From a virus: 64,000 nucleotides of DNA. The notes below the pieces were generated by a model. The model had not been told where the DNA came from and made no database searches. It saw only the letters and a list, made by a program, of their open reading frames with translations. The stretch lies in UHGV virus genome UHGV-0275551; one strand, written 5' to 3'. The translations under genes and the position numbers were made by a program. Shown here in pieces: positions 1 to 64,000 of this stretch (positions within the stretch are counted from its first letter, which is position 1; the number at the start of each line of letters is the position of its first letter).

Positions 1-533
1 GATGAATCAGCAACCTCTACAGGTGTCCAAGCGGTCCCATTTAAAGTAACATCTCTTAAGATAACAGTGGAACCAGTGGTTGTTGCAGAAATCTTTGACA
101 GTGTATATGCAGCATCAAGAACGCTTTTTCTAGTATTAATACGGATAACGATACCACCAGTCTTAGGAGTAATATGCTCAAAAATCTGAGAGAAAGTTGC
201 ACCATACAATGTCATAATTGCTTTTTGCAAGAATGTTGGAGTAGTATCAGAACGTCTTAGGAAGATTTGGATATAAAGCATAGCTCTGTATGTTTCATCA
301 TCAGCACCTAAAGGTCTAGGAACTTTAATCAGTGAGCCAATATTATCAAGTTGTTGACCTACTGACGTCCTGATATTTCTCTCTGTGTGCATCTGCCAGC
401 AAACATCCTCTAGTGTTTGTAGCTCATCAGTGATTGCTTTCAAGATACTTGTATAGATAAATTTATCTTTAAACTGTGTTACAGTCCTTTCATCAAGTGT
501 TTTATAATAAACACTATCAATCTTTTCAAACAT
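1..533 (-). CDS. putative tail/baseplate protein, 5' part (partial, continues past window start)
   Basis: ATG at 533-531 two nt after the stop of the 536..2005 ORF; frame stayed open for the ~25 codons translated by hand; sits next to baseplate genes. Confidence 0.35.
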
Positions 534-535
534 TA

Positions 536-2004
536 TTACTCCTTAGTGATGGTATACTGGCTACTTTCCCAAACAGTATATTGGTCACCGTCAACAGTAA
601 TTCTTGCTGTAGTATATTGTTCGTCACTAGGTGGAACTGATTGGATGTTTGATAATGCTACCTTCACCTCATTAATCTCAATGCCTTTGATTACGTCATA
701 GATGTACCCATAAATTCTGTTAGGGATAACATCATTACCAACCTTAAGAGTTCTTCCGTAGGCGTTAATACCTTGCACAATACTATCTCTGATATCTTCT
801 TCAGGGATTGTCAAACTTTCTTCGTCATATAATGAGTAAGACACCTTAACAAATGCGTATTTTGGTGTTGGTCTGCTAAAATAGATATTATGTGCCAGAC
901 CACCTAAATCATAGGCTGTACCAAAAATTGAGCCATAAGCCCTGATACCAGCAGGTTTTGTATCCCAGATTGCTTGAGCAACATTATCATTTTGACCACC
1001 AACTACAACAATCTTAAAAGATTTTGGTGGAAGACCTTCTGAGTTTGTCTCTTCAGTATCATTTTCAACACCTGAAGCATCTGAGACACCTTGAACTCTT
1101 TTAACAGCAGCTACAATTGCATCCAAAGTCCCTACACCAGTAACTGCTAAGGATTCTAAATATCTCTGTCTAAGTTCTGTGTCAGTTTCTTCGTTTCTAC
1201 CAGTTGTTAAGTCATACCTGTTATAGATGCTGTCAAGACCATCAACAGTTGTCTCAATCTCAATAAGAGTCCCAGCTAAAGCAGGAATAGCACCAACCTC
1301 TTCAGCCACTACATCTGAGATAGTTGTAATCTTTGTAAAGGTCAGAAACGTTGTCGCAGTAACAACCATAGGGTTTGTTCTTGCAATGATATCACCCTCA
1401 TCTTTATAGATTCTTAATGAGGCTCCATCATTGATAACTTCTGCTTTTGCTACAATACCACCATTAATAGTCTCTGCTAATTTAGTTAGTAGTGTGGTAA
1501 TTGTGTCTGATGAGGTTGGTTTATATGAGAAAATAACGTTATCAATAATAATAACATAATCTGCATCAGTTCGTAAAGAGTTAACTTCAAGAACAGCTTC
1601 AACACAATATGATGGGGTAAGGGTAATATTGTTAACTGGATAAAAGATATTTCCAGCAGTACTTCTCAATCTTGTTGTTGAAGAGATGGTAGCACCAGTT
1701 GTTCCAGTGAACTCAACCTGACCCCTTGTTGCCTGAGCAACATATCTGTATACAGCATTCAAAGCTGTGATATCATCAAGGTTAAATCCTTCAGCCTTGT
1801 CAATTGTCCCGCCGTCATAGATTTCTGATAGAATCTCATGTGTATCTGCTAAAGACCTTGCAATTGAAGCTAGGAAGAGACCTAATTGGCTATCTTCAGA
1901 AACGTCAAGGTTTGGTGAAATATCTCTAAGAAGTCTTGATTTGATATTATCAAAAATTTCCTGATATCTTAGAGTTTGTAATCCTGTTGTAGTTAATCCT
2001 GCCA

Positions 2005-2005
<1 letters not shown>
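536..2005 (-). CDS. baseplate J-like protein (gp6/gpJ family), putative
   Basis: 489-aa track ORF; size and position after gpV-like and gpW-like ORFs in a contractile-tail module; synteny only. Confidence 0.4.
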
Positions 2006-7389
<5,384 letters not shown>

Positions 7390-7390
<1 letters not shown>

Positions 7391-7629
7391 TACATTTTTC
7401 CTGCTCTTCTAAGTTCGTTGTAAGCAATTTCCTCTTTATACGACCTCTGAATCTCAAGAAATTGTCTCAATGATAATAAATCAGAGAATGTCATAGCAAA
7501 GAGTTGGTCAAGTGTTTCTTTACACCCTTCCATACCATAAATAGCAAGCACAAATTTCATCTCGTCTGCTTCTTCATAGGTTGCCTCTACAGCAGCATCA
7601 GTTAGTGGTGTCTGTAGAGTGTTACCCAT
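7390..7629 (-). CDS. tail assembly chaperone, distal ORF
   Basis: 79-aa track ORF starting 2 nt after the stop of the 7632..8030 ORF in another frame; classic position between tube and tape measure. Confidence 0.4.
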
Positions 7630-7631
7630 GT

Positions 7632-8030
7632 TTACTGAGAAGTTAGGCTTTTGAAAATGCTTGCTTCGAAAAAACTTCCGAAGTTTGCCTCCAGCGCAAA
7701 TGCTAAGTAATCAATAAACTCACCGTAGTTTGCTTGGAAGTACGTATCAATATTAAGTGGGAAGTCATCAACAGTTGCCCCTTGAAATAATAAGGTTGCC
7801 ATCTCTTCAAGGTTAATTTCTTCAATTCTGTCAAAACAAGCTTCAACAAGTTCTTTAAATGGAACCATTGGAGCTTCTTTCTTGTCTTTATCAGTCAGAC
7901 TTGATAGCATCTGTGCAAAGGTTGGAACAACAATTTTACCCAACTTCATAGACATCTTAATACCATCTCTTGCCCCAAGCAGAACAATATTTACTTTCTT
8001 ACCATTAATTACTCTAGATTCTGTTTTCAT
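7632..8030 (-). CDS. tail assembly chaperone, proximal ORF
   Basis: 132-aa track ORF between tube and tape measure genes. Confidence 0.4.
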   Translation of the reverse strand: MKTESRVINGKKVNIVLLGARDGIKMSMKLGKIVVPTFAQMLSSLTDKDKKEAPMVPFKELVEACFDRIEEINLEEMATLLFQGATVDDFPLNIDTYFQANYGEFIDYLAFALEANFGSFFEASIFKSLTSQ

Positions 8031-8103
8031 TGTGATTCCTTAATACTTTTAAAAGAAACAAAAAAGGGGAAGACCTTTTAAAGTCTCCCCCTTATAGGAT
8101 TTA

Positions 8104-8550
8104 TTAAACACTTGACGCTGGAATTGTAGAAGTATAGTCTAGCTTCTCACAACCAAAAATCCAAGTTTTAGAGTTCTGGTCACGACCAAGTTCAATCTGT
8201 GGTAATTCCTGCAACCAAGCATTAATACCAGTTGCCAGAACAGAGCCTGATGGGTCGTAGATTACAAAGTTAGAAGAGATATCTTCTTCAAGTTCCATAT
8301 TGTCTTGTTTAGCTTGAATTGCAGAAAGCATCTGGTTAGAGAGAGAAGTCTGCATTAGCTCAATCTCAATAGTACCTGTCTTGTCTGCATTTCTTGTCAG
8401 AGCAACTTGACCACCTGCACCTACAACTGGTGTCACAAGTGGTGATGTTCTCTGTAGACGTAAGAATGAGTCTGGGGCAAAGCCTTCAATGGCAATACCA
8501 TTCCAGCTACACACAACGTCTTTAGGGGAATATTGCTGATACATAGCCAT
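8104..8550 (-). CDS. tail tube protein
   Basis: 148-aa track ORF directly downstream of the sheath-like gene. Confidence 0.5.
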   Translation of the reverse strand: MAMYQQYSPKDVVCSWNGIAIEGFAPDSFLRLQRTSPLVTPVVGAGGQVALTRNADKTGTIEIELMQTSLSNQMLSAIQAKQDNMELEEDISSNFVIYDPSGSVLATGINAWLQELPQIELGRDQNSKTWIFGCEKLDYTSTIPASSV

Positions 8551-8565
8551 TCCAATTTACCTCTA

Positions 8566-9918
8566 TTATTCGTAAGCCACTGTACCTTTCAAGTCAACAT
8601 CCAAGATAGCCCCTGCTAAGATACCTGAGAAGGTAACGTCTTTCAGGATACGAGCTTTCTTGTCTGCCAAAGCAACTTGAGAGGCTTTAGGAACATTAAC
8701 TGTGTAAGATGACAGGAAGTTTCTGTTGACTGCTCTTTGCAGAGAGGTTTCAATGACTTGACGAATACGGGTAATACCAGTATCATCATAAGTAATCTTA
8801 CCACCCTTCTGGTTAATTAGCAAGTCTCTCAGAGAAGTTTTCAGGTCTGATTCTAACCAGTCAACACCACGGACGATATCAATCCATTCCCCACCAGAAG
8901 TAATCCCTCTACGAACCACTGGAACACCACCATCGAGGTCAATAAAGTTACAGTGACGTGCATCTAAAGCTGACTTCTGAATACTTGTCAGAGGTCTCTG
9001 ATTAGATGGCTGTAGAGAAGCAGCTACGCCAGTTAACTGTGCGTTACCCCAAGCAATTGAACCTGCATCATACGGAGCGCCATAAGCAATGTATGCCATT
9101 TCTGGATAGTCTTCTGCTGCTGTGTGATGCCACAAGCAAACGGTACGAGTGTACTGACTCTTAGCAAGCTGTGCTGGAACATCATTTGCACTGGCTAATT
9201 CTGTACCTTGTAGGGCTGTTACATCAGAGTTAGCTGTAAAGAAAATCTTCTTACGAGCTTGAATCTCAGAAGCCATTGCTAAGACAAACTGTCGAGTTCT
9301 ATCTTCTGCTGCAATGAAATACCAGTCAGTTGAATAAGCCTCAATAGCTGCCAGAGCAGTCGATGCTGTGTCAGCAGTTGTACTTGCAATTGACACTGTT
9401 TGTGCTGTAGTGGTAACCTTCACGAAGTCATTGTCACCCGCTTTGGTGATTACCATTGTTGCTGAACCACCAGCACCAGTTACATTGACGGTAACAAGGC
9501 CTTTTACAGAAGGCTCTGCTTCAATCTGAGTTTTAAGCTGCTGTAGCACCTTCTCAGCAGTATCTTCTGACTGTGAAGTGTACTGGAATGGCTGAGAAAC
9601 TCCACCGCTCACAGCTACAGTTAAAGAATAGTCGGTGCTCTCAGTAACCTCATCAGGAATTGATACAGTGTACTGCATAGCACGTCTACCAATATAAAGC
9701 TGAGTTACTTTAGGAGTCTGACTCCAAAGTTGTTTAGCAGCCTTATATGCAGCAGAGTTTTCATCGAAATCTTCAGCAACTTCAGTTAAGGAAGTGTAAC
9801 CACGGACTCTTTCTTCAAAGTTATCTGTTGAAGCTAAAAATAGTGGTAGCCCAAAACCTTCTCTTGTAGTTCCTGCGGTGTTCAATGTAATATCTACATT
9901 AACAATTGGATTCCACAT
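8566..9918 (-). CDS. contractile tail sheath protein
   Basis: 450-aa track ORF; size, position and C-terminal region (GGEWIDIVRGVDWLE) resemble myovirus sheath proteins. Confidence 0.65.
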   Translation of the reverse strand: MWNPIVNVDITLNTAGTTREGFGLPLFLASTDNFEERVRGYTSLTEVAEDFDENSAAYKAAKQLWSQTPKVTQLYIGRRAMQYTVSIPDEVTESTDYSLTVAVSGGVSQPFQYTSQSEDTAEKVLQQLKTQIEAEPSVKGLVTVNVTGAGGSATMVITKAGDNDFVKVTTTAQTVSIASTTADTASTALAAIEAYSTDWYFIAAEDRTRQFVLAMASEIQARKKIFFTANSDVTALQGTELASANDVPAQLAKSQYTRTVCLWHHTAAEDYPEMAYIAYGAPYDAGSIAWGNAQLTGVAASLQPSNQRPLTSIQKSALDARHCNFIDLDGGVPVVRRGITSGGEWIDIVRGVDWLESDLKTSLRDLLINQKGGKITYDDTGITRIRQVIETSLQRAVNRNFLSSYTVNVPKASQVALADKKARILKDVTFSGILAGAILDVDLKGTVAYE

Positions 9919-10518
9919 TTATTTTACCCCTTTGGAGTCTACATCTAGATGGATAGTATATTCTGGTGGCTCTTGTCCTTCTTCGTAAACTAATTCACCA
10001 TCAACAATGACACGTTCAATAATTCCCCCACGTTCATCTTTCAGGACTGAATTTTTTACAAGAGTTACAACAAGAGGCGCAGAATTTTCGAAATCTGTAT
10101 TGAGATAGGTATAGTCATTCGGGATAGCTCCAGTGTCTAAAACTGTAGCTCCTGTCTCTTCAAGAATTAAATCTCTGACTGAACTCATCTCTAATCGTTG
10201 TTTAAGCTCAAGCATAATACTGTGAGCACCTTTACCATTTACCGTAATTAATACTGGAATCTGAAAAGCAATTCTGTAGCAAACTACATCATCCTCAACA
10301 AACTTATCAAGAACCCAACCATAAGGTGTTGCAGCATCTTGACAATATACGGTAATAAATGGCTGGTCAGGTTTTAAACCTTTGTCATTTGAGTTATCAG
10401 AAGGGTAAGCTCTAATTACATTTGGTCTATTATTTTTATCACGAGCTAGTCTGTGACCAATAACATCCACTAAGGTTCTAACTAGACCTTTTTCAAGTTC
10501 TGCTGTTTCTAACTGCAT
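9919..10518 (-). CDS. hypothetical protein (neck/tail completion region)
   Basis: 199-aa track ORF between capsid and sheath genes. Confidence 0.3.
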   Translation of the reverse strand: MQLETAELEKGLVRTLVDVIGHRLARDKNNRPNVIRAYPSDNSNDKGLKPDQPFITVYCQDAATPYGWVLDKFVEDDVVCYRIAFQIPVLITVNGKGAHSIMLELKQRLEMSSVRDLILEETGATVLDTGAIPNDYTYLNTDFENSAPLVVTLVKNSVLKDERGGIIERVIVDGELVYEEGQEPPEYTIHLDVDSKGVK

Positions 10519-10894
10519 TCATTTTATCCCTTCTAATAATGATATATTCATAATGGGACGTATGGGCTAATTGCTGTGACCAATCCATAGTCATAAATAC
10601 TTCATACTCATGACCATCAATCATAACAATGTCAGACTCATTCCACTCTACATCATCTGAAGTTCTAAGTTTATATGTAGTATACAGGATTCTTGTATCG
10701 GTAAGCCTGATACCTTCCGGTAAAGCAATCTGTGTACCATTCTTTACAGAACCTTTGATATATGGCTGGATATTACCTTTGCAGTTAACCTCTACAATAT
10801 CTTGTGAAGCTACCCAATCACCATCATCATTGTAATAACCGTCTTCAGAGACTTTACGCTTTACTACAAAGCTGTGTCTGTTTAAGAGTCTCAT
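10493..10894 (-). CDS. hypothetical protein (head-tail joining region)
   Basis: 133-aa track ORF overlapping neighbours. Confidence 0.3.
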   Translation of the reverse strand: MRLLNRHSFVVKRKVSEDGYYNDDGDWVASQDIVEVNCKGNIQPYIKGSVKNGTQIALPEGIRLTDTRILYTTYKLRTSDDVEWNESDIVMIDGHEYEVFMTMDWSQQLAHTSHYEYIIIRRDKMNAVRNSRT

Positions 10895-11373
10895 TTCTTA
10901 ATACCCTTCTTAGTAGAAATTTTATAAGCAAGGTTATCTCTTAAGTCACCTGTCTCAACAAGAGGTGCGTTAAAGCCTTTTTTCTTGACTGTGGAAGGTG
11001 CGTTAGGAGGGAGGATAGCAGAATTACCAAAACCCCTTTTAATTGCCTTCTGAGCATTCTTTGCAAATGCTTCTAAAGTATTTGAAGGGTCTGTGTTGAG
11101 ACTGCTAAGTTGCTTATAGAGATTCTTCTTAGTCTGCTCTAACAAGGTCTGTCTGTTTAGCATCATAGTGATTTCAAACAACCTACGATATACTTTACCA
11201 GAAGCTGAAGGAACCCCAATAACTTCTTGTAAATACATTAAAGCAGGATAAGAAAAACCAGAGCTATGTTGACCTTGTTCTTGAAAATACCCAACTTGAG
11301 CATTAGCCGTTTGCAAGTTCTTCATAGCCCCGACTAATTTTGCTCTAGCGGGGTGAATAACCCTTTTAACCAT
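10891..11373 (-). CDS. hypothetical protein (head-tail joining region)
   Basis: 160-aa track ORF. Confidence 0.3.
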   Translation of the reverse strand: MVKRVIHPARAKLVGAMKNLQTANAQVGYFQEQGQHSSGFSYPALMYLQEVIGVPSASGKVYRRLFEITMMLNRQTLLEQTKKNLYKQLSSLNTDPSNTLEAFAKNAQKAIKRGFGNSAILPPNAPSTVKKKGFNAPLVETGDLRDNLAYKISTKKGIKK

Positions 11374-11822
11374 TATTCATCTCGCTCGATAATAAATACG
11401 CCATTAACACGGTTGCAGTAATCTCTGCCTTCGTATCTGGCAGCATCACCATATTCTGTGTATTTCTTGACAGAGCAAGGATTTTGACGACGCATATCAA
11501 TGTCGCACTGATTAATACCACCTGCATAGGGTAGTCCTGAAACAGAGCTTTTAACAAGGTCGTCATAAACAGCTTTCAGAGATTTGAATCTGGAAGAGTT
11601 ACGTAAATAAACACCACCAACCTTCTCATCTCCCATCTTGGCTACTTGAAAGAGTAAATATTTAAGAGCTTTGATGGCTGCTTTCTTTTCATCCTTTCCA
11701 GATTCTAGATAGAACCACTCTAGCACAGACTGCTCAATAAGAATTTCATCATTATTGGTGTCTGTGCAGAGGATTCTTACTCTATCAAGAGGGTTATTGG
11801 CTGGGTCGCCTGTATAGCACAT
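11373..11822 (-). CDS. hypothetical protein (head completion/connector region)
   Basis: 149-aa track ORF directly downstream of the capsid gene. Confidence 0.3.
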   Translation of the reverse strand: MCYTGDPANNPLDRVRILCTDTNNDEILIEQSVLEWFYLESGKDEKKAAIKALKYLLFQVAKMGDEKVGGVYLRNSSRFKSLKAVYDDLVKSSVSGLPYAGGINQCDIDMRRQNPCSVKKYTEYGDAARYEGRDYCNRVNGVFIIERDE

Positions 11823-11843
11823 TCATAACCCTCCTTAAGAATA

Positions 11844-12950
11844 TTAGTCTGGTTTAGCGTCAGAACGAACGTCTACCAGCAACTGAGGACGTGTGCAGTA
11901 TGGCAGCATGTAAGAGTGAGCTTCAAAGTCAATACCTTCGTCACGGTCTTTTTCGTATTCGAATACGTACAGTTCCTGACCAAGTGTATTTGCATAACCC
12001 ATCTTAGGGCATGGACCATATGCCACTTCGAAGATGTTGTTAGCTTCACCCAGCATAGAAACGTTAGGGAAAGCATGACCTACACCAACAGTTGCTGCTA
12101 CACTATCAATGCTCACCAGAGTGTGAACCTTACCACGCTTGTCTTTGAACTTACCGTTGTACTGGACAAACTTAACACCACCGTAGTAGAAAGTGTTCAT
12201 GTGAGCCTGAACGCCGTCAGTACCACCAGTTCTCAGAGAACCAGTAATCTGTTGCCAAGCCAGCGGAGTCTGCTGTGCAAGATAAGCGTCACGAATCTTA
12301 GGGTGTTTAACCAGTTTGCTGAAGAATAAGCGGTCAACAACTACGTGAATTTCTTCACCGTTGATTACAGTGCCAGTCTTAGCTTCGTCTTCCATGTGCA
12401 TACGCAGTTCTTCAATAGCAGCGTCAATGTCAGCATTAGGGTTGTCAAGGTCGAAGTAAACAGTCTTCTTCTCAACGTCGAACTGCTTGTACAGGTCAGC
12501 ATACAGAGTACCACGAGCATCAACAACTTTACCCTTCAGAGCTTGCATAAACAGGAACTCACGAGTAATATCGAACTTGGTACGAATCTTCATCAGCTTC
12601 TTAGCACGTACTACAGCTTCAGTAGTCAGTTCGTTTGCAGTTCCTGGCTGACGTACACCCTGAATCTCATCAGGAGTAATGCTTTCAACTTCTTTGAAGT
12701 ACATCATTGGGAAGCTGATTTGACGAACACGCTCAGGTGCGCTAGTCTCTGCTTTACGGCTATCGCGGTCTACCGCATCAAGCAAGCTAACATCCCAATC
12801 AGTCAAGTCCATAAGGAAAGTAGTTTGGGTGATTGGTGCTGAACGGAACAGACCTAAGTTGGAAATATACCCATAAGTATTTGGGATAGACTGGACTTCA
12901 CCAGTAAGGTCAGCAAGGAAAAATCTGCTTTTTTCAGAATTAGTCAACAT
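11844..12950 (-). CDS. major capsid protein
   Basis: 368-aa track ORF following protease and decoration-like genes; overall character of a phage major capsid protein. Confidence 0.7.
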   Translation of the reverse strand: MLTNSEKSRFFLADLTGEVQSIPNTYGYISNLGLFRSAPITQTTFLMDLTDWDVSLLDAVDRDSRKAETSAPERVRQISFPMMYFKEVESITPDEIQGVRQPGTANELTTEAVVRAKKLMKIRTKFDITREFLFMQALKGKVVDARGTLYADLYKQFDVEKKTVYFDLDNPNADIDAAIEELRMHMEDEAKTGTVINGEEIHVVVDRLFFSKLVKHPKIRDAYLAQQTPLAWQQITGSLRTGGTDGVQAHMNTFYYGGVKFVQYNGKFKDKRGKVHTLVSIDSVAATVGVGHAFPNVSMLGEANNIFEVAYGPCPKMGYANTLGQELYVFEYEKDRDEGIDFEAHSYMLPYCTRPQLLVDVRSDAKPD

Positions 12951-12983
12951 TGTAAAATTCTCCAGAATGTCTTATTATTGTTA

Positions 12984-13361
12984 TTACAGGCCAGTTGGTA
13001 CGAAATCAATACCTTTAGCAGCCAGAGCTGTCTTGACGGCAGCAGCATCAACGCTCGCTTCAAGAGTAAGCAGGTCTTTCAGTTCTGCATCACGGTGGAT
13101 ACCTACCACTTTCAACTGACCATGATAAGACAGTTGCAGGTCTGCGTAGAAATTAACGATACATACAGAGTCTGCTTGGGCTTCTTCTCCAGCTTGTACC
13201 TTAGTACCGTCTGCTTTCAGAACTTCACCTACACGGTATTCTGTTGAAGCAACTGGAGTGTACTCTTTACGAGAGTGGCCTGTTGGGGTAATCTGTTCCC
13301 AAAGAATGATATCATTCAGAGGTTCTCTGTTACCTAACTTAGTAAAACCTTGATATGCCAT
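12984..13361 (-). CDS. head decoration-like protein, putative
   Basis: 125-aa track ORF between protease/scaffold and capsid genes. Confidence 0.4.
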   Translation of the reverse strand: MAYQGFTKLGNREPLNDIILWEQITPTGHSRKEYTPVASTEYRVGEVLKADGTKVQAGEEAQADSVCIVNFYADLQLSYHGQLKVVGIHRDAELKDLLTLEASVDAAAVKTALAAKGIDFVPTGL

Positions 13362-13372
13362 TATTGTGTTCC

Positions 13373-14719
13373 TTATTTGATAAGAGATTTTAGAGCATTC
13401 TGGAGAGCCAGTTTGCGTTGTTCAGCGGTGTCTTCGGAAGCATTCTTAGCTGGTTCTTTTTCTTCTTCAACCAAATCAGCTTCACCGTTATTACCCATTT
13501 CTTCCATAGCATTAGAATGCTCAAGAACAGCACCAGCAGTTTCTTTCAGCTTGGTAATTTCTGATTCTTTTTCTTCCATTGCAGAAGCATGGGACGCGAT
13601 AGTTTCATTAAGTTTCTGGTTAGCACCTTCCATAGCATTCATAAACAGAACACTCAGAGGGTTATCAAGACCAGCACCTAAAATAGTCGTTGCAGCTTCT
13701 TTTGCATCAAATCCAAAAGCTTCAGCAGAAGCAGAAATCTTATTAGTCAAATCTGACAAAGCAGCTTCCTGTTCTTTGGCTTTCATTTGAGCAACCTGAA
13801 GACGCAAAGCCTCTAGTTCTTGCTTTTCTTGTTCAGTCATTTCTTCACCTGAATTGTTAACGTTTAAACTTACAGGAGCCTCTTCAGAACCTTGTAAGTA
13901 ATTTAAGAAATCATCTTGAGACATGATTGAGTTAATTAAACCAAGTTCAAGAGCTTCCTGAGCAGAATAAACATTCGCCTCAGTATTCTTTACAGCTTCT
14001 TCAGAGAGATTACGAGATTCGGCTACAAAACCTGTAAAGGTTGCGTAGGTATCATTAATTCTCTTTTGAAGTCTTTCTTTGCTTTCTTCTGAGAGTGCTT
14101 GGAATGGTGAACCCATACCTTTAAACTCACCAGCTTTGATGACGTTAATTGTTACGCCATTCTTTTCAAATGCCTTAGTTAATTCCTGATGAACCATGAT
14201 TACACCAATAGAACCAACATCTGCATCTGGTGATGCAATAATTTCTTCAGCAGAAGATGCAAGAGCGTATGCAGCGGAACAAGCGAACTCATCTACATAA
14301 GCAATAATTTTCTTTTGGCCTCTTGAAGCCATAATGTGACGTGCTAATTCAAAGCAACCTGAAGCTTCACCACCACCAGAATCAATATGCAGAACAATAG
14401 TCTTGATTGACTCATCTGCTAAAGCTTCGTCAAAGCCTCTACGTAAACCCTCATAAGAGCTTAATCCACCTGTACACATTGCATCAATGAACGTCATACG
14501 ATGAGTTAAACCACCCATAATAGGGATAATAGCAATGTCATCTTTTACTTTTAAAAGACTTCTTGCGTCACCTTTGGGTTTATCAAAGTTTACTGCTGCT
14601 TGGACATCACCCAGCAATCTGTTATTCACATAAGTTGCTGCTGAGTGAGCTAATGATTCAGTGGCTAGTAAAGGTTGGTTGAATAATCTATCAGCAAGTC
14701 TGAAGATATTCGAACTCAT
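13373..14719 (-). CDS. prohead protease (S49/SppA-like) fused to scaffold-like C-terminal region
   Basis: 448 aa; HIDSGGGEASG and FACSAAYALASSA motifs resemble S49 serine peptidases; Glu/Ala/Lys-rich coiled-coil-like C terminus. Confidence 0.6.
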   Translation of the reverse strand: MSSNIFRLADRLFNQPLLATESLAHSAATYVNNRLLGDVQAAVNFDKPKGDARSLLKVKDDIAIIPIMGGLTHRMTFIDAMCTGGLSSYEGLRRGFDEALADESIKTIVLHIDSGGGEASGCFELARHIMASRGQKKIIAYVDEFACSAAYALASSAEEIIASPDADVGSIGVIMVHQELTKAFEKNGVTINVIKAGEFKGMGSPFQALSEESKERLQKRINDTYATFTGFVAESRNLSEEAVKNTEANVYSAQEALELGLINSIMSQDDFLNYLQGSEEAPVSLNVNNSGEEMTEQEKQELEALRLQVAQMKAKEQEAALSDLTNKISASAEAFGFDAKEAATTILGAGLDNPLSVLFMNAMEGANQKLNETIASHASAMEEKESEITKLKETAGAVLEHSNAMEEMGNNGEADLVEEEKEPAKNASEDTAEQRKLALQNALKSLIK

Positions 14720-14730
14720 TTTTACTCACC

Positions 14731-15063
14731 CTATTTGTTTAAATCTACAGAGACTGAAGAGATAACATAGATACCTTCTTCAGCAAAGAATTGAGGTTTG
14801 CTAAGAGCACCAGTTGCCACGCATTTATCGTTAGCATCCCACAAGCTATAGTGTGAGACCGTTGCAGAAGCTGGAACAGTAATATTAACTGTGTCTTCTG
14901 AGGCAATTAAGCCGTTATCCGGTTCAGAAAAATAAATAGCCACTGGCTGAGTAACCTTATTTGCTGTAGGGTCTGCCGTTGGGTCTACATTGTGTAAAAT
15001 AATAGTCGTTGGGGTTAGCGTGGCGAGGATTTTATTCTTACCATCAATAGTTAATGTTCCCAT
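14731..15063 (-). CDS. hypothetical head morphogenesis protein
   Basis: 110-aa track ORF between portal and protease. Confidence 0.3.
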   Translation of the reverse strand: MGTLTIDGKNKILATLTPTTIILHNVDPTADPTANKVTQPVAIYFSEPDNGLIASEDTVNITVPASATVSHYSLWDANDKCVATGALSKPQFFAEEGIYVISSVSVDLNK

Positions 15064-15563
15064 TAATTAAACCTTACTTTTTGTTTAAGGACTGTTGAAT
15101 GGTTACCAGATTCATCTACCACATTTACAATCATATCATATACTTTGCCTTTGACAAGTACTTTGTAATCATTTTGTGAAAAAATGTATTCAAGTCTGTT
15201 TGTTTCTTTATTAACTGTCATTGGAGATTGAAATGCAGTGTCGAGGGTAATGAAAGCGGCTTCAATGCTATTAACATTGATACGTTTATTCTCGCAGTTA
15301 TATAACTTTACACCCAAAAGGCATGAACTGTCAAATGGAATTTTAACAATTTCACTACAATTTCCTGAAATAAACGGTTTTCCACTCATTGGAGCATCAA
15401 GTAACCTGCAAATAGTGAAAACGTCAGAGGTTCCACCATCACTTACATAACCTGAAAGACTGACCCTTGAGCCAGCCTCTACAGATAATTTGTCAGTGAT
15501 AATAAGAACACCTCTATACGAATGCACTCGTGTAGCATTTGAAATAGAGATAACTTCAGCCAT
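15063..15563 (-). CDS. hypothetical head morphogenesis protein
   Basis: 166-aa track ORF, start overlaps portal stop. Confidence 0.3.
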   Translation of the reverse strand: MAEVISISNATRVHSYRGVLIITDKLSVEAGSRVSLSGYVSDGGTSDVFTICRLLDAPMSGKPFISGNCSEIVKIPFDSSCLLGVKLYNCENKRINVNSIEAAFITLDTAFQSPMTVNKETNRLEYIFSQNDYKVLVKGKVYDMIVNVVDESGNHSTVLKQKVRFN

Positions 15564-17038
15564 TATTTATTTGCCTTATTTGCTGTGCTTGGGTCTTTCG
15601 CTGAAGGTGTCTTTGCAGTACCTTCTCCAGCGGTCTTATAACCATCTCCTGAGCGGCTTTGGCTATTTGGAGAAAGCTTTTCAGATACTGGCTGAGACTC
15701 ATCAGCAGGAGGGAGACCAATATGCTCTCTAAGCTTGTTAGATAGCTCTTTGTCAACTTCCAAAGCACCTACTGCAACAGTCTTCTGAATATAAGAACCA
15801 ATTGCTTCAAGGTCTGGAGTTTCGATATCATCATATGTGATTTGTACATGTTCTTCATCGTCCCACATATTAAGAGCATAAGTCTGTGCAACTAAATCAC
15901 GGTTAATTACGTTCTTAATTTGCTTCAGCAGAATATCTACTGACATCGCTAATAAGCTTGTCTTAGAATCTGCAAGAGAGAATGAACCGTATTTTGACTG
16001 ACCCATAGCAAGAACATCTGACATAAATGCCATCATAATCTGCTTGGAATATCTGTCAATAATAGAACCTGTATCGTATGCTTTAGCACCCTGTCTAGAA
16101 ACTAATGAGAACTCAAAAATATCCTCTTTAGTATCTGGGTCGATATATCTAGGCCAGATTAAACCTGCTCTGTCGTTAGCAATCATATCATTAACAACAG
16201 TCTTGCAGTATTGTACGAAAGCTTTCTTTTCAGGTTCTGCATTTTCATCCAGATAATCTGGTGGTAAACCAATCTTTGGCATACCTACCAAGTCTCTTGA
16301 AACACCAACGGCTTCATACTCTTCAATCTGTACTTTATACTTCCACGGTACATAAGCATTAAGTAATGGTGAACGACCTTCTGGATTTCCATATTCATCG
16401 TCATACTTGAACAGCATGAATTTAGCTCGTGGAAGTTTTCTTGTTAGTGGTCTTTCTCCGAGATTAATTGCTCCAGCAATATGTGAAACATTTCTCAGAT
16501 TCTGCCTAACACCTGTAACTTTTCTAAAGTCTTCGTCAAAATACCACTTATCAAGTGTTGATTGGTTTCTGATTGGTAATTTAGCCCATCCAATTAGACC
16601 ATCATCAAATTTAGACTGGTACTTTCCTTTTTTACCCTGACGCTTCTTATAAACTTTCTCGTTAACACAGAACCCATAAGTGCAGAATGACATTACAGAA
16701 TTAATAAAATCTGCCCAATCATGCTCCATGTCATCCATTAAAGAATTAAAGAAGTCTGCTCTTTCAAGCATTTTAGGGTCTTGCTCTTTTCCCTTTGGAG
16801 GTACGAATCTCCAGTTGACTTTTCTGACAAACATCTTAATAATATTTACAGATGCTGCTACAGCAGGGTCACGCATCATTAATTGGAAAGTTTTAATACT
16901 TTCAGGGAACCTTAGTGCCTGACGAGGTTCTTCATAGATTCTTCCATTCTTAACCTTCAGACCCAAAGAACCTACTTCACCCATTCTAAATGGTGGTAAG
17001 CTTTCTTGTGTTTCTGTAATATCTGCCATTCTTCTCAC
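15563..17038 (-). CDS. portal protein
   Basis: 491-aa track ORF immediately downstream of terminase large subunit; size and position. Confidence 0.6.
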   Translation of the reverse strand: MRRMADITETQESLPPFRMGEVGSLGLKVKNGRIYEEPRQALRFPESIKTFQLMMRDPAVAASVNIIKMFVRKVNWRFVPPKGKEQDPKMLERADFFNSLMDDMEHDWADFINSVMSFCTYGFCVNEKVYKKRQGKKGKYQSKFDDGLIGWAKLPIRNQSTLDKWYFDEDFRKVTGVRQNLRNVSHIAGAINLGERPLTRKLPRAKFMLFKYDDEYGNPEGRSPLLNAYVPWKYKVQIEEYEAVGVSRDLVGMPKIGLPPDYLDENAEPEKKAFVQYCKTVVNDMIANDRAGLIWPRYIDPDTKEDIFEFSLVSRQGAKAYDTGSIIDRYSKQIMMAFMSDVLAMGQSKYGSFSLADSKTSLLAMSVDILLKQIKNVINRDLVAQTYALNMWDDEEHVQITYDDIETPDLEAIGSYIQKTVAVGALEVDKELSNKLREHIGLPPADESQPVSEKLSPNSQSRSGDGYKTAGEGTAKTPSAKDPSTANKANK

Positions 17039-17045
17039 CTAGCTA

Positions 17046-18662
17046 TCAACGTCTAAGCCCCTCATATGGGTTTCCTCTCACTAAATCTGTGTGAGCACCC
17101 ATTGATGGTGGCTTGAATAATTTAACTTCGTTAAGACTGTTGAAAGCATCACTGGTAGCATCCACTTGGTCATCTTTAGTTTTACCATCACCACAAAAGC
17201 CTTCAAGCTCTTGAAAGTAAGCTTCATTCCAACTACCTCTCAAGACTTTTACAAGTCCAGCTTCAGAAGCAGCAGAAAATCCCGCAAAGCGGGTAACTTT
17301 ATCTTTATTTGTTGGTTTGGCTCTTGCACGATAACCTTTCTCGGCAAGTTTCCTGATGAGGGATGTTGCGTAGGATTTACCAGCAGCGCCTGGGTCTTGA
17401 GGGATAAAAATACCAGTTCGCTTACCGTCACTTTCAGCAGTCAAATTAATTTGTGTTTCGACTCCAGAGGGTCTATCTCTAAATCTTACTACATCAATGA
17501 TATAATAGCAACCGTCTTTTTTAGATTTACCCATCTTAACACCTGCTGTCCAGTCTGGATTAGGGTTAATCTCAGATGGTAAAGTTGCTGCTAAGTCCCA
17601 TGCTCTAACATCAAATACATCTTCTGGGAGTGAATCAACAATTTCACACCATTGTCTTTGCCAATAGTTTGAACCTTCTGCACGAGCCTTCCAGTTACCG
17701 AAACGAAGTCTTGCAACGTTTACAGGGGTGTTGTTTTCCAACTTACCACGGTACTTAGGCTCTAAGAAGTCAAGGATTGGGTTATCATCAATCGTACCAG
17801 AGATAAAGGTGTATGTTTGAGGAATCTCAAGAGGGAACATTTCAAGAATCTTGTCTCTCTCCCAATCAGAAACCATCACACCATCGTTCATTACATACCA
17901 ACGAATACGACCACACTTTTCAGGGTCTGGATAACCTTCTTCATCTAAGAATGGCTCTACCCAATCGTAAATAAAGTGGTCTCTGTCTGGGTTCATAGAA
18001 ATCTTCATGTATGAATCACCTTCAGCACCAGAACGTAGACGGGTTTGTAGGTATGAAATCTGTGAAGCAGAGAAGTGTGTACCTTCGTCAAAGTAAATAG
18101 CTGAGTATTCAATACCCTGATGACCTTCAGCGTGCTTTTCAAGTTCTAGGTAGGTAAACTTGATAGTTGCCCCAGAAGGGAATGTGATAGTCATTTTCTG
18201 CTCGTGAGGAATCCCACCAAACTTACCAAATAGTTTCTTTGCAGCAGGCCATAAACCACCTTGTAGCTGTGTTGTATTTCGACGGAAATATACAGCATTA
18301 TAGTTAGGGTCTTCAATAAATCTTAAAGAGTCCATTAACAATGCAGCAGTTTTACCAGCACCAGCAGCACCACCATAAAGAACCAAGTCAGCATTAGTGT
18401 TTAAAAAGACCTCTTGAGAACCCGGCTGAGGGGCTACATAATTCTTATCAGTCATCAATTTAAAGATAAGGCGAACTTGGTCTGGTGTGTATCTTAATAA
18501 AGTCAGAATTTGAGTTGGAAGGAATTTAGAGGGGTCTTTACCGAATGATTTGATAATTTCTTTTACTTCATCAGAAAGCCCCAACTCTCCAGCTAGGACT
18601 TTCCTAACATCTTCCACTCGCTTCTGCTTAACAGCATTTAAGTCCATTAAGCACCTCCGCAA
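17046..18662 (-). CDS. terminase large subunit
   Basis: 538 aa; Walker A LYGGAAGAGKT near N terminus, nuclease-like C half. Confidence 0.8.
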   Translation of the reverse strand: MRRCLMDLNAVKQKRVEDVRKVLAGELGLSDEVKEIIKSFGKDPSKFLPTQILTLLRYTPDQVRLIFKLMTDKNYVAPQPGSQEVFLNTNADLVLYGGAAGAGKTAALLMDSLRFIEDPNYNAVYFRRNTTQLQGGLWPAAKKLFGKFGGIPHEQKMTITFPSGATIKFTYLELEKHAEGHQGIEYSAIYFDEGTHFSASQISYLQTRLRSGAEGDSYMKISMNPDRDHFIYDWVEPFLDEEGYPDPEKCGRIRWYVMNDGVMVSDWERDKILEMFPLEIPQTYTFISGTIDDNPILDFLEPKYRGKLENNTPVNVARLRFGNWKARAEGSNYWQRQWCEIVDSLPEDVFDVRAWDLAATLPSEINPNPDWTAGVKMGKSKKDGCYYIIDVVRFRDRPSGVETQINLTAESDGKRTGIFIPQDPGAAGKSYATSLIRKLAEKGYRARAKPTNKDKVTRFAGFSAASEAGLVKVLRGSWNEAYFQELEGFCGDGKTKDDQVDATSDAFNSLNEVKLFKPPSMGAHTDLVRGNPYEGLRR

Positions 18663-18668
18663 ATAGAA

Positions 18669-18869
18669 TTATTCAGAGTCTGTAGCAGTCTCTTCTTTCT
18701 TAACTTCGAACTTTGCATCAACAGCATCAAGAAGTGCATCCATAGATGCTTCTTTAATATCAATACCTGTTGCTACAGACAATCTGTCTGCAATTGCCAT
18801 GATAGTATTCTGCATAAATTCTAGCTTTTTATTAGCTTCATAAAGTTCTTTATAAACGGTCTCGCTCAT
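18669..18869 (-). CDS. hypothetical small protein upstream of terminase
   Basis: 66-aa track ORF; acidic. Confidence 0.3.
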   Translation of the reverse strand: MSETVYKELYEANKKLEFMQNTIMAIADRLSVATGIDIKEASMDALLDAVDAKFEVKKEETATDSE

Positions 18870-18994
18870 TATGTTTTCTCCAAATAGTTAACCATGTTTC
18901 CCCTTAAAAAAGACGGCACAGAGACCGTCAAGGAGAAACCACAATGTACGTCAGAGACATACTGTATAAGTCTTCCTATAAAGTATAACTCTGT

Positions 18995-19055
18995 AAAAAA
19001 GCCCTGTCTAAAAATACTCTTCGGTAGCGAAAGGAAGAATACTTATAGCAGGGCA
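18995..19055 (-). terminator. rho-independent terminator after the tRNA array
   Basis: long imperfect hairpin closed by GCCCTG/CAGGGC, followed on the minus strand by TTTTTT. Confidence 0.45.
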
Positions 19056-19091
19056 TTATTATTATTTTAATTGAGAGAGAGTAAAATAACT

Positions 19092-19167
19092 TGGAGAATC
19101 CGAAGGGACTCGAACCCTTATAAACCTGTTTTGCAGACAGGCACATAGCCGTTTCTGTCACGGATTC
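19092..19167 (-). tRNA. tRNA-Cys (anticodon GCA)
   Basis: hand-folded cloverleaf; 7-bp acceptor gaatccg/cggattc, T-arm aaggg-actcgaa-ccctt on plus strand; sense anticodon loop CTGCAAA; CCA encoded. Confidence 0.6.
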
Positions 19168-19171
19168 AAAT

Positions 19172-19264
19172 TGGAGGAAGATACCAGACTTGAACTGGTA
19201 CACCGATTTCTCAGCTACTGGCAGTTTAGCAAACTGCTCCCTTACCTTTTAGGGTTAATCTTCC
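19172..19264 (-). tRNA. tRNA-Ser (anticodon GCT), class II
   Basis: 93 nt with long variable arm; acceptor ggaagat/atcttcc; sense anticodon arm GCAGT-TTGCTAA-ACTGC. Confidence 0.55.
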
Positions 19265-19266
19265 AT

Positions 19267-20001
19267 TTATTTCTGTAATGCGTTCTTCATTTCTGGTGTT
19301 GCAATAGTGTCAATTACACCAGTTTTACAAGCATCATCAAACCAGTCTGGTAAGATACCTGCTAAGAACCCATTGATATTCGTTTTAAGGTACTCTGCAA
19401 TAAGAGCAGCTTCTTCTTCAATCATCTGCACAACTTCATCTGCATAAGCTGTAATTTTTGAAATACCTTCATTAATCTTACTAACAGCTTGCTCAGCTAA
19501 ATCAGAAATAGTATCAAGACCTTTGTCAATAGCATCTTGTAAGTCACTTAACACACCATTAACACTATCTAGTGCACTGTTAATCGTATCAATAGCTTTT
19601 TGACCATACTCTGTAGCAACACCCATAATACCACTAAATGGTGTACAGCCAACTTGTTCACCTGCTGCACCCATAACATTAGAGTAACCTTTTGCTACCT
19701 GCATACGTGATGAAAACTCATCAATGGACTTTTGACCGTAATCTGTTAGTGTTTTGGTAGTTGATGTAGTGCTTGTCAGACTCGTGGTAAAGCTGTTAAG
19801 CAGAACTGTTGTAAGTCCAGCAGCAACAAGCTTATCCTTTACTGTAGGGTCTGATACAGAGCTAATAGAGCTTACAAGTGATGTAGAGGCAGCTACGGTT
19901 CCACCGAGAACTGCTGCACCAGTAATAAGGGGGTTAGAAAACCCTTTACCGGTTTTTAAGAGATTGAAAATCTCCTTACCTTGTTCTGTCATCTCTTTCA
20001 T
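19267..20001 (-). CDS. hypothetical Ser/Thr-rich protein embedded in tRNA array
   Basis: track ORF 19267..20064 shortened to the ATG at 20001 because the longer form overlaps tRNA-Phe; weak AAAGGTG RBS. Confidence 0.4.
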   Translation of the reverse strand: MKEMTEQGKEIFNLLKTGKGFSNPLITGAAVLGGTVAASTSLVSSISSVSDPTVKDKLVAAGLTTVLLNSFTTSLTSTTSTTKTLTDYGQKSIDEFSSRMQVAKGYSNVMGAAGEQVGCTPFSGIMGVATEYGQKAIDTINSALDSVNGVLSDLQDAIDKGLDTISDLAEQAVSKINEGISKITAYADEVVQMIEEEAALIAEYLKTNINGFLAGILPDWFDDACKTGVIDTIATPEMKNALQK

Positions 20002-20019
20002 TAAGCACCTTTGAAATTG

Positions 20020-20094
20020 GTAGTCCAGTGGGATTTGAACCCTCTTCTCATGTTTTTCAGACACGCGCTTTAACCATATAAGCTACTTGGACTA
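20020..20094 (-). tRNA. tRNA-Phe (anticodon GAA)
   Basis: acceptor tagtcca/tggacta perfect; sense anticodon arm CGTGT-CTGAAAA-ACATG; T-stem has one mismatch; CCA apparently incomplete. Confidence 0.5.
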
Positions 20095-20099
20095 TAAAT

Positions 20100-20175
20100 T
20101 GGGGTGACCTACGGGATTTGAACCCGTATAGACCATGTTCACAGCATGGGTCATTACCATTTATGATAAGGCCAC
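20100..20175 (-). tRNA. tRNA-His (anticodon GTG)
   Basis: sense anticodon arm CCATG-CTGTGAA-CATGG; discriminator C73; perfect T-arm. Confidence 0.6.
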
Positions 20176-20206
20176 ATTTAAGGACTCTCGTAAGAATCCT
20201 TAGAAG

Positions 20207-20282
20207 TGGCAGCGGCATAAGGATTTGAACCTTAATAGGACAGCTTCAGAGACTGCTGCATTGCCAGTTATGCTATACCGCT
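20207..20282 (-). tRNA. tRNA-Gln (anticodon CTG)
   Basis: sense anticodon loop CTCTGAA, stem with two G:U pairs; G73 discriminator; D-stem GCAT/ATGC. Confidence 0.5.
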
Positions 20283-20287
20283 AAATT

Positions 20288-20366
20288 TGGTACTCCATAT
20301 CGGATTCGAACCGATACATAACACAGATTTTAAGTCTGGCCTCTCTGCCAATTGGAGTAATGGAGC
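20288..20366 (-). tRNA. tRNA with Leu anticodon TAA, short variable loop
   Basis: 79 nt; sense anticodon arm CCAGA-CTTAAAA-TCTGT; Leu-type D-loop CAATTGGCAGAG; variable region about 7 nt; A73. Confidence 0.45.
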
Positions 20367-20368
20367 AT

Positions 20369-20444
20369 TGGCGGGGGATGTTGGAATTGAACCAACTTCT
20401 TCGATTTCAAAGACCGAGGTTTTAACCTTGTAAACTAATCCCCT
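20369..20444 (-). tRNA. tRNA-Gln (anticodon TTG)
   Basis: sense anticodon arm TCGGT-CTTTGAA-ATCGA; T-arm gttgg-aattgaa-ccaac; G73. Confidence 0.55.
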
Positions 20445-20452
20445 TTAAATCT

Positions 20453-21010
20453 TTACTTTCTTAGTGGATGAATAAAGAATGCCAACATAACTCTTTCCCT
20501 TGAAAATGCTCTTTCTTCTGGGACAACACTTTTAAGTTTCCACCCAACATAAATTCTCCAGTAAAATTGTTTACCAAAGATTTTGATTGACGGCACAAAA
20601 GCGAATAATCCCCAAGCATTACTGTTCCACATTAGGAGATAACCAGTCTGATTATCTTCAGGGTTAGAACTTACGTTGATATTACCTTTCCACTTAGTAA
20701 CATCTTTTACATCTCTTCCTAATACATGGTAAGAGAAGTTATAAGCTTTGTTTCTCCAGAGCCATCCAACTCTCTGCATGTAGACACCAAGCTTACCAAT
20801 CTTTCTAATCTTAGCCCATCGTTTGATATGACCTGCATCACCATCAATTGGGTTGTCATAAGTCTCCATCCATCTGAACCCGAAAGGTAAGTGTCCTTTC
20901 TTCTCACTGTAGAATGGAACTACAAAAGGTGCTAAGATAACTGCTAAGATTGCTGCAAATGGCTCTAACAAAGCTAAGAAAATCCATGAAGCATACTTTA
21001 AGTATCTCAT
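20453..21010 (-). CDS. hypothetical membrane protein embedded in tRNA array
   Basis: 185-aa track ORF; hydrophobic N terminus (IFLALLEPFAAILAVILAPFVVPF). Confidence 0.4.
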   Translation of the reverse strand: MRYLKYASWIFLALLEPFAAILAVILAPFVVPFYSEKKGHLPFGFRWMETYDNPIDGDAGHIKRWAKIRKIGKLGVYMQRVGWLWRNKAYNFSYHVLGRDVKDVTKWKGNINVSSNPEDNQTGYLLMWNSNAWGLFAFVPSIKIFGKQFYWRIYVGWKLKSVVPEERAFSRERVMLAFFIHPLRK

Positions 21011-21249
21011 TGTCTAATCCTCGTAAGGAGGTAAATGTTATTATTCGTTTCTAAACCTTCTGGTAAAACTGTCTCAAAAATAACACTCTTCAGATGTCTA
21101 CCACCAAAACAATCACGTATAAATCTTTCTACTCTAGCGGGGTCACATAAGTATCCCACTTTTAAGAAAATGTGGTGTTCAACACCAATGACCCTGACAA
21201 ACTCAATACTCTCACAGTTTTCATGTTCAACTACTGTTAATGTTTGCAT
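21007..21249 (-). CDS. hypothetical protein
   Basis: 80-aa track ORF, stop overlaps start of 20453..21010 ORF. Confidence 0.35.
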   Translation of the reverse strand: MQTLTVVEHENCESIEFVRVIGVEHHIFLKVGYLCDPARVERFIRDCFGGRHLKSVIFETVLPEGLETNNNIYLLTRIRQ

Positions 21250-21266
21250 AGTATCACCTTTTTATC

Positions 21267-21342
21267 TGGCGCAGGATAAGGGATTCGAACCCCTATTAAC
21301 AGCTTCGTAGACTGTTGCTCTTTCCATTTGAACTAATCCTGC
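21267..21342 (-). tRNA. tRNA-Arg (anticodon ACG)
   Basis: acceptor gcaggat/atcctgc perfect; sense anticodon arm ACAGT-CTACGAA-GCTGT. Confidence 0.55.
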
Positions 21343-21347
21343 AAAAT

Positions 21348-21425
21348 TGGTGTTCCAAGACGGATTCGAACCGTCACTAATACAAGGTTTGAGCTTGCAT
21401 CCTCTGCCAATTGGGATACTGGAAC
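21348..21425 (-). tRNA. tRNA with Leu anticodon CAA, short variable loop
   Basis: 78 nt; sense anticodon arm GCAAG-CTCAAAC-CTTGT; Leu-type D-loop CAATTGGCAGAG; perfect T-arm gacgg-attcgaa-ccgtc. Confidence 0.45.
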
Positions 21426-21426
21426 A

Positions 21427-21501
21427 TGGTACTCACTAAAGGACTTGAACCTTTTTCTTCATCTTGTAAGGGTGATGTTTTACCATATAAACTAAGCGAG
21501 T
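21427..21501 (-). tRNA. tRNA-Val (anticodon TAC)
   Basis: sense anticodon loop CTTACAA; T-arm aaagg-acttgaa-ccttt; D-stem gttt/aaac. Confidence 0.5.
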
Positions 21502-21502
21502 A

Positions 21503-21597
21503 TGGAAGAGGTCTGAAGTTGTGCCGCTAACTCAACTTCGTGGAATTTGTTACGGTCTTCAGTTGACTCAAAGCGGTCTTTCACTTGACCTCTGAAT
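21503..21597 (-). other. 95-nt structured spacer, possibly a degenerate tRNA or small RNA
   Basis: tgg + 7-bp terminal inverted repeat agaggtc/gacctct like an acceptor stem, internal 7-bp hairpin gaagttg/caacttc, but no canonical T-loop. Confidence 0.25.
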
Positions 21598-21673
21598 TGG
21601 TGCTCCCACAAGGACTCGAACCCTGATAAGTTGCTTACAAGGCAACCGTAATAACCAATTATACGATAGGAGC
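21598..21673 (-). tRNA. tRNA-Thr (anticodon TGT)
   Basis: sense anticodon arm GTTGC-CTTGTAA-GCAAC perfect; acceptor with one G:U. Confidence 0.6.
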
Positions 21674-21680
21674 ATTAATT

Positions 21681-21755
21681 TGGAGCATCCAGAGGGAATC
21701 GAACCCTCAACCTCAGTTTGGAAGACTGTAATTTTCCCGTTTAAACTATGGATGC
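21681..21755 (-). tRNA. tRNA-Gly (anticodon TCC)
   Basis: sense anticodon loop CTTCCAA; perfect T-arm gaggg-aatcgaa-ccctc; acceptor gcatcca/tggatgc. Confidence 0.5.
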
Positions 21756-21761
21756 ACTAAT

Positions 21762-21837
21762 TGGTGGAGTCACTGAGAATTGAACTCAGTTCCCAAGTTT
21801 GCAAAACTCGAATTTTAACCATATAAACTATGACCCC
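21762..21837 (-). tRNA. tRNA-Ala (anticodon TGC)
   Basis: sense anticodon arm CGAGT-TTTGCAA-ACTTG; G3:U70 pair and A73 as expected for Ala. Confidence 0.6.
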
Positions 21838-21843
21838 ATTGTT

Positions 21844-21919
21844 TGGTACAGGTGGAGGGAATTGAACCCATCGTCTTACTGATTAAGAGTCAGCCGCATA
21901 ACCATTTTGCTACACCTGC
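21844..21919 (-). tRNA. tRNA-Lys (anticodon CTT), weak T-stem
   Basis: best parse gives sense anticodon arm GCTGA-CTCTTAA-TCAGT; T-stem only 3 clean pairs; an alternative parse gave a poorer loop. Confidence 0.4.
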
Positions 21920-21926
21920 ATTAATT

Positions 21927-22003
21927 TGGTACACCTAGAGAGATTCGAACTCACACTGAGCAGATTCTAAGTCTGCTGCCTCTACCAGTTGGGCTATAGG
22001 TGC
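21927..22003 (-). tRNA. tRNA with Leu anticodon TAG, short variable loop
   Basis: 77 nt; sense anticodon arm GCAGA-CTTAGAA-TCTGC perfect; Leu-type D-arm GCC-CAACTGGTAGA-GGC; 5-nt variable loop. Confidence 0.5.
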
Positions 22004-22083
22004 ATTAAATCTTTTTAGAGAACTTCTAAGAACCTAAGCAACAAGGTTCCACAACAAGCTGTAATAACCTTAGAAGCCCTCTA

Positions 22084-22104
22084 AAAAGACCTAAATAGGT
22101 CTTT
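22084..22104 (-). terminator. hairpin terminator-like element downstream of the 22247..22588 ORF
   Basis: aaagacc-taaat-aggtcttt hairpin; short T-run on the minus strand. Confidence 0.35.
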
Positions 22105-22246
22105 GCATAGTCTTGTTTAATCCGGTGACTAGAACCTTTGGAGAGCTTGATATTATCTCTTCTCCGTGACACCTACTAGGTGCTTTGACAGTGTACGACA
22201 ATACACGAGGGATAAACCGACAATGCGAACAAGCATGGACGGAGTA

Positions 22247-22588
22247 TTAAATCTTTAAGCTAAGTTCAGTCTTAGACTTGATATCTTTAGCTTTGTAGAT
22301 GATGACTTTATCAAGTGGTTCAATGTAAACAGCTAAGTAATCAACTTGAGAGTTATCAAAATTCATTATTCTATTTTCATTCTTGTTAGAACGAACTCTT
22401 TTCAGTTGCACTCTCCAAAGTTCACCTCTTTTGACTGAGGTTGATTTTACCTCAACAGTCTCAATCAAACCATCTTTGTGAACTAGAAAGTCATACTTTG
22501 CATTATCTGTAGCTGGTGAATACACTTCATAACCTCTTTTGAGGAAAGCTAATTGTGTAGCAATTTCACCTACTGAACCTTTCTTCAT
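22247..22588 (-). CDS. PD-(D/E)XK-type nuclease-like protein, putative
   Basis: track ORF 22247..22768 shortened to ATG 22588 (strong AGGTGG RBS; longer form overlaps tRNA-Ser); motif YDFLVHKDG...IETVEVKS fits a D...E.K nuclease core. Confidence 0.4.
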   Translation of the reverse strand: MKKGSVGEIATQLAFLKRGYEVYSPATDNAKYDFLVHKDGLIETVEVKSTSVKRGELWRVQLKRVRSNKNENRIMNFDNSQVDYLAVYIEPLDKVIIYKAKDIKSKTELSLKI

Positions 22589-22611
22589 AATCACCACCTT
22601 AAAAATCATTT

Positions 22612-22698
22612 TGGCAGAGAGTGCAGGAGTCGAACCCGTACCGTTTCCAGCAGCACCAGTTTTCAAGGCTGGTTGGTCTCCGTTGACCGCCACTCTCT
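22612..22698 (-). tRNA. tRNA-Ser (anticodon TGA), class II
   Basis: 87 nt; acceptor agagagt/actctct perfect; sense anticodon loop CTTGAAA; long variable arm. Confidence 0.55.
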
Positions 22699-22711
22699 CC
22701 GAAACAATCTT

Positions 22712-22794
22712 TGGCATGGGACGGAGGAGTTGAACCCCTTTGAAACGGTTTTGGAGGCCGTTGCTCATGCCTTAGAGTCTTAACATCGTCCCAT
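22712..22794 (-). tRNA. tRNA with anticodon CCA (Trp?), atypical 83 nt
   Basis: perfect acceptor atgggac/gtcccat, G73, sense anticodon arm ACGGC-CTCCAAA-ACCGT, but the D-region is about 7 nt too long. Confidence 0.35.
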
Positions 22795-22936
22795 ATTATA
22801 ATTCGAAGCTTACCCTGTTATCTCAACACTGTCAAGCTTCTTCTCAGATTATTTACATGTTCTGGAAAACATGAGATACAGACCACCTCCCTACAGGAAG
22901 ACCCACTAAGGCCGTCTAAGTAATCTGCTAACTATT

Positions 22937-23013
22937 TGGTACACCCTACAGGATTCGAACCTGTAACTAACGATTTAGAAGACCGTTGCTCTATCCAATT
23001 GAACTAAGGGTGC
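22937..23013 (-). tRNA. tRNA-Arg (anticodon TCT)
   Basis: sense anticodon arm ACGGT-CTTCTAA-ATCGT; perfect T-arm acagg-attcgaa-cctgt. Confidence 0.6.
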
Positions 23014-23259
23014 ATTATCTTTAAAGACTCTCTTAGAAAGCCCTTAAAGATGCCCACCTTATTAATCATACCGTGGGCGAGTACGCCAAATTCTTTGATG
23101 AGGGATTGGAAGACCTCACTGGTGTTTAGCCTATCAAGCTACTGCCAGAAAAACATTGTCGTTTGCATTTATTTTAAATTTGCAAAATAGACGCTACGCA
23201 ACGAAAACTAAGGTTACTATAAAGTAGTCACATCTCAATGTCAACAACTTTATTGAAAT

Positions 23260-23335
23260 TGGTACTGGTAGGTGGAATCGAACCACCGATGTTCCCTTAT
23301 CAGGGGAGTGTTATAACCTTCTTAACTATACCAGC
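23260..23335 (-). tRNA. tRNA-Ile (anticodon GAT)
   Basis: sense anticodon loop CTGATAA; perfect T-arm ggtgg-aatcgaa-ccacc. Confidence 0.6.
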
Positions 23336-23336
23336 T

Positions 23337-23413
23337 TGGAGGTTCAGATGGGAATCGAACCCACATTCATAGGGCTTATGAGACCCTTGCATTACCTTAT
23401 CTGCGACTGAACC
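23337..23413 (-). tRNA. tRNA with anticodon CAT (Met or Ile2 type)
   Basis: sense anticodon arm AGGGT-CTCATAA-GCCCT; acceptor ggttcag/ctgaacc perfect. Confidence 0.55.
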
Positions 23414-23417
23414 ATAT

Positions 23418-23493
23418 TGGTAGAAGTGGAGGGATTCGAACCCATCGCCTGTCAGATTAAAAGTCTGCCGCATCACCATTCTGCTACACTTCC
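23418..23493 (-). tRNA. tRNA-Lys (anticodon TTT)
   Basis: sense anticodon loop CTTTTAA; T-arm gaggg-attcgaa-cccat. Confidence 0.55.
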
Positions 23494-23496
23494 ATT

Positions 23497-23640
23497 AAAT
23501 TATCTTTGTAGATAAGCTACCCAGACTTGCTTAAGGTCTGTAGCGATGTGCCTTTTTGGGTTTAAATCTAGAATTTACCCTTTCACCCTTTGTGGTCGCA
23601 TACTCACAGGTAAGCTTAATAACTTATCTACAAAGATAAT
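23497..23640. repeat. 19-bp inverted repeat bracketing about 105 bp inside a tRNA spacer
   Basis: aattatctttgtagataag (left arm) and its exact reverse complement cttatctacaaagataatt (right arm). Confidence 0.55.
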
Positions 23641-23785
23641 TACCAGACCGTTGTTTATCATCTTAAGTGCTACCATTACACCAACTCGACATCTGCCGAG
23701 TGAAGGAATCGAACCTTCGCCTTTTCTTTACCGAGAAATAGATTGTTTAAGTTTTGCTGTAAACGGTCTTCTGTAAATTTGTTGA
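23641..23785 (-). repeat. spacer unit (family shared with 24180-24262 and 24340-24430) containing a tRNA-like T-arm fragment
   Basis: begins taccagaccg, ends ttgctgtaaacggtcttctgtaaatttg; internal gaagg-aatcgaa-ccttc hairpin followed by ttttcttt. Confidence 0.4.
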
Positions 23786-23922
23786 GCCAGACCAAGTTTT
23801 AAATTTTTCAAAATTAAATTGGCTTGAAATTTCATACATTCTTGCTGTATTTGGTCTTCTGCTCCTTTAAAGAATACTCGTAAGAACTCTTTAAGGGAGG
23901 GGCTAAATAGCCCTCTCAAAAT

Positions 23923-24000
23923 TGGCGGTTATGAAGGGATTTGAACCCTCATCATCTCCCGTGACAGGGGAGTATTTTAACCAGATTAAACTACATAACC
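23923..24000 (-). tRNA. tRNA-Asp (anticodon GTC)
   Basis: sense anticodon arm CTCCC-CTGTCAC-GGGAG perfect; acceptor ggttatg/cataacc perfect. Confidence 0.6.
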
Positions 24001-24006
24001 TTTATT

Positions 24007-24094
24007 TGGTGTGCCGTGTAGGAGTCGAACCTACCGAGTCTCAATGACAAGGGATTTACAGTCCCCACCGCTACCATCTACGGGATAACGACAC
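24007..24094 (-). tRNA. tRNA-Tyr (anticodon GTA), class II
   Basis: 88 nt; sense anticodon loop CTGTAAA; perfect T-arm gtagg-agtcgaa-cctac; long variable arm. Confidence 0.55.
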
Positions 24095-24102
24095 ATTTAA
24101 TT

Positions 24103-24179
24103 TGGCGGTTAGTCAGGGATTCGAACCCTGTGCCATTCGCTTAACAGGCGACCGCACATACCTTATGTGCTTCCTAACC
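24103..24179 (-). tRNA. tRNA-Asn (anticodon GTT)
   Basis: sense anticodon loop CTGTTAA; D-stem GCAC/GTGC; perfect T-arm caggg-attcgaa-ccctg. Confidence 0.55.
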
Positions 24180-24262
24180 ATGTTTAGTATTACCAGACCG
24201 TATCTTTCAATTTTTCCGCTAAAAATTTAATAAATATTGCTGTAAACGGTCTTCTGTAAATT
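24180..24262 (-). repeat. spacer unit between tRNA-Asn and the second CAT tRNA
   Basis: shares taccagaccg start and ttgctgtaaacggtcttctgtaaatttgg end with the 23641-23785 unit. Confidence 0.45.
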
Positions 24263-24339
24263 TGGAGGCGGGTGCAGGAGTCGAACCTGCCGATACCATG
24301 CTAATGAGACATGTGAGACGCCCTTTCTCTATACCCGCA
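24263..24339 (-). tRNA. tRNA with anticodon CAT, pair 1:72 mismatched (initiator-like?)
   Basis: perfect T-arm gcagg-agtcgaa-cctgc; sense anticodon loop CTCATTA (position 37 is T); acceptor pair 1:72 is T:C. Confidence 0.45.
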
Positions 24340-24430
24340 ATTCTTAATGACCAGACCAAATCTCTTCTTTGTCCGATTTACCTTCAGATGAATAAGATTA
24401 AGTTTGCTGTAATTGGTCTTCTGTCAAAAC
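24340..24430 (-). repeat. spacer unit between the CAT tRNA and tRNA-Glu
   Basis: accagaccaaa start and tttgctgtaattggtcttctgtcaaaactgg end, degenerate copy of the spacer family. Confidence 0.4.
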
Positions 24431-24508
24431 TGGCGTTCCAGAAGGGATTTGAACCCTCAGATATCCACTTTGAAAGAGTGGTGACTTTACCGTTTTGTCT
24501 ACTGGAAC
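24431..24508 (-). tRNA. tRNA-Glu (anticodon TTC)
   Basis: sense anticodon arm CCACT-CTTTCAA-AGTGG perfect; acceptor gttccag/ctggaac perfect. Confidence 0.6.
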
Positions 24509-24515
24509 ATTAATT

Positions 24516-24592
24516 TGGTCTCTGTTGGAGGACTTGAACCTCCGGCCTTACCGCCCCAAACGGAACGCTCTACCAAGCTGAGCTAAACAGAG
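24516..24592 (-). tRNA. tRNA-Pro (anticodon TGG)
   Basis: sense anticodon loop TTTGGGG; perfect T-arm ggagg-acttgaa-cctcc; D-arm GCTC-AGCTTGGTA-GAGC. Confidence 0.55.
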
Positions 24593-24716
24593 ATAAACTT
24601 TTCAAACTCTATGTAACCACTTTAACATTATTTTTTAGTGGTTGTCAAGAACTTTTTTAAAATATTTTTCAGTATCTTAGAAAAGCTCTCATTTCGTTTC
24701 TATGTAGAACATATTA

Positions 24717-24756
24717 AAGGGTATTAAACACATTGTCAATACCCTTTTTAAAACTT
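24717..24756. terminator. 9-bp-stem hairpin with T-runs on both sides (bidirectional terminator candidate)
   Basis: aagggtatt / aataccctt stem, 12-nt loop, followed on plus strand by ttttaaaactttttacc; lies between the vWA gene and the tRNA array. Confidence 0.4.
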
Positions 24757-24757
24757 T

Positions 24758-26173
24758 TTACCAGATATAACGGTCAATCATTACTGCTTTGAGCATTACA
24801 CTGATTGGGTCAAACTTCTCACCACCAAGCAGAGCTTTTAAAGTGGCTGGAGAGAACCCTGATACCATTGCTACACCGTTATCCTTAACAGATACTTCGC
24901 AAGTACCATTACGGTTTGCTAAGTACCAGAATACCAGTTGTGGCATCTCATATCCAGCTTTTTTGTACTTACTCTGAATTGCTTCAAAGTTTGTACGACC
25001 GTTAGCCCCATCAACCTGATTAAACTCCATATCGGAGAAGATGATAAGCTTACTTGGCATATCTTTCTGAGTCAAGTTGTTTCTTTTGCCTGTCTCAAGA
25101 ATACGGTCAAAAGCTGCTTGTAAGTTAGTTGAGCCATATTCAACGTGTCGCATCACCTGACGATGACGGTTTCGTAAATCACCACTCAGTTCGATGAAGT
25201 GAGGGTTTGTTGAATAAACCATCAACTCATTCTTAAAGCAACCTGTATTGCGTTCTGCTACATACAAGGCAAGTGATACACCAATATCCAGAGCAGTAAT
25301 GGAGCCAAAATTCACCCAAGACATTGAACTTGATACATCAGACATACACAAGATGTTTTCACCTTCTGCCATCCAGTTTGGTAGTGCTTTCCACTGCTCA
25401 TTAGCAACATCTGCATTACCATGCTTGACAGATTTAATCACATCGTATGGGTAAACAGCACCAGCATTAATCTTAGCCTCACCTTTTGATAAGGACTCAA
25501 TGTAAGCTTTGTAACGTTCTCCATCCTTACGGTTAAACAGTTTTTGGTAACGTGCAGCAGCAAGTGAGGGAACCTTACTGTAGTCAATCTTGCCAAACTC
25601 ATTAGCAGAGATTTTTTGCTCAACTGTATCAGATAGTGCAGATAACAGTGTGCGGTACTCTTTCTCGCTCAAGTTGGCAAACTTGCAGAAACGTTTTACA
25701 AACTGCTTATGACGTGGTTTGACTCGTGGTAACCACTTAGCCGCCAAACCTGCTGTTGCAGGGTCTAGTAATGCTGCTTCTAAATGTTTGAAGGCATCTG
25801 TCTCGAAACAAGTACCCACGAAGATTTTGAAGTCATCAAAACGACCAAGTTCTGCAATCTTATCCATAATGCGAAGAACCTGTGTAGGCTCTAAAACTTT
25901 ATCTTCAATTGCTTGAAGCAAAACAGTTCTGAAGGCTTTACGCTCACCCATACCTTCTCGTACATCTCGCATATGAAGCAAAATACGAACTGCAACATCA
26001 ACATCCTCACGCAAAGCTTTGTAGAACAAGTCTGGTAAGATTTCTACATTGCTACGGCTTGAACCAGCAGCTTTGTAAAAGTCTACAAGAGCAGACATTG
26101 ATGAAGTATGGTTTACAGCACCATTTTCAGTTCGACCTGCATGAAGGTGCGCATGTTTAAATAATTCGCTCAT
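24758..26173 (-). CDS. vWA-domain protein with about 280-aa helical N-terminal domain
   Basis: 471 aa; MIDAS-like DxSxS (ILCMSDVSSSMSW) and KLIIFSDMEF strand typical of von Willebrand A domains. Confidence 0.55.
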   Translation of the reverse strand: MSELFKHAHLHAGRTENGAVNHTSSMSALVDFYKAAGSSRSNVEILPDLFYKALREDVDVAVRILLHMRDVREGMGERKAFRTVLLQAIEDKVLEPTQVLRIMDKIAELGRFDDFKIFVGTCFETDAFKHLEAALLDPATAGLAAKWLPRVKPRHKQFVKRFCKFANLSEKEYRTLLSALSDTVEQKISANEFGKIDYSKVPSLAAARYQKLFNRKDGERYKAYIESLSKGEAKINAGAVYPYDVIKSVKHGNADVANEQWKALPNWMAEGENILCMSDVSSSMSWVNFGSITALDIGVSLALYVAERNTGCFKNELMVYSTNPHFIELSGDLRNRHRQVMRHVEYGSTNLQAAFDRILETGKRNNLTQKDMPSKLIIFSDMEFNQVDGANGRTNFEAIQSKYKKAGYEMPQLVFWYLANRNGTCEVSVKDNGVAMVSGFSPATLKALLGGEKFDPISVMLKAVMIDRYIW

Positions 26174-26254
26174 ATTTTACTCTCTTCTCTCATTTGTTGT
26201 TTGATGTGACAGACTTTAGAGCAACTTTATAGAGTCTGTCAACACCTTTTAAAA

Positions 26255-26626
26255 TTATTTTTTAAGAGTCGCTACAGCAGAGAACGTTGGTTTGTTATCT
26301 GTCTGTTGTTGACCACCATTATCAGGAGTCTTCTTAGTGTCTGCTGCAAGTGCTTTCATCTCACCTGCTGAGTGAGTAAAGATAGTTTTACCTACCTCAA
26401 TCATGCTCTTGATGGTTACGTCGTCTGTGTTTAACCCGAACTCTGCAAGCTTAGCAGCATCCCTTGTAACAATCGCTTCAAATAACTTTGCAGCAAACTC
26501 AGCAGAGTTGTCAATGGTCAGTTGAGCTTTTACAAGTGAGCTTTTGTTGCGAGAGCCTTTTGGTCTTCCAGATGGGTTTCCAGATTGGCCTTTTTTAAAC
26601 TGGCCTTTGTTTGTTCTGTTTTTCAT
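26255..26626 (-). CDS. hypothetical basic protein
   Basis: 123-aa track ORF; N-terminal KGQSGNPSGRPKGSRNK motif; divergent from the plus-strand cluster. Confidence 0.4.
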   Translation of the reverse strand: MKNRTNKGQFKKGQSGNPSGRPKGSRNKSSLVKAQLTIDNSAEFAAKLFEAIVTRDAAKLAEFGLNTDDVTIKSMIEVGKTIFTHSAGEMKALAADTKKTPDNGGQQQTDNKPTFSAVATLKK

Positions 26627-26801
26627 TGGTATGCCTCTTATAAGACCTCTTAAAAGGCTTTTAAGATAAAAGATAGATATCCAGAAAGATATCTGTTTAA
26701 ATAGCCTTTTTAGAGGAACCTTTTAAGTTATCTTCTAAGTATTTATAAGCCTACACCTTGTCAAGTACTTTGTCAACAACTTTTTTAACTTGCAATAGTT
26801 C

Positions 26802-26830
26802 TTGACTTGTTGTATGGATTACTGTACCAT
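26802..26830 (+). promoter_or_regulatory. sigma70-like promoter candidate for the plus-strand cluster
   Basis: TTGACT - 17 bp - TACCAT, about 45 nt upstream of the ATG at 26876. Confidence 0.3.
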
Positions 26831-26875
26831 CTTACTTAAAGCTGTAGGTCTGCCTTGTTCTACAAAGGAGACTTA

Positions 26876-27037
26876 ATGAGAAAATCAAATAAACCGAAGA
26901 AAGGTAAGAATACCAATCACTGTAAGGAATCAAAAAGGGTAGAGTCAATCTACTATTCATCCTCTGAAATTGGTCTGTACCTGTTCTTTCAAAATTACAG
27001 AAGACAAGAGGATTATCTATGTGTAGTTCCCAATTAG
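26876..27037 (+). CDS. hypothetical small basic protein
   Basis: track ORF 26855..27037 re-started at ATG 26876, which has an AAAGGAGA RBS; the track start is a TTG. Confidence 0.3.
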   Translation: MRKSNKPKKGKNTNHCKESKRVESIYYSSSEIGLYLFFQNYRRQEDYLCVVPN

Positions 27038-27252
27038 AAATCGCAGATATTATAGATTTATATCAAACTGCAAAGAGTCATGGCTATATAACCTCAATTG
27101 GAAAGAATAGTCACTATGATGCTTTGACTGGAATGTATTTCAGGGCAATGGCTCAATCTAGTGAACAACACTTAATGGTTTCTTCCAGTGAGTTTACTTC
27201 GTTTCTCTATTGCAGCAAAATTATAAATCGCAGGAGAACTGAAAAATGTTAA
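27019..27252 (+). CDS. hypothetical protein
   Basis: 77-aa track ORF; AAGAGGA RBS upstream of ATG. Confidence 0.4.
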   Translation: MCSSQLEIADIIDLYQTAKSHGYITSIGKNSHYDALTGMYFRAMAQSSEQHLMVSSSEFTSFLYCSKIINRRRTEKC

Positions 27253-27836
27253 CAGTAAGTTTTAATTACAATAGTGATGGCTCTGTATCAATTAACTCAC
27301 CATATGCAAATGACCTATTGAAAGAATTAGTTAATCAGTGTGATAGAGGTCTTCACTATGTTCCAAATTCTTTTAAACAGAAGACTATTGCTAATAACTT
27401 GATGCGTGTAACAGTAACGTCATCGAATCCAAATTATGACTTTGATAGTGAAAGCCCGTACTCATTAGTTGCGCTTGGAGAGAGCAGCCAATTCAAACTT
27501 GTTTGCCACGACTCAGAAACATTCCTTAAGGTATTTTCCAACCTTATCCATAATAATAAGTACAGCTACGTTGATGGTAGTGTAAATTTCTATCCAGCAA
27601 ACTATACATGTTTGTTGGTTGATAATATGAGAAAAAGTAAGCAAGAGCCTACAGAAATTTCATTTGATGTGAACTCTAGTCCAGACGCAGAAACAAGTAA
27701 GAACTTTGATATGAGTTACGCATTGTCACTCAGTAAGAAATCCGAGTTCATTGATTATGTCAATGGATTTGGTTTTAAGTTTGATGAGAGTATGAATCTT
27801 AAAAAACTTAAGAACCTACTTAAGACCAAAGCTTAA
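27246..27836 (+). CDS. hypothetical protein
   Basis: 196-aa track ORF; AGGAGA RBS; followed by hairpin aggggc-tgat-gcccct. Confidence 0.5.
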   Translation: MLTVSFNYNSDGSVSINSPYANDLLKELVNQCDRGLHYVPNSFKQKTIANNLMRVTVTSSNPNYDFDSESPYSLVALGESSQFKLVCHDSETFLKVFSNLIHNNKYSYVDGSVNFYPANYTCLLVDNMRKSKQEPTEISFDVNSSPDAETSKNFDMSYALSLSKKSEFIDYVNGFGFKFDESMNLKKLKNLLKTKA

Positions 27837-27883
27837 GTGTGAATAGGGGCTGATGCCCCTTTAACTATTTATAAGGATATTTA

Positions 27884-28255
27884 ATGAAAGCTAAGAGTGC
27901 AAAAGACTTTTATTGCTTCCTACAATCCTATATCAATTCCGTGCAAAATGGTGAAAGGTACAACATTAATGATGTTATCCCAACACCTTTGACATGGAGA
28001 CTCAGTAAATGGCCTGAAGAAGATATTACACCAACAAGCAAACAACGCACCTACAAACCTGAAATCAATATTCCAGATTCTGAGAATCTATTATATCCAA
28101 TGTTCCATATTGTTGGTCTTGGAAGATTCCTTATGGATATCCAGTATGTAATTGGTAAAGGTTATAAGGTTAAAGGTATTGTTGTTGGTGATGTATCTCC
28201 GCATCACAAAGGTTATTTTAGACTAAACGCACATTTAGAGGCTAAAAAGAAATGA
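27884..28255 (+). CDS. hypothetical protein, paralog of the N-terminal domain of the next gene
   Basis: 123 aa; shares F(L/F)MD(I/L)QY(V/A)I and other blocks with residues 1-110 of the 28252..29136 product. Confidence 0.5.
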   Translation: MKAKSAKDFYCFLQSYINSVQNGERYNINDVIPTPLTWRLSKWPEEDITPTSKQRTYKPEINIPDSENLLYPMFHIVGLGRFLMDIQYVIGKGYKVKGIVVGDVSPHHKGYFRLNAHLEAKKK

Positions 28256-29136
28256 TTAAAGCAAAGACTTACCCAGACTTCAAAGAGTTTGTGAAGGGTT
28301 TCATTGCAAATGTAAAGGCTGGTAAGAGATATGATTTTAGAACATATCAAGAGGCTATTTTACCACTTACCTATAGTTCATATTGGCCTGAAGCTGATAT
28401 TGCAGAAGTTGAGAAGTTTGACTACAAACCAGACTACAAAGTTCCATTTAGTGATGAATTGCTTTACAGTGTTGGTGCACAGATGAGAACTGCTGATTTC
28501 TTCATGGACTTACAATATGCAATTATCAATGGTAAAGACGTTGATACAGTTTATTGTGAATGGCTGGCAAGAGTTAAACCATTCTCAATGCTGAATGCTA
28601 AGTTGAAGGATGCTATCAAGCCACCAGCAATCACTCAGCAACCAACCAATCAAACAGTAAATGAAGGTGGCACACTTACTCTAAGCATTCTAGCAACTAA
28701 CGCCACTGGATATCAGTGGAAGAAGGATGGTGAGGACATCCCTAGTGCCAATTCTGCAACTTACACAAAACAGTCAGTAGCACCTTCTGACGCTGGTTCA
28801 TACACTTGTGTTGTATCTGGAGAGGGTGGAACAAGTATTACCTCAGATGCGGCAACAGTTACTGTCAACGCACTTCCGGTAATCACTCAACAGCCAACCA
28901 ATCAAGAAATCACTGAAGGTGAGACTTTAACACTGAATGTTGTGGCAACAGGTGCAACAGGTTACCAGTGGAAGAAAGGTGAGGAAGACATCCCCGATGC
29001 AACTACTGCAACTTACACCAAAGAAGGTGCAACCACTGCTGATGCAGGAAGCTACACCTGTGTAGTTACTGGTGCAGGTGGCTCTGTAACATCTAATGCA
29101 GCAACAGTTACAGTTAACCCAGCAGGGGAGGCATAA
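28252..29136 (+). CDS. protein with paralogous N-domain plus two tandem Ig-like domains
   Basis: 294 aa; two about 90-aa repeats ITQQPTNQ..EG.TLTL..ATGATGYQWKK..EDIP...ATYTK...AGSYTCVV.G.GG..S.AATVTVN. Confidence 0.55.
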   Translation: MIKAKTYPDFKEFVKGFIANVKAGKRYDFRTYQEAILPLTYSSYWPEADIAEVEKFDYKPDYKVPFSDELLYSVGAQMRTADFFMDLQYAIINGKDVDTVYCEWLARVKPFSMLNAKLKDAIKPPAITQQPTNQTVNEGGTLTLSILATNATGYQWKKDGEDIPSANSATYTKQSVAPSDAGSYTCVVSGEGGTSITSDAATVTVNALPVITQQPTNQEITEGETLTLNVVATGATGYQWKKGEEDIPDATTATYTKEGATTADAGSYTCVVTGAGGSVTSNAATVTVNPAGEA

Positions 29137-29600
29137 TGCAACTCTCAAGAAAAGGTTTAGAAGCTATTAAGTTCTTTGAAGGTCTTAAGCTTGAGGCTTA
29201 CGAAGATTCTGCTGGAATCCCCACAATTGGGTATGGGACAATTCGTATTGGTGGGAAGCCTGTTAAGATGGGTATGAAGATTACCGCTGAACAAGCTGAA
29301 CAGTATCTTCTCGCAGATGTTGAAAAGTTCGTTGCAGCAGTGAACAAAGCCATCAAGGTTCCAACTTCTCAGAATGAGTTTGATGCACTTGTAAGTGAAA
29401 CATACAACATTGGTATCACAGCTATGCAGGACTCTACATTTATCAAGCGCCACAACGCTGGTAATAAGGTAGGTTGTGCAGAAGCTATGCAGTGGTGGAA
29501 CAAGGTAACGGTCAAAGGTGAGAAGGTCACTTCAAACGGTCTTAAAAACAGACGCAGAATGGAAGCTGATATTTACCTTGACAGTGTATACCCAAAGTAA
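29136..29600 (+). CDS. endolysin, GH24 (T4/P22-type) lysozyme
   Basis: 154 aa; FFEGLKLEAYEDSAGIPTIGYG block with catalytic Glu/Asp/Thr pattern; GGGGAGG RBS. Confidence 0.85.
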   Translation: MQLSRKGLEAIKFFEGLKLEAYEDSAGIPTIGYGTIRIGGKPVKMGMKITAEQAEQYLLADVEKFVAAVNKAIKVPTSQNEFDALVSETYNIGITAMQDSTFIKRHNAGNKVGCAEAMQWWNKVTVKGEKVTSNGLKNRRRMEADIYLDSVYPK

Positions 29601-29609
29601 TATCTTCAT

Positions 29610-29632
29610 AGGCTCCTTCGGGAGCCTTTTTT
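29610..29632 (+). terminator. rho-independent terminator after endolysin
   Basis: aggctcc-ttcg-ggagcct hairpin followed by TTTTTT. Confidence 0.65.
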
Positions 29633-29651
29633 ATTTTCTAAGGAGAAAGCT

Positions 29652-30050
29652 ATGAAACTTTGGGCTAGTGACTTTGGAACTTTTAAGTACACTCGTAATG
29701 GCTCGCTTGTACGCATTGTCGGGAACAATGTAGTTTCAAGAGGTGATAAGGTGTATACACGGTTTACTGTAGAGCTTGTTGAATTGTCACCTATTGAGTC
29801 TGTGAACAATGGTCTGTTCAAGTTTGAGACTTACAATGTCAATGAGCATGGACAATTCAACCCTCTTGGCGAAAGTGGACTTGATATTATTTCAGAGCAC
29901 CCATTGACAAAAGAGCAACTTGCAGGTTACTATAAAACTGTTCTGGAAAGGCAGTTAGCAACACATGAACAAGAAGCTAACTACCATCTACAGCATTGCG
30001 AAACTTTAAGAGCAAAAATCGAACAAGCAGAGAGAGGTTTTTATGAATAA
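29652..30050 (+). CDS. hypothetical protein
   Basis: 132-aa track ORF; AAGGAGA RBS. Confidence 0.5.
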   Translation: MKLWASDFGTFKYTRNGSLVRIVGNNVVSRGDKVYTRFTVELVELSPIESVNNGLFKFETYNVNEHGQFNPLGESGLDIISEHPLTKEQLAGYYKTVLERQLATHEQEANYHLQHCETLRAKIEQAERGFYE

Positions 30051-30450
30051 AGATGTTAGAGATATTCAAGTAAAGGTTGACACATTTGGTCATGATGGTC
30101 TAGAAGACATCGGTTTTGCCGACGCAGTAATATTCAAGTGCAACGGAGATTTATTCCTTCGTTTTACAGGGTCTGGAAGCACCCTTCATCGGGTGCGAGA
30201 TGATGAAGATGGCTGCCCTGTATTTGGTTGGTTTAACACAGAGTTCCCTCTCTACGTAATCCACTATCCAGATGGTGGAGAAGACTGGACAACCCAATCA
30301 ATCTTTGATGAGCTTAATGGTGTTCCAGTTGAGCAAGAAGAGCAAGAAGAGCAAGAACCTGTTGAACTCACCTTCACTTTTATCAAAGAAGAGAAAGTAG
30401 GTGACTTGTCAGTAACTGAAGCAATTCAAGTCTCACAGGTTATTCGTTAA
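30043..30450 (+). CDS. hypothetical acidic protein
   Basis: 135-aa track ORF; AGAGAGG RBS; overlaps previous stop. Confidence 0.45.
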   Translation: MNKDVRDIQVKVDTFGHDGLEDIGFADAVIFKCNGDLFLRFTGSGSTLHRVRDDEDGCPVFGWFNTEFPLYVIHYPDGGEDWTTQSIFDELNGVPVEQEEQEEQEPVELTFTFIKEEKVGDLSVTEAIQVSQVIR

Positions 30451-30743
30451 TGAGTAAAGTACAGGTTGTTTTCCCTATTTGTGACTTCTCACTGGAGCGT
30501 GAACTTGACCTGTACGAAGAAATTACTGACGAAATTATCTGGTCTGTTGTAGAAGAGGCTATCAAGAAGCTGTATGGTGGCCTCTTAAATCCATCAAGTA
30601 AGAAGTTAAGCACTAAGCAAGTAGCTGACCCATATATTTCATACGATGCCTACAACAAACCTTTTGAAAATACCTGCTTTGACCTTATGGTAGGTAATAA
30701 CAAAGTCAACTATTTCTTCGTCAGAGAGTTTAACGATGAGTAA
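30450..30743 (+). CDS. hypothetical protein
   Basis: 97-aa track ORF; TAATG stop-start overlap. Confidence 0.4.
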   Translation: MSKVQVVFPICDFSLERELDLYEEITDEIIWSVVEEAIKKLYGGLLNPSSKKLSTKQVADPYISYDAYNKPFENTCFDLMVGNNKVNYFFVREFNDE

Positions 30744-31080
30744 GCTCCATGTCACAGTGTACAAAAACTTCTCAGATATTAAAGAGTCTTTAACAAATAA
30801 GCTTGACTTACAACGTAAAAGACTCTTTTTAATGTATGACATAGACAACTACAACCATCCTAAAGAGTTTAACTACAAAGATGGTACAAAGGTTGTTGAG
30901 TTTGAAGATTCTGTGACGGTGTATGTAAAATATGACTTACCAGCAAAGTATATAGGGATGTTAGAGTACTACATATTCAAACATACTGGTATGCGTGGTG
31001 AGTCTGTCAAGATATCTTCTATAGAAGTTTTTGAGAAACCTAACACACAACTTAAAAAGTATTTAATGAGGAAACTGTAA
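30736..31080 (+). CDS. hypothetical protein
   Basis: 114-aa track ORF. Confidence 0.4.
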   Translation: MSKLHVTVYKNFSDIKESLTNKLDLQRKRLFLMYDIDNYNHPKEFNYKDGTKVVEFEDSVTVYVKYDLPAKYIGMLEYYIFKHTGMRGESVKISSIEVFEKPNTQLKKYLMRKL

Positions 31081-31670
31081 TGTCCGAAGAGCAACAGAAT
31101 ATTACCCCACAAGTAACACTAGTCCAACATTTTGGGAACATTGAAGGTTGTGTTGCACTTTTTCAACCAAGTATCAATTCTCCTGCAAAAGTCTGTAAGT
31201 TGACTATGAATGTCAACAATATCAGTGTTTGCCTTGTTGATGAAGTACAATACTTCAAATTCAATGACAGAGAAGTTGATGCTGCACTATTGAAGTATCG
31301 AGCAAGCCTCGAAAAAGACATTGACCATAAAGAGCTTGTCACACTGTTTGGTGACCTACACAAGCTTCTTGAAAAGGTTATTAAGCGTACATACTACATG
31401 AACAATGGTTCAATCATCACAACTTTGATTTCTCCATGTATCTCAGAGCCAATTCTGACTGATGAAGGTGGATACTACGTAGTGGCATCAGCAGATTCTG
31501 ATTGGTGGATGAAAAATACAGCACTTAAGACGGTTATTGAGGCTATTCGTGAGCATATCCCTTCATTCAGCCCGTGGAAAGGTAAAGGTGATGACTTTAT
31601 CGCACTATTGAGTGAAGAAAGTAGCAAACGCAGTGCATTAATGCCTAAGAAGTACTCTTGCCGAGTATAA
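31080..31670 (+). CDS. hypothetical protein
   Basis: 196-aa track ORF; GAGGAA RBS. Confidence 0.45.
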   Translation: MSEEQQNITPQVTLVQHFGNIEGCVALFQPSINSPAKVCKLTMNVNNISVCLVDEVQYFKFNDREVDAALLKYRASLEKDIDHKELVTLFGDLHKLLEKVIKRTYYMNNGSIITTLISPCISEPILTDEGGYYVVASADSDWWMKNTALKTVIEAIREHIPSFSPWKGKGDDFIALLSEESSKRSALMPKKYSCRV

Positions 31671-31742
31671 AATATTGACTATAATGGGAGCTATCGAGAG
31701 GTAGTTCCCTTTTTAGCTTCTTAAGAAGATGCGTGGTGAAAA

Positions 31743-31961
31743 ATGAAAAAACTAACTACAGTTGAAGATTACTACAAACTGTCCCTATTAGAACAATATC
31801 GTAGGAGTCAGAATATCAGAAAATGCTATGGTAAACACGCTGAAGGTGACTTTTACCGTTGCTACGATGCAGATTTAAAAGGTGTAACACCTAGAGGGAA
31901 AGTCCTGCAAAGACTTGTTGACCTTGAGTGGAACAAACGATTGAGAGGGGTTGGGAAATGA
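31743..31961 (+). CDS. hypothetical protein
   Basis: 72-aa track ORF; GGTGA RBS. Confidence 0.4.
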   Translation: MKKLTTVEDYYKLSLLEQYRRSQNIRKCYGKHAEGDFYRCYDADLKGVTPRGKVLQRLVDLEWNKRLRGVGK

Positions 31962-32461
31962 TTTACGAAGAAAGATACAAGATAGATTATCAGAAGACTG
32001 GTCATCACACTTCACTAAGAGTAACCAAACCAAATGGGGATACTGGTATCATAGCACATTTTGGTGGTGATTATTGGTACGGTACAGGTTGCTTTGAAGG
32101 CTACACTCAAGAATACTTAAAAGCTTTCTACAGAGACTTTACAAATGACTACAACAGGGTTGTTGAAGAGAAGAATAAGTGCATTAAGCATGAATACCAT
32201 GCCAGAGGTTGTCTGAATATTGTTATGATACTGGTTTTCTTCTTAGCAACATTACTAGCCGTATCAGCAATCAGCTACATAGCTCAAGACTTGACCATTA
32301 CACAGATTACTGCAAAGGTACATGATGTTTGGTACTTGTATGCTGTTCCTTTAGCTGGTATCATCATCTCACTAATAAGGTTCAGAGTTCATAAGAAACG
32401 ACTTAAGGACTCTGAGGTTAAACTTGAAGAGGTAAGTAAAGAATGCAACCTACAATTATAG
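31958..32461 (+). CDS. hypothetical membrane protein (two C-terminal TM helices)
   Basis: track ORF 31928..32461 re-started at ATG 31958 (GAGAGGGG RBS, ATGA overlap); hydrophobic VMILVFFLATLLAVSAISYIA and LYAVPLAGIIISLI. Confidence 0.45.
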   Translation: MIYEERYKIDYQKTGHHTSLRVTKPNGDTGIIAHFGGDYWYGTGCFEGYTQEYLKAFYRDFTNDYNRVVEEKNKCIKHEYHARGCLNIVMILVFFLATLLAVSAISYIAQDLTITQITAKVHDVWYLYAVPLAGIIISLIRFRVHKKRLKDSEVKLEEVSKECNLQL

Positions 32462-32537
32462 CTGTCTGTGTTCGTTTTGCAATCACTGAAATGATTAACA
32501 AGGCAATCTTAAAAGATGCCTATGGAGAGACTAAGTA

Positions 32538-32762
32538 ATGATTAAGACACCTGTACCAATTTTTGGATTTCCTTCTATAGAAGAGTTTAAAGTTTATCTT
32601 GACAAAAACTTCTACAATGAGCAGCCTGTTACTTTGCTGAAGAGTGACTTATCAGAGCTTCTTGATATGATTATCAAGGCAACTTCTGAGAAGGAACCTG
32701 AACAGAAAGCTGAGAAGAAGACTAGTAAGAAATCCGATAAGAAGACTGAAAAGTCTGAGTAA
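32538..32762 (+). CDS. hypothetical protein, Lys/Glu-rich C terminus
   Basis: 74-aa track ORF; GGAGAGA RBS. Confidence 0.4.
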   Translation: MIKTPVPIFGFPSIEEFKVYLDKNFYNEQPVTLLKSDLSELLDMIIKATSEKEPEQKAEKKTSKKSDKKTEKSE

Positions 32763-32814
32763 TAACTTAGGGGTTACTTGATAGCCCCTTTGTAGAAACT
32801 TAGAAGGTAGCGAA

Positions 32815-33237
32815 ATGAAAGAGCTTATTGGTAAAAGATTGACAGTTTACTGCTCTAAAACAAAGAAACCACTCACTTCTGTGAAGGTTTTTGATGTTGA
32901 CACCACTGGTGTAGAGTACCCAATCCAATGCACAATAATTACTCCATTCAATGCAGATGATATGGATTTTAAAGAGTGTGAAGTGATATCTTTTAATGCT
33001 GATGGGTATTGGAGAGGTAAGTTAAACAAGCAATCAAAAGATTTTGATATGCAAATCCTTATCAATGAAGGCTATATCTGTGTAAAAGATATCCTCGTAG
33101 AAGCCTATGAAGAAGGTATAATTGATATTGTGCATGATGTTGAAAAAGCTTTAAAGCTTGTTATGCCGCATTTAGAATCTGGAAAGCTGACTTTAGAGAT
33201 GCTTAATAGGGTTATTCGGAGAGCTTATGAAAATTAA
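32815..33237 (+). CDS. hypothetical protein
   Basis: 140-aa track ORF. Confidence 0.4.
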   Translation: MKELIGKRLTVYCSKTKKPLTSVKVFDVDTTGVEYPIQCTIITPFNADDMDFKECEVISFNADGYWRGKLNKQSKDFDMQILINEGYICVKDILVEAYEEGIIDIVHDVEKALKLVMPHLESGKLTLEMLNRVIRRAYEN

Positions 33238-33691
33238 AGAAACAGTTCGAAAAGCAATGCTTACCAATTCAACTAAAGATGAAATGTACAAAGAAATCTG
33301 TGATGAGTTGAATTGCTCAAGACATGCTGCTAAGGTTCTTGTACATTGTTTTATCTGGGAATGTTCAGAAGCTTATATGAGATTCAGAGCTTTTGAAAGT
33401 TCTAACTTACTAGGTGATGTAGAAGCTAGTGAGAAGCTAAAAGAACCTGAAGTGAAAACAGTCCCTAAAGTTGGTAATACATACCCTCTTAAAGACTTCA
33501 AGACTGGAAAGATTGTTGCAAAAGGTGTAGTAGAATCTGTTTATCATGATGGTAAATACTTACTTAAAATATTCGAGTATGACAGCCACTATACGCACTT
33601 ATGTGGGATTACATTCTTAGTAACAGAAGAAGACATTATTAGGAACAATAGCAACAAGTTTGCAGTACCAGCTTACCAAGTTTTACGATAG
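33227..33691 (+). CDS. hypothetical protein
   Basis: 154-aa track ORF; GGAGAG RBS. Confidence 0.4.
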   Translation: MKIKETVRKAMLTNSTKDEMYKEICDELNCSRHAAKVLVHCFIWECSEAYMRFRAFESSNLLGDVEASEKLKEPEVKTVPKVGNTYPLKDFKTGKIVAKGVVESVYHDGKYLLKIFEYDSHYTHLCGITFLVTEEDIIRNNSNKFAVPAYQVLR

Positions 33692-33704
33692 TGGTGTGAT
33701 AGAT

Positions 33705-34253
33705 ATGGAAAAAGATAACTTAAAAGACGTTGAAGGTAACTATCTAGTCCTTGACTGGAAGGATGTTCGGGAAGCACTCTCCGAAGAAAATCTTGACTGG
33801 TTCGAACAAATTATCTTTGCAGTACGGCATAACCGAGAAGTTGAAAATGGTAAAGAGCCACTTGAAGGAATCTTTGTAGAAAGGTCTTATCCGTTCTATG
33901 AAGACACTTTGCAGAAAGTTAAGATGTACTTTAAACAGAAGAACCGTAAAGTGGTCACTATGGTGTCTCTTGGTGGACAGAGTATGTCTGTGATGGAAGA
34001 TATCAACCCTAAGAGACCGAGTAAAGGTGTTTGTATAAAAATCACAGGACATGAAGAGTATATCTCAGTGGATGACTTTAGTGCATTCTGTAATGGGTCT
34101 TGTGTCTTTAATGGTTTTCACTATGATATCCGAGTATACCCAATCAAGGGAGATGATATCATGATGCAGATATTCGATAACAACAACGGATTCACTCATT
34201 TTTATCAGACAACTAAGTCATCCCTTAAAACAGTTCTGGAAACACTGATTTAA
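33705..34253 (+). CDS. hypothetical protein
   Basis: track ORF 33660..34253 re-started at first ATG (33705); the track start is a TTG inside the previous gene. Confidence 0.35.
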   Translation: MEKDNLKDVEGNYLVLDWKDVREALSEENLDWFEQIIFAVRHNREVENGKEPLEGIFVERSYPFYEDTLQKVKMYFKQKNRKVVTMVSLGGQSMSVMEDINPKRPSKGVCIKITGHEEYISVDDFSAFCNGSCVFNGFHYDIRVYPIKGDDIMMQIFDNNNGFTHFYQTTKSSLKTVLETLI

Positions 34254-34262
34254 AATATCTTA

Positions 34263-34293
34263 AGAGCCTCCTTAATCGGGGGCTTTTTAATTT
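34263..34293 (+). terminator. terminator candidate closing the plus-strand cluster
   Basis: gagcctcc-ttaatc-gggggct imperfect hairpin followed by TTTTTAATTTTT. Confidence 0.45.
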
Positions 34294-34940
34294 TTATAAA
34301 ATTTTATCGGTTGTCCCAACCTCTGGGTCACCATCATATGTGAATAAAATATCTATCCTTCTTAACAACCTCCTTAGTCTTACTCTCTATATAGTTATAT
34401 AGTACTATATAGTATCTTAGTAACTATCTAGTGGTCTTAATAGCCCCCCTGTATAAGCCTTCTAACTAGCCCTTTAATAAGCCCTCTAAACACTCTTCTA
34501 ACAAGCCTTCTTAACAACCTATACAATCACCTTAACCATCTCTCTATACCCTCTTAGAAGCTCCTATACACCTCTTAATCTCTATGTCAGCTATGATACC
34601 CTCTATAGATGTTCACTAGGTACTACTAAGCCTCTATATAGACTGTTTTAACAAACTTAACAGGAATATCTTCACAGACCTTATCTCACAAGGTCTAACA
34701 CGGTACTAACAAGGTATCTTATAAGCCTGTTTCTACCTGTATTTTTAAAAGACTGTATAGGTAATTATTCAGAATTTTAAAATTTTTATAAAATAAGACT
34801 ATCAAGTCATTTTTTAGGGTCTTTGAAGGAACTCAAAAATATCTGTAGAAGATGTATATCTGCTTGGTAGCCCTTAACAACTCCCTTACAAGTACTTTGC
34901 AAAATTTTAAAATATCCTTAACAATCTCTTAACAGTTCTC

Positions 34941-35013
34941 ACAAGCTCTTAACAACTCTTCAAAGCTCTTAACAACTCTTCAAAGCTCTTAACAACTCTT
35001 CAAAGCTCTTAAC
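34941..35013. repeat. tandem direct repeat, 20-bp unit x 3.6
   Basis: aagctcttaacaactcttca repeated head-to-tail three times plus a partial copy. Confidence 0.8.
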
Positions 35014-35895
35014 AGATTCTTAACAGAACTAACAAGGATGTAACAGTTTCTTAACAGTTGATACATAGGCTTTACAGAATCTTAACAGATGACTAACAAG
35101 AGCTAACAAGTTAATTTTTAAGAGTTATTTTGTAGGGATAATTAACAAGTTCCTAACAAGTGTTTAATCTTTTTAACAAGCTATTAACATGGTCACTATC
35201 TCTTTTCTTATCGTTCCCTTTCCCTCTTAGTGATTCTCTAAATAGCCCTCTTAAAAGCTCTCTATAGCTCCTTGTAAGCTCTTTTAAGTCTCTTCCTAGT
35301 AATTACACCCCAACTATACAGACACCTCTTTATAGGGCTTTACAGAGGCTTTAAAGGCTATGCTAAAGACTCTTACAAGGCTTTTACGTGGTCTTAACAG
35401 AGATTTAACAAGGGGCTAACAAGTCTCTAACAAGTGCCTTAAAAGCATAACTATGTAGGGATTGTTAAGAAATTGTTAAGAAAATGTTAAGGGGGCTAGC
35501 ATTTACGTAACTTTATAGCCTCTTTTACGTAACTTTTGAGTAACTTTATAGCCCCTATAACATACTTTAAAGGAACTACCAAGCCCTTTTTAGTAGTTCA
35601 CAAGAATACTAACGAGATGATAAAGCTTACACCCTTATAAGATTCTTCTAAGGCTCTGGGAAGCTCTATAAAGGGCTTTTTAGAGTGGGTTAATATGATT
35701 GCTTAAGTTAGGTTGATAAGGCTGTTATAGAGCGTTATAGAGCGTTTAAGGGGTTGCCCTTCCCTTTCGGGTTATGGGCTTATATTTAAGTTGATTTGAT
35801 AAAAGGTTATAGAGTAGACTATAGAGTTATTGCTTTTAAGGTCTGATAAGATTCTGGAAAGGGAAGGGAAAGGGTTGTATAAGGATTTGATAGAC

Positions 35896-35920
35896 GTAAA
35901 AAAGCCCCATTTAAGGGGCT
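35896..35920 (-). terminator. rho-independent terminator at the distal end of the small-gene array
   Basis: agcccc-atttaa-ggggct hairpin followed on the minus strand by TTTTTTAC. Confidence 0.55.
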
Positions 35921-35958
35921 GTAAAGGTATCTGGGGCTATTTAGCCCCGTTGCGTCGA

Positions 35959-36207
35959 TTAGTTGTAGCCTTGTTTGCTGTAGTATAGAGAGACAATCAA
36001 GTCACCCCAATAATGGTAGTGAGATTCCTCGTTTATGGCTTCTTTTACGGCATCTTTCCAGAAGTCATCAGTAGGGTTATAATCTGGTATCACCTGCTGA
36101 ATCAGCATTTTGATAAGGTCAAAGGTGTTATCTGTTCCACCGATATCGAATTTTGCATCAAGTTTGTGGCAGCCATAAGCATTAACAGTTACGCGGATAG
36201 TTGACAT
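35959..36207 (-). CDS. hypothetical small protein (cassette gene, family-A leader)
   Basis: 82-aa track ORF; ATG directly follows the conserved SD of leader 36208-36274. Confidence 0.5.
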   Translation of the reverse strand: MSTIRVTVNAYGCHKLDAKFDIGGTDNTFDLIKMLIQQVIPDYNPTDDFWKDAVKEAINEESHYHYWGDLIVSLYYSKQGYN

Positions 36208-36274
36208 AATTTAGATTCTCCAGTTTAGGACTTTGTTTAGTGGGAAGGTCATTCCCTCCCCGTTGATTAGTAAT
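36208..36274 (-). repeat. family-A leader element (5'UTR hairpin + SD)
   Basis: sense actaatcaacGGGGAGGGAATGACCTTCCCCactaa...cctaaactGGAGAatctaaATG; 8-bp stem incl. G:U. Confidence 0.6.
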
Positions 36275-36299
36275 TTACTGCATATTGGCGTAGGTTGCA
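36271..36299 (-). promoter_or_regulatory. sigma70-like promoter for 35959..36207
   Basis: -35 TTGCAA, 17-bp spacer, -10 TAAATT; the TAA of the -10 is the stop codon of the upstream gene. Confidence 0.45.
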
Positions 36300-36538
36300 A
36301 GCCTTTTTTCGTTGTATTTTGTCAGAATTTCACAAGATAGAACATCGTACATTGTAACCGCTTTGCTTTTGTCGAGGTCAAAAAAGCCAAATGCTTTACC
36401 ATCTTTGAATCCGACAACTTCGTAAGATTCTTTAATGATTTCACCATTGAACAAATCACTTTCGATACGGTGAAACAACGCTACGTCTTCTTTGTTAGTT
36501 GCAATCTGCAATAGTGTGGTTAATTCTACGTGTTCCAT
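36275..36538 (-). CDS. hypothetical small protein (cassette gene, family-A leader)
   Basis: track ORF 36275..36643 shortened to the ATG at 36538 that follows the conserved SD; the upstream extension reads through the leader. Confidence 0.5.
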   Translation of the reverse strand: MEHVELTTLLQIATNKEDVALFHRIESDLFNGEIIKESYEVVGFKDGKAFGFFDLDKSKAVTMYDVLSCEILTKYNEKRLATYANMQ

Positions 36539-36605
36539 TTTTGAATCTCCTAGTTTAAGGACTTTACTTAGTGGGAAGGTTAATCCCTCCCCGTTGATTG
36601 ACAAT
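36539..36605 (-). repeat. family-A leader element
   Basis: gaatctcctagtttaaggactttacttagtgggaaggttaatccctccccgttgatt on plus strand. Confidence 0.6.
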
Positions 36606-36631
36606 TTACAGACTTTTGATTGTCTCGTCAA
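36603..36631 (-). promoter_or_regulatory. sigma70-like promoter for 36275..36538
   Basis: -35 TTGACG, 17 bp, -10 TAAATT overlapping the stop of the 36606..37136 ORF. Confidence 0.45.
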
Positions 36632-37136
36632 TATCTTTTTCAATATCTTTTAAAGTTTTTTCTAAGTTCTTGATATTGAAGGATAAGCCTTCACCGAGAG
36701 TCTTAGAATAACCGCTAGGACGTAAATCATAAAGGCAAATTTGTTCTACATTGGAGAGGTTGACCATTTCACCGCTTACATCATAAGCTATTGATACGGT
36801 GTTTTCAGGGGCTTTATAGAACTTGTTAAGATTCTTGATAGAACGTTCATAAGCCATTTTATAACCATTTAAAAGGTCTTTAACGTGGTTGCGAACGTTT
36901 TTACACTCATCTAAGTAAATACCTAAGAATAGCGGTAACAGTTCTGCTACAGCTTGCATAAAGTGAGATACTACAACAGTAGAAACATTACGACGATGTA
37001 TATAATAAGCCCCGTTTTCTGATTTAGTGATAGTTGCAAAGTGTACACCGTTGCAACGAAATTCGAAGGTATCTTTAACGGGTTTAGTCATAACGTTAGA
37101 TGAGCGAATGTAGTTGATAGCTTGAAACTTGTTCAT
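36606..37136 (-). CDS. hypothetical protein (cassette gene, family-A leader)
   Basis: 176-aa track ORF; ATG follows conserved SD of leader 37137-37200. Confidence 0.55.
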   Translation of the reverse strand: MNKFQAINYIRSSNVMTKPVKDTFEFRCNGVHFATITKSENGAYYIHRRNVSTVVVSHFMQAVAELLPLFLGIYLDECKNVRNHVKDLLNGYKMAYERSIKNLNKFYKAPENTVSIAYDVSGEMVNLSNVEQICLYDLRPSGYSKTLGEGLSFNIKNLEKTLKDIEKDIDETIKSL

Positions 37137-37200
37137 TTTGAATCTCCTAGTTTAAGGACTTTACTTAGTGGGGAAGGTCATTCCCTCCCCGTTGATTAGT
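37137..37200 (-). repeat. family-A leader element
   Basis: gaatctcctagtttaaggactttacttagtggggaaggtcattccctccccgttgatt. Confidence 0.6.
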
Positions 37201-37229
37201 ACTATACTTGTTTTGATTTGCCTTTGCAA
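37201..37229 (-). promoter_or_regulatory. sigma70-like promoter for 36606..37136
   Basis: -35 TTGCAA, 17 bp, -10 TATAGT immediately upstream of the leader hairpin. Confidence 0.5.
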
Positions 37230-37356
37230 GCAATTTTTAAGTTTATCTATAAAGAATCTATTAAGTGAATCCCTTTTAGATAACCCCCTCGAACAAAGTT
37301 ACCAATGTCAATGGGTATTGTCAACACTTTTTTAAAAGTTTTTTGTAAGTTATTGA

Positions 37357-37698
37357 TTAACTTATGAATATTTTTTCAGGCTTTACATAGCTGATACGCT
37401 GACTTTTTAGCAGGTCATCCCAGATTAAAGCGGCAATATGTGCATAACCGGATTCACGTAAAAGCTTCATTGTTTTACTTCTCGTTTCAAAACGGCTTGC
37501 GTAGTATTCACTGTTCAAGGTCGTTTTATTCCCTTCGTTATCTGTATGGATGATTTGCATCACTTGAAAGGGGCTTACACCCTCGCCTTTGTTCCACTGT
37601 TCAAAGTATTTTAGGCACTGCATAGGTGACATCTTATCACTTACTTGAGTTGACCAAGATGAGCCAGCTTTATCGGTAATTACGGTTACATAAGCCAT
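37357..37698 (-). CDS. hypothetical protein (cassette gene, family-B leader)
   Basis: 113-aa track ORF; ATG follows conserved SD of leader 37699-37783. Confidence 0.5.
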   Translation of the reverse strand: MAYVTVITDKAGSSWSTQVSDKMSPMQCLKYFEQWNKGEGVSPFQVMQIIHTDNEGNKTTLNSEYYASRFETRSKTMKLLRESGYAHIAALIWDDLLKSQRISYVKPEKIFIS

Positions 37699-37783
37699 TT
37701 TAGAATCTCCAGTTTAGGATTTAGTGGTAAAGCTCTTTATCTGGGGCTTACTATACAGACTAATAAGCCCCATGTAAAGTACT
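37699..37783 (-). repeat. family-B leader element
   Basis: sense ...GGGGCTTA-(loop)-TAAGCCCCagataaagagctttaccactaaatcctaaactGGAGAttctaaATG. Confidence 0.6.
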
Positions 37784-38032
37784 TTAAGCGTCTTTATATT
37801 CTATCTCTGTGCACTCACCTTTTACTAGCTCAAAGGTCCAAATAATTCGTTTATACTCAATCACTACTACAGTAACAAGGTCAGTCCTCTTCTCATTGGT
37901 TTTAAAGTCTATTGTGTGGGTATACTCATAACTAGTCTTATCCTTAATTTCCCCGTAGCGTCTACACTCTTTATAGACTTCATCCATTAAGCCATTGCTA
38001 ACCATGTTTTTTAGTTGAGTTTTAGTATACAT
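37784..38032 (-). CDS. hypothetical small protein (cassette gene, family-A leader)
   Basis: 82-aa track ORF behind leader 38033-38105. Confidence 0.5.
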   Translation of the reverse strand: MYTKTQLKNMVSNGLMDEVYKECRRYGEIKDKTSYEYTHTIDFKTNEKRTDLVTVVVIEYKRIIWTFELVKGECTEIEYKDA

Positions 38033-38105
38033 TTTTTGGAATCTCCTAGTTTAAGGACTTTACTTAGTGGGGAAGGTCATTCCCTCCCCGTTGATTGATA
38101 ATTTA
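38033..38105 (-). repeat. family-A leader element with adjacent -10 TAAATT
   Basis: same GGGGAAGG..CCTCCCC hairpin and SD as other family-A copies. Confidence 0.6.
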
Positions 38106-38125
38106 CAGACTTTTATCAGGCTTGT

Positions 38126-38359
38126 CTAGTCTTTTTCAATGATAATTTCATATTGACCATCGACACTGTCGAAATAGATTCCTTCGTCATCTTCTGTCTT
38201 AAAGTAACATTGTATATCATCACTGGCGGGGTAGTCTTGTCTTGCTATCTGGCAAACTTGAATAGCATTTTCTTTACTTCCTGTAAACTCTTCAAGCCCT
38301 TTAAAGTCACATGAATGGCCGTTACAAATGGAAAGGATGAGATAAATGGTTGTAAGCAT
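38126..38359 (-). CDS. hypothetical small secreted protein
   Basis: 77-aa track ORF; hydrophobic N terminus MLTTIYLILSICNG; no family leader, preceded by hairpin cccc-tgtaa-gggg. Confidence 0.4.
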   Translation of the reverse strand: MLTTIYLILSICNGHSCDFKGLEEFTGSKENAIQVCQIARQDYPASDDIQCYFKTEDDEGIYFDSVDGQYEIIIEKD

Positions 38360-38425
38360 GATTTAAGCCCTCTAAAAGCCCCTGTAAGGGGTTAATCAGT
38401 GTTTATAAGGTGAATGTATAGGTTT

Positions 38426-38968
38426 TTAGAAAAAGACCTTTAAATCACTCTCTACAATGTTTTCTGTCAGTGTATCCATGATGTCACAAAAAACCTGAAT
38501 ACTGTCGGATTGTTGGATACTTTTAGCAAGTAGCTCCAATGTTTCATCAAGATAATTTAAATTTGGGTTATCCAGTGAAGGGAGACAAAAAGGTGAATAC
38601 ATAGCGTTGAACTCTGTTGTATAGACCTTTTTAATCCAATTTACATCAAAGTACTCTGTAAAGCTTGCTATATTTGACACGTTATCACAAGAATAATCAT
38701 CATTTAGCTCATCCTCTGGAATGTCAAGTTCTAAGATAACAATATTTTGAGTTTTCATCTGAAAAGCTGCCGTGATAGTGGCATTTCCTAGAGCTTGCTG
38801 GATACCTTCCGATGCTATCTCTTCCTCATCATCACCATAGAGTTTATTTTCTGGGTACACGTAAAAATTGCCGTCCATATCCGAACAATTCCATACACCT
38901 GATGGTTTATCACCGTTATTAATCAGGTTGATAAAGTTTTCTTGAGTAGTACCGTGAAAGCATTTCAT
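38426..38968 (-). CDS. hypothetical acidic protein (cassette gene, family-B leader)
   Basis: 180-aa track ORF behind leader 38969-39061. Confidence 0.5.
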   Translation of the reverse strand: MKCFHGTTQENFINLINNGDKPSGVWNCSDMDGNFYVYPENKLYGDDEEEIASEGIQQALGNATITAAFQMKTQNIVILELDIPEDELNDDYSCDNVSNIASFTEYFDVNWIKKVYTTEFNAMYSPFCLPSLDNPNLNYLDETLELLAKSIQQSDSIQVFCDIMDTLTENIVESDLKVFF

Positions 38969-39061
38969 TTTGAATCTCCTAGTTTAAGGATTTAGTGGTA
39001 AAGCTCTTTATCTGGGGCTTACTTTATCGAACTATAAGCCCCTTGTAAAGTACTTTATCAG
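38969..39061 (-). repeat. family-B leader element incl. promoter-like TTGTCA - 17 bp - TACTTT
   Basis: agtggtaaagctctttatctggggcttac...taagcccc..gtaaagtactttatcagttaattt on plus strand. Confidence 0.6.
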
Positions 39062-39259
39062 TTAATTTTTGACAACTTTTAAAACTGCAAGATAACCTAA
39101 GCAATAAGAATCACCGAAGAGAGTTCTACCCATGAAAGAATCATCTTTGATATCCTTTGCAGTGACTGTTTTTTCTACGCCGTGGGAAAGAACTACATCA
39201 CCAACTTTAATGTCTTTGATGTGCGTGGTTTCAATGGTTAAACCGTTGATAATAGCCAT
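39062..39259 (-). CDS. hypothetical small protein (family-A leader; ends ...VVKN)
   Basis: 65-aa track ORF; C-terminal codons and stop lie inside the conserved family-B element downstream. Confidence 0.5.
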   Translation of the reverse strand: MAIINGLTIETTHIKDIKVGDVVLSHGVEKTVTAKDIKDDSFMGRTLFGDSYCLGYLAVLKVVKN

Positions 39260-39323
39260 TTTGAATCTCCTAGTTTAAGGACTTTACTTAGTGGGGAAGG
39301 TCATTCCCTCCCCGTTGATGTGT
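39260..39323 (-). repeat. family-A leader element
   Basis: gaatctcctagtttaaggactttacttagtggggaaggtcattccctccccgttgatg. Confidence 0.6.
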
Positions 39324-39352
39324 AATTTAATCTATCTAAAAATCAGTGTCAA
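39324..39352 (-). promoter_or_regulatory. sigma70-like promoter for 39062..39259
   Basis: -35 TTGACA (perfect), 17-bp spacer, -10 TAAATT. Confidence 0.55.
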
Positions 39353-39360
39353 TAAAATTT

Positions 39361-39765
39361 TTAGAGTTCTGCATAAATTGCGTCGCAGATGTCACGAAAG
39401 TCATGATTTGCCAAATTACGTTGTAACCAAGTGGCAAAGAAATCAGCGATTGCAAAATTAGCATCATACTCAACAGATAGCCACACTTTCACGGCAAATC
39501 TAAACATTTTCAAGTCTAACTCTTTATTCATTACCTTAGATTTGCCTAACATGTCGACCATTTCATATTGTGCACCGTCTAGCGTGATACCTGCTGCAAC
39601 GTCAGCCAATGAGTTTTTTACGTTTTCAACGTCTAAGATAACGCTTTGAATCTTTCCGATAATGTTGTGCAATGTTTCATCCGGTGCTGATGATGTAATA
39701 ACATTGATTCGATTAACGGTTAAACGTGCTTTTAAGATTGACAACTCACGATTATTAATAGCCAT
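39361..39765 (-). CDS. hypothetical protein (cassette gene, family-B leader)
   Basis: 134-aa track ORF behind leader 39766-39850. Confidence 0.5.
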   Translation of the reverse strand: MAINNRELSILKARLTVNRINVITSSAPDETLHNIIGKIQSVILDVENVKNSLADVAAGITLDGAQYEMVDMLGKSKVMNKELDLKMFRFAVKVWLSVEYDANFAIADFFATWLQRNLANHDFRDICDAIYAEL

Positions 39766-39850
39766 TTTAGAATCTCCAATTTAGGATTGAGTGGTAAAGC
39801 TCTTTATCTGGGGCTTACTGTACAGACTTATAAGCCCCCTGTAAAGTACT
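39766..39850 (-). repeat. family-B leader element
   Basis: gaatctccaatttaggattgagtggtaaagctctttatctggggcttac...taagcccc. Confidence 0.6.
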
Positions 39851-40123
39851 TTATACTAAGTGCAATTTTTTACCTTTTACTATAATGTAACTCGATGTGC
39901 TATTGCTGCAAACATCCTGATAAATTCTGCGCAAACGTCCTTCATAGTATACTTTCCAGCTAGTTGGAATCTTTTTGCCGTATCCGGTAGCAGTTTTTTG
40001 GAGTCCTGCGAATTGCCAATCTAAGATATGTTGCTCAGCCTGTAAATCCTCAAAGTGCATCACACCGTCTACATAGTGACGTAGAGTGACATTTAAAGTG
40101 AGACCGTTGTTAGTAGTATACAT
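39851..40123 (-). CDS. hypothetical protein (cassette gene, degenerate family-A leader)
   Basis: 90-aa track ORF behind leader 40124-40187. Confidence 0.45.
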   Translation of the reverse strand: MYTTNNGLTLNVTLRHYVDGVMHFEDLQAEQHILDWQFAGLQKTATGYGKKIPTSWKVYYEGRLRRIYQDVCSNSTSSYIIVKGKKLHLV

Positions 40124-40187
40124 TTTAGAATCTCCTAGTTTAAGGACTTTATTTAGTAGGGTGGTTATTGCCTCCCCGTTGATGTGT
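40124..40187 (-). repeat. family-A leader element, diverged hairpin
   Basis: tagtagggtggttattgcctcccc in place of tagtggggaaggtcattccctcccc. Confidence 0.5.
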
Positions 40188-40216
40188 AATTTAATCTATC
40201 TAAAAACCAGTGTCAA
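40188..40216 (-). promoter_or_regulatory. sigma70-like promoter for 39851..40123
   Basis: -35 TTGACA, 17 bp, -10 TAAATT; flank nearly identical to the 39324-39352 copy. Confidence 0.5.
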
Positions 40217-40545
40217 CAGTTTTGTTTTCGTTTGCTCAACTCTTGAACAATTACAGTATGATAGTCTTTTAAGTCACTAATATTTAAAGCATTTATCAGA
40301 GAATTATAATCATCGACTAATTGAAAATCATCTTTGAAAATGTCGCTGATTTGATAAGCTCTCGCCCTGAATCTGAAGCTCATTTCTAACCGCTTTAATT
40401 GTTCATCGCTCAACCGCTCTAGAAAGCTCATTACAAGGCTATTGCTAACCTGTTGTGTGATTGCCTTATTTGCTAGATTATAGGCTTTATATGCCTTATA
40501 GAGCGCGAAAATGGCAATGATTGCAGTGATACCAGTCATTAACAT
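40213..40545 (-). CDS. hypothetical membrane-anchored protein
   Basis: 110-aa track ORF; N-terminal TM (ITAIIAIFALY); overlaps upstream gene by 7 nt, no own leader. Confidence 0.45.
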   Translation of the reverse strand: MLMTGITAIIAIFALYKAYKAYNLANKAITQQVSNSLVMSFLERLSDEQLKRLEMSFRFRARAYQISDIFKDDFQLVDDYNSLINALNISDLKDYHTVIVQELSKRKQNC

Positions 40546-40835
40546 GGTGCTTCCTCTTTACGTGACACTTTGCCATTTACAGTTATCTCATAAGAATCTA
40601 GTAAATCGCTTTTAGATTTGACAGGACTTTTAAGAGTATCATCATAGATATTGACTTGCAATACAGGTTTTTTATACTCCCTGCAACTATTCCATAAGCA
40701 AATCACTACACGACGACCTTTTATTTTGCCGTGTAACCATTCCATAACATCATGGCTATTTCTTGATGTTTCAATGAAATCAATTTTGTTGAGTAATTTG
40801 CTTAGATTTTCACGAACTTTATTTGATAATTTCAT
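40539..40835 (-). CDS. hypothetical protein (cassette gene, family-B leader)
   Basis: 98-aa track ORF behind leader 40836-40923. Confidence 0.5.
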   Translation of the reverse strand: MKLSNKVRENLSKLLNKIDFIETSRNSHDVMEWLHGKIKGRRVVICLWNSCREYKKPVLQVNIYDDTLKSPVKSKSDLLDSYEITVNGKVSRKEEAPC

Positions 40836-40923
40836 TTTTGAATCTCCAGTTTAGGATTGAGTGGTAAAGCTCTTTATCTGGGGCTTAAGATACCAACTTT
40901 TAAGCCCCTTGTAAAGTACTTTA
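40836..40923 (-). repeat. family-B leader element
   Basis: conserved hairpin GGGGCTTA..TAAGCCCC and SD. Confidence 0.6.
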
Positions 40924-41133
40924 TCAGTTAATTTTCAGCTTTGCATAACCTCTCATTGTACGAATTGGAGATGTTAAGGCTACGCGTCTAATATATGCCT
41001 TTTTTGTGTATACATTTGTCTTTCCGATAGTGTTTACACATGTAAAAAGATTTATTGGTGAATTTTTTAACTTCAACTGTTTATCAGCCTTCACACCCCA
41101 TCTTACAGCAGATTGTTTTCCGTTGTCAACCAC
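40924..41133 (-). CDS. hypothetical protein (GTG start) or 3' part of a frameshifted cassette gene
   Basis: 69-aa track ORF with GTG start and poor RBS; the family-B leader ATG at 41213 opens a 23-codon ORF in another frame that stops at 41142. Confidence 0.3.
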   Translation of the reverse strand: MVDNGKQSAVRWGVKADKQLKLKNSPINLFTCVNTIGKTNVYTKKAYIRRVALTSPIRTMRGYAKLKIN

Positions 41134-41213
41134 TTTCCCGCCTAACTTTTCGCTATGATGCGAGCGTCATCACGAGTTTTTACAGGAATTACAACGTTTT
41201 TGATAGTAGCCAT

Positions 41214-41301
41214 TTTTGAATCTCCAATTTAGGATTTAGTGGTAAAGCTCTTTATCTGGGGCTTACTTTATCGAACTATAAGCCCCTTGTAAAGTACTTT
41301 A
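41214..41301 (-). repeat. family-B leader element
   Basis: gaatctccaatttaggatttagtggtaaagctctttatctggggcttac...taagcccc. Confidence 0.6.
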
Positions 41302-41682
41302 TCAGTTAATTTTGAAGATTGTTACATAACCATCACTACCGATGATTTGAGACACTCCAGCTTTTTCTACTTGATAGCCCATATTTTCAAGATGATAAAC
41401 AGCATCATCGTAACCATATGCGCCACCCTGATAACGTCTCTTATCGCATCTTATCAGGTTTTTACCACGTCCAGCAAGTGCATGTAAAATGGCTTTTTCG
41501 CTTGAAAGAGTACCATCTAGCATTGTCGCCGTGTAATGGTTGATTTTATTCCCATTGATATCATACTTAAAATTAAACGAGTGAACAACAATAACGTTAC
41601 CTTTAAAATTCTCATCAAGTGACTTCTCCAGTGCGTTGCGAAAGTTGTCTTTGTTGATGAATTTAGGTGCACGGTATGCCAT
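41302..41682 (-). CDS. hypothetical protein (cassette gene, family-A leader; ends ...FKIN)
   Basis: 126-aa track ORF behind leader 41683-41750. Confidence 0.5.
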   Translation of the reverse strand: MAYRAPKFINKDNFRNALEKSLDENFKGNVIVVHSFNFKYDINGNKINHYTATMLDGTLSSEKAILHALAGRGKNLIRCDKRRYQGGAYGYDDAVYHLENMGYQVEKAGVSQIIGSDGYVTIFKIN

Positions 41683-41750
41683 TTTGAATCTCCAGTTTAG
41701 GACTTTATTTAGTGGGGAAGGTCATTACCTCCCCGTTGATGCAAATACTA
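41683..41750 (-). repeat. family-A leader element
   Basis: gaatctccagtttaggactttatttagtggggaaggtcattacctccccgttgatg. Confidence 0.6.
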
Positions 41751-41947
41751 GATAACCCCGTTCAAAGAGTCAAGAAAAATTTTAAAAATATTTTTGGAAA
41801 AACTGTAATGAAACGTGCGCACACGACTACCACAAAACAGAACACAAATCAAGAATTATTTTTCAACCCGCTACAAATTTTTCTCTTGACTTTTGGGGAG
41901 AGGTGGAGTAAGAGGGGGAGAGGGGTTGGTCTGGCTCTCTATAAAAA

Positions 41948-42140
41948 CCTACCTGCACGATTCTAAAATGATTTTTCTTGCCCGACCTGAGCGGGGTCTG
42001 CACGTTTTGAAAATGAAAAAGCTCTTTGGAGATTACCTGCACAGTTTGAAAATGAATTTTCTCTTTGGAGTTCAAAATTCTCTCTACAGATTTCTCTACA
42101 GAACTCTACCTGCACAATCCTGAAATGAAAAAGCCCTCCT
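41948..42140. repeat. four dispersed direct repeats of about 35 bp in the intergenic region
   Basis: copies of cctgcacNNttNtNaaaatgaNNtt at about 41948, 41995, 42032 and 42104. Confidence 0.55.
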
Positions 42141-42201
42141 TACCTGAAAAATTTACCAGATAAGGAAGGCTTAGTCTATTGTAAATATTATACAGAGTTT
42201 C

Positions 42202-42987
42202 TTAGTTCTTTGCGTCTAAGAAGGTAACTTCTGGTGAAGAGAAGACCGTCTCGATATCCTCATCAGTTCTTGCATAAATATATGTATCTGCATCACTGCC
42301 AAATGTTACGGCTATCCTGTGATTGCTCTTCGACAGGTGGGTAACTAGAGCGTTACTTAGAGACATCTTCTCAACCGGAGGGTTACTTTGATGTATCTTA
42401 CCTTTTCTTCGTCTGAAGAGGGTAACTGTATCATCTTTGAACGTTACTACACCTGCAAAGTATTCTGGTTCACAGTAGTTATTCCAACCTGAGCGTAACT
42501 TGTGGTACATCTCTCCTTCGTAGACATACAGATAAACATCTACACTCTTCATCACCTGATTAATGATAACTGTGACGGCTTGAGGGTCAAGTCCACCGAT
42601 ACCTGCACCAATCATAGGTAAACCAACCTTCTTCAACTGATTAACTTCACAGTATCTGTTAAGCTGTTTCAAAGATGACTCTAAAGCACTGTATCGGGCA
42701 TCTTTACCAGTCTTAAGCTGAGTGTAAAGGTTAGCTATACGACCTTGTTTTAAACGTGCTACAGAGAAATTACCCAGTAAATTTTCACAAGGTTTGTGTC
42801 CTATACCACCTGCATATAGATAAACTTCTGTATCGGTCTCATATGCTTTTGGGTAAAGTTTAGAAATCTTGTCAGCGATACCTGCACCCATTAAGTTCAT
42901 ACAGTTGCAACCGTGACCGATGATGTCAAACTTACCTTTATCAAATGCGGCAAAGATATCACCATTAATTATTTTTACAATACCCAT
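42202..42987 (-). CDS. macro-domain protein with about 100-aa C-terminal extension
   Basis: 261 aa; N-terminal IINGDIF...DIIGHGCNCMNLMGAGIADKI resembles the macro-domain ADP-ribose-binding signature. Confidence 0.55.
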   Translation of the reverse strand: MGIVKIINGDIFAAFDKGKFDIIGHGCNCMNLMGAGIADKISKLYPKAYETDTEVYLYAGGIGHKPCENLLGNFSVARLKQGRIANLYTQLKTGKDARYSALESSLKQLNRYCEVNQLKKVGLPMIGAGIGGLDPQAVTVIINQVMKSVDVYLYVYEGEMYHKLRSGWNNYCEPEYFAGVVTFKDDTVTLFRRRKGKIHQSNPPVEKMSLSNALVTHLSKSNHRIAVTFGSDADTYIYARTDEDIETVFSSPEVTFLDAKN

Positions 42988-43188
42988 TTAACATCTCTCC
43001 CAAGATTCTTTGTCTTCTGAAGGTTTTACACGTTGTCCTTCGTGGTCTACCCAGATGCACCCACAACCTTCACAGATTACTGGCATTGCATAACCAGCTT
43101 TAAAGTCATCTTCAGTGATAAGACCTTTTAAGTCACCTGTATCACGTCCGAACATTTCAATAGAACAGTCTTTGCAGAAGTCAGCCAT
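42988..43188 (-). CDS. hypothetical Cys-rich small protein
   Basis: 66-aa track ORF; CKDC...CEGCGC cysteine pairs. Confidence 0.4.
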   Translation of the reverse strand: MADFCKDCSIEMFGRDTGDLKGLITEDDFKAGYAMPVICEGCGCIWVDHEGQRVKPSEDKESWERC

Positions 43189-43200
43189 ATAACATACACC

Positions 43201-43428
43201 TTATAGTTCAGTTTCTCGTAATTCTTTACCTTCATCATAGAAGCATTTATAGAATGTATCTATAGAAATTCTGGCAAAGGTAAGGTCTTCAAAGTATTCT
43301 TCTGGAGTTATACCTGTAAAACTAAAACCATCAAGATTGTAAAACGGTATTACTGTGTCATCGCTCATGAAAACACATGCAGATACGACTTCTCCAGTAT
43401 CTTTGTCAATTATTTCTAGAGCTTTCAT
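43201..43428 (-). CDS. hypothetical protein
   Basis: 75-aa track ORF. Confidence 0.4.
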   Translation of the reverse strand: MKALEIIDKDTGEVVSACVFMSDDTVIPFYNLDGFSFTGITPEEYFEDLTFARISIDTFYKCFYDEGKELRETEL

Positions 43429-43540
43429 AGTTTACCTTCTCAGTTAGCTCATATAAATCAACATGCTCAATACTATCAATGTTGATATCAATCTTTTTGA
43501 AGCGTTCTATCACTTCGTTGTCAGTCATCCATATCAGACA

Positions 43541-43729
43541 CTAATGATTCTGAATGGATTCTTCAAGAAGGTCAACACAATCTTTAAAAGTTTTTGTATC
43601 ACTTCTTGTTCCTATCATTGCGATTGTTCCATATAGCCACTTACCATTGCCATAAGATACTTGTGCTACGCCAACTTCTTTGCCTTTCTCGTAGTAAACA
43701 GCTACAAAGTCTCTTCCGTTAATCTGCAT
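43541..43729 (-). CDS. hypothetical protein
   Basis: 62-aa track ORF. Confidence 0.35.
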   Translation of the reverse strand: MQINGRDFVAVYYEKGKEVGVAQVSYGNGKWLYGTIAMIGTRSDTKTFKDCVDLLEESIQNH

Positions 43730-43731
43730 AG

Positions 43732-44004
43732 TTACTTCCTCGTTTTGAGAACTGCTAAGATTTCTTTAGAGTCTGGTAAGAACCATGTGTAGTGATTCTC
43801 TTTGATTTCTGGATGAGTGTCAACCTTTATTTTGCACTCTTTACCAACATGCTTAAGCTGTGCTGTGATACCTTGCATAAAGATGTGACACATTACATTA
43901 TCCATAATCGTAGGTAAGAAATCAATCCTCATGTAAGTATCTTTCGGTCTCGGTAGAAGTAAGTAACCTTCTGTGTAGAAAGTTTCATCATTACTTTGTG
44001 TCAT
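43732..44004 (-). CDS. hypothetical protein
   Basis: 90-aa track ORF, coupled to o-spanin gene. Confidence 0.4.
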   Translation of the reverse strand: MTQSNDETFYTEGYLLLPRPKDTYMRIDFLPTIMDNVMCHIFMQGITAQLKHVGKECKIKVDTHPEIKENHYTWFLPDSKEILAVLKTRK

Positions 44005-44270
44005 TACTGCTTATTCCCTAATAAAATCATATCAATAAGGTTATTAGCTTTGATTGTGCACTGGTAAAATCCATCACGATAGAACTCAAGGGCTGCTGCC
44101 ACATCGCTGCCAGTATTACCTTTGACAGTGAATCTTGACTCTTCTTGAGTGTACTTGTCACCCTCACTTACTTGGGAGTTTTTGAATGTACTGTTCACTT
44201 TGTTCGTTGAACACCCTGACATAATTATCAGTAACACAAACATTATAAAACTCTGGCTTAGTTTTTTCAT
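44004..44270 (-). CDS. o-spanin (outer-membrane lipoprotein), putative
   Basis: 88 aa; signal peptide with lipobox-like IMSGC; overlaps the 3' part of the i-spanin-like gene in another frame. Confidence 0.55.
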   Translation of the reverse strand: MKKLSQSFIMFVLLIIMSGCSTNKVNSTFKNSQVSEGDKYTQEESRFTVKGNTGSDVAAALEFYRDGFYQCTIKANNLIDMILLGNKQ

Positions 44271-44511
44271 ATGTTAGTACCTCTTTTGTATGCTTATTCT
44301 TAGCAAGCACATCTTTCAAATCATTTTTGTAATTGGTGCTGAGTGTGGCTAAACCTTCCTGATAAGCATCTTTGGCAACACTTATTAGTTTCTCGTTATT
44401 TAGCTCAGTTTCAGCAACTTGGTAGTCTCTGTAAGAGTATCCTCCCCAGACACCTGTCCCAACTAAGAAAACAATTATGAAAGTAGCTTGACAGAACTCT
44501 TTAAATGTCAT
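44164..44511 (-). CDS. i-spanin, putative
   Basis: 115 aa; N-terminal TM helix (FIIVFLVGTGVWGG) then coiled-coil-like domain; overlapped arrangement with lipoprotein gene. Confidence 0.55.
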   Translation of the reverse strand: MTFKEFCQATFIIVFLVGTGVWGGYSYRDYQVAETELNNEKLISVAKDAYQEGLATLSTNYKNDLKDVLAKNKHTKEVLTYEKTKPEFYNVCVTDNYVRVFNEQSEQYIQKLPSK

Positions 44512-44529
44512 TTAACAATCTCCTGAAAT

Positions 44530-44553
44530 GAAAAAGGCTCCCGAAGGAGCCTG
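44530..44553 (-). terminator. rho-independent terminator
   Basis: aggctcc-cgaa-ggagcct hairpin followed on minus strand by TTTTTCATTTC. Confidence 0.5.
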
Positions 44554-44563
44554 TATCTTAACC

Positions 44564-45043
44564 TTAACCGAGGACTTTAGCAAGGATATTTGCAGCCATC
44601 GAAGAAGCTTTTGCAGCAGCAACTACGCCAGCTTTGACAGTGCTATCCTTAATAGCAGATACCGTTGCAGCATCAGTAAAGAGATAAGTGATTGTTTTGG
44701 AACCACTTGTAAAGGAAAGCATAAGAGTAGTTTCCAGATTGAAAGAGCGATACGGAGCACCTTCTTTAACGATACCTTCAGCACCTAACTCTGAAGCCTT
44801 ACCCATATCATAGATAGTCATCAGGTTTTCTTTGTGTGCAGTCGTTGAACCAACACCTTTTACGTGCTTCTTAACGTTCAACAATGCACGATATTCACGA
44901 ATGCTACCATCAGCTTTTACATTAACAGCACGGAAAATTTTACCTTCAAAGTTACCTTGAATCATTTTACGAACTACTTCAGATTTGTTTGCCGTATCGT
45001 CCAGTGCTACCGTAATGATATTGTTCATAAGTTCTTCTCTCAA
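44564..45043 (-). CDS. hypothetical protein
   Basis: 159-aa track ORF. Confidence 0.4.
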   Translation of the reverse strand: MREELMNNIITVALDDTANKSEVVRKMIQGNFEGKIFRAVNVKADGSIREYRALLNVKKHVKGVGSTTAHKENLMTIYDMGKASELGAEGIVKEGAPYRSFNLETTLMLSFTSGSKTITYLFTDAATVSAIKDSTVKAGVVAAAKASSMAANILAKVLG

Positions 45044-45735
45044 TGTTTAACTAACATGGTTTTAATGTGTGGAAGGATTCTGTTTACCTTCTGAACATTC
45101 TTCTCTGTATCTTCTATAAAACATACTATATCAAAGTAAGGCAGAATGCAAGACTGAATCATCCTCACTTTCAAACTTTCTGCACTTATAGAGTTAGTCC
45201 CAAAACCACGCATAAAAAGCATGTAATCATGCTCTATGTAATGCCTTAAAAACATCTCAGTAGGTATTCTCTGAGATTCACCTCTTGCTGTCAATAGTCC
45301 AATGGCAGCGTGATTAGAAATTGCATCAATAATATTGAAAACATACGTTGGTTTTGCACTTACAGAGTCAAGCAAATTGGTGTACTGTGAAAATGACCCA
45401 TCAATCAGTTCCGTTGAGCAATCTTCGTGATTAAAATTTGTCAGAACACCATCAATATCTGCTAAGATGAGGTTACCTTTTTCTACAAGGTCTTTATTGA
45501 CTATGACTAAACTGTCACGTCTTACACCTATAGTTTGTCCGGTCTCTTTGTCCACAACGTTCACAATTGGTTCTGATGTGTGGAACTCTTCAAGTGAACA
45601 TACAACTTCTCTTGCAGTATCTTCAAAATCCCTGCACTGTTCTGGAGTCCATACACAGGAATCAAGACCTAACTCATGAGGATGCAAGTCATAAGCGTGG
45701 CACAGGACTTCATCAGACTTTCTTAATTTTTTCAT
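45040..45735 (-). CDS. HAD-superfamily hydrolase (nucleotidase-like), putative
   Basis: 231 aa; motif I LILADIDGVLTN (DxDGVL) typical of HAD phosphatases. Confidence 0.45.
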   Translation of the reverse strand: MKKLRKSDEVLCHAYDLHPHELGLDSCVWTPEQCRDFEDTAREVVCSLEEFHTSEPIVNVVDKETGQTIGVRRDSLVIVNKDLVEKGNLILADIDGVLTNFNHEDCSTELIDGSFSQYTNLLDSVSAKPTYVFNIIDAISNHAAIGLLTARGESQRIPTEMFLRHYIEHDYMLFMRGFGTNSISAESLKVRMIQSCILPYFDIVCFIEDTEKNVQKVNRILPHIKTMLVKH

Positions 45736-46261
45736 GATTTACCTTAGAAAGGTTTGTTGCAAATTCACATTGAGCGATAACTTTCATATTGTTATAGACA
45801 TCTTGAGAGTATTTCTTAGCTTTAGGGATTTTGTACGAATACCCAGCATTATATGATGCTAAAACTTTTTGTAAAGTCTTCTTTGACTTTGGCTGACCAT
45901 GCACCTTTGTCCAAAACTCAAGCTCTTTGTGCGTTTCCTTCGCAGCATAGTCAAAATCTTTTAAGAGTTTCTTTTTAGCCACACTAGGACTAATTTTGTT
46001 ACGCTTTACAACAGTCTTCAAGTGATTCTGGAAGATACCATAGTCATGGGTCTTTTTATTTTCTACCTTCAGACCTAACTCTGACTCTTGTAAGGCTATA
46101 GCTGCTAGAGTGATACCCCAACCTTTACCCATGTTATTCTCACCATACTGGTAAGCTTTTAACATGTTCACTTTTTGACTAATTGATAGCTCTGGGCAGT
46201 CAACTGCATAAGATAAGTGTGCTGTAAACATTAAGCACAAACCTAGAATCAATTTCTTCAT
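45713..46261 (-). CDS. secreted lytic transglycosylase-like protein
   Basis: 182 aa; signal peptide; AIALQESELG ... YGIFQ resembles the SLT catalytic ES / GLMQ motifs. Confidence 0.45.
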   Translation of the reverse strand: MKKLILGLCLMFTAHLSYAVDCPELSISQKVNMLKAYQYGENNMGKGWGITLAAIALQESELGLKVENKKTHDYGIFQNHLKTVVKRNKISPSVAKKKLLKDFDYAAKETHKELEFWTKVHGQPKSKKTLQKVLASYNAGYSYKIPKAKKYSQDVYNNMKVIAQCEFATNLSKVNHEKIKKV

Positions 46262-46324
46262 TGGTTCTCCTGTTTAGTTTATCGTGACAACAATTATACA
46301 GCACTCTGCACAAAATACAAATAA

Positions 46325-46348
46325 AAAAGGCCGCCGAAGCAGCCTTTT
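46325..46348 (-). terminator. hairpin terminator between rIIB-like and SLT-like genes
   Basis: aaaaggc / gcctttt stem with A-run and T-run flanks (bidirectional appearance). Confidence 0.4.
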
Positions 46349-46361
46349 AAGAAATTACTTA

Positions 46362-47471
46362 TTAGATTTCACGTTTACGTTGAGAGATGAGTTCACCAGC
46401 AGTGCCAACGATGACATGCAAAGCTTCAGTCTTACCGTCCCATGCTTCCAGCACTTTACGTTGATTATCAACGATTGCTGCAACTTCATAACGAGAGGAA
46501 CGCATCTTCATATCATTGTAATCAGTTGGAACAGATACAACATCTCGTGGATGTACGCGAACCTTCAGGATTGTATCACCTGAGAAGCAACGAACATAAT
46601 CCCAAGCACCAACATGAAGACCTTGAGAGCAAGTTACGTTACGGTTATTATCAACCATCCAACGTGGCATTTCTACAATGTTACCCAAATCATTAGGCAC
46701 TTTGTAGGTGTGAGAGTCAACCAACTTGCCTTCACGAGTAGAGACTTTCTTCCAACCAATGATGTAGCCTTCTTCATCAATTTCAACATCAAGGTGAGAT
46801 ACAAATCCCCAAAGTTGTTCTACAGAATCTTTAGATGGGTTTTCCATCAGTTTTTCGAAGAACATTACAAGTCGTTCAAAACCTTTATCGCCAGTTTTCA
46901 TCATGTGAAGAATACGGTCAACCAGAGTAGAACGCATCTCAACAGCACCGTAGAATAGCTTGTCGCCTTTGATTGTGATAGCACCCTGAGTGAAGTTTTC
47001 GATAGACTTACGAATGTTCATCAGTTCAAATGCTTTCTTGAACTCACCTTTCACAACATGAACTACAATCTCTTGATAGTTCGGATGAGTAGACTCAACA
47101 ATTTCAGATTCTGAACCATAAGTCATAATTACAGAATCACCAGTAATCATGTACTCAATCTTGTCATCTTTCTGCATAGCTTCGTGCAGTTTATTTACTG
47201 GAGCTTTCTGTACAGTGTCTTTAACGACCTTTTCAACTGGTTTGCCAGCTTTCTTTTTAAAAGTCTTAGCAACTTGTTTCAAAGTCTTCGTAGCTGGTGT
47301 AGAAGTTGCCTTCTTCTTGCCTTTTAAGGTTGCTTCATGACGCTCTACAGCACGACCAACTGAACGGGTTGAAGTATTGAACTTCTGTGCAATAGCTGTT
47401 TTAGTCAGCTTACCTTCTTTAACCAGTTTGTAAATTTCTGCGTCAATCTGTGCTTTAGTTTTAGTAGTCAT
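46362..47471 (-). CDS. rIIB: rIIB-like protein, putative
   Basis: 369-aa track ORF immediately downstream of the rIIA-like gene; assignment by synteny. Confidence 0.35.
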   Translation of the reverse strand: MTTKTKAQIDAEIYKLVKEGKLTKTAIAQKFNTSTRSVGRAVERHEATLKGKKKATSTPATKTLKQVAKTFKKKAGKPVEKVVKDTVQKAPVNKLHEAMQKDDKIEYMITGDSVIMTYGSESEIVESTHPNYQEIVVHVVKGEFKKAFELMNIRKSIENFTQGAITIKGDKLFYGAVEMRSTLVDRILHMMKTGDKGFERLVMFFEKLMENPSKDSVEQLWGFVSHLDVEIDEEGYIIGWKKVSTREGKLVDSHTYKVPNDLGNIVEMPRWMVDNNRNVTCSQGLHVGAWDYVRCFSGDTILKVRVHPRDVVSVPTDYNDMKMRSSRYEVAAIVDNQRKVLEAWDGKTEALHVIVGTAGELISQRKREI

Positions 47472-47550
47472 CTTATTACTCTCTCTTGTTAGTTAATCAA
47501 TCAATTTGTGAGGCTATTCTAAGGGGCTTCAAAGCCCCTTGTCAAACACT

Positions 47551-49917
47551 TTAATCGTAAATTGTTGTACCTTCTGGAACACATTTCACATTAAAGCCTA
47601 AAAACTTACTCACTTCGATAGGTGATACTTTATTCCAATCTAAGTGTGAAAGCAAGAAGTTTTCTTGTTTTCTTTTTGAAAGATAGTTTGTCAGCTTGAT
47701 AACCATGCGGTCACCTGCTTTTTTAATCTTTTTGTACAGTTTTGTGTCATTATCAAGGCATGACTTCAAATCCTGAAGAACACTGATAGTGTAAGTGTAT
47801 GCAAACGGTGCAGCCACATACTGAATCTTACCGAACATTGCCTCAACAGCATCTTCATTCCCTTCTAAGAAGATTGTCTTAATAGTATCCCTTGAATAAC
47901 AATACCCGCGAGAAATCTTCCTGTTATTGAACGTAAAGTTTCTGGCAATAATCCAACTGCTTGTAAGGTCGAGGACACCATCCATGTAGATGCGTGTCAT
48001 ATACCTGTTATGGTTAATCCAATGAACATCAGTTAAGCTGTCGTTCAAGAGCTTCTCATCTACTTCAATCCAGTCTTCTGGTATCTTTTTCCAATTTGCT
48101 TTTCGGAAAACATAGACTGTCTTGCCTGTAACATTAGCAACTGACTTAGCTACATCCTCTGGAGATGAGCAAAAACATCTACCATCAACTGTGTCACCTA
48201 CTGCCTTAATATAAAGCTGAGGTTCTTCAATTGTGTCTAAGTCTTCTGACACCTCTTTGTATGAAGCTTTAGTTTCTGCTGGAACAGCTTTCCAGAGTTT
48301 TACAACACCCCTTACAGCTTCTTTACGCTGATAGTGGTGTTCCTTATCAGACATCTTCACAATCTTTAACAAGCTTTTATCAAGTTTGTGTAGATTGATT
48401 AAATCATCTAACTCTTTTTCAGTCGAGAATACAAACACAATGCCATTGTATCTGTGGAACAGGCCTGACTCGTTAGCGTAGTCTCGACATGCACCACGCA
48501 AAATTTGATTGCGTCCTACAGTCTTCTCAGTACCGTTTTTATTGCGACGGTCATTAATCACGAACAAAAACTGTTCAATTTGGCTTTTACGCATTGCACC
48601 AAAGATATTGAACATGCTTGCCTCTTGAGTGTAGGAAAGTGCTGTTGCACGAATCTTACTCTCTAAAGAGTTGAACTTGACATAAGCAACTGGGTCATAA
48701 AGATAATCTACTTTAGGGATATTGTTCCCGTTCCTATCAACCTTAATATTGCCTTTACCGTCACGTTCATAAATGACTGAGCCGTCTTCTGCGTAGATAA
48801 TTCCACGACGAATGTTTAACAATTCTTCTTCCAGAGAATCAAGCTTAATGCCTCCCCACTCTAGCTTTGGACACACAGCATTAAACATCTCTCGTGAGTT
48901 CAAACGTAGCTCTGCATAAGCCTGTGCAGCATCCATGAGTGTAGGTTGGCTATTAACTTTCTTGATAACATCCTTTGTAATTGCTTCAGTTATCTTTTTG
49001 GTAGCCTCGATGATAACATTTTTTGTCGTATCATTCATCTGCAATGCTTCACGAGAAGCTGCTATAGCAACTGAACCAATAGGCATGTAGATGTTTACAA
49101 GGTCTACGCTCCTACGGAAAAACTCTGGCAAGACTTTGAAGAAATCATCACCAAGTAATGCTTCCATGTTCACTGGATAGGCAATATTACCCATCACCAC
49201 ATTAAACTCTGTCCTGTTACCACTAGAACGCCAGCTTTGCTTATGAATCATGGCATCGTAAACACCTTCTTCACGGGCAATGACGTTCATATCTGCTAAT
49301 ACATCGTCGTACTCAATATTACTTTCTGGTTTTACAGTGAAGTATGAGTACACATTTCCAGCTTCTTCAAAGAACTTTGAGATACGGTGGTCAGCAACTG
49401 CCACACGTACAGCTAAACCATTAGGTTCTTTTGTTGGGTTAGTGGTCAGTTTAGTTACTTGAGGGATACCATTCTCAAGATAAACAGAGTACTTATTAAC
49501 AACACCATCAACATAGCTAGATACTGTGAATGACTGAGCAATTGCAAATGGGGATTTTGAGCCGACACCCATTGCACCAATGTAGTCATTAGAGTCATTC
49601 TTCGTAGAAGCCCCGTAGTTTAGGTACAAACTCATAACTTTATCATGAGTCAATCCAGTTCCAAAATCACGAACTTCAAAGTAAGGCTCAAAACGAGTAG
49701 GTAAATGCACATGGAACGGGATGTTCTCTTTTCCAGCTTCTTTCTGAGCATCTACTGCGTTACATGACAGTTCACGAATCACTGCCCTTTCTTTAAAGGT
49801 ATATACACCAGAACTCAAAAGGCTGAACATCTCAGGTGTCATTGTAATCTGTGCTTGAGACGTCTCTAAAGAAGTTGAACTCTTAATCACTTCTGCGTGG
49901 TCATTTACCATGCGCAT
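47551..49917 (-). CDS. rIIA: rIIA-like protein with GHKL/Bergerat ATPase fold
   Basis: 788 aa; N-terminal RELSCNAVDAQ ... VRDFGTGLT ... GAMGVGSKS resembles HATPase_c motifs found in T4 rIIA. Confidence 0.55.
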   Translation of the reverse strand: MRMVNDHAEVIKSSTSLETSQAQITMTPEMFSLLSSGVYTFKERAVIRELSCNAVDAQKEAGKENIPFHVHLPTRFEPYFEVRDFGTGLTHDKVMSLYLNYGASTKNDSNDYIGAMGVGSKSPFAIAQSFTVSSYVDGVVNKYSVYLENGIPQVTKLTTNPTKEPNGLAVRVAVADHRISKFFEEAGNVYSYFTVKPESNIEYDDVLADMNVIAREEGVYDAMIHKQSWRSSGNRTEFNVVMGNIAYPVNMEALLGDDFFKVLPEFFRRSVDLVNIYMPIGSVAIAASREALQMNDTTKNVIIEATKKITEAITKDVIKKVNSQPTLMDAAQAYAELRLNSREMFNAVCPKLEWGGIKLDSLEEELLNIRRGIIYAEDGSVIYERDGKGNIKVDRNGNNIPKVDYLYDPVAYVKFNSLESKIRATALSYTQEASMFNIFGAMRKSQIEQFLFVINDRRNKNGTEKTVGRNQILRGACRDYANESGLFHRYNGIVFVFSTEKELDDLINLHKLDKSLLKIVKMSDKEHHYQRKEAVRGVVKLWKAVPAETKASYKEVSEDLDTIEEPQLYIKAVGDTVDGRCFCSSPEDVAKSVANVTGKTVYVFRKANWKKIPEDWIEVDEKLLNDSLTDVHWINHNRYMTRIYMDGVLDLTSSWIIARNFTFNNRKISRGYCYSRDTIKTIFLEGNEDAVEAMFGKIQYVAAPFAYTYTISVLQDLKSCLDNDTKLYKKIKKAGDRMVIKLTNYLSKRKQENFLLSHLDWNKVSPIEVSKFLGFNVKCVPEGTTIYD

Positions 49918-49945
49918 AATACTTTCCTCTTAGTTTACTGTTAAA

Positions 49946-50122
49946 TTACTTATTAAACATTTTACCAGAACCACCACACATAGGGCAACAACCTGCTCTT
50001 GTATACCCTTCCCCATTGCAGTAATCACACTTCTTGTACTCTGCATAGTACTTGCAAAGAAGGTAAACAAATACTGCTACGCTGCCAAGTGACAGTAAAA
50101 TTTCTATCCAATATGCTTGCAT
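49946..50122 (-). CDS. small membrane-anchored zinc-finger protein (not in track, 58 aa)
   Basis: hand-translated: MQAYWIEILLSLGSVAVFVYLLCKYYAEYKKCDYCNGEGYTRAGCCPMCGGSGKMFNK; GAGAGGTGA RBS; two CxxCxGxG motifs. Confidence 0.45.
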   Translation of the reverse strand: MQAYWIEILLSLGSVAVFVYLLCKYYAEYKKCDYCNGEGYTRAGCCPMCGGSGKMFNK

Positions 50123-50439
50123 GACTCACCTCTCATATTTTTGTAAAGGATAAAGCTTCTGTCATGGACGATACTTGTAGATACTGCAAAGTTACTTTCA
50201 AGCATCTGTTTGTTTGGATTGTAGAAGCTTTTTTTAAACTCGTCAAGCGCAAATTGGTGGTTGTCTGGAAGACCTTTTACACAAACTTTTATTGTGACTG
50301 CTGCTGCAATCTTACCATTCAGTTCTTCTTTAGCTGCTACTAAAATTTTGTTAAGGAACTTTTTACCATCTTCAGGTTTCTTAATATTCTCCCAACGTTC
50401 TTCTAAGACAATGTTGATGTTCATCTCTTTGATTTTCAT
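50104..50439 (-). CDS. hypothetical protein
   Basis: 111-aa track ORF; GGAGAAG RBS after the upstream terminator. Confidence 0.45.
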   Translation of the reverse strand: MKIKEMNINIVLEERWENIKKPEDGKKFLNKILVAAKEELNGKIAAAVTIKVCVKGLPDNHQFALDEFKKSFYNPNKQMLESNFAVSTSIVHDRSFILYKNMRGESCKHIG

Positions 50440-50451
50440 AATCTTCTCCAG

Positions 50452-50479
50452 AAATTAAAAAGGCTCCCGTAGGAGCCTC
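50452..50479 (-). terminator. rho-independent terminator after the NadV-like gene
   Basis: aggctcc-cgt-aggagcct hairpin followed on minus strand by TTTTAATTT. Confidence 0.55.
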
Positions 50480-50492
50480 TTATCATATACTT

Positions 50493-52274
50493 TTAAAGCT
50501 GCTTGTCAATATTATTTCGAATATCACCAAGAGTTGTGTAACCGTACTGCTCAGAGTCGCTAAAGACTAAACGTAAAGCACAAGCTGGATGTTCAAGTGC
50601 ATCTGCAAAGCTCTGGAATCCATAGCCATCTACAGCTTTCAAATTCTCACCATCCCACATAGGTGCTACACCACCAAAGGCAGATTTCTTAACACCACTA
50701 TCTGTTTTAGGGTCTTTTGCAAGCATAATCTCTTTGCCACCAATGCTTGCAAGAGTTGCTTTGACAGCAAATGCAAAGGTGTCACGAGTCATGTACTGGT
50801 AAGTGTAAGAGCCTACACCAAACACTACGTTAGAGCTTGCAAAACCCATTTCATACAGACGCTTCAGGATTTCGTTTGCACGTTCCAACGTGATAGAGTC
50901 ACCATAGATAAGTCCAATGTGCTCATCCAGTACCTTAAAACCTTTAGAGTTGATAGTTCCTCCAAAGATGTTATACAAGGTCTTAATAGCTCCATCAATC
51001 TCTGCTACAGGGCGTGTTACAACGTTTGCAGAACCAACCATATAAGCGTTCTTCAACATCACTGTATCAGCAACTTCAAAGTCTTCTCTGTCAACAACCA
51101 TTTCGTAGCCTTCTGACAGTAGCCATCCAGCAATACCATAGCTGATGTTTTCAAGCTTCATGTTCAGAACAGCATTCAGCATTGTGTCACTGGCTTCCAG
51201 ATTGCTTAGGTGCTCATAATAAGCCTTTTTAGCACACTCTAAGTGGATTGCTTTATAACCTGTGACAATGTGTACAGGGTCTCCAGAGTCAGGACGAATT
51301 ACCAGTTTGCCATCACGTTCCATAATTTCTTTACGGAGTGCTGGTAAGATTTCTGACACAGTTCTCCAGAAGTTATAAGTGTCTGAAACAACACTTGCAA
51401 TACCAGTTGGATAAGTTTCTGTTAAGAAGCGACGGAAGGTTTGCAACTCACCTTTAAAGCGTCTTTCTTCTTCAACCAACTCATTACCACCTTCCCAAGC
51501 AATGTTTGCACACATTACAGAGTGTTCAGTGGCTGGTACAGAACCACCAATATCAGAGACTGGGTAAGACTGTCCGTAGATGCGTTTAGCTGTATATACA
51601 GCAGGGAAGCTATCAGTCCCTTTAAAGCTGGTTAAGTGGCCTACAGCGTTAAATGCGTCATCAGTAAAGCCGGACATACCACGCATAGCAAAGTCATGGC
51701 ACTGATAAGGTAAATGTAAGTCATTGTCGCAAGTAAGGTCAGCCCACTTCTTACAGATGCGTTTATAATGCAATGCAATAGTTGCAATGGTACAAGCCTT
51801 CCAAATCTCAGCAGAGAAAGCATCTTCCAGATATCCCGCTACCCAATGGAAACCTGAAACAGTGTTCTGGAAGACAATCATTGGTACACGCATAGGAACA
51901 ACTGTACCTTCTTCTACAGCGTATACTTCAACTGGTAGATAACCTAAGTCGTGAAGTGCTTCCCAATGCTCTCGACCGATAGCATCTTTACCCAGAACAC
52001 CATTCATGACTTCTAAGATTTCATCAATGGCTTCTTTTTTATCACGTTCAAAGAAAGTGGCGTTCCAGTGGTCTATCAAGTAATCTTTAACGAAACGTTG
52101 AATACCAAAAGCTACTACACCATCAATTGCTAAGGGGCTGTTAAACCACTTATCACTACGTGGTGTCAGGTTCAACATAAGATATTGCGTAGCATCTGGA
52201 TACTGATATATATGTGATGCCTTGTAAGCATCTGCATTAAGACCTGCTGGTACTGCGTAAAGTGACTTACTCAT
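50493..52274 (-). CDS. nadV: nicotinamide phosphoribosyltransferase-like protein (NadV/NAMPT family)
   Basis: 593-aa track ORF; overall resemblance to NAMPT/NadV-type phosphoribosyltransferases; adjacent to Prs-like gene. Confidence 0.55.
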   Translation of the reverse strand: MSKSLYAVPAGLNADAYKASHIYQYPDATQYLMLNLTPRSDKWFNSPLAIDGVVAFGIQRFVKDYLIDHWNATFFERDKKEAIDEILEVMNGVLGKDAIGREHWEALHDLGYLPVEVYAVEEGTVVPMRVPMIVFQNTVSGFHWVAGYLEDAFSAEIWKACTIATIALHYKRICKKWADLTCDNDLHLPYQCHDFAMRGMSGFTDDAFNAVGHLTSFKGTDSFPAVYTAKRIYGQSYPVSDIGGSVPATEHSVMCANIAWEGGNELVEEERRFKGELQTFRRFLTETYPTGIASVVSDTYNFWRTVSEILPALRKEIMERDGKLVIRPDSGDPVHIVTGYKAIHLECAKKAYYEHLSNLEASDTMLNAVLNMKLENISYGIAGWLLSEGYEMVVDREDFEVADTVMLKNAYMVGSANVVTRPVAEIDGAIKTLYNIFGGTINSKGFKVLDEHIGLIYGDSITLERANEILKRLYEMGFASSNVVFGVGSYTYQYMTRDTFAFAVKATLASIGGKEIMLAKDPKTDSGVKKSAFGGVAPMWDGENLKAVDGYGFQSFADALEHPACALRLVFSDSEQYGYTTLGDIRNNIDKQL

Positions 52275-52290
52275 ATTTTATCTCTCTCTC

Positions 52291-52782
52291 TTAGTTATGT
52301 CTTGCAAACTCACCATGAAGTTCTATTCGCTTTTTAATTACAGCTTCTTTTGCTTCTTCTACCGTTTTAAATCTTCCACAAAAGTATTCTTTATGGTAAA
52401 GCATGACTCTTGCTTTGTAAAGACCTGTTTGTTTACAAAAACTTACACCCTTCACACCAGTTTTATTATTCTTGTATATACCCCTATTCCTCTGATTTTG
52501 TGACTTTGTGCTAAGTCTTAAATTATCCAACTTATTATTAGATTTATCAAGGTCTATGTGGTCTATCTCATATCCACTTGGTATCTCACCTCCAGACATA
52601 ATCCATGCAATATTATGTGCATAGTACCTCTTCTTATTTATCTGGACTTGGATATAACCCTTCTTAGACCTTGTGCCAGCCACATTACCAGCAATAGCGG
52701 TACTGCAAAGGGTTACTCTCCAAATTAATAAACCTGTATCTGGTTCATATATTAGGTATCTTTCAAAATAACCCTTATTCAT
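52291..52782 (-). CDS. HNH homing endonuclease with AP2-like DNA-binding domain
   Basis: 163 aa; YEIDHIDLDKSNNKLDNLR HNH core and KTGVKGVSFCKQTGLYKARV AP2-like segment; inserted between NadV-like and Prs-like genes. Confidence 0.6.
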   Translation of the reverse strand: MNKGYFERYLIYEPDTGLLIWRVTLCSTAIAGNVAGTRSKKGYIQVQINKKRYYAHNIAWIMSGGEIPSGYEIDHIDLDKSNNKLDNLRLSTKSQNQRNRGIYKNNKTGVKGVSFCKQTGLYKARVMLYHKEYFCGRFKTVEEAKEAVIKKRIELHGEFARHN

Positions 52783-52790
52783 ACTGTTAC

Positions 52791-53687
52791 CTAATCAATG
52801 GTTGCTACAGTAACTTGACCATAATGTGTTAAGCCACGGTCTTTAGCTTCCCCTAAAGAGTTTGTAGTGTAGATGTGGTCAATGCCATTGTCAAGAAGGT
52901 TTTCAACATCTTTAGAGAAGATACCGTGTGTTACATAGAGTTCCACACGTTTTGCACCTGCTTCACGAAGATGTTTAGCTGCTTCTATGAAGGTTCGACC
53001 ACCATCACAGATATCATCCAGAATCATGACGGTTTTATCTGTCAAATCAACATCATCAAGGATTCGCATACCAGTAATTTCACCAGTCTTAAGGTTGCGT
53101 ACTTTAGACATTGTGATATATGGTTTATCCACCTCTTTAGCAGTCTCTGCAATCTTCTTAGCAGCACCTGCATCTGGGGCTACTAAGTAATCAATCAGTG
53201 GGTCATTTGCATAGTGGACTGCAATTTCCTTTTGAGGAATACTCTGGAAGCAGTTAAACAGGTTATCTGGTACATAGCTGTGAGGGTCAACTGCACAGAC
53301 TGCACCAAATCTCATTGCATTTACCTGTTTAGCAAAAACCTTTAAAGCTGCTGCGTCGCCTTTAAACATGTGACGGTCATAACGTGCATTTGGTAAGTAG
53401 TAAAAGATGACAGTCTTTAAAGCATAATCATGAGGAATTAAATCATCAATTGCTTCTTTAGCAAGTGCCACAGCAAACAATGTATCCTTATCATAACCTT
53501 TTACAATCATAATCACATTGTTGATGGATGATGCTGCATAAGCAGTGAAATCAACAAACTCTGGCGAAAAGTGTCCACCAATCTCACCAGAAGGAAATTG
53601 GATGATGTTAAACTCTTCTTCATGAGTTCCTTTAGTTGGTGAATGAACTGTAACACGGATAGATGTTTTCATAGTTTTCTCTCTCAA
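52791..53687 (-). CDS. prs: ribose-phosphate pyrophosphokinase-like protein (Prs family)
   Basis: 298 aa; PRPP-binding loop VMILDDICDGGRTF and two PRTase-like halves. Confidence 0.6.
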   Translation of the reverse strand: MREKTMKTSIRVTVHSPTKGTHEEEFNIIQFPSGEIGGHFSPEFVDFTAYAASSINNVIMIVKGYDKDTLFAVALAKEAIDDLIPHDYALKTVIFYYLPNARYDRHMFKGDAAALKVFAKQVNAMRFGAVCAVDPHSYVPDNLFNCFQSIPQKEIAVHYANDPLIDYLVAPDAGAAKKIAETAKEVDKPYITMSKVRNLKTGEITGMRILDDVDLTDKTVMILDDICDGGRTFIEAAKHLREAGAKRVELYVTHGIFSKDVENLLDNGIDHIYTTNSLGEAKDRGLTHYGQVTVATID

Positions 53688-53962
53688 TCAAAAGTTACGT
53701 TTGTTACTGCCATTGCAGATTTGCATTTTGCAGGGTCTACAACGTGATAAAGTACACTACAGTTACCTGTACTGTCTGGTACAGGTTTAACCCATTGTTG
53801 CTTGACAGTTGGTTCGCCTAAGTCTTTGTAAGAACCATCTGTAAAATTGTTTACCATCTCAAGTGCAATTGGTTCTGGAACATGACCACGTATCATGTAC
53901 ATCTCACAACCATTACCACCTTCACTCACTAATGGTAAAATTTCCCACTTCTCTTTAGCCAT
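53684..53962 (-). CDS. hypothetical protein
   Basis: 92-aa track ORF. Confidence 0.4.
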   Translation of the reverse strand: MAKEKWEILPLVSEGGNGCEMYMIRGHVPEPIALEMVNNFTDGSYKDLGEPTVKQQWVKPVPDSTGNCSVLYHVVDPAKCKSAMAVTNVTFD

Positions 53963-54470
53963 TGTAAGTTGCCCTATAAACTGTCTCGAACTTCAACAGG
54001 AGAGATATTGCCAAATCTGTATAGTTGTTGTCAAGCACCTCTGGCATATTATTTTTGATATATTTCTCTTGCTCTTCATAGGTCATCTTAGGTGTGCTTA
54101 GAAGGTTATCCCCTTGCTTCTGGTTATCAGCTTTAGTTTGGATAAACCAGTTCGCACAGTGATGTTCACCACCTTTTGTAACAGGTTTGTGGTGGCCTAG
54201 TGTAAATGTTTGCTTACCCGTATACCTGCAAAGATTGTTCAGTGTTGCAATGGTGTTCTTCACAACACACCATTCATACAGGTTATCTATTGTGTAGTGT
54301 GGGTAATAACGGACAAGTGCTCTTTCACGGAAGTTATCACGATTCCAAAGAACCATGTGATTCGAGTTAGAAGGGTCGTATTGGTGGGAGTCAATGAACT
54401 CTTGACGTTCCTCAAAGCTGAGTCTTAGAACTGACATTGCAGCAGAACGTTTCAGATTTGACAGGTACAT
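53955..54470 (-). CDS. HNH-like nuclease, putative
   Basis: 171 aa; LGHHKPVTKGGEHHCANW...NQKQGDN fits an HH..N..N type HNH core. Confidence 0.35.
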   Translation of the reverse strand: MYLSNLKRSAAMSVLRLSFEERQEFIDSHQYDPSNSNHMVLWNRDNFRERALVRYYPHYTIDNLYEWCVVKNTIATLNNLCRYTGKQTFTLGHHKPVTKGGEHHCANWFIQTKADNQKQGDNLLSTPKMTYEEQEKYIKNNMPEVLDNNYTDLAISLLLKFETVYRATYNG

Positions 54471-54481
54471 ACTATCTCCAA

Positions 54482-54512
54482 AATAAAAAGGGAACCTTTA
54501 CAGTTCCCTTAT
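54482..54512 (-). terminator. rho-independent terminator
   Basis: gggaac-ctttaca-gttccc hairpin followed on minus strand by TTTTTATTTT. Confidence 0.5.
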
Positions 54513-54844
54513 AGTATCTGCTTACTGAGCTACTTTCAAGATTCTTGTGAATGGAATTTCACTTTCTTCCATTAACTCTTTAGTTTCTTTGGTAACTTTC
54601 ACAAAGTTATCTAGGCAGATAATCTTCTTATCTTTCTTACTATAGGTTAATTTAACCTTTTCAATATCTTTCTCAGAGCTTTTCTCTTCATTGAAGAGTT
54701 TTACAGCCTCTTTGAATGGGAGATATGAGCCATCATTATCACTAATGAATCCTGTACCACAATAGTAGGAGTTATGCTATCTAGCCATAAACTGGCACAG
54801 TAAGAAAATCTGTAATTTACGAGTGTTATAAACTTTGCTCATGA

Positions 54845-55111
54845 CTATTTAGCCTTCTTATTACGTTTACGGTTACGAGCTTTCTTAGCTGCTCGTTTAA
54901 TAGCTGCTGCACCAGACGGACGGTGGGCTTGTTTCTTACCACCTTTGCCACGGCCTACATAGATGTAAGGCTGCTGTTCAATTTGGCTTGTAAGAACCTG
55001 TGCAACCGCTGAAGCATCTACACCGACCTGCTTTCCAGTCATAGAAACAATTGCTGCTGCTTTTGCCAGTGCCTTCAAGAATCCAGCTTTCATATTACCT
55101 AAAATTCCCAT
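54845..55111 (-). CDS. hypothetical basic protein
   Basis: 88-aa track ORF; Lys/Arg-rich C terminus. Confidence 0.4.
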   Translation of the reverse strand: MGILGNMKAGFLKALAKAAAIVSMTGKQVGVDASAVAQVLTSQIEQQPYIYVGRGKGGKKQAHRPSGAAAIKRAAKKARNRKRNKKAK

Positions 55112-55207
55112 TTTTAGTCTCTCTCATTAAAGTTTAATACAGAACTTATGAAGTTCTTCTTCAGTGATACCAATTGGAGTTATACCTTAGTCCATTTGCC
55201 AGAATAA

Positions 55208-55693
55208 TCACTCTGCTCTCCACTGACAATCACCTTGCCACCCATACTCTTTTCTCCAGAGGTTTTGGTTATCAGAACCACGATATGGTTTAACTGTTGG
55301 TTTAGATGAATCATACTTACCATCAATCACCACGTCAACATATTTCATCACATCAAGGTGAATTTTTTCATGTAACTGAAAACCTGTCCAGAGCCAGATA
55401 GATTTTTCTGGGTAAACGGTTTTAATACGTTTGCATATGTTGGTAACCTCTTGAATGTTTCTATCATCCAGAGGTTCTCCACCAAGTATTGACAGCCCAC
55501 TGATGGCATTATCATCCATTAACTTAATGATGCCATAAAGGTTTGCATAAGTGAACTCTTTACCAGCATTAAACTTCCAAGATTCCTTATTAAAGCAACC
55601 TTCACAGTGATGCTTACAACCAGCTACGAAGAGGCTTACACGAACCCCTTCACCATTAGCTGTGTCAAATGGTCGAATCTCCATGTAATTCAT
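55208..55693 (-). CDS. nrdG: anaerobic ribonucleotide reductase activating protein (radical SAM)
   Basis: 161 aa; CxxxCxxC cluster (GCKHHCEGC) near N terminus; same region as NrdD. Confidence 0.7.
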   Translation of the reverse strand: MNYMEIRPFDTANGEGVRVSLFVAGCKHHCEGCFNKESWKFNAGKEFTYANLYGIIKLMDDNAISGLSILGGEPLDDRNIQEVTNICKRIKTVYPEKSIWLWTGFQLHEKIHLDVMKYVDVVIDGKYDSSKPTVKPYRGSDNQNLWRKEYGWQGDCQWRAE

Positions 55694-55702
55694 CTAGTTA
55701 CC

Positions 55703-56002
55703 TCACCAATACATATAAGTGTTCTTAGCGGCTTTCTTTGGAGACTTGCTATCAATATCAAAATCTTCATCTAAGAAGGATGTCTTAGAAAGCTGCCTTA
55801 TTTGTGTTCTTGTAAGACGTTTAGTGGCCTTCTTAATCTCTCTACAAGGCTGGCTTGTGAAGTCGTAAGAGCCACCTTTTCTGGACATCATATCAGAATG
55901 GAAGTAGACATCTGAAGCATTTTCTCTGTTACGTACCTCATTTCTCCACTCATAGAGTCCATGAACGTTCTTTAAACCTTTTCTTCGAATTGTTTTACTC
56001 AT
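55703..56002 (-). CDS. hypothetical protein
   Basis: 99-aa track ORF. Confidence 0.4.
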   Translation of the reverse strand: MSKTIRRKGLKNVHGLYEWRNEVRNRENASDVYFHSDMMSRKGGSYDFTSQPCREIKKATKRLTRTQIRQLSKTSFLDEDFDIDSKSPKKAAKNTYMYW

Positions 56003-56394
56003 TCAAACACCACCTGACAAGGAACCTGTTTAGTAATAAATTCTTCACAGTGTTCTTTAATGAAGTTTTGTAATGGCACACAGTCTTGTGCGCAAGTCAT
56101 TAGCATAATGTACTCTGGATTCATGATATTTTCAAGACTGTAGAAGACAACATCACCAGATAGTTCGTGACCATCTTCTTCAGACCAAGTTCCAGTGACT
56201 ACAGCTAATTTGTCAAGCAATTCATTAGGCAATGCTACACCATCTTCTACAGAATCACTTAGAACATTGTCGCCGATATACAATGTGAAGACCGTGTGGA
56301 ATGTTGAGTATCTTACATGATTCTTTTCACAAGAGCCACACTCTGAGGCATAATCTTTAATCCACTCTAACTGTTTTTGGCTCAACTTAATCAT
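55999..56394 (-). CDS. hypothetical protein
   Basis: 131-aa track ORF. Confidence 0.4.
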   Translation of the reverse strand: MIKLSQKQLEWIKDYASECGSCEKNHVRYSTFHTVFTLYIGDNVLSDSVEDGVALPNELLDKLAVVTGTWSEEDGHELSGDVVFYSLENIMNPEYIMLMTCAQDCVPLQNFIKEHCEEFITKQVPCQVVFE

Positions 56395-56591
56395 AATTTC
56401 ACCTTAGTTGGTAATGCACTGAATGCTATGACTAAACCTAAAAATGGTTTGAAGCATGACCATAAATCCATCTGACCATGATATGAGAAACTCCATTGTG
56501 GGTCTGAAAAACCCCATACCATAACACTAACCCCAAAGAAGAAGACTAGAATATGGAGTATGTATATCAACGCTTTTGATATCTTAAACAT
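56391..56591 (-). CDS. hypothetical small membrane protein
   Basis: 66-aa track ORF; hydrophobic core. Confidence 0.35.
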   Translation of the reverse strand: MFKISKALIYILHILVFFFGVSVMVWGFSDPQWSFSYHGQMDLWSCFKPFLGLVIAFSALPTKVKL

Positions 56592-56755
56592 TTTAACTTA
56601 CCTTTCAATTCACAATAAGAAAGTCCTAAAAAGAACCCTAGTAAGACAGAACCTATGAACAACCCAATAATACTCTCTGCCATATCTAACATCCAAATAA
56701 AAAGGTGATGTAAGTCTATCAAGACTCACACCACCATGTCAAGTTTTACATAAGG

Positions 56756-57364
56756 TTATTTTTTCTTACAATTGTCAAAATGATATCGAGTCATGTTACC
56801 AGCACCACCAGTCATACCACAATGAGGGCAAGTTTTCTTTTTCTTTGGCTTTTTTCCGGCTTCTGACATCTTCTTCCTTGTTTCTATAGACCTTTTACAA
56901 CCTTTTGATTTTGTATTGCCTATTTGAGATTCTCCTAATCGTCTTCGATGTTCTTCAGTGAAAACCCTACCTTTATTCACAATAGATAAAGCTTTCGAGT
57001 TCAAAGCTCTTACCTTTTCATAGTCTCTGGATGATATTTTCCTATCTAGGCCATCATGAGCTAACCTGTTCCATGCAAACCATAACTTATGATTGTTTGG
57101 ATACATCTTAACCAGTAATTTATGAGCTATATAATGCTCTCTAGGTGTAAGCAAAGCAATATTATCTCCACTAATTTTATCGCCACCTAGACATACCGGT
57201 ATGATATGGTGTCTTTCATAACCCTTACCTTGACATTTGTAGTATGTAAGAGGCACACCCCTTTCAGAATGTGCCTTCTTAATAATTGCATTATATATTA
57301 GTTCGTAATTCATTTGTATGCTACATAGAAACCCTATCCTTAATTTCTGCCATCTTAGCGTCAT
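56756..57364 (-). CDS. HNH homing endonuclease with C-terminal zinc ribbon
   Basis: 202-aa track ORF; ERHHIIPVCLGGDKISGDNIALLTPREHYIAHK HNH core; CPHCG motif; 5' end overlaps nrdD 3' end, so true start could be the internal ATG at 57313. Confidence 0.55.
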   Translation of the reverse strand: MTLRWQKLRIGFLCSIQMNYELIYNAIIKKAHSERGVPLTYYKCQGKGYERHHIIPVCLGGDKISGDNIALLTPREHYIAHKLLVKMYPNNHKLWFAWNRLAHDGLDRKISSRDYEKVRALNSKALSIVNKGRVFTEEHRRRLGESQIGNTKSKGCKRSIETRKKMSEAGKKPKKKKTCPHCGMTGGAGNMTRYHFDNCKKK

Positions 57365-59465
57365 TCATTCGAGACTGACCTTTAATTTTTGTGAATGACA
57401 AGTACCCGCACACCCTGTTAATCACAGAGATATCATGTGAGTGACAAACTTCACATTCTTCAACATCAGCCTTTGGCCTGTTACCACAATGTTCACAGAT
57501 TGCTAAGTCAAAGTTAAGTCCCTGATAGAAACCTTTCAACATACCTCTTGTAATACAACTTTTAAGTGCTGTTAAGTTTTCTGGGTTAGCTACTCTTACA
57601 TACTGGATTCTACCGCCTCTACAGATATGGAAGAATGGCTCTTCTAAGTCCTGCTTCTCAAATGGTGAGATGTCTGCTGCAACATTCATATGGAAACTAT
57701 TTGTAAAGTATTCCTTATCGGAAACACCTTTGATAACCCCAAACATATCTCTGAACTGTTTTAGCTGAGTCCCACATAGTGATTCTGCTGGAGTACCATA
57801 GACGGCATATAAGAAGCCATCTTCATTTTTAAACTCTTCGGTTTTCATGTTAATGTATGCCAGAACATCATATGCAAAACTATAGCTTCCAACTTCATGA
57901 AGTCGTTTACCTTCAGCAAGAACAGACAACTCATCAAGCGCAGTAACACCAAAAGAAGCTGTGAAGGACTTCACAATATCCCAACCAACCTTGTCAGTAG
58001 GTTTCTTAGTTCCTTTGTACAGACCACCTTGTGTGAACGCAAGAGGGTTAGAACTTGCTGGCATATTAGCAATCATTTCGTAGCGTTTCTTGTGGAAGCT
58101 GCGAATCATCTCTAGGTACTTATCAAGCTCTTTCCAGAAATCTAAACCATTCTCTTTAGAATACTGGTAAATCATTGGTAAGTTCAAAGATACAGCACCA
58201 ATGTTAGCACGACCAACGTAGAACTCTTCCCCATCCTCGTTAAGATATGGAGATAAGAAGGCTCTACAACCCATCGGCGAGATTACCTTGCCAGAACGCT
58301 CAAAAGCTTCTGCTACAGCACCATGACCAGATACACTTAAGAAATCTGGATACATCGCTTTAGAGCAACACTCTATAGCTTTACTGTACAGGTGGCCTTG
58401 ACAGATATTCTCATTATGTCTCTTCTGGTCATAAATATAAACCAGTTTAGGAAATACAACAGGTTTCTTGCTCTTACCTTGTCCATTCATACGAACATCT
58501 AGGAGAGTACTTGCAATCATATATTGCAGTCGGTTATCTTCATTAGACATATCTGAGTCAAGTAACCCGAATGTCAAAGTTGTAAATGCAAAATCCCCAC
58601 GGCTACAAGGTACGGTATTTAGTTTCATTTCAAGTGACTGGAAACCTTGAGTTAGTTCAATCTGTAGCTGCTCCATGACATAATTATGGTAATGTTCTTT
58701 AGGAATACCATAAGATGCTGCTTTCTCAGCATGATAGCGTAGAGACTTCTTAGCATACGGTACAAGTACCTTATCAATCTCTGCTAAAGTAAAGCCACCA
58801 AATTGCTGTGCAGTTGCTGAAAGAACTACGTCACCAATAACCTGTAAGGCCGACAGCACAGACTTTGGTTCACAATATTCGATGCCAGACATTTCAAAGC
58901 CACCTTTCAGGACTTTACCAATGTCAAACAGGCAACAGTTGATACCACCAAAGATTAGGTCTCTTAAATCATGGATATAGATAAACCCTTTTTCAATGGC
59001 TTCAAGTTCCTCTGGTGTTAAATGGTACTGTTTAAAGATTTCTTTAGTCAGATAACCACGAATAATTGAACCTTTTGTAGAAATTAAACTGCTGTCAAAG
59101 TTAGCATTCTCTCTGTCACCTAAGAAGAGTGTATCTTTGGTCTTCTGGTAGAGTTCATCCCAATTTTGAGCAACTTCTTTACGGTAATTTCTATATGTTG
59201 AGTAAGACTCATAAATCTCGTGATTAACTTCTGCCAAAGCACCTTCAACAATACTGTGAATATCATTTACCGAGATAAGCAAATTATTCTGCTTAGCGGA
59301 CTTTACCAGAATCCTCATAAATGCTGACTCAAGAGCTTGAGTAACATCTGGTGGAAGCTCTTTATAACCAACCCTATTAGCTGACTTTGTGACTGCTGCT
59401 AAAACTTTTTTGATATCAGGTTCTTCGAGTGAGCCATTCTTTTTAATAATCTGTACTTTGTTCAT
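57321..59465 (-). CDS. nrdD: anaerobic ribonucleoside-triphosphate reductase
   Basis: 714 aa; C-terminal glycyl-radical motif RVCGYLS and Cys-rich zinc ribbon CEHCGN...CEVCHSHD. Confidence 0.8.
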   Translation of the reverse strand: MNKVQIIKKNGSLEEPDIKKVLAAVTKSANRVGYKELPPDVTQALESAFMRILVKSAKQNNLLISVNDIHSIVEGALAEVNHEIYESYSTYRNYRKEVAQNWDELYQKTKDTLFLGDRENANFDSSLISTKGSIIRGYLTKEIFKQYHLTPEELEAIEKGFIYIHDLRDLIFGGINCCLFDIGKVLKGGFEMSGIEYCEPKSVLSALQVIGDVVLSATAQQFGGFTLAEIDKVLVPYAKKSLRYHAEKAASYGIPKEHYHNYVMEQLQIELTQGFQSLEMKLNTVPCSRGDFAFTTLTFGLLDSDMSNEDNRLQYMIASTLLDVRMNGQGKSKKPVVFPKLVYIYDQKRHNENICQGHLYSKAIECCSKAMYPDFLSVSGHGAVAEAFERSGKVISPMGCRAFLSPYLNEDGEEFYVGRANIGAVSLNLPMIYQYSKENGLDFWKELDKYLEMIRSFHKKRYEMIANMPASSNPLAFTQGGLYKGTKKPTDKVGWDIVKSFTASFGVTALDELSVLAEGKRLHEVGSYSFAYDVLAYINMKTEEFKNEDGFLYAVYGTPAESLCGTQLKQFRDMFGVIKGVSDKEYFTNSFHMNVAADISPFEKQDLEEPFFHICRGGRIQYVRVANPENLTALKSCITRGMLKGFYQGLNFDLAICEHCGNRPKADVEECEVCHSHDISVINRVCGYLSFTKIKGQSRMNDAKMAEIKDRVSM

Positions 59466-59484
59466 TATTGCCCCTTTACATGCT

Positions 59485-59512
59485 AAAAAGGTCTCCGAAG
59501 AGACCCTTTCAT
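59485..59512 (-). terminator. hairpin terminator/attenuator immediately upstream of nrdD
   Basis: ggtctc-cgaa-gagacc hairpin followed on minus strand by TTTTTAG. Confidence 0.45.
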
Positions 59513-59513
59513 T

Positions 59514-59720
59514 TTAAATCTTTTTAGAAAACTTAGAAACGAGTTTTCTCAGTTTTTCAGTGATGCCTAACTGTATCTCTAATATTTCAAAGATAACCCA
59601 TAGTAACATGGCTCCAAACAATGAACCTTGTTCAAAATCAGTAAATAGGTTAACAACAAGCATACCAATCACAATGGCTGGTGCATCAACAACCAGACCT
59701 TCCCAAAGGCGTTTAAGCAT
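59514..59720 (-). CDS. hypothetical small membrane protein
   Basis: 68-aa track ORF; two hydrophobic segments. Confidence 0.4.
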   Translation of the reverse strand: MLKRLWEGLVVDAPAIVIGMLVVNLFTDFEQGSLFGAMLLWVIFEILEIQLGITEKLRKLVSKFSKKI

Positions 59721-59955
59721 TATTCACCTCTGCCATAAAATTCTGTAGCGTTCCAACAGGTTTTGGGTTTTGTCCATCAGTTTTCATGATGAATGGCATC
59801 TGACGAACTGGCATCTGTGCAATATCCATCAGGTCTGATAGTTCATAGTCCTGCCCTAACATTCTCACAACATGGTCAATACCACGAGCTTTTGCAAAAT
59901 TCTTTGCAGTCTCACACTGAGGGCATCCAGTTTTGGAGTAAATTACATAAGTCAT
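59713..59955 (-). CDS. glutaredoxin-like protein (NrdH/Grx type)
   Basis: 80 aa; CPQC active-site motif near N terminus; sits between nrdB and nrdD. Confidence 0.65.
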   Translation of the reverse strand: MTYVIYSKTGCPQCETAKNFAKARGIDHVVRMLGQDYELSDLMDIAQMPVRQMPFIMKTDGQNPKPVGTLQNFMAEVNNA

Positions 59956-61088
59956 TAAGGAACCTCTAAAAATCCACTATTCAAATCATCTACAACAGTA
60001 TTCAACAGGTACGCACCGTTCTGTTGCTCCTGATTAGCATTCTGCTCTTTATCAATTTCCATCTTCTTAATCATGTACTTCAAAGGTGGTTCTTTAGGAG
60101 CTACAAAATCTCTGGGAATGCCAAACATATCATACAGTGGGGCAGCATTATAGTAAACCCACTCATGAAGAAGCTTTGTATTTAAGCCAACTACAGCACG
60201 TCCTTCGGAGAAGATATAATACGACCATTTCTCTTCACTTTCAACTACTTCATCTAAGATTACTTTAATCTCTGGAAGAATTTGTTGAAAAGCTTTCTGC
60301 CACTCATCATCTCTTAAAGTTTCTTTTAAAACTTCAATATCAATTTTAGTGTGAAGGATTTCATCAAGCATAATCTTCTGCACAGCTTGAGCAATACCCT
60401 GAAATTTATCTTGAGCATCAAGTGCAAAAGTACATGCAAAGGATGCCATAAAAGATATACCTTCCAGTGCAGTCACTGCAAATAGACCTTTTAGAATCAC
60501 TTTATGGAAGTGTAAAGGGTCTTTGTCCAGAAGCGAATCACGCACATAACTCAGGCGATAGTTTATACCTTCATCCAGTAATTCTTCAAGAACACGATTC
60601 ACAGTTTTTAATCGGTCTTGCACAGCAACATTCTGGTTAATCTCATCTAAGATTGTTTCAGGGTTTTTAATACATTGCCTTACAATCTCTGAGTAAGTAA
60701 GAGCATGTAGGTTTTCAATCTCAGACTGCTTCATAATTGCAGTTGCATAGATGTCATCAGAGATAAAGGGTGCAAAGGCAAATGCCAAGCTCTTAGCAAC
60801 TTGAGTGTCTGCTTCCCATTGCCACTTAAGAATCTCAAGCATTACACCTGACATTGATGCTGGAACACTCTCAAAATCAAGACGTGATTGTTCAAAAGGG
60901 AACTCATCTTCTGACCAGTCTTGTGCTTTTTGTTGTTTATAAAGTTCAAAGATTTTTGGGTAGTGCTTATTAAGTGAGTCAAAAGTTTTTCTCTCACCAC
61001 CTAAAAAGATTGGGTGCTGGTTAATCATAGTGTGATTTCTCCTTTCTTTATCATTTCTAAGGCTTGTTTTCTGTCTAAAACTTCCCAA
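59955..61088 (-). CDS. nrdB: ribonucleotide reductase small (beta) subunit
   Basis: 377-aa track ORF; ferritin-like helices with E..H pairs (e.g. LDEILHT); directly downstream of nrdA. Confidence 0.7.
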   Translation of the reverse strand: MGSFRQKTSLRNDKERRNHTMINQHPIFLGGERKTFDSLNKHYPKIFELYKQQKAQDWSEDEFPFEQSRLDFESVPASMSGVMLEILKWQWEADTQVAKSLAFAFAPFISDDIYATAIMKQSEIENLHALTYSEIVRQCIKNPETILDEINQNVAVQDRLKTVNRVLEELLDEGINYRLSYVRDSLLDKDPLHFHKVILKGLFAVTALEGISFMASFACTFALDAQDKFQGIAQAVQKIMLDEILHTKIDIEVLKETLRDDEWQKAFQQILPEIKVILDEVVESEEKWSYYIFSEGRAVVGLNTKLLHEWVYYNAAPLYDMFGIPRDFVAPKEPPLKYMIKKMEIDKEQNANQEQQNGAYLLNTVVDDLNSGFLEVP

Positions 61089-61337
61089 TTTTCTTTGTTA
61101 AACATCTCATAAGGTCTTGCGTAGATTTTACCATCTGCTGTAGAGATATAAGAGGCTCCAGTGACCCATAAGTCATCATTCTGCTTTATCATGATACCTG
61201 TACTGCTCACATAGTACAATGTTTTGCGGGGTTTGTAGAGCAAGTATATTGGTCGCTCATGTTTTTCTATTAAATCTTTCACGGTCTCTCCAAAGTTATT
61301 TTTAGAGGGTCTTTTACGACCCTCATAATTGTTAAAA

Positions 61338-63572
61338 CTAAACACCACAACCCTCGCAATAAGCATCTTGCAGTGCAGATTTACCTACACCAATGCGACT
61401 GTTAAGGTAGTACATGGTTTTCATACCTACCGAGTTGGCATAAATCATGTACTTCAAAGCTTGAGCCAATGATACCTTCTTAGCTTTTGCGTAGTCAACA
61501 TAGAAATCTGAAGAGATAGCTTGACCAGTGAACTTTTGAACAATTGCATAACAATCAATCAGGTCAAAGGTGTCAATACCCCAAGCAATTTCATATACAT
61601 ACTTCAACTCTTCATAATCTGGAACAATAAACAGTACGTTACCAGTTGCAGACTTTTTAGTTAAAATAAAGTCACGAATTGGATACAAGCCATTTGTCGT
61701 ATTGGTTGCCAGTGAAGAACTCTCATTAGGCATGTAAGCTTCTAATACAGAGTTTCGGATTCCACCATTTTCTTTGATACGTTGTGCTAAGTCATCCCAA
61801 TCATATCGTAGTTTTGCATCATGCTTTTCATCAATCTTCTTGTTAGCTGTCTTTGGAGGAACCCAGCCTTCAGGATACTTAGTGAACTTCATGTACTCTG
61901 GCACGCCACGTTCTTTAGCAAGTCTCAGAGAGGCTTCATGCAGATAGTAAGAGTGCATCTCTGCCAGTTCATGAAGTTTCGTTTTACCTGCTCGTGAAGA
62001 GTAGTTCACGTAGTTCTTCGCAAGGTAATGAGCCACATTTGTAAGGCCAATCCCAACAGAACGACGCTTCTGAACGTGGTTACGCATCGACGGATACGGA
62101 TAATCCATAAGGTCAATAATGGAGTCAACCATTGCAAGAGCATAATAAGCAACGTCAGCGTATTCATCTTCTGAAATTCTCCCTGCAACCAAACTAGCTA
62201 GGAAGCAAAGAGCCACCTCACCATCCTCTTTCACAGCATCGTCTCTGTAAAGGTCTGTCTCTTTCTCAAAACCATACACTGGCAACACAATTTCCATACA
62301 AAGATTTGACATCTTCAATGGTTCTTTAAATGGTGTATGTGTGTTCGCATTGTTAGTGAAGAATGGATACACACGACCTGTAGCATAACGCTGTTGAATA
62401 AACAGCTTAGCAATTTCACGAGCCTTTACTCGTCTGTGCTTAACTCCTGAATGTACTGCGTGACCAACTGCCATAGCAAACTCGTCAGCAGATGCTGTGT
62501 AGAACATGTCATAGAGTTTTGGTGCATCTTTGTAAGAGAATAGCAACCAATCCGTATCATACTGAACACACTGCCAGAAATAATCGTTTGTGCCGAATGA
62601 GTAGTCCATCTCATTAATACGTTTAGAAGGAACCGTTGTAGGGTGCTTCAAACGCAGTAAGTCCTCAATCTGTGGGTCTAGAGCAGTGTAGAAGTTATTA
62701 GCTGAACCACCACGGCTCTTCTGTTTATTTGCCTCTACAGATGAACGTACAAGCTTGTAATAAGGTAGCTTACCCATGTGCTCAATCGTGTTTTGACGGA
62801 TACCATCGCCAATAGTGCGAGTCTCCATCAGCATCCCGATACCAGCTTGCTTTGTAGTCATGTCATAAGCAACCTTTGCAGCAATACCGAGAGATTCGGC
62901 AGTATCATTTGCCTTAATCAAACAGCATGACGCATAGCCCGATTTAGTTGCTCTTAACCCGTTTAAATAGGGCGTAGGAGCGTTAATCTTCAGGTCAGAT
63001 AGGTAAGTGTACAGCTTGATAACATCTTGCAGTCTACGGTGCTTTGGTTGCTTCTCAAAGGCTTTCATAGCCATACCCATGAACATAAATTGTGGTGACT
63101 CAAACAGTCTTCCCGTTTTAATATCACGGATACCGTACTTGTCTCTGAACTGTTTCAAGACTGCATAACCGTAAGAGATATCTTTTGAGTGCACGATGTA
63201 ACCTTGCAGGTATTCAAGCTCTTCCTGTGAATAATCCATCTTCTCCCAAAGTCCTGCTCTCTCCATATTTTTAACGAAGGTAATCAGCGTAGGAACCTTA
63301 GTAAAGCCTCCAAAGGCTTCTTTGTAGATAATACCCAAAAGCAGTCGTCCAGCCATATCTGAGTACTCTTGAGTTTGTTTATCAACACAAACATCAATCA
63401 TGGCTTGGTGCATCTCTTTTGTAGTGCAACCCTCATAGACACGTTTCATAGCTTCCATAGTGACTTCTGACCAGATAATTCCACGTTTATCTGCCCATGA
63501 TGCCCACTTATTCAGTCTTTCTGGGTCAAAGCTTACTACTGTACCATTTGATTTTTTAATTGTCTTAATCAT
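61338..63572 (-). CDS. nrdA: ribonucleotide reductase large (alpha) subunit, class Ia
   Basis: 744 aa; active-site NLCMEI motif and C-terminal CEGCG cysteine pair. Confidence 0.8.
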   Translation of the reverse strand: MIKTIKKSNGTVVSFDPERLNKWASWADKRGIIWSEVTMEAMKRVYEGCTTKEMHQAMIDVCVDKQTQEYSDMAGRLLLGIIYKEAFGGFTKVPTLITFVKNMERAGLWEKMDYSQEELEYLQGYIVHSKDISYGYAVLKQFRDKYGIRDIKTGRLFESPQFMFMGMAMKAFEKQPKHRRLQDVIKLYTYLSDLKINAPTPYLNGLRATKSGYASCCLIKANDTAESLGIAAKVAYDMTTKQAGIGMLMETRTIGDGIRQNTIEHMGKLPYYKLVRSSVEANKQKSRGGSANNFYTALDPQIEDLLRLKHPTTVPSKRINEMDYSFGTNDYFWQCVQYDTDWLLFSYKDAPKLYDMFYTASADEFAMAVGHAVHSGVKHRRVKAREIAKLFIQQRYATGRVYPFFTNNANTHTPFKEPLKMSNLCMEIVLPVYGFEKETDLYRDDAVKEDGEVALCFLASLVAGRISEDEYADVAYYALAMVDSIIDLMDYPYPSMRNHVQKRRSVGIGLTNVAHYLAKNYVNYSSRAGKTKLHELAEMHSYYLHEASLRLAKERGVPEYMKFTKYPEGWVPPKTANKKIDEKHDAKLRYDWDDLAQRIKENGGIRNSVLEAYMPNESSSLATNTTNGLYPIRDFILTKKSATGNVLFIVPDYEELKYVYEIAWGIDTFDLIDCYAIVQKFTGQAISSDFYVDYAKAKKVSLAQALKYMIYANSVGMKTMYYLNSRIGVGKSALQDAYCEGCGV

Positions 63573-63588
63573 TTTCGAATCCTACAGA

Positions 63589-63612
63589 TGAAAAGAGCCT
63601 CCGAAGAGGCTC
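63589..63612 (-). terminator. rho-independent terminator upstream of nrdA
   Basis: gagcctc-cgaa-gaggctc hairpin followed on minus strand by TTTTCATCTG. Confidence 0.5.
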
Positions 63613-63618
63613 CCTAGT

Positions 63619-63954
63619 TTAAATCTTGAAAATTTGCTCATTCTGCCACATATCGTAAAACTTATCACTTACTTTTGTGATAGACGAAGCGTGCATACAA
63701 TTTAAGAGCCATGATGGAGTCTTGCTATCCATGATTATTTTGAGCTTTTGTGCGACGTTGCCATCCATATCTGAAACAACATAATTACCGCGTATTTTAC
63801 ATACAACTTTTCCAAACAAGATTGCACTTCTTCCTCTTCGGTCATCACAGTACATAACTGTGTCTCCGTGTTTAACGTCCCGTCCGAGACTGTCAACACC
63901 TAATTTAGCACCAGAGATAATGGCATCGTAATCTAACTTCTTTGCTTTAAACAC
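63619..63954 (-). CDS. hypothetical protein
   Basis: 111-aa track ORF; GTG start with TGGAGAAA RBS. Confidence 0.4.
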   Translation of the reverse strand: MFKAKKLDYDAIISGAKLGVDSLGRDVKHGDTVMYCDDRRGRSAILFGKVVCKIRGNYVVSDMDGNVAQKLKIIMDSKTPSWLLNCMHASSITKVSDKFYDMWQNEQIFKI

Positions 63955-64000
63955 GGTATTTCTCCAAGTTTCTTTTTAGATATAACCAACCGTAGTCAGT

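Follow-up and report, generated by a model that had tools for sequence, protein, structure and literature searches.

A tract of 1705 bp at positions 34254-35958 of the 64-kb stretch of DNA analysed here (hereafter the window) contains no ORF of at least 60 aa on either strand and is the longest such tract in the window, the runners-up being tRNA clusters of 936 and 777 bp. A preliminary description had already singled it out as ORF-free, saturated with short motifs and conceivably a replication origin, a packaging site, a protein-binding array or a source of ncRNA. The question raised by this locus is which of these functions so long a non-coding tract serves in its source phage, which is a Felixounavirus (Felix O1-like myophage).

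Layout of the non-coding tract

The tract is bounded on both sides by terminators that point inward, as had been proposed. On the left, the terminator directly follows the stop codon of the last plus-strand gene (33660-34253), and on the right, a terminator block at 35903-35948 adjoins the 3' side of the first minus-strand gene (35959-36207). Relatives carry a terminator at the place equivalent to the left one, where it is annotated in Moogle and KhF2, and the records of these two phages annotate terminators at the right boundary too. Between the boundaries, a single copy of a repeat sequence is enclosed by two flanks:

34262-34287, plus strand: intrinsic terminator closing the lysis-side cluster, a GC-rich hairpin followed by a T-run
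34301-34865: predicted right-end unique non-coding flank (565 bp), just inside the right-hand repeat copy in the virion (window orientation)
34866-35496: direct terminal repeat (DTR) sequence, 631 bp, located by mapping the exact terminal repeats of relatives; present once in the window
35497-35895: predicted left-end unique non-coding flank (about 400 bp), just inside the left-hand repeat copy in the virion
35920-35903, minus strand: predicted terminator closing the early-gene array
35933-35948, minus strand: second hairpin of the same closing block

The terminal repeats of relatives map within the tract

The GenBank records of Ro111lw, E9, NBEco004 and Citrobacter HP1 carry a repeat without mismatches at both ends, of 613, 580, 628 and 570 bp, respectively. 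The repeats of Ro111lw and E9 map onto 34866-35496, and those of NBEco004 and HP1 cover the full query (1-631) starting at record position 1. The left boundary in the window falls between 34865 and 34866 (...ATATCTGCTT followed by GGTAGCCCTTAACA) and the right boundary between 35496 and 35497 (...TGTTAAGGGGGC followed by TAGCATTTACG). The strings that span unique and repeated DNA are identical to those of the window in three of the four records (Ro111lw, E9 and NBEco004), while in HP1 one to three bases of the unique flank differ, with one difference at the left junction. Both flanks are collinear with what adjoins the repeat at either end of the Ro111lw and E9 records; by coordinates, the records of H12, SeKF_63 and CRP22 open at the same position and that of REP10 about 20 bp off. 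This homology to relatives with determined ends shows where the repeat lies and where exactly its edges fall, and it is from these relatives that we infer the ends of the phage itself.

Published work on the genus agrees with this location, with terminal repeats of 580-613 bp obtained by PhageTerm or by Bal31 digestion and run-off sequencing. PhageTerm gave a 613-bp DTR for Ro111lw (PMC6454146) and a DTR for E9 and H12 (PMC11737134), the terminal repeat of Pr103Blw is 581 bp long (PMC8303462), and Bal31 treatment with run-off sequencing gave a 608-bp repeat without cos ends for UAB_Phi87 (PMC4837284). These Felix O1-like repeats occupy the same locus, have a similar size and share the same neighbours, the lysis-side cluster and, opposite it, the array of early small genes. 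When our predicted edges are placed on the UAB_Phi87 record, the terminal SpeI fragments are 4431 and 2751 bp long, matching the reported Bal31-sensitive bands of 4322 and 2819 bp only within 70-110 bp; the record used has 87,603 bp and differs from the published sequence of 87,669 bp. Version 1 of the UAB_Phi87 GenBank record opens in the tRNA cluster and lacks a duplicated repeat. We rejected a 127-bp terminal 'repeat_region' annotated in PC79-13 as a marker of the repeat edge (query position 634), as that record is marked circular and the annotated repeat looks like an assembler overlap, with a break near or in the tandem-repeat zone. TerL (17046-18662, minus strand) carries the Pfam domains Terminase_6N and Terminase_6C, which do not distinguish between packaging types; Bardina et al. 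found that Felix O1-like TerL forms a DTR cluster of its own (PMC4837284).

Taken at the level of sequence, the tract is thus very probably a collapsed concatemer junction, made up of the right-end flank, one DTR copy and the left-end flank, and of the functions offered beforehand the packaging site or genome end is the one borne out. As replicating or assembled DNA has a single copy of the repeat, the window runs through it without a break. The greater length of the repeat, 631 bp as compared with 570-628 bp in the four records with sequence-verified ends, is largely due to two extra units of a 20-bp tandem array inside it, by which the window exceeds all 12 aligned relatives (40 bp). This array is the tandem repeat that had been noticed before, and it is listed here with the two edges of the repeat and with an AT-rich tract, the region's only origin-like feature:

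34735-34815: AT-rich tract, 81 bp, 18.5% GC, lying about 50 bp ahead of the repeat; AAATTTTTATAAAATAG within it is invariant in the alignment
34851-34879: predicted left cut-site block, GATGTATATCTGCTT / GGTAGCCCTTAACA; the repeat starts at 34866, with the junction string as in relatives
34926-35014, plus strand: 20-bp tandem repeat CTCTTAACAACTCTTCAAAG, 4.4 copies (TRF score 148, 94% matches)
35461-35496, minus strand: right edge, three inverted TGTTAAG units at 11-bp spacing, ending ...GGGGGC / TAGC (TRF period 11, 95% matches)

Conservation of the tract among relatives

The region is matched by 257 phage records with identities of up to 92%, nearly all from Felixounavirus or related genera; coverage is 80% or more in 203 of them. 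In an alignment of the window with 12 relatives from three genera (13 sequences), conservation of the non-coding tract across Felixounavirus, Suspvirus and Mooglevirus equalled or exceeded that of the genes beside it, which is the outcome of a comparison that the preliminary description had put forward. Per position, a mean of 87% of the 12 relatives match the window in the 34301-34865 flank as against 74% in the adjacent gene, and 84% do so in the 35497-35895 flank, where individual blocks are nearly unchanged in all 13 sequences. BLASTN similarity to Moogle and phiSUSP1 spans the latter flank and ends at 35954, short of the neighbouring gene. The edges of the repeat are particularly constant. 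The left cut-site block is almost unchanged across all 13 sequences, the TGTTA units of the right edge are intact in 11-12 of the 12 relatives, and the right edge is the top-conserved 50-bp bin of the region (0.96). The two edges together form an inverted repeat (I1; 37 nt, 78%). A scan of IMG/VR with the right-edge pattern returned 17 contigs of 84-94 kb, all Felix-like and none from another lineage. PhageMaP knockout data for the Felixounavirus Bas63 are without intergenic insertions.

A helically phased TAACA array within the repeat

Relative to the rest of the window (62 kb), the enrichment of short motifs in 34254-35958 is 12- to 115-fold, far beyond chance and in keeping with the described motif saturation. 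TTAACA occurs 19 times forward and 3 times in reverse (1.9 expected, both strands), CTAACAAG 8 and 0 times (0.16 expected), TATAGAG 4 and 6 times (0.25 expected) and AGCCCT 5 and 2 times (0.41 expected); TCTTAACA is found 11 times forward (about 0.1 expected), and the palindrome CTATATAG has three copies here and none elsewhere in the window. The motifs had been described as present in both orientations, which holds for TATAGAG and the AGCCC-type motifs but not for CTAACAAG, found in a single orientation, or for TTAACA, with its 19:3 bias. The description as AT-rich likewise holds in part: overall the difference is modest (35.0% GC vs 38.7% for the whole window), and it is the 81-bp tract that stands out.

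The repeat itself holds 22 forward TAACA sites and three inverted copies at its right edge. Throughout the repeat, the forward sites recur in phase with a period of about 10.2-10.4 bp, with R values of 0.72 (window) and 0.81 (HP1), a degree of phasing that none of 2000 random placements reached for either sequence. Within the repeat, TAACA positions are 96% conserved as compared with 83% for spacer positions (Mann-Whitney p = 2e-9). Helical phasing and conservation above the spacers lend indirect support to the protein-binding array proposed earlier, and judging from these sequence properties the TAACA sites probably bind a protein. That this protein is the terminase is a more tentative identification, about which we are nearly evenly divided. 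Searches of the genes neighbouring the junction and of the ORF upstream of TerL with Pfam and PHROG recognised no small terminase or DNA-binding protein; all of these genes fall into PHROG families of unknown function.

The flanks carry arrays of their own. In 34301-34865 these comprise the three CTATATAG palindromes (34387, 34405 and 34634), CTCTATA motifs, a AAGCCTTCTAAC array with a 12/24-bp period (34453-34520) and two TAACA pairs (34649/34658 and 34696/34707). In 35497-35895, TRF located a TTTACGTAACT/TTATAGCC array with an 11-bp period (35502-35562) and 2.3 copies of GTTATAGAGC (35724-35746), and a TATAGAG pair lies at 35808-35826. CTCTATA on the left of the repeat and TATAGAG on its right are mirror-symmetric about it and would probably be bound by a second factor.

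Comparison with other terminal repeats

The Erwinia phage vB_EamM-M7 (Kolesnikvirus), of the same subfamily, has a 444-bp terminal repeat in the homologous place, in which 13 TAACA sites point forward and 7 are inverted, the latter mostly in the right half. As in the window, forward TAACA or TCTTAACA units at spacings of 9-11, 20 and 22 bp are followed rightward by inverted units, and in both phages the left cut comes after the block GTATATCT. However, only about 130 bp can be aligned, at 72% identity, the flank motif of M7 is CTTAGAAG as opposed to TATAGAG, and, measured from the conserved blocks, both of its recorded edges are displaced outward by about 2 nt. Taken alone, the phasing in M7 is only borderline (P about 0.05).

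A more distant likeness is seen in the T7 junction, which is also non-coding and contains an exact short repeat, with a 5-7-bp motif present more than 10 times in and beside it. We checked the T7 sequence, in which the repeat measures 160 bp and CCTAAAG occurs 13 times over about 450 bp; these short-repeat arrays were reportedly named SRL and SRR by Dunn and Studier in 1983. Insertions near the edge of the T7 repeat (positions 142 and 162) lower fitness. The two junctions share no sequence similarity, and the T7 motif has a single orientation and lies mostly outside the repeat, whereas most of the TAACA array is contained in a repeat four times as long, with helical phasing and an inversion at the right edge. 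Moreover, T7 has early promoters just inside its left end, while in the present phage transcription of the gene sets on either side runs toward the ends. In lambda cosB and SPP1 pac, the spacing of several short recognition sites lets an oligomer of the small terminase bend the DNA beside the cut or wrap it, but these systems make cohesive ends or headful cuts rather than a duplicated exact repeat.

Other readings of the tract

The most serious alternative, although an improbable one, is that the region is, or also contains, a replication origin, with the motifs serving as initiator iterons and the AT-rich tract (34735-34815) as the unwinding element. Such an origin would be compatible with a concatemer junction rather than exclusive of it, and the strong conservation of non-coding DNA and the dense phased direct repeats, the 20-bp tandem unit among them, are what it would call for. 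However, the array is coextensive with the terminal repeat, the cut sites fall at its edge copies, and the conserved unit is TAACA or TCTTAACA, of 5-8 bp, rather than an iteron of 17-22 bp. The 20-bp unit varies freely in copy number among relatives, and its spacer positions are less conserved. The region has no cluster of DnaA boxes, with one match at one mismatch being the background level, and a scan with the IHF consensus likewise returned background; the neighbouring genes have no initiator domain recognisable with Pfam or PHROG, and the GC skew at the region only reflects gene orientation.

It is very unlikely that the region encodes one or more ncRNAs. Fold energies of the repeat and both flanks are somewhat below those of shuffled sequence (z of -2.0 to -3.4), which can be attributed to inverted motif copies such as the two repeat edges pairing with each other. 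Even at a permissive threshold, the sole Rfam 15 match is Phe_leader, which lies over a terminator and scores 24.8 bits against a gathering cutoff of 55 (E = 0.29). A sigma-70 scan found 11 promoter-like sites where 6.8 +/- 2.7 were expected; the matches within the region are weak and explained by the resemblance of TTAACA to TTGACA. With bounding terminators that face inward and frequent indels between relatives, this part of the preliminary description found no support.

Small protein-coding genes, as annotated in some GenBank records (E9, FG1m and UAB_Phi87), are scarcely credible. ORFs of 31-52 aa do exist, and several records call 'hypothetical proteins' in the region, but each of the four ORFs of at least 30 aa has TTG or GTG as its start codon, just 7, 5, 1 and 1 of the 13 aligned genomes preserve them intact, and relatives carry frameshifting indels and stop codons in them. 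None of these ORFs is conserved in the alignment, and the refuting observation named in the preliminary description, conserved small ORFs, was not made. Equally implausible is a headful pac site or a cos site, which would also be non-coding, repeat-rich and of the general kind recognised by terminases, given that the terminal repeats of relatives are exact and fixed with identical boundaries, that PhageTerm classes Ro111lw, E9 and H12 as DTR and not as permuted, and that UAB_Phi87 lost two defined fragments to Bal31 and kept its restriction pattern on heating, a negative test for cohesive ends (PMC4837284).

Discussion

We consider it likely, on the combined evidence, that the tract is a DTR concatemer junction with a TAACA recognition array that guides packaging. 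As a plausible mechanism, virion DNA would carry the repeat at both ends, at fixed positions. The roughly 25 TAACA sites, with their phase of about 10.2-10.4 bp, would all lie on one face of the helix, and since the first and the last of them are inverted relative to each other, each edge reads TAGCCC..TTAACA inward. A phage protein, most likely the recognition component of the terminase, would bind these sites and assemble on the repeat or wrap it, directing one nick per edge on opposite strands. Strand-displacement synthesis would then duplicate the repeat, leaving a full copy at both chromosome ends as in a T7-type scheme, and after injection the repeats would allow concatemer formation.

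A bolder proposal, which we regard as rather doubtful, is that the whole terminal repeat of the Ounavirinae acts as a single large nucleoprotein signal, in which the protein measures the length of the repeat and sets both nicks. About 20-25 TAACA sites on one helix face would extend over 450-630 bp, a candidate phage protein would wrap or coat the repeat, and the inverted copies would define both cuts. If true, such repeats would form a packaging-signal class of their own that is easy to recognise, and a further role of the array in end protection or in the initiation of replication is conceivable.

The terminal-repeat junction itself is a feature already known for this phage group. Our literature searches found reports of the repeat length only, with no account of the surrounding 1.7 kb of non-coding DNA, the phasing of the TAACA sites or the inversion at the edges, and the fine structure of the array appears to be new to the literature. 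We know of no studies of the short-repeat packaging mechanism in this group. The general picture of short-terminal-repeat phages is unchanged by these findings.

Among deposited Felix O1-like records, many begin at an arbitrary position or annotate spurious 'hypothetical proteins' in the repeat. Knowledge of the true ends fixes the orientation and annotation of such genomes, and for those who engineer these therapeutically used phages it marks out 1.7 kb to leave undisturbed. For the biology of the group, the conserved, helically phased TAACA array offers a concrete and testable candidate for the packaging recognition signal.

Organization of the ORF-free tract

The preliminary description delimited the region exactly: 34254-35958 is the window's longest interval lacking an ORF of at least 60 aa on either strand, and tRNA clusters are the next longest. 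The flanking terminators and the 20-bp tandem repeat described there were likewise recovered:

34262-34287 (+), terminator closing the last plus-strand gene
34926-35014, 20-bp tandem repeat
35920-35903 (-), terminator closing the first minus-strand gene
35933-35948, second hairpin beyond the minus-strand terminator

The small minus-strand genes on the right (35959-46000) form an array that is transcribed toward the region and carries repeated host-type promoters (TTGACA-N17-TAAATT, e.g., at 40216, 39352 and 36631). The reported saturation with short motifs also holds, with 12- to 115-fold enrichment over the remaining 62 kb of the window, from which the expected counts were taken: TTAACA (19+3 observed, 1.9 expected), TCTTAACA (11, 0.1), CTAACAAG (8+0, 0.16) and TATAGAG (4+6, 0.25). 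The palindrome CTATATAG has three copies in the region and none in the rest of the window. The motifs had been described as lying in both orientations, which is true of TATAGAG but not of CTAACAAG, found in one orientation only, while TTAACA is strongly biased. Similarly, the AT-richness is modest overall (35.0% GC) and pronounced only in one 81-bp tract (18.5% GC).

The wider window fits a Felix O1-like myophage in its GC content (38.7%), in the tRNA genes and large terminase listed below, and in encoding an E-type capsid protein, a Mu-type portal and an S49 protease. The 1705-bp region is matched by 257 phage records, nearly all from Felixounavirus or the sister genera Suspvirus and Mooglevirus; the top matches (ECML-1, C600M2, allfine) reach ~92% identity, and Felix O1 matches at its 12306-13927. 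One record, PV390658.1 (Escherichia phage vB_EcoM_P54), has the taxonomy line Straboviridae/Tequatrovirus, yet its 88-kb genome and the 91-92% identity of its junction to that of this Felixounavirus window make it appear misclassified. Elsewhere in the window we note:

17046-18662, large terminase (TerL)
18669-18869 (-), 66-aa ORF directly upstream of TerL (phrog_4397, family of unknown function)
19092-24592, 26 tRNA genes
24758-26173 (-), 471-aa protein with DUF7788 and DUF2828 domains, directly upstream of the tRNA array

Going by position alone, the 471-aa protein may be the counterpart of the Ro60-like gp130 of Bas63, which the PhageMaP preprint reports to counteract ppl defence.

The region contains the terminal-repeat sequence of relatives

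Several relatives' GenBank records start or stop inside the region, at recurring positions. For five of them both ends were fetched and compared, and in all five the two end copies are identical, with no mismatch.

Exact repeats at both ends of relatives' records
Ro111lw, Felixounavirus: 613 bp
E9, Felixounavirus per its paper: 580 bp
NBEco004, Felixounavirus: 628 bp
Citrobacter phage HP1, Mooglevirus: 570 bp
Erwinia phage M7, Kolesnikvirus: 444 bp

In the first four, unique sequence passes into repeat at ATATCTGCTT/GGTAGCCCTTAACA and repeat into unique sequence at TGTTAAGGGGGC/TAGCATTTACG, except that the unique flank of HP1 shows one to three base differences and the right edge of NBEco004 reads TGTTAAAGGGGC. 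The window carries the exact strings at 34865/34866 (ATATCTGCTT/GGTAGCCCTTAACA) and 35496/35497 (TGTTAAGGGGGC/TAGCATTTACG), and the Ro111lw and E9 repeats match 34866-35496 by BLAST and no other window site. The window's copy of this direct terminal repeat (DTR) measures 631 bp because of two extra 20-bp units, absent from all 12 aligned relatives.

Published data agree with this placement. PhageTerm gave a 613-bp DTR for Ro111lw (PMC6454146) and direct terminal repeats for E9 and H12 (PMC11737134); Pr103Blw has a 581-bp terminal repeat (PMC8303462), and UAB_Phi87, which is without cohesive ends, a 608-bp repeat by Bal31 digestion and run-off sequencing (PMC4837284). In the original Felix O1 paper, 'short terminal repeats' were deduced from genome size alone, and the sequence was made to start at rIIA. 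Placed on the UAB_Phi87 record, the predicted edges would give SpeI end fragments of 4431 and 2751 bp versus reported Bal31-sensitive bands of 4322 and 2819 bp, an agreement within only ~100 bp, with a record version that differs from the published one; the ends mapped by experiment thus fall in the junction locus. Given the shared exact boundaries, the published DTRs and the SpeI check, the region is very probably a collapsed concatemer junction, consisting of the right-end flank, one DTR copy and the left-end flank, and the packaging-site option of the preliminary description is thus borne out through the relatives. Transcription of both neighbouring gene sets is directed toward the genome ends.

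The 127-bp 'repeat_region' annotated at either end of the Salmonella phage PC79-13 record (OR687644.2) was rejected as a physical terminal repeat, as it looks like assembler overlap; the record, marked circular, is broken close to the 20-bp tandem repeat.

A helically phased TAACA array within the repeat

The DTR holds 22 forward TAACA sites followed by three inverted ones (TGTTA at 35463, 35474 and 35485) abutting its right edge, against a background of ~3 sites per kb on both strands. Neighbouring sites are spaced by 9-11, 20, 31, 39-44 or 210 bp, and over the whole DTR the forward sites keep a phase of 10.2 bp (R = 0.72; HP1, 10.4 bp, R = 0.81), values of R reached by none of 2000 random placements, so that the sites would sit on one helix face even over the 210-bp gap. 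Within the DTR, TAACA positions are 96% conserved versus 83% for other positions (p = 2e-9), which shows, at the level of the alignment, that the motifs are under selection. Each DTR edge is an inverted copy of the other: inward from the left edge the sequence is GGTAGCCCTTAACA, inward from the right edge GCCCCCTTAACA, and together the edges form a 37-nt inverted repeat with 78% complementarity.

The flanks carry a second motif family, with four CTCTATA on the left (34301-34865) and four TATAGAG on the right (35497-35895), roughly mirror-symmetric about the DTR and almost invariant in the alignment; CTCTATA also occurs once inside the DTR and once in the right flank. An inverted pair ~75 bp apart, CCCTTCCCTTTC (35766-35780) and GGAAAGGGAAGGG (35857-35871), encloses the right-flank TATAGAG pair and is only partly conserved among relatives; a similar pyrimidine run lies inside the DTR at 35213-35225.

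An origin of replication, which the AT-rich tract and the repeats might suggest, is rather unlikely: DnaA boxes and IHF sites are no more frequent than background, a classical iteron would be longer than the conserved unit, and the array coincides with the DTR and its cut sites.

Conservation, coding and RNA potential

Conservation in related phages, a check proposed in the preliminary description, was assessed on 13 sequences (the window and 12 relatives), and the tract is kept across three genera. On average, the window is matched by a fraction of 0.87 of the relatives in the left flank, 0.81 in the DTR (lowered by the window-specific insertion) and 0.84 in the right flank, versus 0.74 in the left neighbouring gene; BLASTN similarity to Moogle and phiSUSP1 spans the whole tract and ends at 35954, just short of the right-hand gene. 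Judged from this conservation, the region is functional DNA and not filler, a real conserved cis-acting element.

A non-coding RNA, also proposed earlier, is very improbable, since an Rfam search of the region gave no credible match, promoter-like sites are weak and arise from the TTAACA motif itself, and inverted motif copies explain the fold z-scores (-2.0 to -3.4). Small genes are hardly credible: the four ORFs of at least 30 aa all have TTG or GTG starts and are intact in just 7, 5, 1 and 1 of the 13 genomes, and indels are frequent and not multiples of three. Because these ORFs are not conserved between relatives, the 'hypothetical proteins' of 25-55 aa annotated in the DTR and flanks of E9 (241-1157 of its sequence), UAB_Phi87 (Phi87_32 to _34, 6526-7313), FG1m and FM4b are probably spurious. 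A pac or cos site, as implausible as small genes, conflicts with the relatives' exact end repeats at shared boundaries and with the ends of UAB_Phi87.

A ~23-bp near-palindromic insert, (G)GATTCGATAGAATCTATCTCAT, absent from the window, occurs at differing junction positions between relatives (Moogle 696-717 and 1287-1308; HP1 1164-1185; CECAV_041 2201-2222; also the relatives' sequences L026, L033, L037, L039, L040 and L041), in the terminator loop, just ahead of the left cut site or in the right flank. It resembles a very small element that is mobile or forms a hairpin.

Proposed mechanism and comparison with T7

In the accepted T7 scheme, the terminal repeat is duplicated by strand-displacement synthesis. 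For the concatemer junction described here, the phased TAACA array probably binds a phage protein, for which the terminase, most likely its recognition part, is a tentative candidate. The bound protein would place one nick at each DTR edge, on opposite strands; T7-like strand-displacement synthesis would then duplicate the DTR, and the duplicated repeats would later permit concatemer formation. No recognisable small terminase subunit was found adjoining TerL, and the 66-aa ORF and the junction-bordering genes all belong to families of unknown function. Among the insertions of the Bas63 knockout screen, none falls in intergenic DNA; insertions beside the repeat edge of T7 (positions 142 and 162) are harmful.

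The T7 junction, whose 160-bp repeat we read here, is the closest studied analogue. It has 13 CCTAAAG in one orientation, mostly outside its repeat, whereas in this phage the repeat is four times as long and encloses the array, which is strictly phased with the helix and inverted at one edge; the small-gene array, read toward the genome end, is also arranged oppositely to T7. At this locus only ~130 bp of Erwinia phage M7 can be aligned, yet it follows the same plan, with 13 forward sites at similar spacings and seven inverted ones, mostly in the right half of its repeat, and a different right-flank motif, CTTAGAAG, where the window has TATAGAG. The terminal repeats reported for Felix O1-like phages are the same element as the window locus; the literature searched gives repeat lengths only, with no description of the TAACA array found for this group. 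The junction thus belongs to a familiar type of element, one whose presence in this genus had already been established, and the fine structure of its DTR, though no surprise, is a useful lead for packaging studies.

Follow-up and report, generated by a model that had tools for sequence, protein, structure and literature searches.

A 20-bp tandem repeat within a conserved, helically phased motif array in the predicted direct terminal repeat of a Felix O1-like phage

In the classical model of T7-type packaging, the direct terminal repeat (DTR) of the phage genome is duplicated by strand-displacement synthesis. The short repeats of T7 are said to have been described by Dunn and Studier in 1983, and our check of the sequence found CCTAAAG 13 times, in one orientation, around the 160-bp DTR (2 copies before it, 3 inside it, and 8 after it). 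We know of no established function for these T7 arrays, so that the analogy with T7 supplies no mechanism. Repeated elements also lie by the cleavage sites of other phages, as in the R-sites of lambda cosB with IHF, the pac hexamers of P1, and pacL/pacR of SPP1, and these terminase sites are believed to build up a nucleoprotein complex that is bent or wrapped, sometimes with a host architectural factor. Outside T7 and T3, the recognition of both DTR boundaries and the duplication of the repeat are poorly understood.

Felix O1-like phages are widely used against Salmonella and E. coli in biocontrol and therapy and also to type these bacteria, and their DTRs are known. The DTR of UAB_Phi87 is 608 bp long according to Bal31 digestion and sequencing run-off (PMC4837284), and that of Ro111lw is 613 bp according to PhageTerm (PMC6454146). 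In the paper on the Felix O1 genome, short terminal repeats were deduced without being located, and the repeats of the region go unmentioned (PMC3185647). Our full-text literature search found no description of internal motif arrays in Felix O1-like DTRs, and the phased TTAACA/TGTTAA array, the mirror-image boundary signals, and the likeness to ArcA boxes reported here are apparently undescribed. Our starting point was a first-pass annotation of a 20-bp tandem repeat in the window, by which we mean the whole stretch of 64,000 nucleotides that was analyzed (UHGV virus genome UHGV-0275551).

The terminal repeat and its boundaries

The tandem repeat was located in an ORF-free stretch of 1,705 nt (34254 to 35958), in agreement with the non-coding location first assigned to it. 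This stretch separates two convergent gene blocks, the rightward one ending at 34253 and the leftward one at 35959, and a hidden gene was rejected, as no ORF of at least 40 aa lies inside 34254 to 35829. Among the 257 phage records that matched the stretch, 203 covered at least 80% of it. All of the matching records belonged to the Ounavirinae (Felixounavirus and allies), with 80 to 95% identity, bar one labelled Staphylococcus phage SA1. Judged by these matches, the window is the genome of a Felixounavirus, i.e., a Felix O1-like myovirus. The rightward gene block ends in an intrinsic-terminator-like hairpin composed of a 10-pair stem and a T-run (34262 to 34287, plus strand), at a place equivalent to that of a rho-independent terminator annotated in the ASO1A record, and hairpin prediction placed a second terminator-like structure at the end of the leftward block (35903 to 35920, minus strand). 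These two hairpins would insulate the region on its left and right sides. An RNA element was also considered and rejected, since Rfam at E ≤ 1 over 33000 to 37500 returned only a sub-threshold Phe_leader match, which fell on the terminator.

Positions 34866 to 35496 of the window (631 bp) map to the DTRs of relatives and are present a single time in this assembly, which is circularly opened or permuted. The start and the end of the Ro111lw record are 100% identical over 613 bp, and this segment maps to window positions 35496 to 34866. The records of ZX4221, CRP22, NBEco004, and HP1 begin exactly at one of the two boundaries and have the second copy at the other end, such that five independent relatives' records agree on the DTR boundaries to the base. 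Moreover, the DTR annotations in Pr103Blw (581 bp) and in HP1, a Citrobacter phage of the genus Mooglevirus (570 bp), match exactly the segment that the boundary sequences delimit. The hallmarks of a DTR are thus found in relatives, namely, the same sequence at both ends (613 bp in Ro111lw and 444 bp in Erwinia phage M7) and fixed, unpermuted boundaries. From the boundaries mapped in relatives, we infer that the DTR of the window phage spans 34866 to 35496, running from /GGTAGCCCTTAACA to ATGTTAAGGGGGC/ (slashes mark the boundaries), and the identity of the boundary sequences would place the physical ends of this phage at the same two positions.

The GenBank record of UAB_Phi87 is not opened at the physical ends and was usable only via a test of SpeI fragments. 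In silico digestion from the mapped boundaries yielded terminal fragments of 4,431 and 2,751 bp, and the Bal31-sensitive SpeI fragments were reported as 4,322 and 2,819 bp (PMC4837284). Predicted and reported sizes differ by 68 to 109 bp, which supports the ends in this phage to within ~110 bp, not to the base. Overall, the DTRs of UAB_Phi87, Ro111lw, Pr103Blw, HP1, and M7 share with the window the same locus, boundary sequences, flanking genes, and terminators. They measure 608, 613, 581, 570, and 444 bp, respectively, and the window DTR reaches 631 bp because of a private 40-bp duplication (see below). For annotation, 34866 to 35496 can be labelled as the DTR and these genomes opened there.

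The left junction signal, GATGTATATCTGCTT/GGTAGCCCTTAACA (34851 to 34879), has its boundary between 34865 and 34866, as given by the record ends of Ro111lw and NBEco004 and by the inner DTR boundaries of HP1 and Pr103Blw. At the right junction, the repeat scan and the junction alignment revealed an outer element just outside the DTR, composed of TAGCATTTACGTAAC and an array of ~4 copies of TTTACGTAACT (35497 to 35547). When one of them is reverse-complemented, the two junctions form imperfect inverted repeats (gtatatctgctt/GGTAGCCCTTAACA versus gtaaatgcta/GCCCCCTTAACA). Both Felixounavirus and Suspvirus show this relation, and the two ends of M7 each begin with TTAG.

We also evaluated the spacers that flank the DTR with repeat, motif, and skew scans. 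The spacer before the DTR (34288 to 34865, plus strand) contains CTCTAT five times, CTATATAG, AAGCCTTCTAAC five times, and 7 YTAACA sites, all on the plus strand, which is here much richer in C than in G. In the spacer after the DTR (35548 to 35902, minus strand), the motif families have the opposite orientation and the plus strand is richer in G than in C. CTCTAT, which belongs to a second motif family, is mirrored there by four copies of its reverse complement, ATAGAG, and the GC skew flips its sign at the right DTR boundary.

The motif array and the tandem repeat within it

A de novo search for enriched 6-mers in the DTR ranked TTAACA first (15 observed versus 0.35 expected, p ~1e-19). The core of the motif is TAACA (TGTTA on the other strand), usually in the form YTAACAR, and the DTR contains 25 such cores, a 19-fold enrichment. 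Of these, 22 share one orientation, the 3 at the right end are inverted, and 18 of the 25 read TGTTAA. The density of YTAACA is 38/kb in the DTR versus 2.0/kb window-wide, with 21 sites on the plus strand at 34875 to 35428, followed by 3 inverted sites at 35463 to 35491 that abut the right end. Among the sites of the whole non-coding region, 25/34 of the TAACA/TGTTA cores and 24/31 of the YTAACA sites fall within the DTR. The motif is found 3 to 5 nt from each DTR boundary, and each boundary signal contains it. The first-pass annotation had reported that CTTAACA-like motifs are dispersed around the repeat, and this was confirmed by our counts, with CTTAACA occurring 39 times in the window (17 ± 4 expected, and 0/100 shuffles reaching 39) and 17 of these occurrences lying in 34361 to 35491.

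From left to right, the DTR contains an AT-rich box, TTTGCAAAATTTTAAAATATC (34896 to 34916), which is nearly invariant in 26 DTRs and recognizable in M7 as TTTGCAAAATCTTAACATATC, and just to its right the main array, array A (34915 to 35109, plus strand), where 13 YTAACA sites are spaced 9 to 11, 20, or 31 nt apart and which holds the tandem repeat. Array B (35139 to 35190, plus strand) is composed of 4 TAACA sites with spacings of 11, 20, and 11 nt. The central segment (35225 to 35390, plus strand) is devoid of TAACA and carries 10- to 12-nt repeats of the CTCTWWAWAG or CTTTAYAG type, which represent the second motif family. In array C (35391 to 35433, plus strand), TAACAG is followed by three TAACAAG at an exact spacing of 11 nt. 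Array D, which includes the right terminal element (35462 to 35496, minus strand), comprises the three inverted sites as TTGTTAAGAA-A-TTGTTAAGAA-A-ATGTTAAGGG, i.e., TGTTAA-N5-TGTTAA-N5-TGTTAA, followed by GGC at the boundary.

Neighboring sites are mostly 11 nt apart, and the next most common spacings are 20, 9 to 10, and 31 nt. With the private 40 bp removed, the sites of the plus strand were phase coherent at 10.4 bp over ~550 bp (R = 0.74, for a 99th percentile of 0.58 in the null and with 0/5,000 random placements reaching the observed value), which places them on one face of B-DNA. The best period was between 10.1 and 10.5 bp in 25/25 relatives. For conservation, we aligned 26 distinct DTR-equivalent segments of 567 to 638 bp taken from GenBank and IMG/VR. 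Invariant columns accounted for 86% of the motif cores versus 47% of the other DTR columns (Mann-Whitney p = 8e-15; 0/5,000 random block placements), a difference perhaps slightly inflated by the tendency of aligners to snap repeats onto each other. On the strength of this alignment, we consider that the motif columns are under purifying selection, and the array has the motif form expected of multi-copy protein-binding sites.

Tandem Repeats Finder called a period of 20 at 34926 to 35014 (4.4 copies, 94% matches, score 148). The longest perfect run covers 72 nt (34943 to 35014, plus strand) and corresponds to 3.6 copies of the unit AAGCTCTTAACAACTCTTCA, as first described; the locus initially given (34941 to 35013) was right, with an immaterial offset of 1 to 2 nt. 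The repeat starts 77 nt from the left DTR boundary and is wholly within the DTR. Each unit was first read as containing two CTTAACA-like motifs. One is a true TTAACA, and the second is a degenerate half-unit, CTCTTCAAAG, that is not equal to it. A CRISPR identity is ruled out by the lack of spacers, as had been noted from the start.

At the position of the repeat, 25/25 aligned relatives have 1.4 to 1.7 copies versus 3.6 here, and the window contains a clean insertion of 40 bp, i.e., two units (aligned at 34943 to 34982). In each of the 58 GenBank records with full coverage of a 176-nt probe over the array, the matched span was shorter than the probe by exactly 40 bp, and IMG/VR yielded no exact match to two units. 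ASO1A/B appeared as a second expanded array, which proved to be an alignment artefact, as their DTR measures 591 bp and contains 1.4 copies. Since the relatives are all 40 bp shorter, the three perfect copies represent a recent duplication private to the window phage. The unit was nevertheless found once, with one mismatch (CTCTTAACAACTCTCCAAAG), in M7 (Kolesnikvirus), whose DTR has the same layout as that of the window and is otherwise barely alignable with it. Sites spaced by 20 bp number three in the relatives and four in M7. The 20-bp unit is old and its expansion is recent.

Two sister arrays also vary among relatives, in steps of whole 11-bp units: the CTAACAAGnnn array (array C) has ~1 to 6 copies, and the terminal TTGTTAAGAAA array (array D) has 2 to 5. 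The lengths of indels among DTRs cluster at 10 to 11, 21 to 23, 40, and 48 nt. Such phase-preserving sizes do not prove selection on phase, as the mechanics of slippage alone can produce whole-unit indels. DTR lengths of 567 to 638 bp in viable relatives indicate that copy-number variation is tolerated. The 40 bp added in the window phage amount to 3.85 helical turns, with the extra sites nearly in phase, and the two extra units are probably near-neutral or mildly modulatory. The 20-bp tandem repeat itself is thus an ordinary strain-specific duplication and, as a strain marker, of little consequence. In practice, the repeat arrays explain assembly breaks in the region for some genomes, and they constitute a small VNTR-like marker to tell isolates apart.

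Proposed role of the array and alternative explanations

We propose, with a probability of about 0.6, that the tandem repeat is a duplication by slippage or unequal recombination within a conserved cis-acting array, of protein-binding type, that serves genome-end formation and packaging. The two extra units (+40 bp) would stem from a recent event of replication slippage or unequal recombination. At the concatemer junction, the array would act in cis as a nucleoprotein platform, on which a putative protein would bind head to tail along one helical face and coat or wrap the DTR. The single DTR copy would thereby be organized, with the terminase positioned to nick at the two mirror-image boundary signals, and the DTR would then be duplicated, as in T7-type packaging. 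The reader of the array may be an unrecognized phage protein or the host response regulator ArcA-P. Felix O1-like phages now offer base-precise, mirror-image boundary signals together with a conserved, helically phased array, both amenable to mutation.

The presumed cutter of the DTR is the large terminase subunit TerL, encoded at 17046 to 18662 on the minus strand (PHROG 979, E = 1e-233; Pfam Terminase_6N and Terminase_6C). We found no TerS or HTH match with PHROG and Pfam in the ORFs upstream of terL (66, 265, 185, 80, and 173 aa) and no small terminase in the curated annotation of Bas63. As TerS escapes sequence searches at times, these negative results lower the case for TerS sites and do not exclude it. 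Of the two features of pac- or cosB-like sites, the DTR thus displays repeated elements that adjoin the cleavage positions and lacks an identifiable small terminase. Searching more widely for a reader protein with PHROG and Pfam, in 10 flanking ORFs and 6 ORFs around terL, we obtained only terL, DUFs, and a PD-(D/E)XK domain, and the flanking ORFs had no Pfam match and only PHROGs of unknown function. The only annotated regulator in Bas63 is of the Cro/C1-type HTH class, whose members usually read inverted repeats. The PhageMaP knockout screen of Bas63 targeted genes, not the DTR region.

The alternative that survives best, which we regard as possible yet on the unlikely side, is that the arrays are sites for ArcA-P, the anaerobic response regulator of the host, which the phage would employ to sense physiological state or to coat its AT-rich ends or counter their silencing, or would titrate with the arrays as a decoy. 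The role of ArcA-P could then be partly or wholly independent of the terminase, and this alternative overlaps with our preferred explanation if ArcA-P is the architectural factor. ArcA-P sites contain at least two 10-bp direct repeats, ATGTTAAAAA, at 11 bp centre to centre and with a TGTTA core, and extra repeats are found at 11 or 22 bp (PMC4173790). The consensus has been given as TGTTAA(N5)TGTTAA, the DNase-footprinted site of plasmid R1 is TGTTAAGTAAATGTTAA, and F-like plasmids already exploit ArcA-P (PMC7303359). Positions 35474 to 35490 of the window, TGTTAAGAAAATGTTAA, are identical to the R1 site at 16/17 positions and belong to a perfect TGTTAA-N5 x3. Same-strand TGTTA pairs at 11 bp number 12 in the DTR versus 1 in the other 62.3 kb, and those at 22 bp number 4 versus 0. 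Four phage genera, on hosts of four genera, carry the motif in unaltered form, as would fit a slowly evolving shared reader. The invariant positions also favor ArcA-P, as they are TAACA and not the CTTAA of a PmrA-type box. A reading of the array as PmrA/BasR boxes (YTTAAK-N5-YTTAAK) was rejected for this reason and because the would-be K base is always C.

Several observations stand against ArcA-P. Beyond the core, the 10-mers hardly exceed the random TGTTA cores of this AT-rich genome in their match to the ArcA consensus (means of 6.9/10 and 6.5/10, respectively); the best match was TTGTTAAAAA in array B (minus strand, 9/10). The part with the tandem repeat is spaced by 20 bp (7 pairs), not 22 bp, and 25 repeats are far above the two to five described for ArcA-P sites (PMC4173790, PMC7303359). 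Our literature search found no paper linking ArcA or anaerobiosis to Felix O1-like phages. A scan of IMG/VR for TGTTAA-N5 x3 in unrelated phages gave chance matches, and among the matches listed, dense arrays were present only in M7 and in a giant-virus contig. Routine culture of these phages is aerobic, a condition in which they grow well and ArcA is little phosphorylated, so that the site cannot be essential by way of ArcA-P. Compared with the ArcA-P sites of the icdA promoter and of P_Y in F-like plasmids, the array shares the TGTTA(A) core, the head-to-tail repeats, and the 11-bp distance between centres; it differs in having 25 repeats instead of 2 to 5, in not being at a promoter, in being partly spaced by 20 bp, and in the weak similarity of its flanks. 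ArcA-P as the reader is accordingly a specific but tentative lead, not a finding.

Extended to the subfamily, this lead would make the DTR of four Ounavirinae genera an ArcA-P landing pad of ~25 sites, acting as a redox-linked end factor or as an ArcA-P sink, a proposal that we consider doubtful. The redox signal of the host would then be employed as an architectural or regulatory factor at the genome ends, much as lambda uses IHF at cos, or the phage would soak up ArcA-P and reprogram host respiration during gut infection. The 20-bp tandem repeat would amount to a change in the copy number of ArcA boxes. If ArcA-P does read the array, the biology of the genome ends would be tied to the oxygen status of the host, which bears on the performance of these phages in the anaerobic gut.

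The first-pass annotation had described the repeat as iteron-like. The term holds as a description, given a conserved, oriented, and helically phased array of short motifs, and is unsupported in the sense of a replication origin, where an initiator would bind the repeats, open the adjacent AT-rich box, and start replication. We judge such an origin improbable. In the iterons of lambda ori, P1 oriR, R6K, and pSC101, direct repeats of ~20 bp are separated by integral helical turns and lie beside an AT-rich stretch. The window is similar in having ~20-bp repeats beside such a stretch: the 20-bp unit, present 3.6 times, falls within the iteron definition of at least three direct repeats of 17 to 22 bp at helical-turn spacing, and direct repeats at one or two helical turns adjoin the conserved 21-nt box at 34896 to 34916, although the whole region has a GC content of only 31 to 35%. 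The repeats are also located in a transcriptionally insulated region within which the GC skew changes sign. This flip is not diagnostic of an origin, as it coincides with the change in motif orientation at the DTR boundary and with convergent transcription. Unlike the origins listed above, the array has no cognate initiator gene and no DnaA boxes, is located in a terminal repeat, and has sites in the end-cleavage signals. Indeed, we found no DnaA-box or IHF consensus in the DTR and no recognizable Rep- or initiator-like gene beside it or in the curated annotation of Bas63. The replication genes of the phage, for a fused DNA primase/helicase and for a DNA polymerase of its own, are those of a T7-type replisome, and T7-type replisomes initiate from transcripts and are not known to use iteron-binding initiators. 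Furthermore, an origin leaves unexplained why the end-cleavage signals include the outermost sites, and relatives do not share the perfect tandem copies, which stem from the private 40-bp duplication.

Functionless slippage of simple sequence in junk DNA between two operons would be in line with perfect copies that are private to one phage and with a tolerated copy number (DTR length, 567 to 638 bp), and we hold it to be very improbable as an account of the locus. The motif cores are 86% invariant versus 47% for the spacers, all 26 phages keep a coherent phase over 550 bp, and a genus with an otherwise barely alignable DTR has preserved the unit and the architecture. It had been stated at the outset that a freely varying copy number without conservation of the unit would mark a simple slippage repeat. 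The copy number does vary, but the unit and the motif are strongly conserved across four genera, so that this is not a free-running slippage repeat. Functionless slippage is thus contradicted for the array and plausible for the two extra units.

Finally, the most remote of the explanations is that weak sigma-70 promoters or -35-like hexamers are clustered here and used for transcription or as a sink of RNA polymerase, since, despite TTAACA matching the -35 consensus TTGACA at 5/6 positions and several 9/12 promoter-like matches in the region, these matches are not clearly enriched (13 versus 8.8 ± 2.4 expected), none of them is strong inside the DTR, the repeated hexamers are not followed by a -10 element at 17 nt, Rfam gives no RNA above threshold, and no ORF is found downstream within the DTR.

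Comparison with known systems

Under the preferred reading, in which the array serves end formation and packaging, the terminase sites of lambda, P1, and SPP1 are comparable by anatomy only. These contain 3 to 7 repeated elements over 100 to 200 bp and come with an identified small terminase, whereas in the window phage ~25 sites extend over 630 bp and no small subunit is identifiable.

The concatemer junction of T7 and T3 is similar in that a short, oriented motif recurs, with over 10 copies, within and next to a short, exact DTR, and both T7 and the window phage are DTR-type packagers with a large terminase of the T4 or T7 type. The T7 arrays differ in being mostly outside the DTR, whereas that of the window is mostly inside. 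The T7 motif is unrelated in sequence, its spacing is ~13 nt or irregular versus 10.4 to 11 nt here, and T7 has no inverted copies at the far boundary, where the window has three at its right end. The likeness to T7-type junction arrays is therefore one of analogy, not of membership, and in context the locus is another case of short-repeat arrays at phage terminal repeats, a kind that is already known.

Layout of the region around the terminal repeat

We analyzed the noncoding region of 1.7 kb that surrounds the direct terminal repeat (DTR) and separates the convergent gene blocks. The two spacers that flank the DTR, at 34288-34865 and 35497-35902, share a single hexamer family in reversed orientation, CTCTAT being found five times on the plus strand of the former and ATAGAG four times in the latter. 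Their GC skews are also of opposite sign (-0.43 and +0.36, respectively). Since both the hexamers and the GC skew are opposed, the whole 1.7 kb is mirror-like, with its center near the right DTR boundary. Directly outside this boundary lies an array of about four copies of TTTACGTAACT (35502-35547), followed farther away by 2.3 copies of GTTATAGAGC (35724-35746). Both repeats belong to motif families distinct from TTAACA, the motif of the conserved site array that fills the DTR.

A reiterated intergenic cassette and two ORFs of interest

Evaluation of the intergenic sequences revealed a conserved cassette of ∼68 nt at 36208-36275, upstream of minus-strand genes, with further copies at ∼36539, 37135, 38035, 39258, 40124, and 41681 (at least seven occurrences, with copies 84 to 92% identical). 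Each copy is located directly 5' of one in a series of small minus-strand genes and includes a ribosome-binding site and a hairpin, GGGAAGG...CCCTCCCC. This repeated module probably serves as an early promoter, a terminator, or a 5'-UTR element.

The place directly upstream of terL, which encodes the large terminase subunit, is the usual location of the small terminase gene. A conserved minus-strand ORF of 66 aa (18669-18869; phrog_4397), for which we found no Pfam match, occupies this place and is by position a candidate for the small terminase subunit, although it is shorter than typical TerS proteins. In the tRNA-rich region, a minus-strand ORF of 173 aa (22247-22768) contains a PD-(D/E)XK endonuclease domain (PF11645, E = 1e-16) and may encode a homing-type nuclease.

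Terminal repeats of related phages

We then looked into the DTRs of related phages. Small palindromic insertions of 22 to 48 nt (GGGATTGGTA...TACCAATT / TTAATTGGTATTGTTACCAATCCC) are carried by those of L065, L064 (UAB_Phi87), L050, L115, and L133 (SUSP2), at sites that differ between relatives; an exact-string search with six diagnostic substrings found no copy in the window. In appearance, these insertions resemble a very small, palindromic mobile element of the MITE type.

Felix O1-like DTR sequence was also found, with 92% identity, at positions 136313-136434 of GU169904.1, a record labeled "Staphylococcus phage SA1," whose assembly is probably chimeric or contaminated.

For UAB_Phi87, the published genome size is 87,669 bp, with a DTR of 608 bp (PMC4837284). 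The GenBank record has 87,603 bp and opens in the tRNA region, and the DTR defined by boundary sequences is 614 bp, versus the published 608 bp. The two SpeI fragments from the genome ends add up to 7,141 bp as reported, compared with 7,182 bp as predicted.

Follow-up and report, generated by a model that had tools for sequence, protein, structure and literature searches.

The 64-kb window (the whole stretch of DNA analysed) comes from a wV8-type Felixounavirus, a Felix O1-like myovirus, and probably contains an early hyperplastic gene array in which two families of composite regulatory cassettes overlap the ends of the preceding genes and form the Felix O1 group's counterpart of the promoter-early stem-loops (PeSLs) of T4-type phages. 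A cassette starts right where the preceding ORF ends or as many as about 14 codons earlier, so that the stop codon and the C-terminal tail of that ORF are cassette sequence. An earlier note on this DNA had proposed that the stop codon of an upstream gene lies inside the leader of the next one, and our results bear this out for every leader copy that has an upstream gene.

Results

Organization of the array

The array, defined from ORFs, junctions and the gene order in 12 genomes, is a hyperplastic region of 14 small early genes of unknown function at 35959..41790 (5.9 kb), with the minus strand coding for all genes concerned. Phage wV8 shares 98.9% identity with the region. Its boundaries are two canonical intrinsic terminators of the minus strand identified by a terminator scan. 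The upstream one, at 42131..42172, follows a macro-domain phosphatase gene and is annotated as a terminator in wV8, AYO145A and Felix O1 (t13), and the downstream one, at 35903..35920, follows the last array gene. All ten array proteins tested matched PHROGs of unknown function. In a coverage comparison, at least 80% of 35500-42500 was covered in only 9 of 258 related records, in contrast to the neighbouring block at 44000-51000, which was covered in 211 of 275. RT-PCR in Felix O1 placed the array ORFs at 5 and 25 min post-infection, and a comparison of genes behind the two leader families in the Felix O1 RT-PCR table revealed no difference in expression timing.

Twelve intergenic repeats in the array fall into two families, five of family B and seven of family A, each a composite of 90-105 nt. 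An A or B leader stands in front of every array gene with two exceptions, one a gene that overlaps its neighbour and the other a gene with its own terminator-like hairpin.

Upstream stop codons in the predicted promoters of family-A leaders

The seven family-A leaders, all between 36205 and 41790, share the order A-rich tract, -35 (TTGACA/TTGCAA), 17-nt spacer, -10 (TAAATT), 10 nt, GC-rich hairpin, SD and ATG, and the hairpin folded in 26 of 26 variants. The first of the array, at 41680..41790 (minus strand, like every leader described here), consists of TTGACT-17-TAGTAT, a GC hairpin, an SD and the ATG of a 126-aa gene, with no ORF directly upstream. The leader at 37134..37229 (TTGCAA-17-TATAGT) closes a 223-nt intergenic stretch, and the homologous spacer is coding in other genomes. 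Fuzzy matches to the family-A pattern inside a 113-aa gene and in the terminal-repeat region were discarded, as they came without SD or ATG.

Five family-A copies directly follow an ORF, and in each of them the promoter block contains the stop codon of that ORF. At 36538..36631 (TTGACG-17-TAAATT), the -35, spacer and -10 are all within the last 9 codons of a 176-aa gene, whose stop TAA (36606-36608) begins the -10 TAAATT, and at 36205..36300 (TTGCAA-17-TAAATT in the end of an 87-aa gene) the stop TAA (36275-36277) likewise begins the -10. At 38030..38128, the stop TAG (38126-38128) of a 77-aa gene forms the start of the -35 TAGACA. The remaining two junctions lie within 38969-41301, where the earlier note had placed family-A stops in the -10 TAAATT. 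That placement is correct only for 36606-36608 and 36275-36277, outside this segment; within it, the stop TGA (40213-40215) of a 110-aa gene is the TGA of the -35 TTGACA in the leader at 40121..40216, whose hairpin is degraded (-7.1 kcal/mol), and the stop TAA (39361-39363) of a 134-aa gene lies in the AT tract of the leader at 39257..39363, 9 nt 5' of TTGACA.

Upstream stop codons in family-B leaders

The family-B leader at 41211..41313 separates the 126-aa gene (41302-41682), which ends FKIN-TGA, from a frameshifted gene. It is made up, in order, of AAAATTAACTGA, the TAAAGTACTTTA palindrome, the -35 TTTACA, a hairpin GGGGCTTA..TAAGCCCC, AGATAAAGAGCTTTAC, SD and ATG. Its predicted promoter, TTTACA-17-TAAAGT at 41293-41265, has the -10 TAAAGT in the hairpin loop, and the fold has an MFE of -25.3 kcal/mol (z -4.0). 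The leader at 40833..40935 (TTTACA-17-TATCTT) contains the stop TGA (40924-40926) of the frameshifted gene, after LKIN, and is followed by a 98-aa gene (40539-40835). The leader at 38966..39069, identical to that at 41211-41313 over 81 nt, follows a 65-aa gene ending VVKN-TAA (39062-39064). At 39763..39865 (TTTACA-17-TACAGT), the upstream 90-aa gene ends ..HLV, the stop is the TAA of TAAAGTAC (39851-39853) and the AAAATTAAC block is missing, and at 37696..37798 (TTTACA-17-TATAGT) the upstream 82-aa gene ends ..KDA, again with the TAA of TAAAGTAC (37784-37786) as its stop.

The 64-kb window contains exactly three copies of the 12-mer AAAATTAACTGA compared with 0.07 expected, and 0 of 100 shuffles reached three. 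Each copy stands at a constant distance 5' of a B hairpin and holds the stop of the upstream ORF. It is present in only three of the five family-B copies; in all five, the stop of the upstream gene is at most 12 nt 5' of AGTACTTTACA. The conserved block common to all five copies has its start at the TAA of TAAAGTAC and not at AAAATTAAC.

A common K(I/V)N-stop terminus encoded by one leader block, which the earlier note had suggested, is real only in part. FKIN and LKIN are read in the same frame (AAA ATT AAC TGA). VVKN, however, is encoded by (A)AA AAT TAA, in another frame and with another stop codon, so that its likeness to the other two peptides is only apparent, and the HLV and KDA copies are without the 12-mer. 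Nor is LKIN an ordinary gene C terminus, since this ORF (40924-41133, starting with GTG) is what an A5-to-A4 deletion has left, out of frame, of a 291-nt gene (40924-41213). The gene is intact in wV8 and typing phage 12, where it ends KLKIS.

Predicted promoters and hairpins of the leaders

A consensus scan recovered 11 of the 12 leader promoters, all at equivalent positions of the repeats, in the forms TTGACA/TTGCAA/TAGACA-17 nt-TAAATT/TATAGT for family A and TTTACA-17 nt-TAnnnT for family B. The total of promoter-like sites in the region was not significantly higher than in shuffled sequences (32 vs 22.3 +/- 4.7), and the promoter argument therefore rests on positional coherence and conservation. 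In 34 aligned family-B copies, CTTTACA is invariant, as are T, A and T at -12, -11 and -7, while the rest of the loop varies, and TAnnnT lies 17 +/- 1 nt from the -35 in 59 of 61 unique B elements.

The two families differ in the position of the stem, which in family A lies 10 nt downstream of the -10 and in family B lies in the spacer, with the -10 in the loop. Family B has a conserved, interrupted 22-bp helix that encloses the predicted sigma-70 promoter. This two-helix structure is the minimum-energy fold (2+6+5+9 pairs with a 3x3 internal loop; z-scores -2.4 to -5.5) and occurs only in read-through transcripts. Pairing was found in 92.7% of cells compared with 33-60% in slid controls, and in 1192 of 1220 cells over 61 unique elements, a count that includes sequences starting CTGATAAAG. 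Compensatory base changes support the predicted pairing: they include G-C to U-A, U-A to A-U and, at one position, five pair types, in counts that include related sequences and so are not of independent events.

We considered whether the B inverted repeat acts mainly at the DNA level, either as a repressor operator pair (TAAAG-NN-CTTTA flanking the promoter) or as an attC-like cruciform or single-strand recombination site. The -35 is overlapped by TAAAGTACTTTA, a perfect palindrome of 12 bp, and a near-copy of it, TAAAGAGCTTTA, follows shortly after the predicted start. Like attC, the element occupies the 3' end of each cassette ORF, and Mordin has a tandem half-copy joined at CTTTAC. However, one outer-helix change, G-C to U-A, links both half-sites in trans: the G to U and C to A substitutions, seen in 4 elements, couple the first site's left half with the right half of the second, as fits intramolecular pairing but not a pair of protein sites independent of each other. 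Moreover, a GTTRRRY-type core is missing, a separate promoter serves each cassette, and no recombinase match was obtained among the ten array proteins tested. We regard a mainly DNA-level role as unlikely, with the proviso that the pairing evidence is the same for RNA and for single-stranded DNA and would thus also suit a DNA hairpin.

No U-tract follows the leader hairpins in either family, the hairpins being succeeded by AGATAAAG in family B or ACTAAGTA in family A; hence neither is a canonical terminator. A role as intrinsic terminators was rejected on this ground and because the terminator scan called only 42131-42172 and 35903-35920. A search of 35000-42500 against Rfam 15 at a permissive threshold found no credible family; its sole match was a chance one to an miRNA model (25.7 bits vs a 90-bit threshold, E = 0.18).

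Stop placement and C-terminal tails in related phages

Junctions were surveyed in about 12-14 related genomes from four genera. IMG/VR loci, which are short fragments unfit for gene order, contributed further tail variants only. In 63 of 64 B junctions, representing 12 unrelated gene families, the stop is confined to an 8-nt zone, at a distance of 35-43 nt on the 5' side of the hairpin's 3' arm. Three discrete stop classes exist among the 48 A junctions, in the -10 (16), the -35 (22) or the AT tract (10).

Alignments showed that orthologues differ chiefly in their last 1-3 residues. The tails of gene family F3 are KRKQNC/QSV with one A variant, KRKNFS/NSS with another and ..IKNQNK where the stop is in the -10; those of F8 are KIN, KINK, KINE, KIK and KIR, and those of F14 are KNNK, KN, KINK and KNNR. 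Variable columns made up 19 of 48 among the last three positions and 398 of 1715 elsewhere (p = 0.015), a modest excess, and the tails ..IIIEKD, ..TYANMQ and ..AIYAEL, which overlap a -35 or -10, are invariant. Several tail variants are single-base changes in A or T runs, and some tail differences could reflect homopolymer slippage and not recombination.

The earlier note held that the repeat dictates protein C termini and proposed a check of whether orthologues followed by a different leader type differ in their terminal tripeptide. Leader sequence does reach into coding sequence and shape the tails, and orthologue tails do differ with the leader sub-variant (F3, F8, F14). No orthologue in the sample switched between an A and a B leader, so the link between leader type and tripeptide can be examined between sub-variants only, and the claim in the form given is not supported. 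The downstream leader family is nearly constant for each gene family, and an effect of the repeat on the tail is therefore not fully separable from joint inheritance of a gene and the 3' flank belonging to it.

Two simpler accounts of these tails were weighed. Genome compaction and chance would make the overlaps a product of tight packing, with AT-rich hexamers that happen to contain stops and K-I-N tails that coincide. It is true that TTGACA and TAAATT inherently contain stop triplets, that the 12-mer is in three of five B copies with one of them read in another frame, and that tail variability is only modestly raised. This account is nevertheless very improbable given the threefold occurrence of an exact 12-mer, the confinement of 63 of 64 B stops to 8 nt across unrelated families and four genera, and a junction identity that does not drop to background exactly at the stop codon. 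Also against it, the promoter-spacer DNA ..ATCAAAACAAG TAAATT.., non-coding upstream of one gene in most genomes, encodes in Mordin, SUSP1 and one IMG/VR contig the ends (..NQNK-stop, ..YQNK-stop) of unrelated ORFs, and the tail IKNQNK is common to two unrelated Mordin genes in which the same promoter block encodes it.

The second account is selection on the protein, in which a shared C-terminal motif (a tag or interaction peptide) or paralogy, and not a DNA repeat, would explain the similar ends. A loose GY..(L/F)K(I/V)N can be read in three families (..GYVTIFKIN, ..RGYAKLKIN, ..GYLAVLKVVKN), but these match different PHROGs and remain separate in an all-vs-all blastp (E 1e-5, 50% coverage), VVKN comes from another reading frame of the same DNA, and exactly these residues vary among the F8 and F14 orthologues. 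We rejected a protein-level motif, which we consider highly unlikely, as conservation among the orthologues is lowest in the tail residues.

Gain and loss of genes at leaders

Both leader queries matched only Felix O1-like records of about 85-90 kb, and the leader architecture is also present in Mooglevirus, Suspvirus and Kolesnikvirus. The gene-order table showed that gene gain or loss between genomes always involves an ORF plus one leader, with breakpoints inside leaders. A leader of phiWec177 is a mosaic that takes its 5' half from one window leader and its 3' half from the following one, and typing phage 1 has a 263-nt insertion of an ORF plus a B leader with 34 nt of duplicated leader tail at its flanks. 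All four combinations of module type with SD variant were found, and all four of SD variant with spacer. The 5' part of the leader (stop, promoter and hairpin) tends to travel with the upstream gene and the tail and SD variants reassort freely, showing that the leader is not one indivisible module. The proposal that the repeat unit, and not the ORF, is the conserved recombination module is partly supported by the leader-bounded indels, but the leader is divisible and the array ORFs are themselves well conserved between genomes.

Discussion

Our preferred reading is that the array is built from composite cassettes comparable to PeSLs, which are mobile promoter-early stem-loop cassettes of the T4-type phages phi1, RB49 and others (Arbiol et al. 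2010, PMC2839356; Comeau et al. 2014, PMC4122927) and are defined as starting with the upstream stop codon in an AT-rich region (Fig. 2 legend, PMC2839356). In both systems, repeated intergenic composites occupy a hyperplastic region of small genes of unknown function, and the parts follow the same order of stop in an AT-rich tract, sigma-70-type -35 and -10, GC-rich stem-loop, SD and start codon. The PeSL stem-loop can lie between the hexamers or overlap them, which is the family-B arrangement, or follow shortly after the -10, which is that of family A. In both systems the motifs also delimit the gene indels that distinguish close relatives. There are also differences. The present phages are Ounavirinae of about 88 kb, and their leaders have no detectable sequence homology to the phi1 and RB49 motifs. 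PeSLs are a loose motif class, whereas here there are two sharply defined, highly conserved families, and family B extends to a covarying 22-bp two-helix structure. Up to 14 codons of the upstream gene, and not the stop alone, can be promoter sequence here. Promoter activity, terminator activity and mini-circles were shown experimentally for PeSLs, whereas the promoters and hairpins of the present leaders are predicted. Since the leaders occur outside T4-type phages and lack detectable homology, they are PeSL analogues and not family members by descent; judged by this comparison of parts, they are functional analogues of the T4-type elements.

The repeats themselves have been recorded before, as 57-bp and 39-bp direct repeats in Felix O1 (Whichard et al. 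2010, PMC3185647). The 57-bp repeat is the B-helix core and the 39-bp repeat the A promoter, with the same sequences as here, and DR_1 to DR_9 in the wV8 GenBank record are also the same repeats, DR_1 overlapping the ends of genes 14 and 20. The earlier accounts of the Felix O1 and wV8 repeats contain no promoter, structure, stop-codon or recombination reading, repeats and promoters are absent from the wV8 paper, and these repeats are absent from the PhageMaP/Bas63 preprint. The PeSL-type reading is new for Felix O1-like phages, in which the repeats were previously listed as direct repeats only.

The B element also resembles integron attC sites, in that each small ORF has at its 3' end an imperfect inverted repeat that overlaps or abuts its stop, and units of ORF plus repeat are gained and lost. 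Integron cassettes, in contrast, are promoterless and need an IntI integrase and a core site, whereas each unit here has a promoter and a ribosome-binding site. The aligned B elements contain no GTTRRRY (R'/R'') core, and no integrase was found among the ten array proteins tested. Integron-like attC cassettes were rejected because of the missing core site and the promoter in each unit.

In the early region of T7, RNase III hairpins lie between cistrons, without internal promoters. The B element is like them in having an irregular helix of ~20 bp with an internal loop between consecutive early cistrons, a resemblance by shape alone. The B helix as modelled has the irregular double-stranded form of ~20-22 bp sought in an RNase III substrate, and after T7-type processing the upstream message would carry a hairpin at its 3' end.

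In the B element, the -35 TTTACA and the stop codons (TGA, TAA or both) are in the 5' strand of the helix, a -10 of the form TAnnnT is in the apical loop and the invariant AGATAAAGAGCTTTAC makes up the 3' strand, followed by an unstructured leader with SD and ATG. For the cassettes that we favour, a mechanism can be suggested. The leader promoters may fire early in infection through the host sigma-70 polymerase. The hairpins would act on RNA, that of family A at the extreme 5' end of the transcript, where it may stabilise this end, and that of family B on read-through transcripts as an attenuator, processing site or 3' stabiliser. Homologous recombination or gene conversion among the ~12 copies per genome would insert, delete and swap ORFs, and a tract reaching the 5' edge of a cassette would rewrite the last codons of the preceding gene. 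It is a tentative possibility, which we hold to be less probable than not, that the B element (~60 nt) does triple duty as an early sigma-70 promoter in DNA, a helix in read-through RNA serving between cistrons for RNase III-type processing or stabilisation, and the stop and last residues of the preceding gene, which its 5' strand encodes. If so, every junction would physically couple the termination of translation to RNA processing and to internal initiation, and gene conversion among copies would continually rewrite C termini.

Felix O1, wV8 and many relatives are used in phage typing or isolated for biocontrol and therapy, and the leaders bear on how such genomes are read. Because the leader sets the ends of array genes, C-terminal tails are unreliable homology markers, and the A and B leaders give an annotation rule by marking true start codons. 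The B helix is a well-conserved, covarying structured element that is directly testable for RNA processing, and the leaders suggest natural, pre-equipped insertion sites for engineering Felix O1-like phages. Altogether, the PeSL idea of portable promoter, stem-loop and RBS units that equip new genes is extended to a second, unrelated and widely used group of virulent phages.

Organization of the gene array and its surroundings

The array of small genes separated by repeated leaders (35959-41790, minus strand) spans 5.9 kb, contains 14 small ORFs and is bounded on each side by one canonical intrinsic terminator, at 42131-42172 (minus strand, 3' of a macro-domain phosphatase gene) and at 35903-35920 (minus strand, 3' of the last array gene). 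All of the genes considered here lie on the minus strand. Across its whole extent, 38000-42200 shares 98.9% identity with Escherichia phage wV8 and its near relatives; matches to this region came from about 250 records of Felix O1-like phages. All ten of the array proteins that were tested against PHROGs belonged to families of unknown function. RT-PCR of the counterpart ORFs in Felix O1 placed ORFs 16, 20, 21 and 22 at 5 min and ORFs 17, 19 and 23 at 25 min post-infection (PMC3185647).

Several neighboring features were also observed. Some 340 nt (41790-42130) separate the phosphatase terminator from the first family-A promoter; they contain GTGCAGGTA motifs and a duplicated 34-nt stretch (41998-42070), and the wV8 record has a 165-nt gene annotated at the counterpart position. 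The junction of the 180-aa and 77-aa genes (38360-38425) has neither leader type; it carries a short hairpin, CCCCTTACAGGGG, then CTTTTAGAG, and this hairpin is a rho-independent terminator in the wV8 annotation. The segment 34866-35496, which includes tandem repeats of the CTCTTAACA type with a 10-bp period (34923-35022), is 88-97% identical to the direct terminal repeat annotated in phage Pr103Blw (581 bp). Hence the physical end of the genome is probably located a short way downstream of the array. Elsewhere, 26 tRNA genes are clustered at 19092-24592 (minus strand), and several of the direct-repeat families returned by the repeat finder (D4, D7-D10) are mere tRNA arms. A AAAAAGGCTCCCGAAGGAGCC-type repeat common to 44519-44552, 46312-46345 and 50445-50478 corresponds to the rho-independent terminators t2 and t5 of the Felix O1 list. 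Finally, GenBank GU169904 (Staphylococcus phage SA1, 147 kb) includes, at ~130-134 kb, part of a Felix O1-like array that shares ~90-99% identity with the window; the assembly appears to be chimeric or contaminated.

Anatomy of the two leader families

We defined the repeat families by repeat finding and junction inspection; sequences are given on the minus strand, on which all copies lie. Family B (five copies) reads (AAAATTAACTGA) TAAAGTAC TTTACA N GGGGCTTA-13 nt-TAAGCCCC AGATAAAGAGCTTTACCACT..CCTAAAYTGGAGATTCAAAAATG, and family A (seven copies) consists of an A-rich tract, TTGACA, 17 nt, TAAATT, ACACATCAAC, GGGGAGGGAATGACCTTCCCC and ACTAAGTAAAGTCCTTAAACTAGGAGATTCAAAATG. Exactly three copies of the 12-mer AAAATTAACTGA are present (0.07 expected), each at a constant offset from a B hairpin. 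A consensus scan placed a -35/17-nt/-10 promoter at the equivalent position in 11 of 12 copies, and the promoter of the seventh A copy (36205-36300) was assigned by eye from the junction sequence. The only invariant positions of the B loop are the T, A and T of a -10 hexamer, and 59 of 61 unique B elements have TAnnnT at a distance of 17 +/- 1 nt from TTTACA; the predicted start of the B transcript is the A of AGATAAAG or a position close to it.

The Shine-Dalgarno region of all A and B leaders takes one of two haplotypes, CCT-AAAYT-GGAG (87 leaders) and CCTT-AAACT-AGGAG (55 leaders), with no intermediates in 142 leaders (examples at 38975-38990 and 41220-41235). The T and A insertions occur together and lengthen a small hairpin, in which the Shine-Dalgarno sequence is sequestered, by one U-A pair; this coupling could reflect structural selection or just co-conversion.

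Stop codons and C-terminal residues within the leaders

The earlier note had proposed that genes upstream of B leaders share a K(I/V)N-stop ending encoded by AAAATTAACTGA. FKIN (gene 41302-41682) and LKIN are both encoded as AAA ATT AAC TGA; VVKN (gene 39062-39259) is encoded as AAA AAT TAA and differs in both frame and stop codon. The other two B junctions have ..HLV and ..KDA ends and stop at the TAA of TAAAGTAC, so that the block common to all B copies begins at that TAA. An A5-to-A4 deletion (41140-41160, minus strand) has disrupted a 96-codon gene of 291 nt (40924-41213) by shifting its frame after codon 21, and the LKIN ORF (40924-41133) is its distal portion; the counterpart is intact in wV8 and typing phage 12, where it ends in KLKIS. 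Either the gene is a true pseudogene or the frameshift is a sequencing error in a homopolymer. For family A, a TAA stop within the -10 element TAAATT had been reported for 38969-41301. Such stops exist at 36606 and 36275, both outside that range, as is a TAG within TAGACA at 38126; inside it, the A junctions have their stops in the -35 hexamer (tTGAca, 40213-40215) or 9 nt upstream of the -35 (39361-39363).

The homologous array was compared in eleven Felix O1-like genomes, one Suspvirus and one Erwinia Kolesnikvirus; we grouped its ORFs into families and tabulated every junction. Across 12 unrelated gene families, 63 of 64 B junctions had the stop 35-43 nt 5' of the hairpin's 3' arm; the TAA of TAAAGTAC was the commonest stop (30 junctions), and 21 junctions had a tandem stop, with TGA or TAA one codon earlier. 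The 48 A junctions fell into three discrete classes, with stops in the -10 (16), the -35 (22) or the upstream AT tract (10). In Erwinia phage Omen, TAA-AAAG(T/A)GCTTTACA-hairpin-GATAAAGAGCTTT is retained, with the stem changed from GGGG/CCCC to GGTG/CACC.

Orthologues aligned cleanly up to the last one to three residues and then diverged. Tails were TIFKIN, TFKINK, IFKINE, TIFKIK and TTFKIR in gene family F8 (41302-41682); VVKNNK, VVKN, VVKINK and VVKNNR in F14 (39062-39259); KRKQNC, QSV, NFS, NSS and NLS in F3 (40213-40545), with a further ..IKNQNK form that is 5 residues longer and has its stop in the -10; and YYYDK, DA, DI, DV and NI in F23, a family absent from the window. Variable columns made up 19/48 of the last three positions versus 398/1715 elsewhere (Fisher p = 0.015), and tails overlapping the -35 or -10 hexamers showed zero variation. 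The promoter spacer ..ATCAAAACAAG-TAAATT, non-coding in most genomes, encodes ..NQNK/..YQNK tails of unrelated ORFs in Mordin, SUSP1 and one IMG/VR contig; two unrelated Mordin genes have IKNQNK in common because this spacer DNA encodes the tail. From the junctions, the variable orthologue tails and the coding spacer, it follows that the repeat extends into coding sequence and sets C-terminal residues. The overlap of leader and gene end is real and non-random.

Probable recombination between leaders

Only 9 of 258 related records covered at least 80% of 35500-42500, and 211 of 275 did so for the neighboring region 44000-51000; the array is hyperplastic. In the gene-order table, each presence/absence difference consisted of one ORF plus one leader. 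For example, phiWec177 lacks the gene at 40924-41213 and has a single leader there, composed of the 5' half of the 41211-41313 leader and the 3' half of the 40833-40935 leader, which indicates a crossover within the invariant 28 nt TAAGCCCCAGATAAAGAGCTTTACCACT. Typing phage 1 (~98% identical to the window) carries a 263-nt insertion of an ORF plus a B leader, and a duplicated 34-nt stretch of leader tail flanks it. Leader 38966-39069 is identical to leader 41211-41313 over 81 nt, including the 12-mer, and the matching junction in most other genomes has a different loop and AAAAATAACAAA in place of the 12-mer.

The leaders are themselves mosaics. A and B 5' modules occur in all combinations with the two Shine-Dalgarno variants (23, 34, 39 and 17 copies), each Shine-Dalgarno variant is found with both spacer variants, and A-hairpin/B-tail and B-helix/A-tail hybrids were found. 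A separate observation concerns Mordin (sense-strand scan positions 3036-3092), where a tandem pair of B elements was found; its first member is truncated after AGATAAAGAGCTTTACCA and fused directly to ACTTTACATGGGG of the second, which points to recombination between both CTTTAC half-sites inside the element. The central idea of the earlier note was right in substance, with several details wrong, and treating promoter plus leader as a single module overstated the case.

Relation to known cassettes

The leaders share with the promoter-early stem-loop (PeSL) cassettes of T4-type phages a stop in the AT-rich 5' part, a sigma-70 promoter, a stem-loop that lies either between the two hexamers or downstream of the -10, and a Shine-Dalgarno site plus ATG. 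Both kinds of element also take part in indels that involve small genes of unknown function (PMC2839356, PMC4122927). The leaders are not homologous to PeSLs, since both leader queries matched Felix O1-like genomes only. The Felix O1 paper tabulated 57-bp and 39-bp repeats without interpretation (PMC3185647), the wV8 GenBank record annotates the leader repeats as DR_1 to DR_9, the wV8 paper does not mention them, and our literature search found no paper interpreting them. The leaders are best regarded as PeSL-like cassettes in Ounavirinae.

A conserved helix overlaps promoter and gene end in family B

Folding of the B leader RNA gives two helices with a 3x3 internal loop between them (~-25 kcal/mol; z-scores -2.4 to -5.5). 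In the outer helix (2+6+5 pairs) UGAUAAAGUACUUUA is base-paired to UAAAGAGCUUUACCA, and the inner helix comprises 9 pairs. Pairing was kept in 92.7% of cells in 34 aligned copies, versus 33-60% with the partner strand slid, and in 1192 of 1220 cells in 61 unique elements from 14 genomes of four genera. Compensatory changes included G-C to U-A (4 elements), U-A to A-U (50 against 11), A-U to U-A (47 against 8) and, in the outer helix, a further G-C to U-A (4 elements); the apical position showed five pair types. Two independent protein-binding palindromes could be read in the TAAAG..CTTTA motifs. However, the outer-helix G-C to U-A change couples the left half of the first motif with the right half of the second, which favors intramolecular pairing.

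In family A, a fold was obtained for each of the 26 hairpin variants (-5 to -17 kcal/mol); transcription is predicted to start 6-8 nt after TAAATT, which would put the hairpin 2-4 nt from the start. A search of Rfam returned zero family matches for the A or B element.

The B stop codons lie within the 5' strand of the conserved helix, and the same helix holds the predicted promoter. RNA from the B promoter would begin near AGAUAAAG, would not include the helix and has almost no structure (-2.7 kcal/mol). Formation of the helix is possible only in read-through RNA. We infer that the helix may act at the RNA level, as a processing site or stabilizer. This conserved B helix, overlapping both promoter and gene end, has the greatest potential for novelty.

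Follow-up and report, generated by a model that had tools for sequence, protein, structure and literature searches.

Short direct repeats that make up a unique cis-acting site are known from several phage and plasmid systems. The iterons of the lambda origin (four 19-bp O-protein sites), of P1 oriR, and of F, R6K and pSC101 comprise three to five repeats of about 17-20 bp in the same orientation, which lie at a single non-coding locus amid promoters and AT-rich DNA, and whose core is conserved while the spacers drift. The R sites of lambda cosB and the pac boxes of SPP1 are likewise several short direct repeats that form a unique cis-site. In phage T5, the first-step-transfer segment makes up 7.9% of the genome, and its inner end is occupied by non-coding repeats that are conserved (bioRxiv 10.1101/866236). 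This T5 injection stop region lies about 8% in from one end of the genome, borders small early genes with host-type promoters, and contains inverted repeats, palindromes and eight DnaA boxes inside a terminal repeat of about 10 kb. Among RNA elements, the ToxI antitoxins and the phiTE pseudo-ToxI consist of 37-45 nt units with an A-rich AAAU element in each, a promoter-like element upstream and a hairpin downstream. The array of repeats described here has features in common with each of these systems, and appears to belong to the known direct-repeat docking arrays, with a function that we infer.

The window, by which we mean the whole stretch of 64,000 nucleotides that was analysed (virus genome UHGV-0275551), is by its sequence a Felixounavirus. 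It contains four same-orientation copies of GCAC-N6-RAAATGA at 41955-42128, all on the plus strand, between the gene for a macro-domain protein and an array of small early genes. The features of the locus are these:

41302-41682, minus strand: first gene of the early small-gene array (126 aa, phrog_4495, unknown function)
41745-41773, minus strand: sigma-70-type promoter TTGACT-17-TAGTAT of the first gene of the early small-gene array, part of cassette module DR_6 in wV8
41886-41914, plus strand: promoter-like element TTGACT-17-TAAGAG, with a weak -10, directed into the repeats; the TTGACT is conserved
41895-41925, plus strand: polypurine, G-rich tract GGGGAGAGGTGGAGTAAGAGGGGGAGAGGGG, 31 nt
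41953-41971, plus strand: repeat unit 1, CTGCAC GATTCT AAAATGA (core GCAC-N6-RAAATGA at 41955-41971), 36.2 bits
41998-42016, plus strand: repeat unit 2, CTGCAC GTTTTG AAAATGA, followed by AAAAG-CTCTTTGGAG at 42017-42031, 38.4 bits
42037-42055, plus strand: repeat unit 3, CTGCAC AGTTTG AAAATGA, followed by ATTTT-CTCTTTGGAG at 42056-42070, 38.8 bits
42081-42104, plus strand: short tandem duplication TCTCTACAGATT / TCTCTACAGAAC, within the long spacer between units 3 and 4
42110-42128, plus strand: repeat unit 4, CTGCAC AATCCT GAAATGA, 43.0 bits
42131-42172, minus strand: intrinsic terminator of the macro-domain gene (17-pair stem, 8-nt loop, T-run)
42202-42987, minus strand: macro-domain 'phosphatase' gene (Pfam Macro, E = 1e-7; phrog_335 phosphatase, E = 4e-113)

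A preliminary description of this DNA had noticed four direct repeats, and these are borne out, with starts at 41953, 41998, 42037 and 42110, all on the plus strand. Their start-to-start spacings of 45, 39 and 73 bp agree with the 40-70 bp that had been given, but the spacing is irregular and not, as had been said, regular, and the original consensus was only approximate: unit 2 starts TCTGCAC and unit 4 ends GAAATGA. The AAAAAG tail of unit 4 is the T-run of the adjoining minus-strand terminator. The units are asymmetric, are arranged head-to-tail without dyad symmetry, and have half-site centres (GCAC and RAAATGA) about 11.5 bp apart, or approximately one helical turn. When the pattern CTGCAC-NN-TY-N-T-RAAATGA was searched for in the whole 64 kb window with one mismatch allowed, the four units were matched against 0.05 matches expected by chance, a count of four was reached in 0 of 100 shuffles, and there was no further match anywhere in the window. 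A looser pattern, allowing up to two mismatches, gave 10 matches against 4.5 expected, which is background, and only the four sites are exact. For scoring at genome scale, we used a weight matrix derived from related phages and a composite genome of about 88.7 kb, made up of the window and the missing 24.7 kb supplied from wV8; the four units score 36-43 bits and the next best site 15.9 bits. The motif is therefore confined to its four copies and does not recur at comparable frequency elsewhere in the composite; it is such recurrence that had been named beforehand as the sign of a compositional artefact. A dispersed phage promoter motif was rejected, there being zero other copies in the genome.

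The array is housed in an intergenic region of 519 bp (41683-42201) that shares 97.5% identity with Escherichia phage wV8. This region has matches in 258 phage records, almost all from Felix O1-type myoviruses (Ounavirinae), with about one copy per genome. The flanking genes are all on the minus strand, and the repeats as written are antisense to them. The macro-domain gene flanks the array on the left in every lineage examined, which makes it a syntenic anchor, and we have considered that it might be functionally tied to the array; in the old Felix O1 record AF320576.1, the macro-domain gene (ORF29) was likened to the T4 'tk-vs intergenic region' protein. The hairpin terminator and the purine-rich tract that had been seen next to the repeats were both located: the hairpin, at 42131-42172, belongs to the minus-strand macro-domain gene and is annotated as its terminator in wV8 and ASO1A, and the tract is the G-rich one at 41895-41925. 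The latter is a canonical G-quadruplex motif in most relatives (Felix O1, wV8 and Mooglevirus among them), whereas the copy in this window is broken by GGTGG. In a subgroup of Felixounavirus (L006, L008, L009, L059, L179 and others) the tract is replaced by an unrelated module with one or two extra ACCTGCAC half-sites; phages with this alternative module have a better plus-strand promoter, TTGACT-17-TAGCCT preceded by TGn. The corresponding promoter-like element of Kolesnikvirus, TTGACG-18-TATACT, also has a better -10 than that of this phage. An inverted duplicate of the -35/UP part of the gene-array promoter is present (41765-41779 versus 41880-41894, 87% complementary), and yields a divergent promoter-like pair, about 100 bp apart, that flanks an AT-rich stretch. 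This stretch, 40 bp with 85% AT, is separated from unit 1 by about 180 bp in this phage and from the array by about 220 bp in Kolesnikvirus; L049 is the only lineage in which it adjoins the array, and its position thus differs between lineages.

Beyond the first promoter of the gene array, a block of small minus-strand genes extends over 35500-41800 of the window with at least 14 TTGACA/TTTACA-17-TAnnnT promoter-like sites. Each gene of the block has its own sigma-70-type promoter, and the repeated promoter/terminator modules are annotated DR_1 to DR_9 in wV8. From its organisation, the block looks like a recombination-shuffled early 'host-takeover' module beside the genome end. The genomes of Felix O1-type phages end in direct terminal repeats of about 0.6 kb (PMC4837284; PMC8303462). 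For Pr103Blw, a direct terminal repeat of 581 bp has been annotated, and its homologue is at about 34866-35496 of the window, which makes it probable that the window contains the physical genome ends; BLAST aligned this stretch in two pieces with an overlap of about 58 nt, and the overlap points to a small duplication or indel at that place in the repeat. On the linear map the array is at 82.1-82.3 kb. It is about 6.5 kb inside the right terminal repeat, the right physical end is about 7.1 kb away, or 7.9% of the genome length, and the early gene block occupies the space between the array and the right terminal repeat. Unlike the cosB and pac repeats, the array is 6.5 kb from the cut ends, too distant to define exact ends, and because the terminal repeat is so far away we rejected both a terminal repeat and a pac site or other packaging site. 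No small terminase subunit has been identified in Felix O1 (PMC3185647).

How widely is the array conserved? Scanning 2.9 million viral contigs for two copies of the pattern gave 28 loci, all of which, except L013, are in contigs of approximately 50-94 kb with repeat regions alignable to that of the window. L013 is a chance tandem duplication unrelated to the array, and most of the pattern matches in genomes and metagenomes were unrelated tandem repeats, many of them coding. Three to five copies of the unit are found at the same syntenic position in Felixounavirus, Mooglevirus, Kolesnikvirus, a Hafnia-type lineage and the L049 lineage, and the lineages outside Felixounavirus keep the array although the remaining intergenic sequence is not alignable. 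Mooglevirus (Mordin, ESh20, ESh22, HP1) has four units with spacings of 45, 39-41 and 75-77 bp. In Kolesnikvirus (Erwinia phage Ea_Tu10 and relatives), four TATGCAC-N6-RAAATGA units with spacings of 39, 37 and 37 bp lie between the G-rich tract and the terminator of the upstream gene, which is a 'phosphatase' in related records. Hafnia phage SarahDanielle and 'Listeria' phage LPML1 have four TAAGCAC-N6-AAAATGA units with spacings of 53, 43 and 55 bp, and L049, a further lineage of 88 kb, has about five units. Some Felixounaviruses have three units, with a mosaic junction exactly within unit 2. Across 24 units from six phages, positions G0, C1, A2, C3, A11-13 and T14 are the same in 24/24, and A16 and C22 in 23/24, C22 being a C six bases 3' of the motif. 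The N6 is A/T-rich yet variable, the 5' flank is lineage-specific (ACCT, CTAT or ATAA), and there is variation in the flanks in general, in the sequence between units and in the spacing. When 22 distinct sequences from Felixounavirus and Mooglevirus are aligned, the core columns have a mean pairwise identity of 0.979, the N6 columns 0.726 and the spacer columns 0.767, values biased upwards by the partial selection of these sequences by motif; because of that selection, the comparison across genera is the cleaner evidence. A core that is fixed while the N6, the sequence between units and the spacing change argues for selection on a two-part recognition site. Overall, the array is real, non-random, non-coding and evidently under selection.

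What might such an array do? In our preferred reading, the four units would be head-to-tail, two-part recognition sites, GCAC-N6(A/T-rich)-RAAATGA, and since the half-site centres are about one helical turn apart, both would face the same side of the helix. A two-part site of fixed length, with an A/T-rich gap and a single orientation, would suit a protein that contacts two successive major grooves. The array could then be viewed as a docking platform, acting at the DNA level, for a sequence-specific protein that is probably phage-encoded, and on this platform the protein would assemble into a single nucleoprotein complex just past the terminator of the macro-domain gene, where the terminal early gene module has its inner border. 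Replication might start from this complex with the T7-gp4-like primase-helicase and the PolA-type polymerase, possibly aided by transcription from the adjacent promoters. The uniqueness of the site, its absence from the gene-array promoters and its hub context together lead us to rank an origin-type, iteron-like cis-site first. That the array is a selected protein-docking array, as a general statement, we regard as reasonably probable; the statement as a whole, a docking array with an origin role, is put forward tentatively, and the origin role specifically is possible and still somewhat doubtful. The sequence comparisons establish that the repeats exist, that they are unique and non-coding, and that their core, place and copy number persist across genera; protein binding, action at the DNA level and origin function are what we infer.

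The surroundings of the array resemble a regulatory or origin-like hub, with the inverted -35/UP duplicate, the AT-rich stretch, the G-rich tract and, in other genera, lineage-specific extra sets of repeats. The replisome is T7-like, with a Toprim and DnaB_C primase-helicase, a type that in T7 starts at promoter-associated origins. As in iterons, there are four direct repeats with a 17-bp core, in one orientation and at a single locus, and three to five copies in relatives. In contrast to iterons, the array has no recognisable or adjoining initiator gene, its spacing of 37-73 bp is wider and less regular, and its AT-rich stretch is about 180 bp away. Comparison with Pfam and PHROG found no DNA-binding or initiator domains in the neighbouring genes, and no initiator with a Rep, O or DnaA-like domain was recognisable there or in the replication module; many small proteins are of unknown function. 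The only recognisable DNA-binding protein that we found is of the Cro/C1 HTH type (wV8 gp91), and a protein of that type is expected to prefer dyad-symmetric sites. Mapping of an origin by GC skew was uninformative, because cumulative GC and AT skew follow the direction of transcription and display nothing at the array. A strict architecture would not seem to be needed, given the irregular spacing (45/39/73, 39/37/37 and 53/43/55) and the natural three-copy variants. Given the plus-strand promoter-like element upstream of the units, a role at the RNA level is conceivable.

Could the array instead govern transcription, or be transcribed or translated itself? The preliminary description had suggested operator or other protein-binding sites. 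This suggestion is partly supported. Protein-binding sites is the best-supported general reading of the array, in view of half-sites that are invariant in five lineages, of the variable gap and spacing, and of a region that is non-coding and unstructured as RNA; the operator part of the suggestion is not supported. The units lie 180-350 bp from the closest promoter of the gene array (41773-41745), neither overlapping nor abutting it, they lack dyad symmetry and regular spacing, and the motif is in none of the at least 14 other minus-strand promoter-like sites at 35.5-41.8 kb, so that a classical operator of the downstream early gene array is unlikely. A unique site that is missing from so many promoter-like sites makes a general early-gene operator unlikely and favours a function exerted once per genome. 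None of the look-alikes considered (sigma-54, CRP, IHF, Fis, MotA box) fits by eye when set against its consensus sequence. The array might also mark a transcriptional boundary, where a phage or host protein on the four sites would separate the rII-macro operon from the early array as a roadblock or insulator, or would regulate the promoter-like element at 41886-41914, or the first promoter of the gene array at long range. It is exactly between the terminator and the first gene-array promoter in all lineages, one HTH regulator is encoded elsewhere in the genome, and in the Hafnia-type phages four GTAAA repeats (two pairs of them N5-spaced, the spacing of CpxR boxes) abut the neighbouring TTGACA. 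By RT-PCR of Felix O1, several genes of the gene array also belong to those transcribed earliest, and the genes on the rII side come later (PMC3185647, Table 3). The distance of 180-350 bp to the closest confirmed promoter, the lack of dyad symmetry and the absence of the motif from every other gene-array promoter nevertheless weigh against a boundary element, as does the strong intrinsic terminator that already insulates the rII-macro operon, and we consider it unlikely. A small protein gene with an internal peptide repeat, such as the 54-aa, minus-strand gene 13 of wV8, would account for a minus-strand ORF of 50 aa with a GTG start (41963-42115), in which units 1-3, with distances of 45 and 39 nt, share a frame in this phage. 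However, this ORF has no ribosome-binding site, it is missing, in another frame or on the other strand in Mooglevirus, Kolesnikvirus and the Hafnia-type phages, the unit spacings of relatives (41, 37, 43, 53 and 55 nt) and indels that are not multiples of three destroy the frame, and careful annotations leave the region empty. The annotations themselves disagree (a 54-aa minus-strand gene in wV8, a plus-strand gene in Mordin, two minus-strand genes in ESh20, a 97-aa plus-strand gene in ESh22, and none in ASO1A), and there is no ORF common to the lineages. A coding gene was rejected and is barely conceivable; the array is non-coding, and the conserved non-coding element argues against the small ORFs annotated over it in many records. 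A structured RNA or known RNA family is also unsupported, since the predicted folds of the two strands are no more stable than those of shuffled sequence (z = -0.81 and -0.12) and the best Rfam matches are far below gathering scores, with no family assigned. Might the plus strand encode an RNA without such structure, four modules of which are bound or cut by an RNA-binding protein, for example as a decoy for an endoribonuclease of the ToxN type (a type III toxin) in the manner of phiTE pseudo-ToxI? The layout of a promoter-like element, 37-45-nt units and a hairpin would fit, and ToxN genes are common on plasmids of E. coli, Salmonella and Enterobacter. ToxN cleaves at the motif AA^AU/GAAAU, which is contained in the invariant AAAU(G)A. 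A toxIN locus (L064/L136) even has 37-nt ToxI units that read GATGCAC-N6-AAAATGA. Against this, the ToxI arrays of plasmids from E. coli, Klebsiella, Enterobacter and Pectobacterium with which we compared the units are strictly tandem and 95-98% identical, with the core AGGTGA...GCTACC...AAGTGC, whereas the phage units lack that core. Tandem Repeats Finder detected no array in the window, and in Kolesnikvirus found a period of 37 with 3.9 copies and a match of only 70%, compared with the 95-98% of ToxI. There is no toxin gene alongside the array, as beyond the hairpin there is only the macro-domain gene on the opposite strand, the plus-strand -10 of this phage (TAAGAG) is poor, and the RNA folding of the array is not significant. 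BLAST found no similar array in 5,426 E. coli genomes and 72,556 plasmids, none was found in the species representatives of Enterobacterales, and the other metagenomic tandem arrays that match the motif are not beside ToxN-like genes. Real ToxI arrays are near-identical tandem repeats with a conserved pseudoknot core, while the phage units have only the 11-base core in common, are unequally spaced, and have neither a toxin partner nor a look-alike in the host. After the pattern scan, the comparison with ToxN plasmid loci and the BLAST searches, a mimic of the ToxI type is unsupported, and an RNA of this kind is very unlikely.

Two further explanations place the array in the history or the delivery of the genome. 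It could be a functionless remnant, in which local duplications of the terminator tail were homogenised by recombination, and which is at most a hotspot between mosaic modules. Unit 4 overlaps the T-run of the terminator, units 2 and 3 have a similar AAAAG-C tail, the mosaic junction of the three-copy variants falls exactly within unit 2, and several metagenomic contigs and one GenBank record break beside the array. Yet neutral duplicates would not hold 11 core positions invariant across genera with unalignable flanks while the N6 and spacers drift, nor would they keep three to five copies in one syntenic place, and such an origin of the array strikes us as quite improbable. The array is also reminiscent of the T5 injection stop signal, and would in that case be a site at which DNA entry pauses and is handed over: entry would begin with the right end and its early gene array, and would halt at the repeats for as long as early proteins are lacking. 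The repeats would then mark the inner end of the first-entering early module, built from a distinct, phage-specific, two-part motif. The parallel in position is striking: like the T5 region, the array consists of conserved non-coding repeats close to 8% in from one end, its distance to the right physical end being about 7.9% of the genome, and the segment between repeats and end contains small genes with their own sigma-70-type promoters. Moreover, the Kolesnikvirus units CTATGCACA/TTATGCACG agree with seven of the eight specified positions of the DnaA box, the consensus of which is TTWTNCACA. The units of this phage, on the other hand, match only 4-5 of the eight, nothing in the T5 model corresponds to the conserved AAATGA half, and the agreement in percentage with T5 may be coincidence; two-step DNA transfer has never been reported for Felix O1. 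A good match to DnaA boxes is confined to the units of Kolesnikvirus and L049 and is poor in the phages of E. coli and Salmonella, which excludes DnaA as the common factor. The T5 region is also far larger, whereas here four short direct repeats lie outside a terminal repeat of about 0.6 kb. We regard an entry-pause site as highly improbable; if it were true, staged genome delivery would reach beyond the T5 group.

In the Felix O1 genome paper, direct repeats were reported only from 24 bp upwards and at other places, and temporal regulation was described as not understood (PMC3185647). The papers on Felix O1, wV8, UAB_Phi87 and VpaE1 do not mention the array, and our search of the literature found no transcriptomics, mapping of transcript starts or mapping of origins for any Felixounavirus. 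Within the literature searched, the array is apparently an undescribed conserved cis-element. Felix O1-type phages are widely used in Salmonella typing, biocontrol and therapy. A unique cis-element kept in at least five lineages would be a small target (about 180 bp, with 11 invariant bases per unit) for finding an origin or a key regulatory protein, and in genome engineering, the removal of the seemingly 'empty' intergenic DNA at the array could be harmful.

Several smaller observations concern the array and its surroundings. In SarahDanielle and LPML1 (L039 1340-1395 and L040 1345-1396), the four direct GTAAA repeats beside the array abut TTGACA/TTGACT, and form two pairs spaced GTAAA-N5-GTAAA, the arrangement of CpxR boxes. 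In L049 (600-760), about a dozen TGTTAA(A) repeats are found beside the array in a stretch of about 160 bp that is approximately 80% AT. Two records with Gram-positive host labels, OK283618.1 (L040, 'Listeria phage LPML1') and GU169904.1 ('Staphylococcus phage SA1'), contain Ounavirinae sequence with the array, and the labels point to contamination or a mis-assigned host. Three independent assemblies, L010 and L017 (IMG/VR contigs) and MK482690.1 (L002), all terminate in or beside the polypurine tract, and in L017 a Nextera adapter is fused at GAGTAAGAGG; these ends are likely to reflect a break at the mosaic junction or G-rich DNA that is hard to sequence, and not a physical end. The complete toxIN locus L064/L136 (L064 in an Acetatifactor MAG) consists of a promoter, about two 37-nt ToxI units, a terminator and the ToxN gene; L064 came from the pattern scan of species-representative genomes, its toxin matches Pfam ToxN_toxin with E = 2.7e-47, and the cleavage-site region of its ToxI coincides with the phage motif. 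Finally, the best match outside the array, at 15.9 bits, is the translation start region of nrdA (AGGATTCGAAAATGATT; window 63561-63592, minus strand, and L038 27765); the units look like phage ribosome-binding regions with GCAC in place of GGAG, and are on the strand opposite to the starts of the genes of the gene array.
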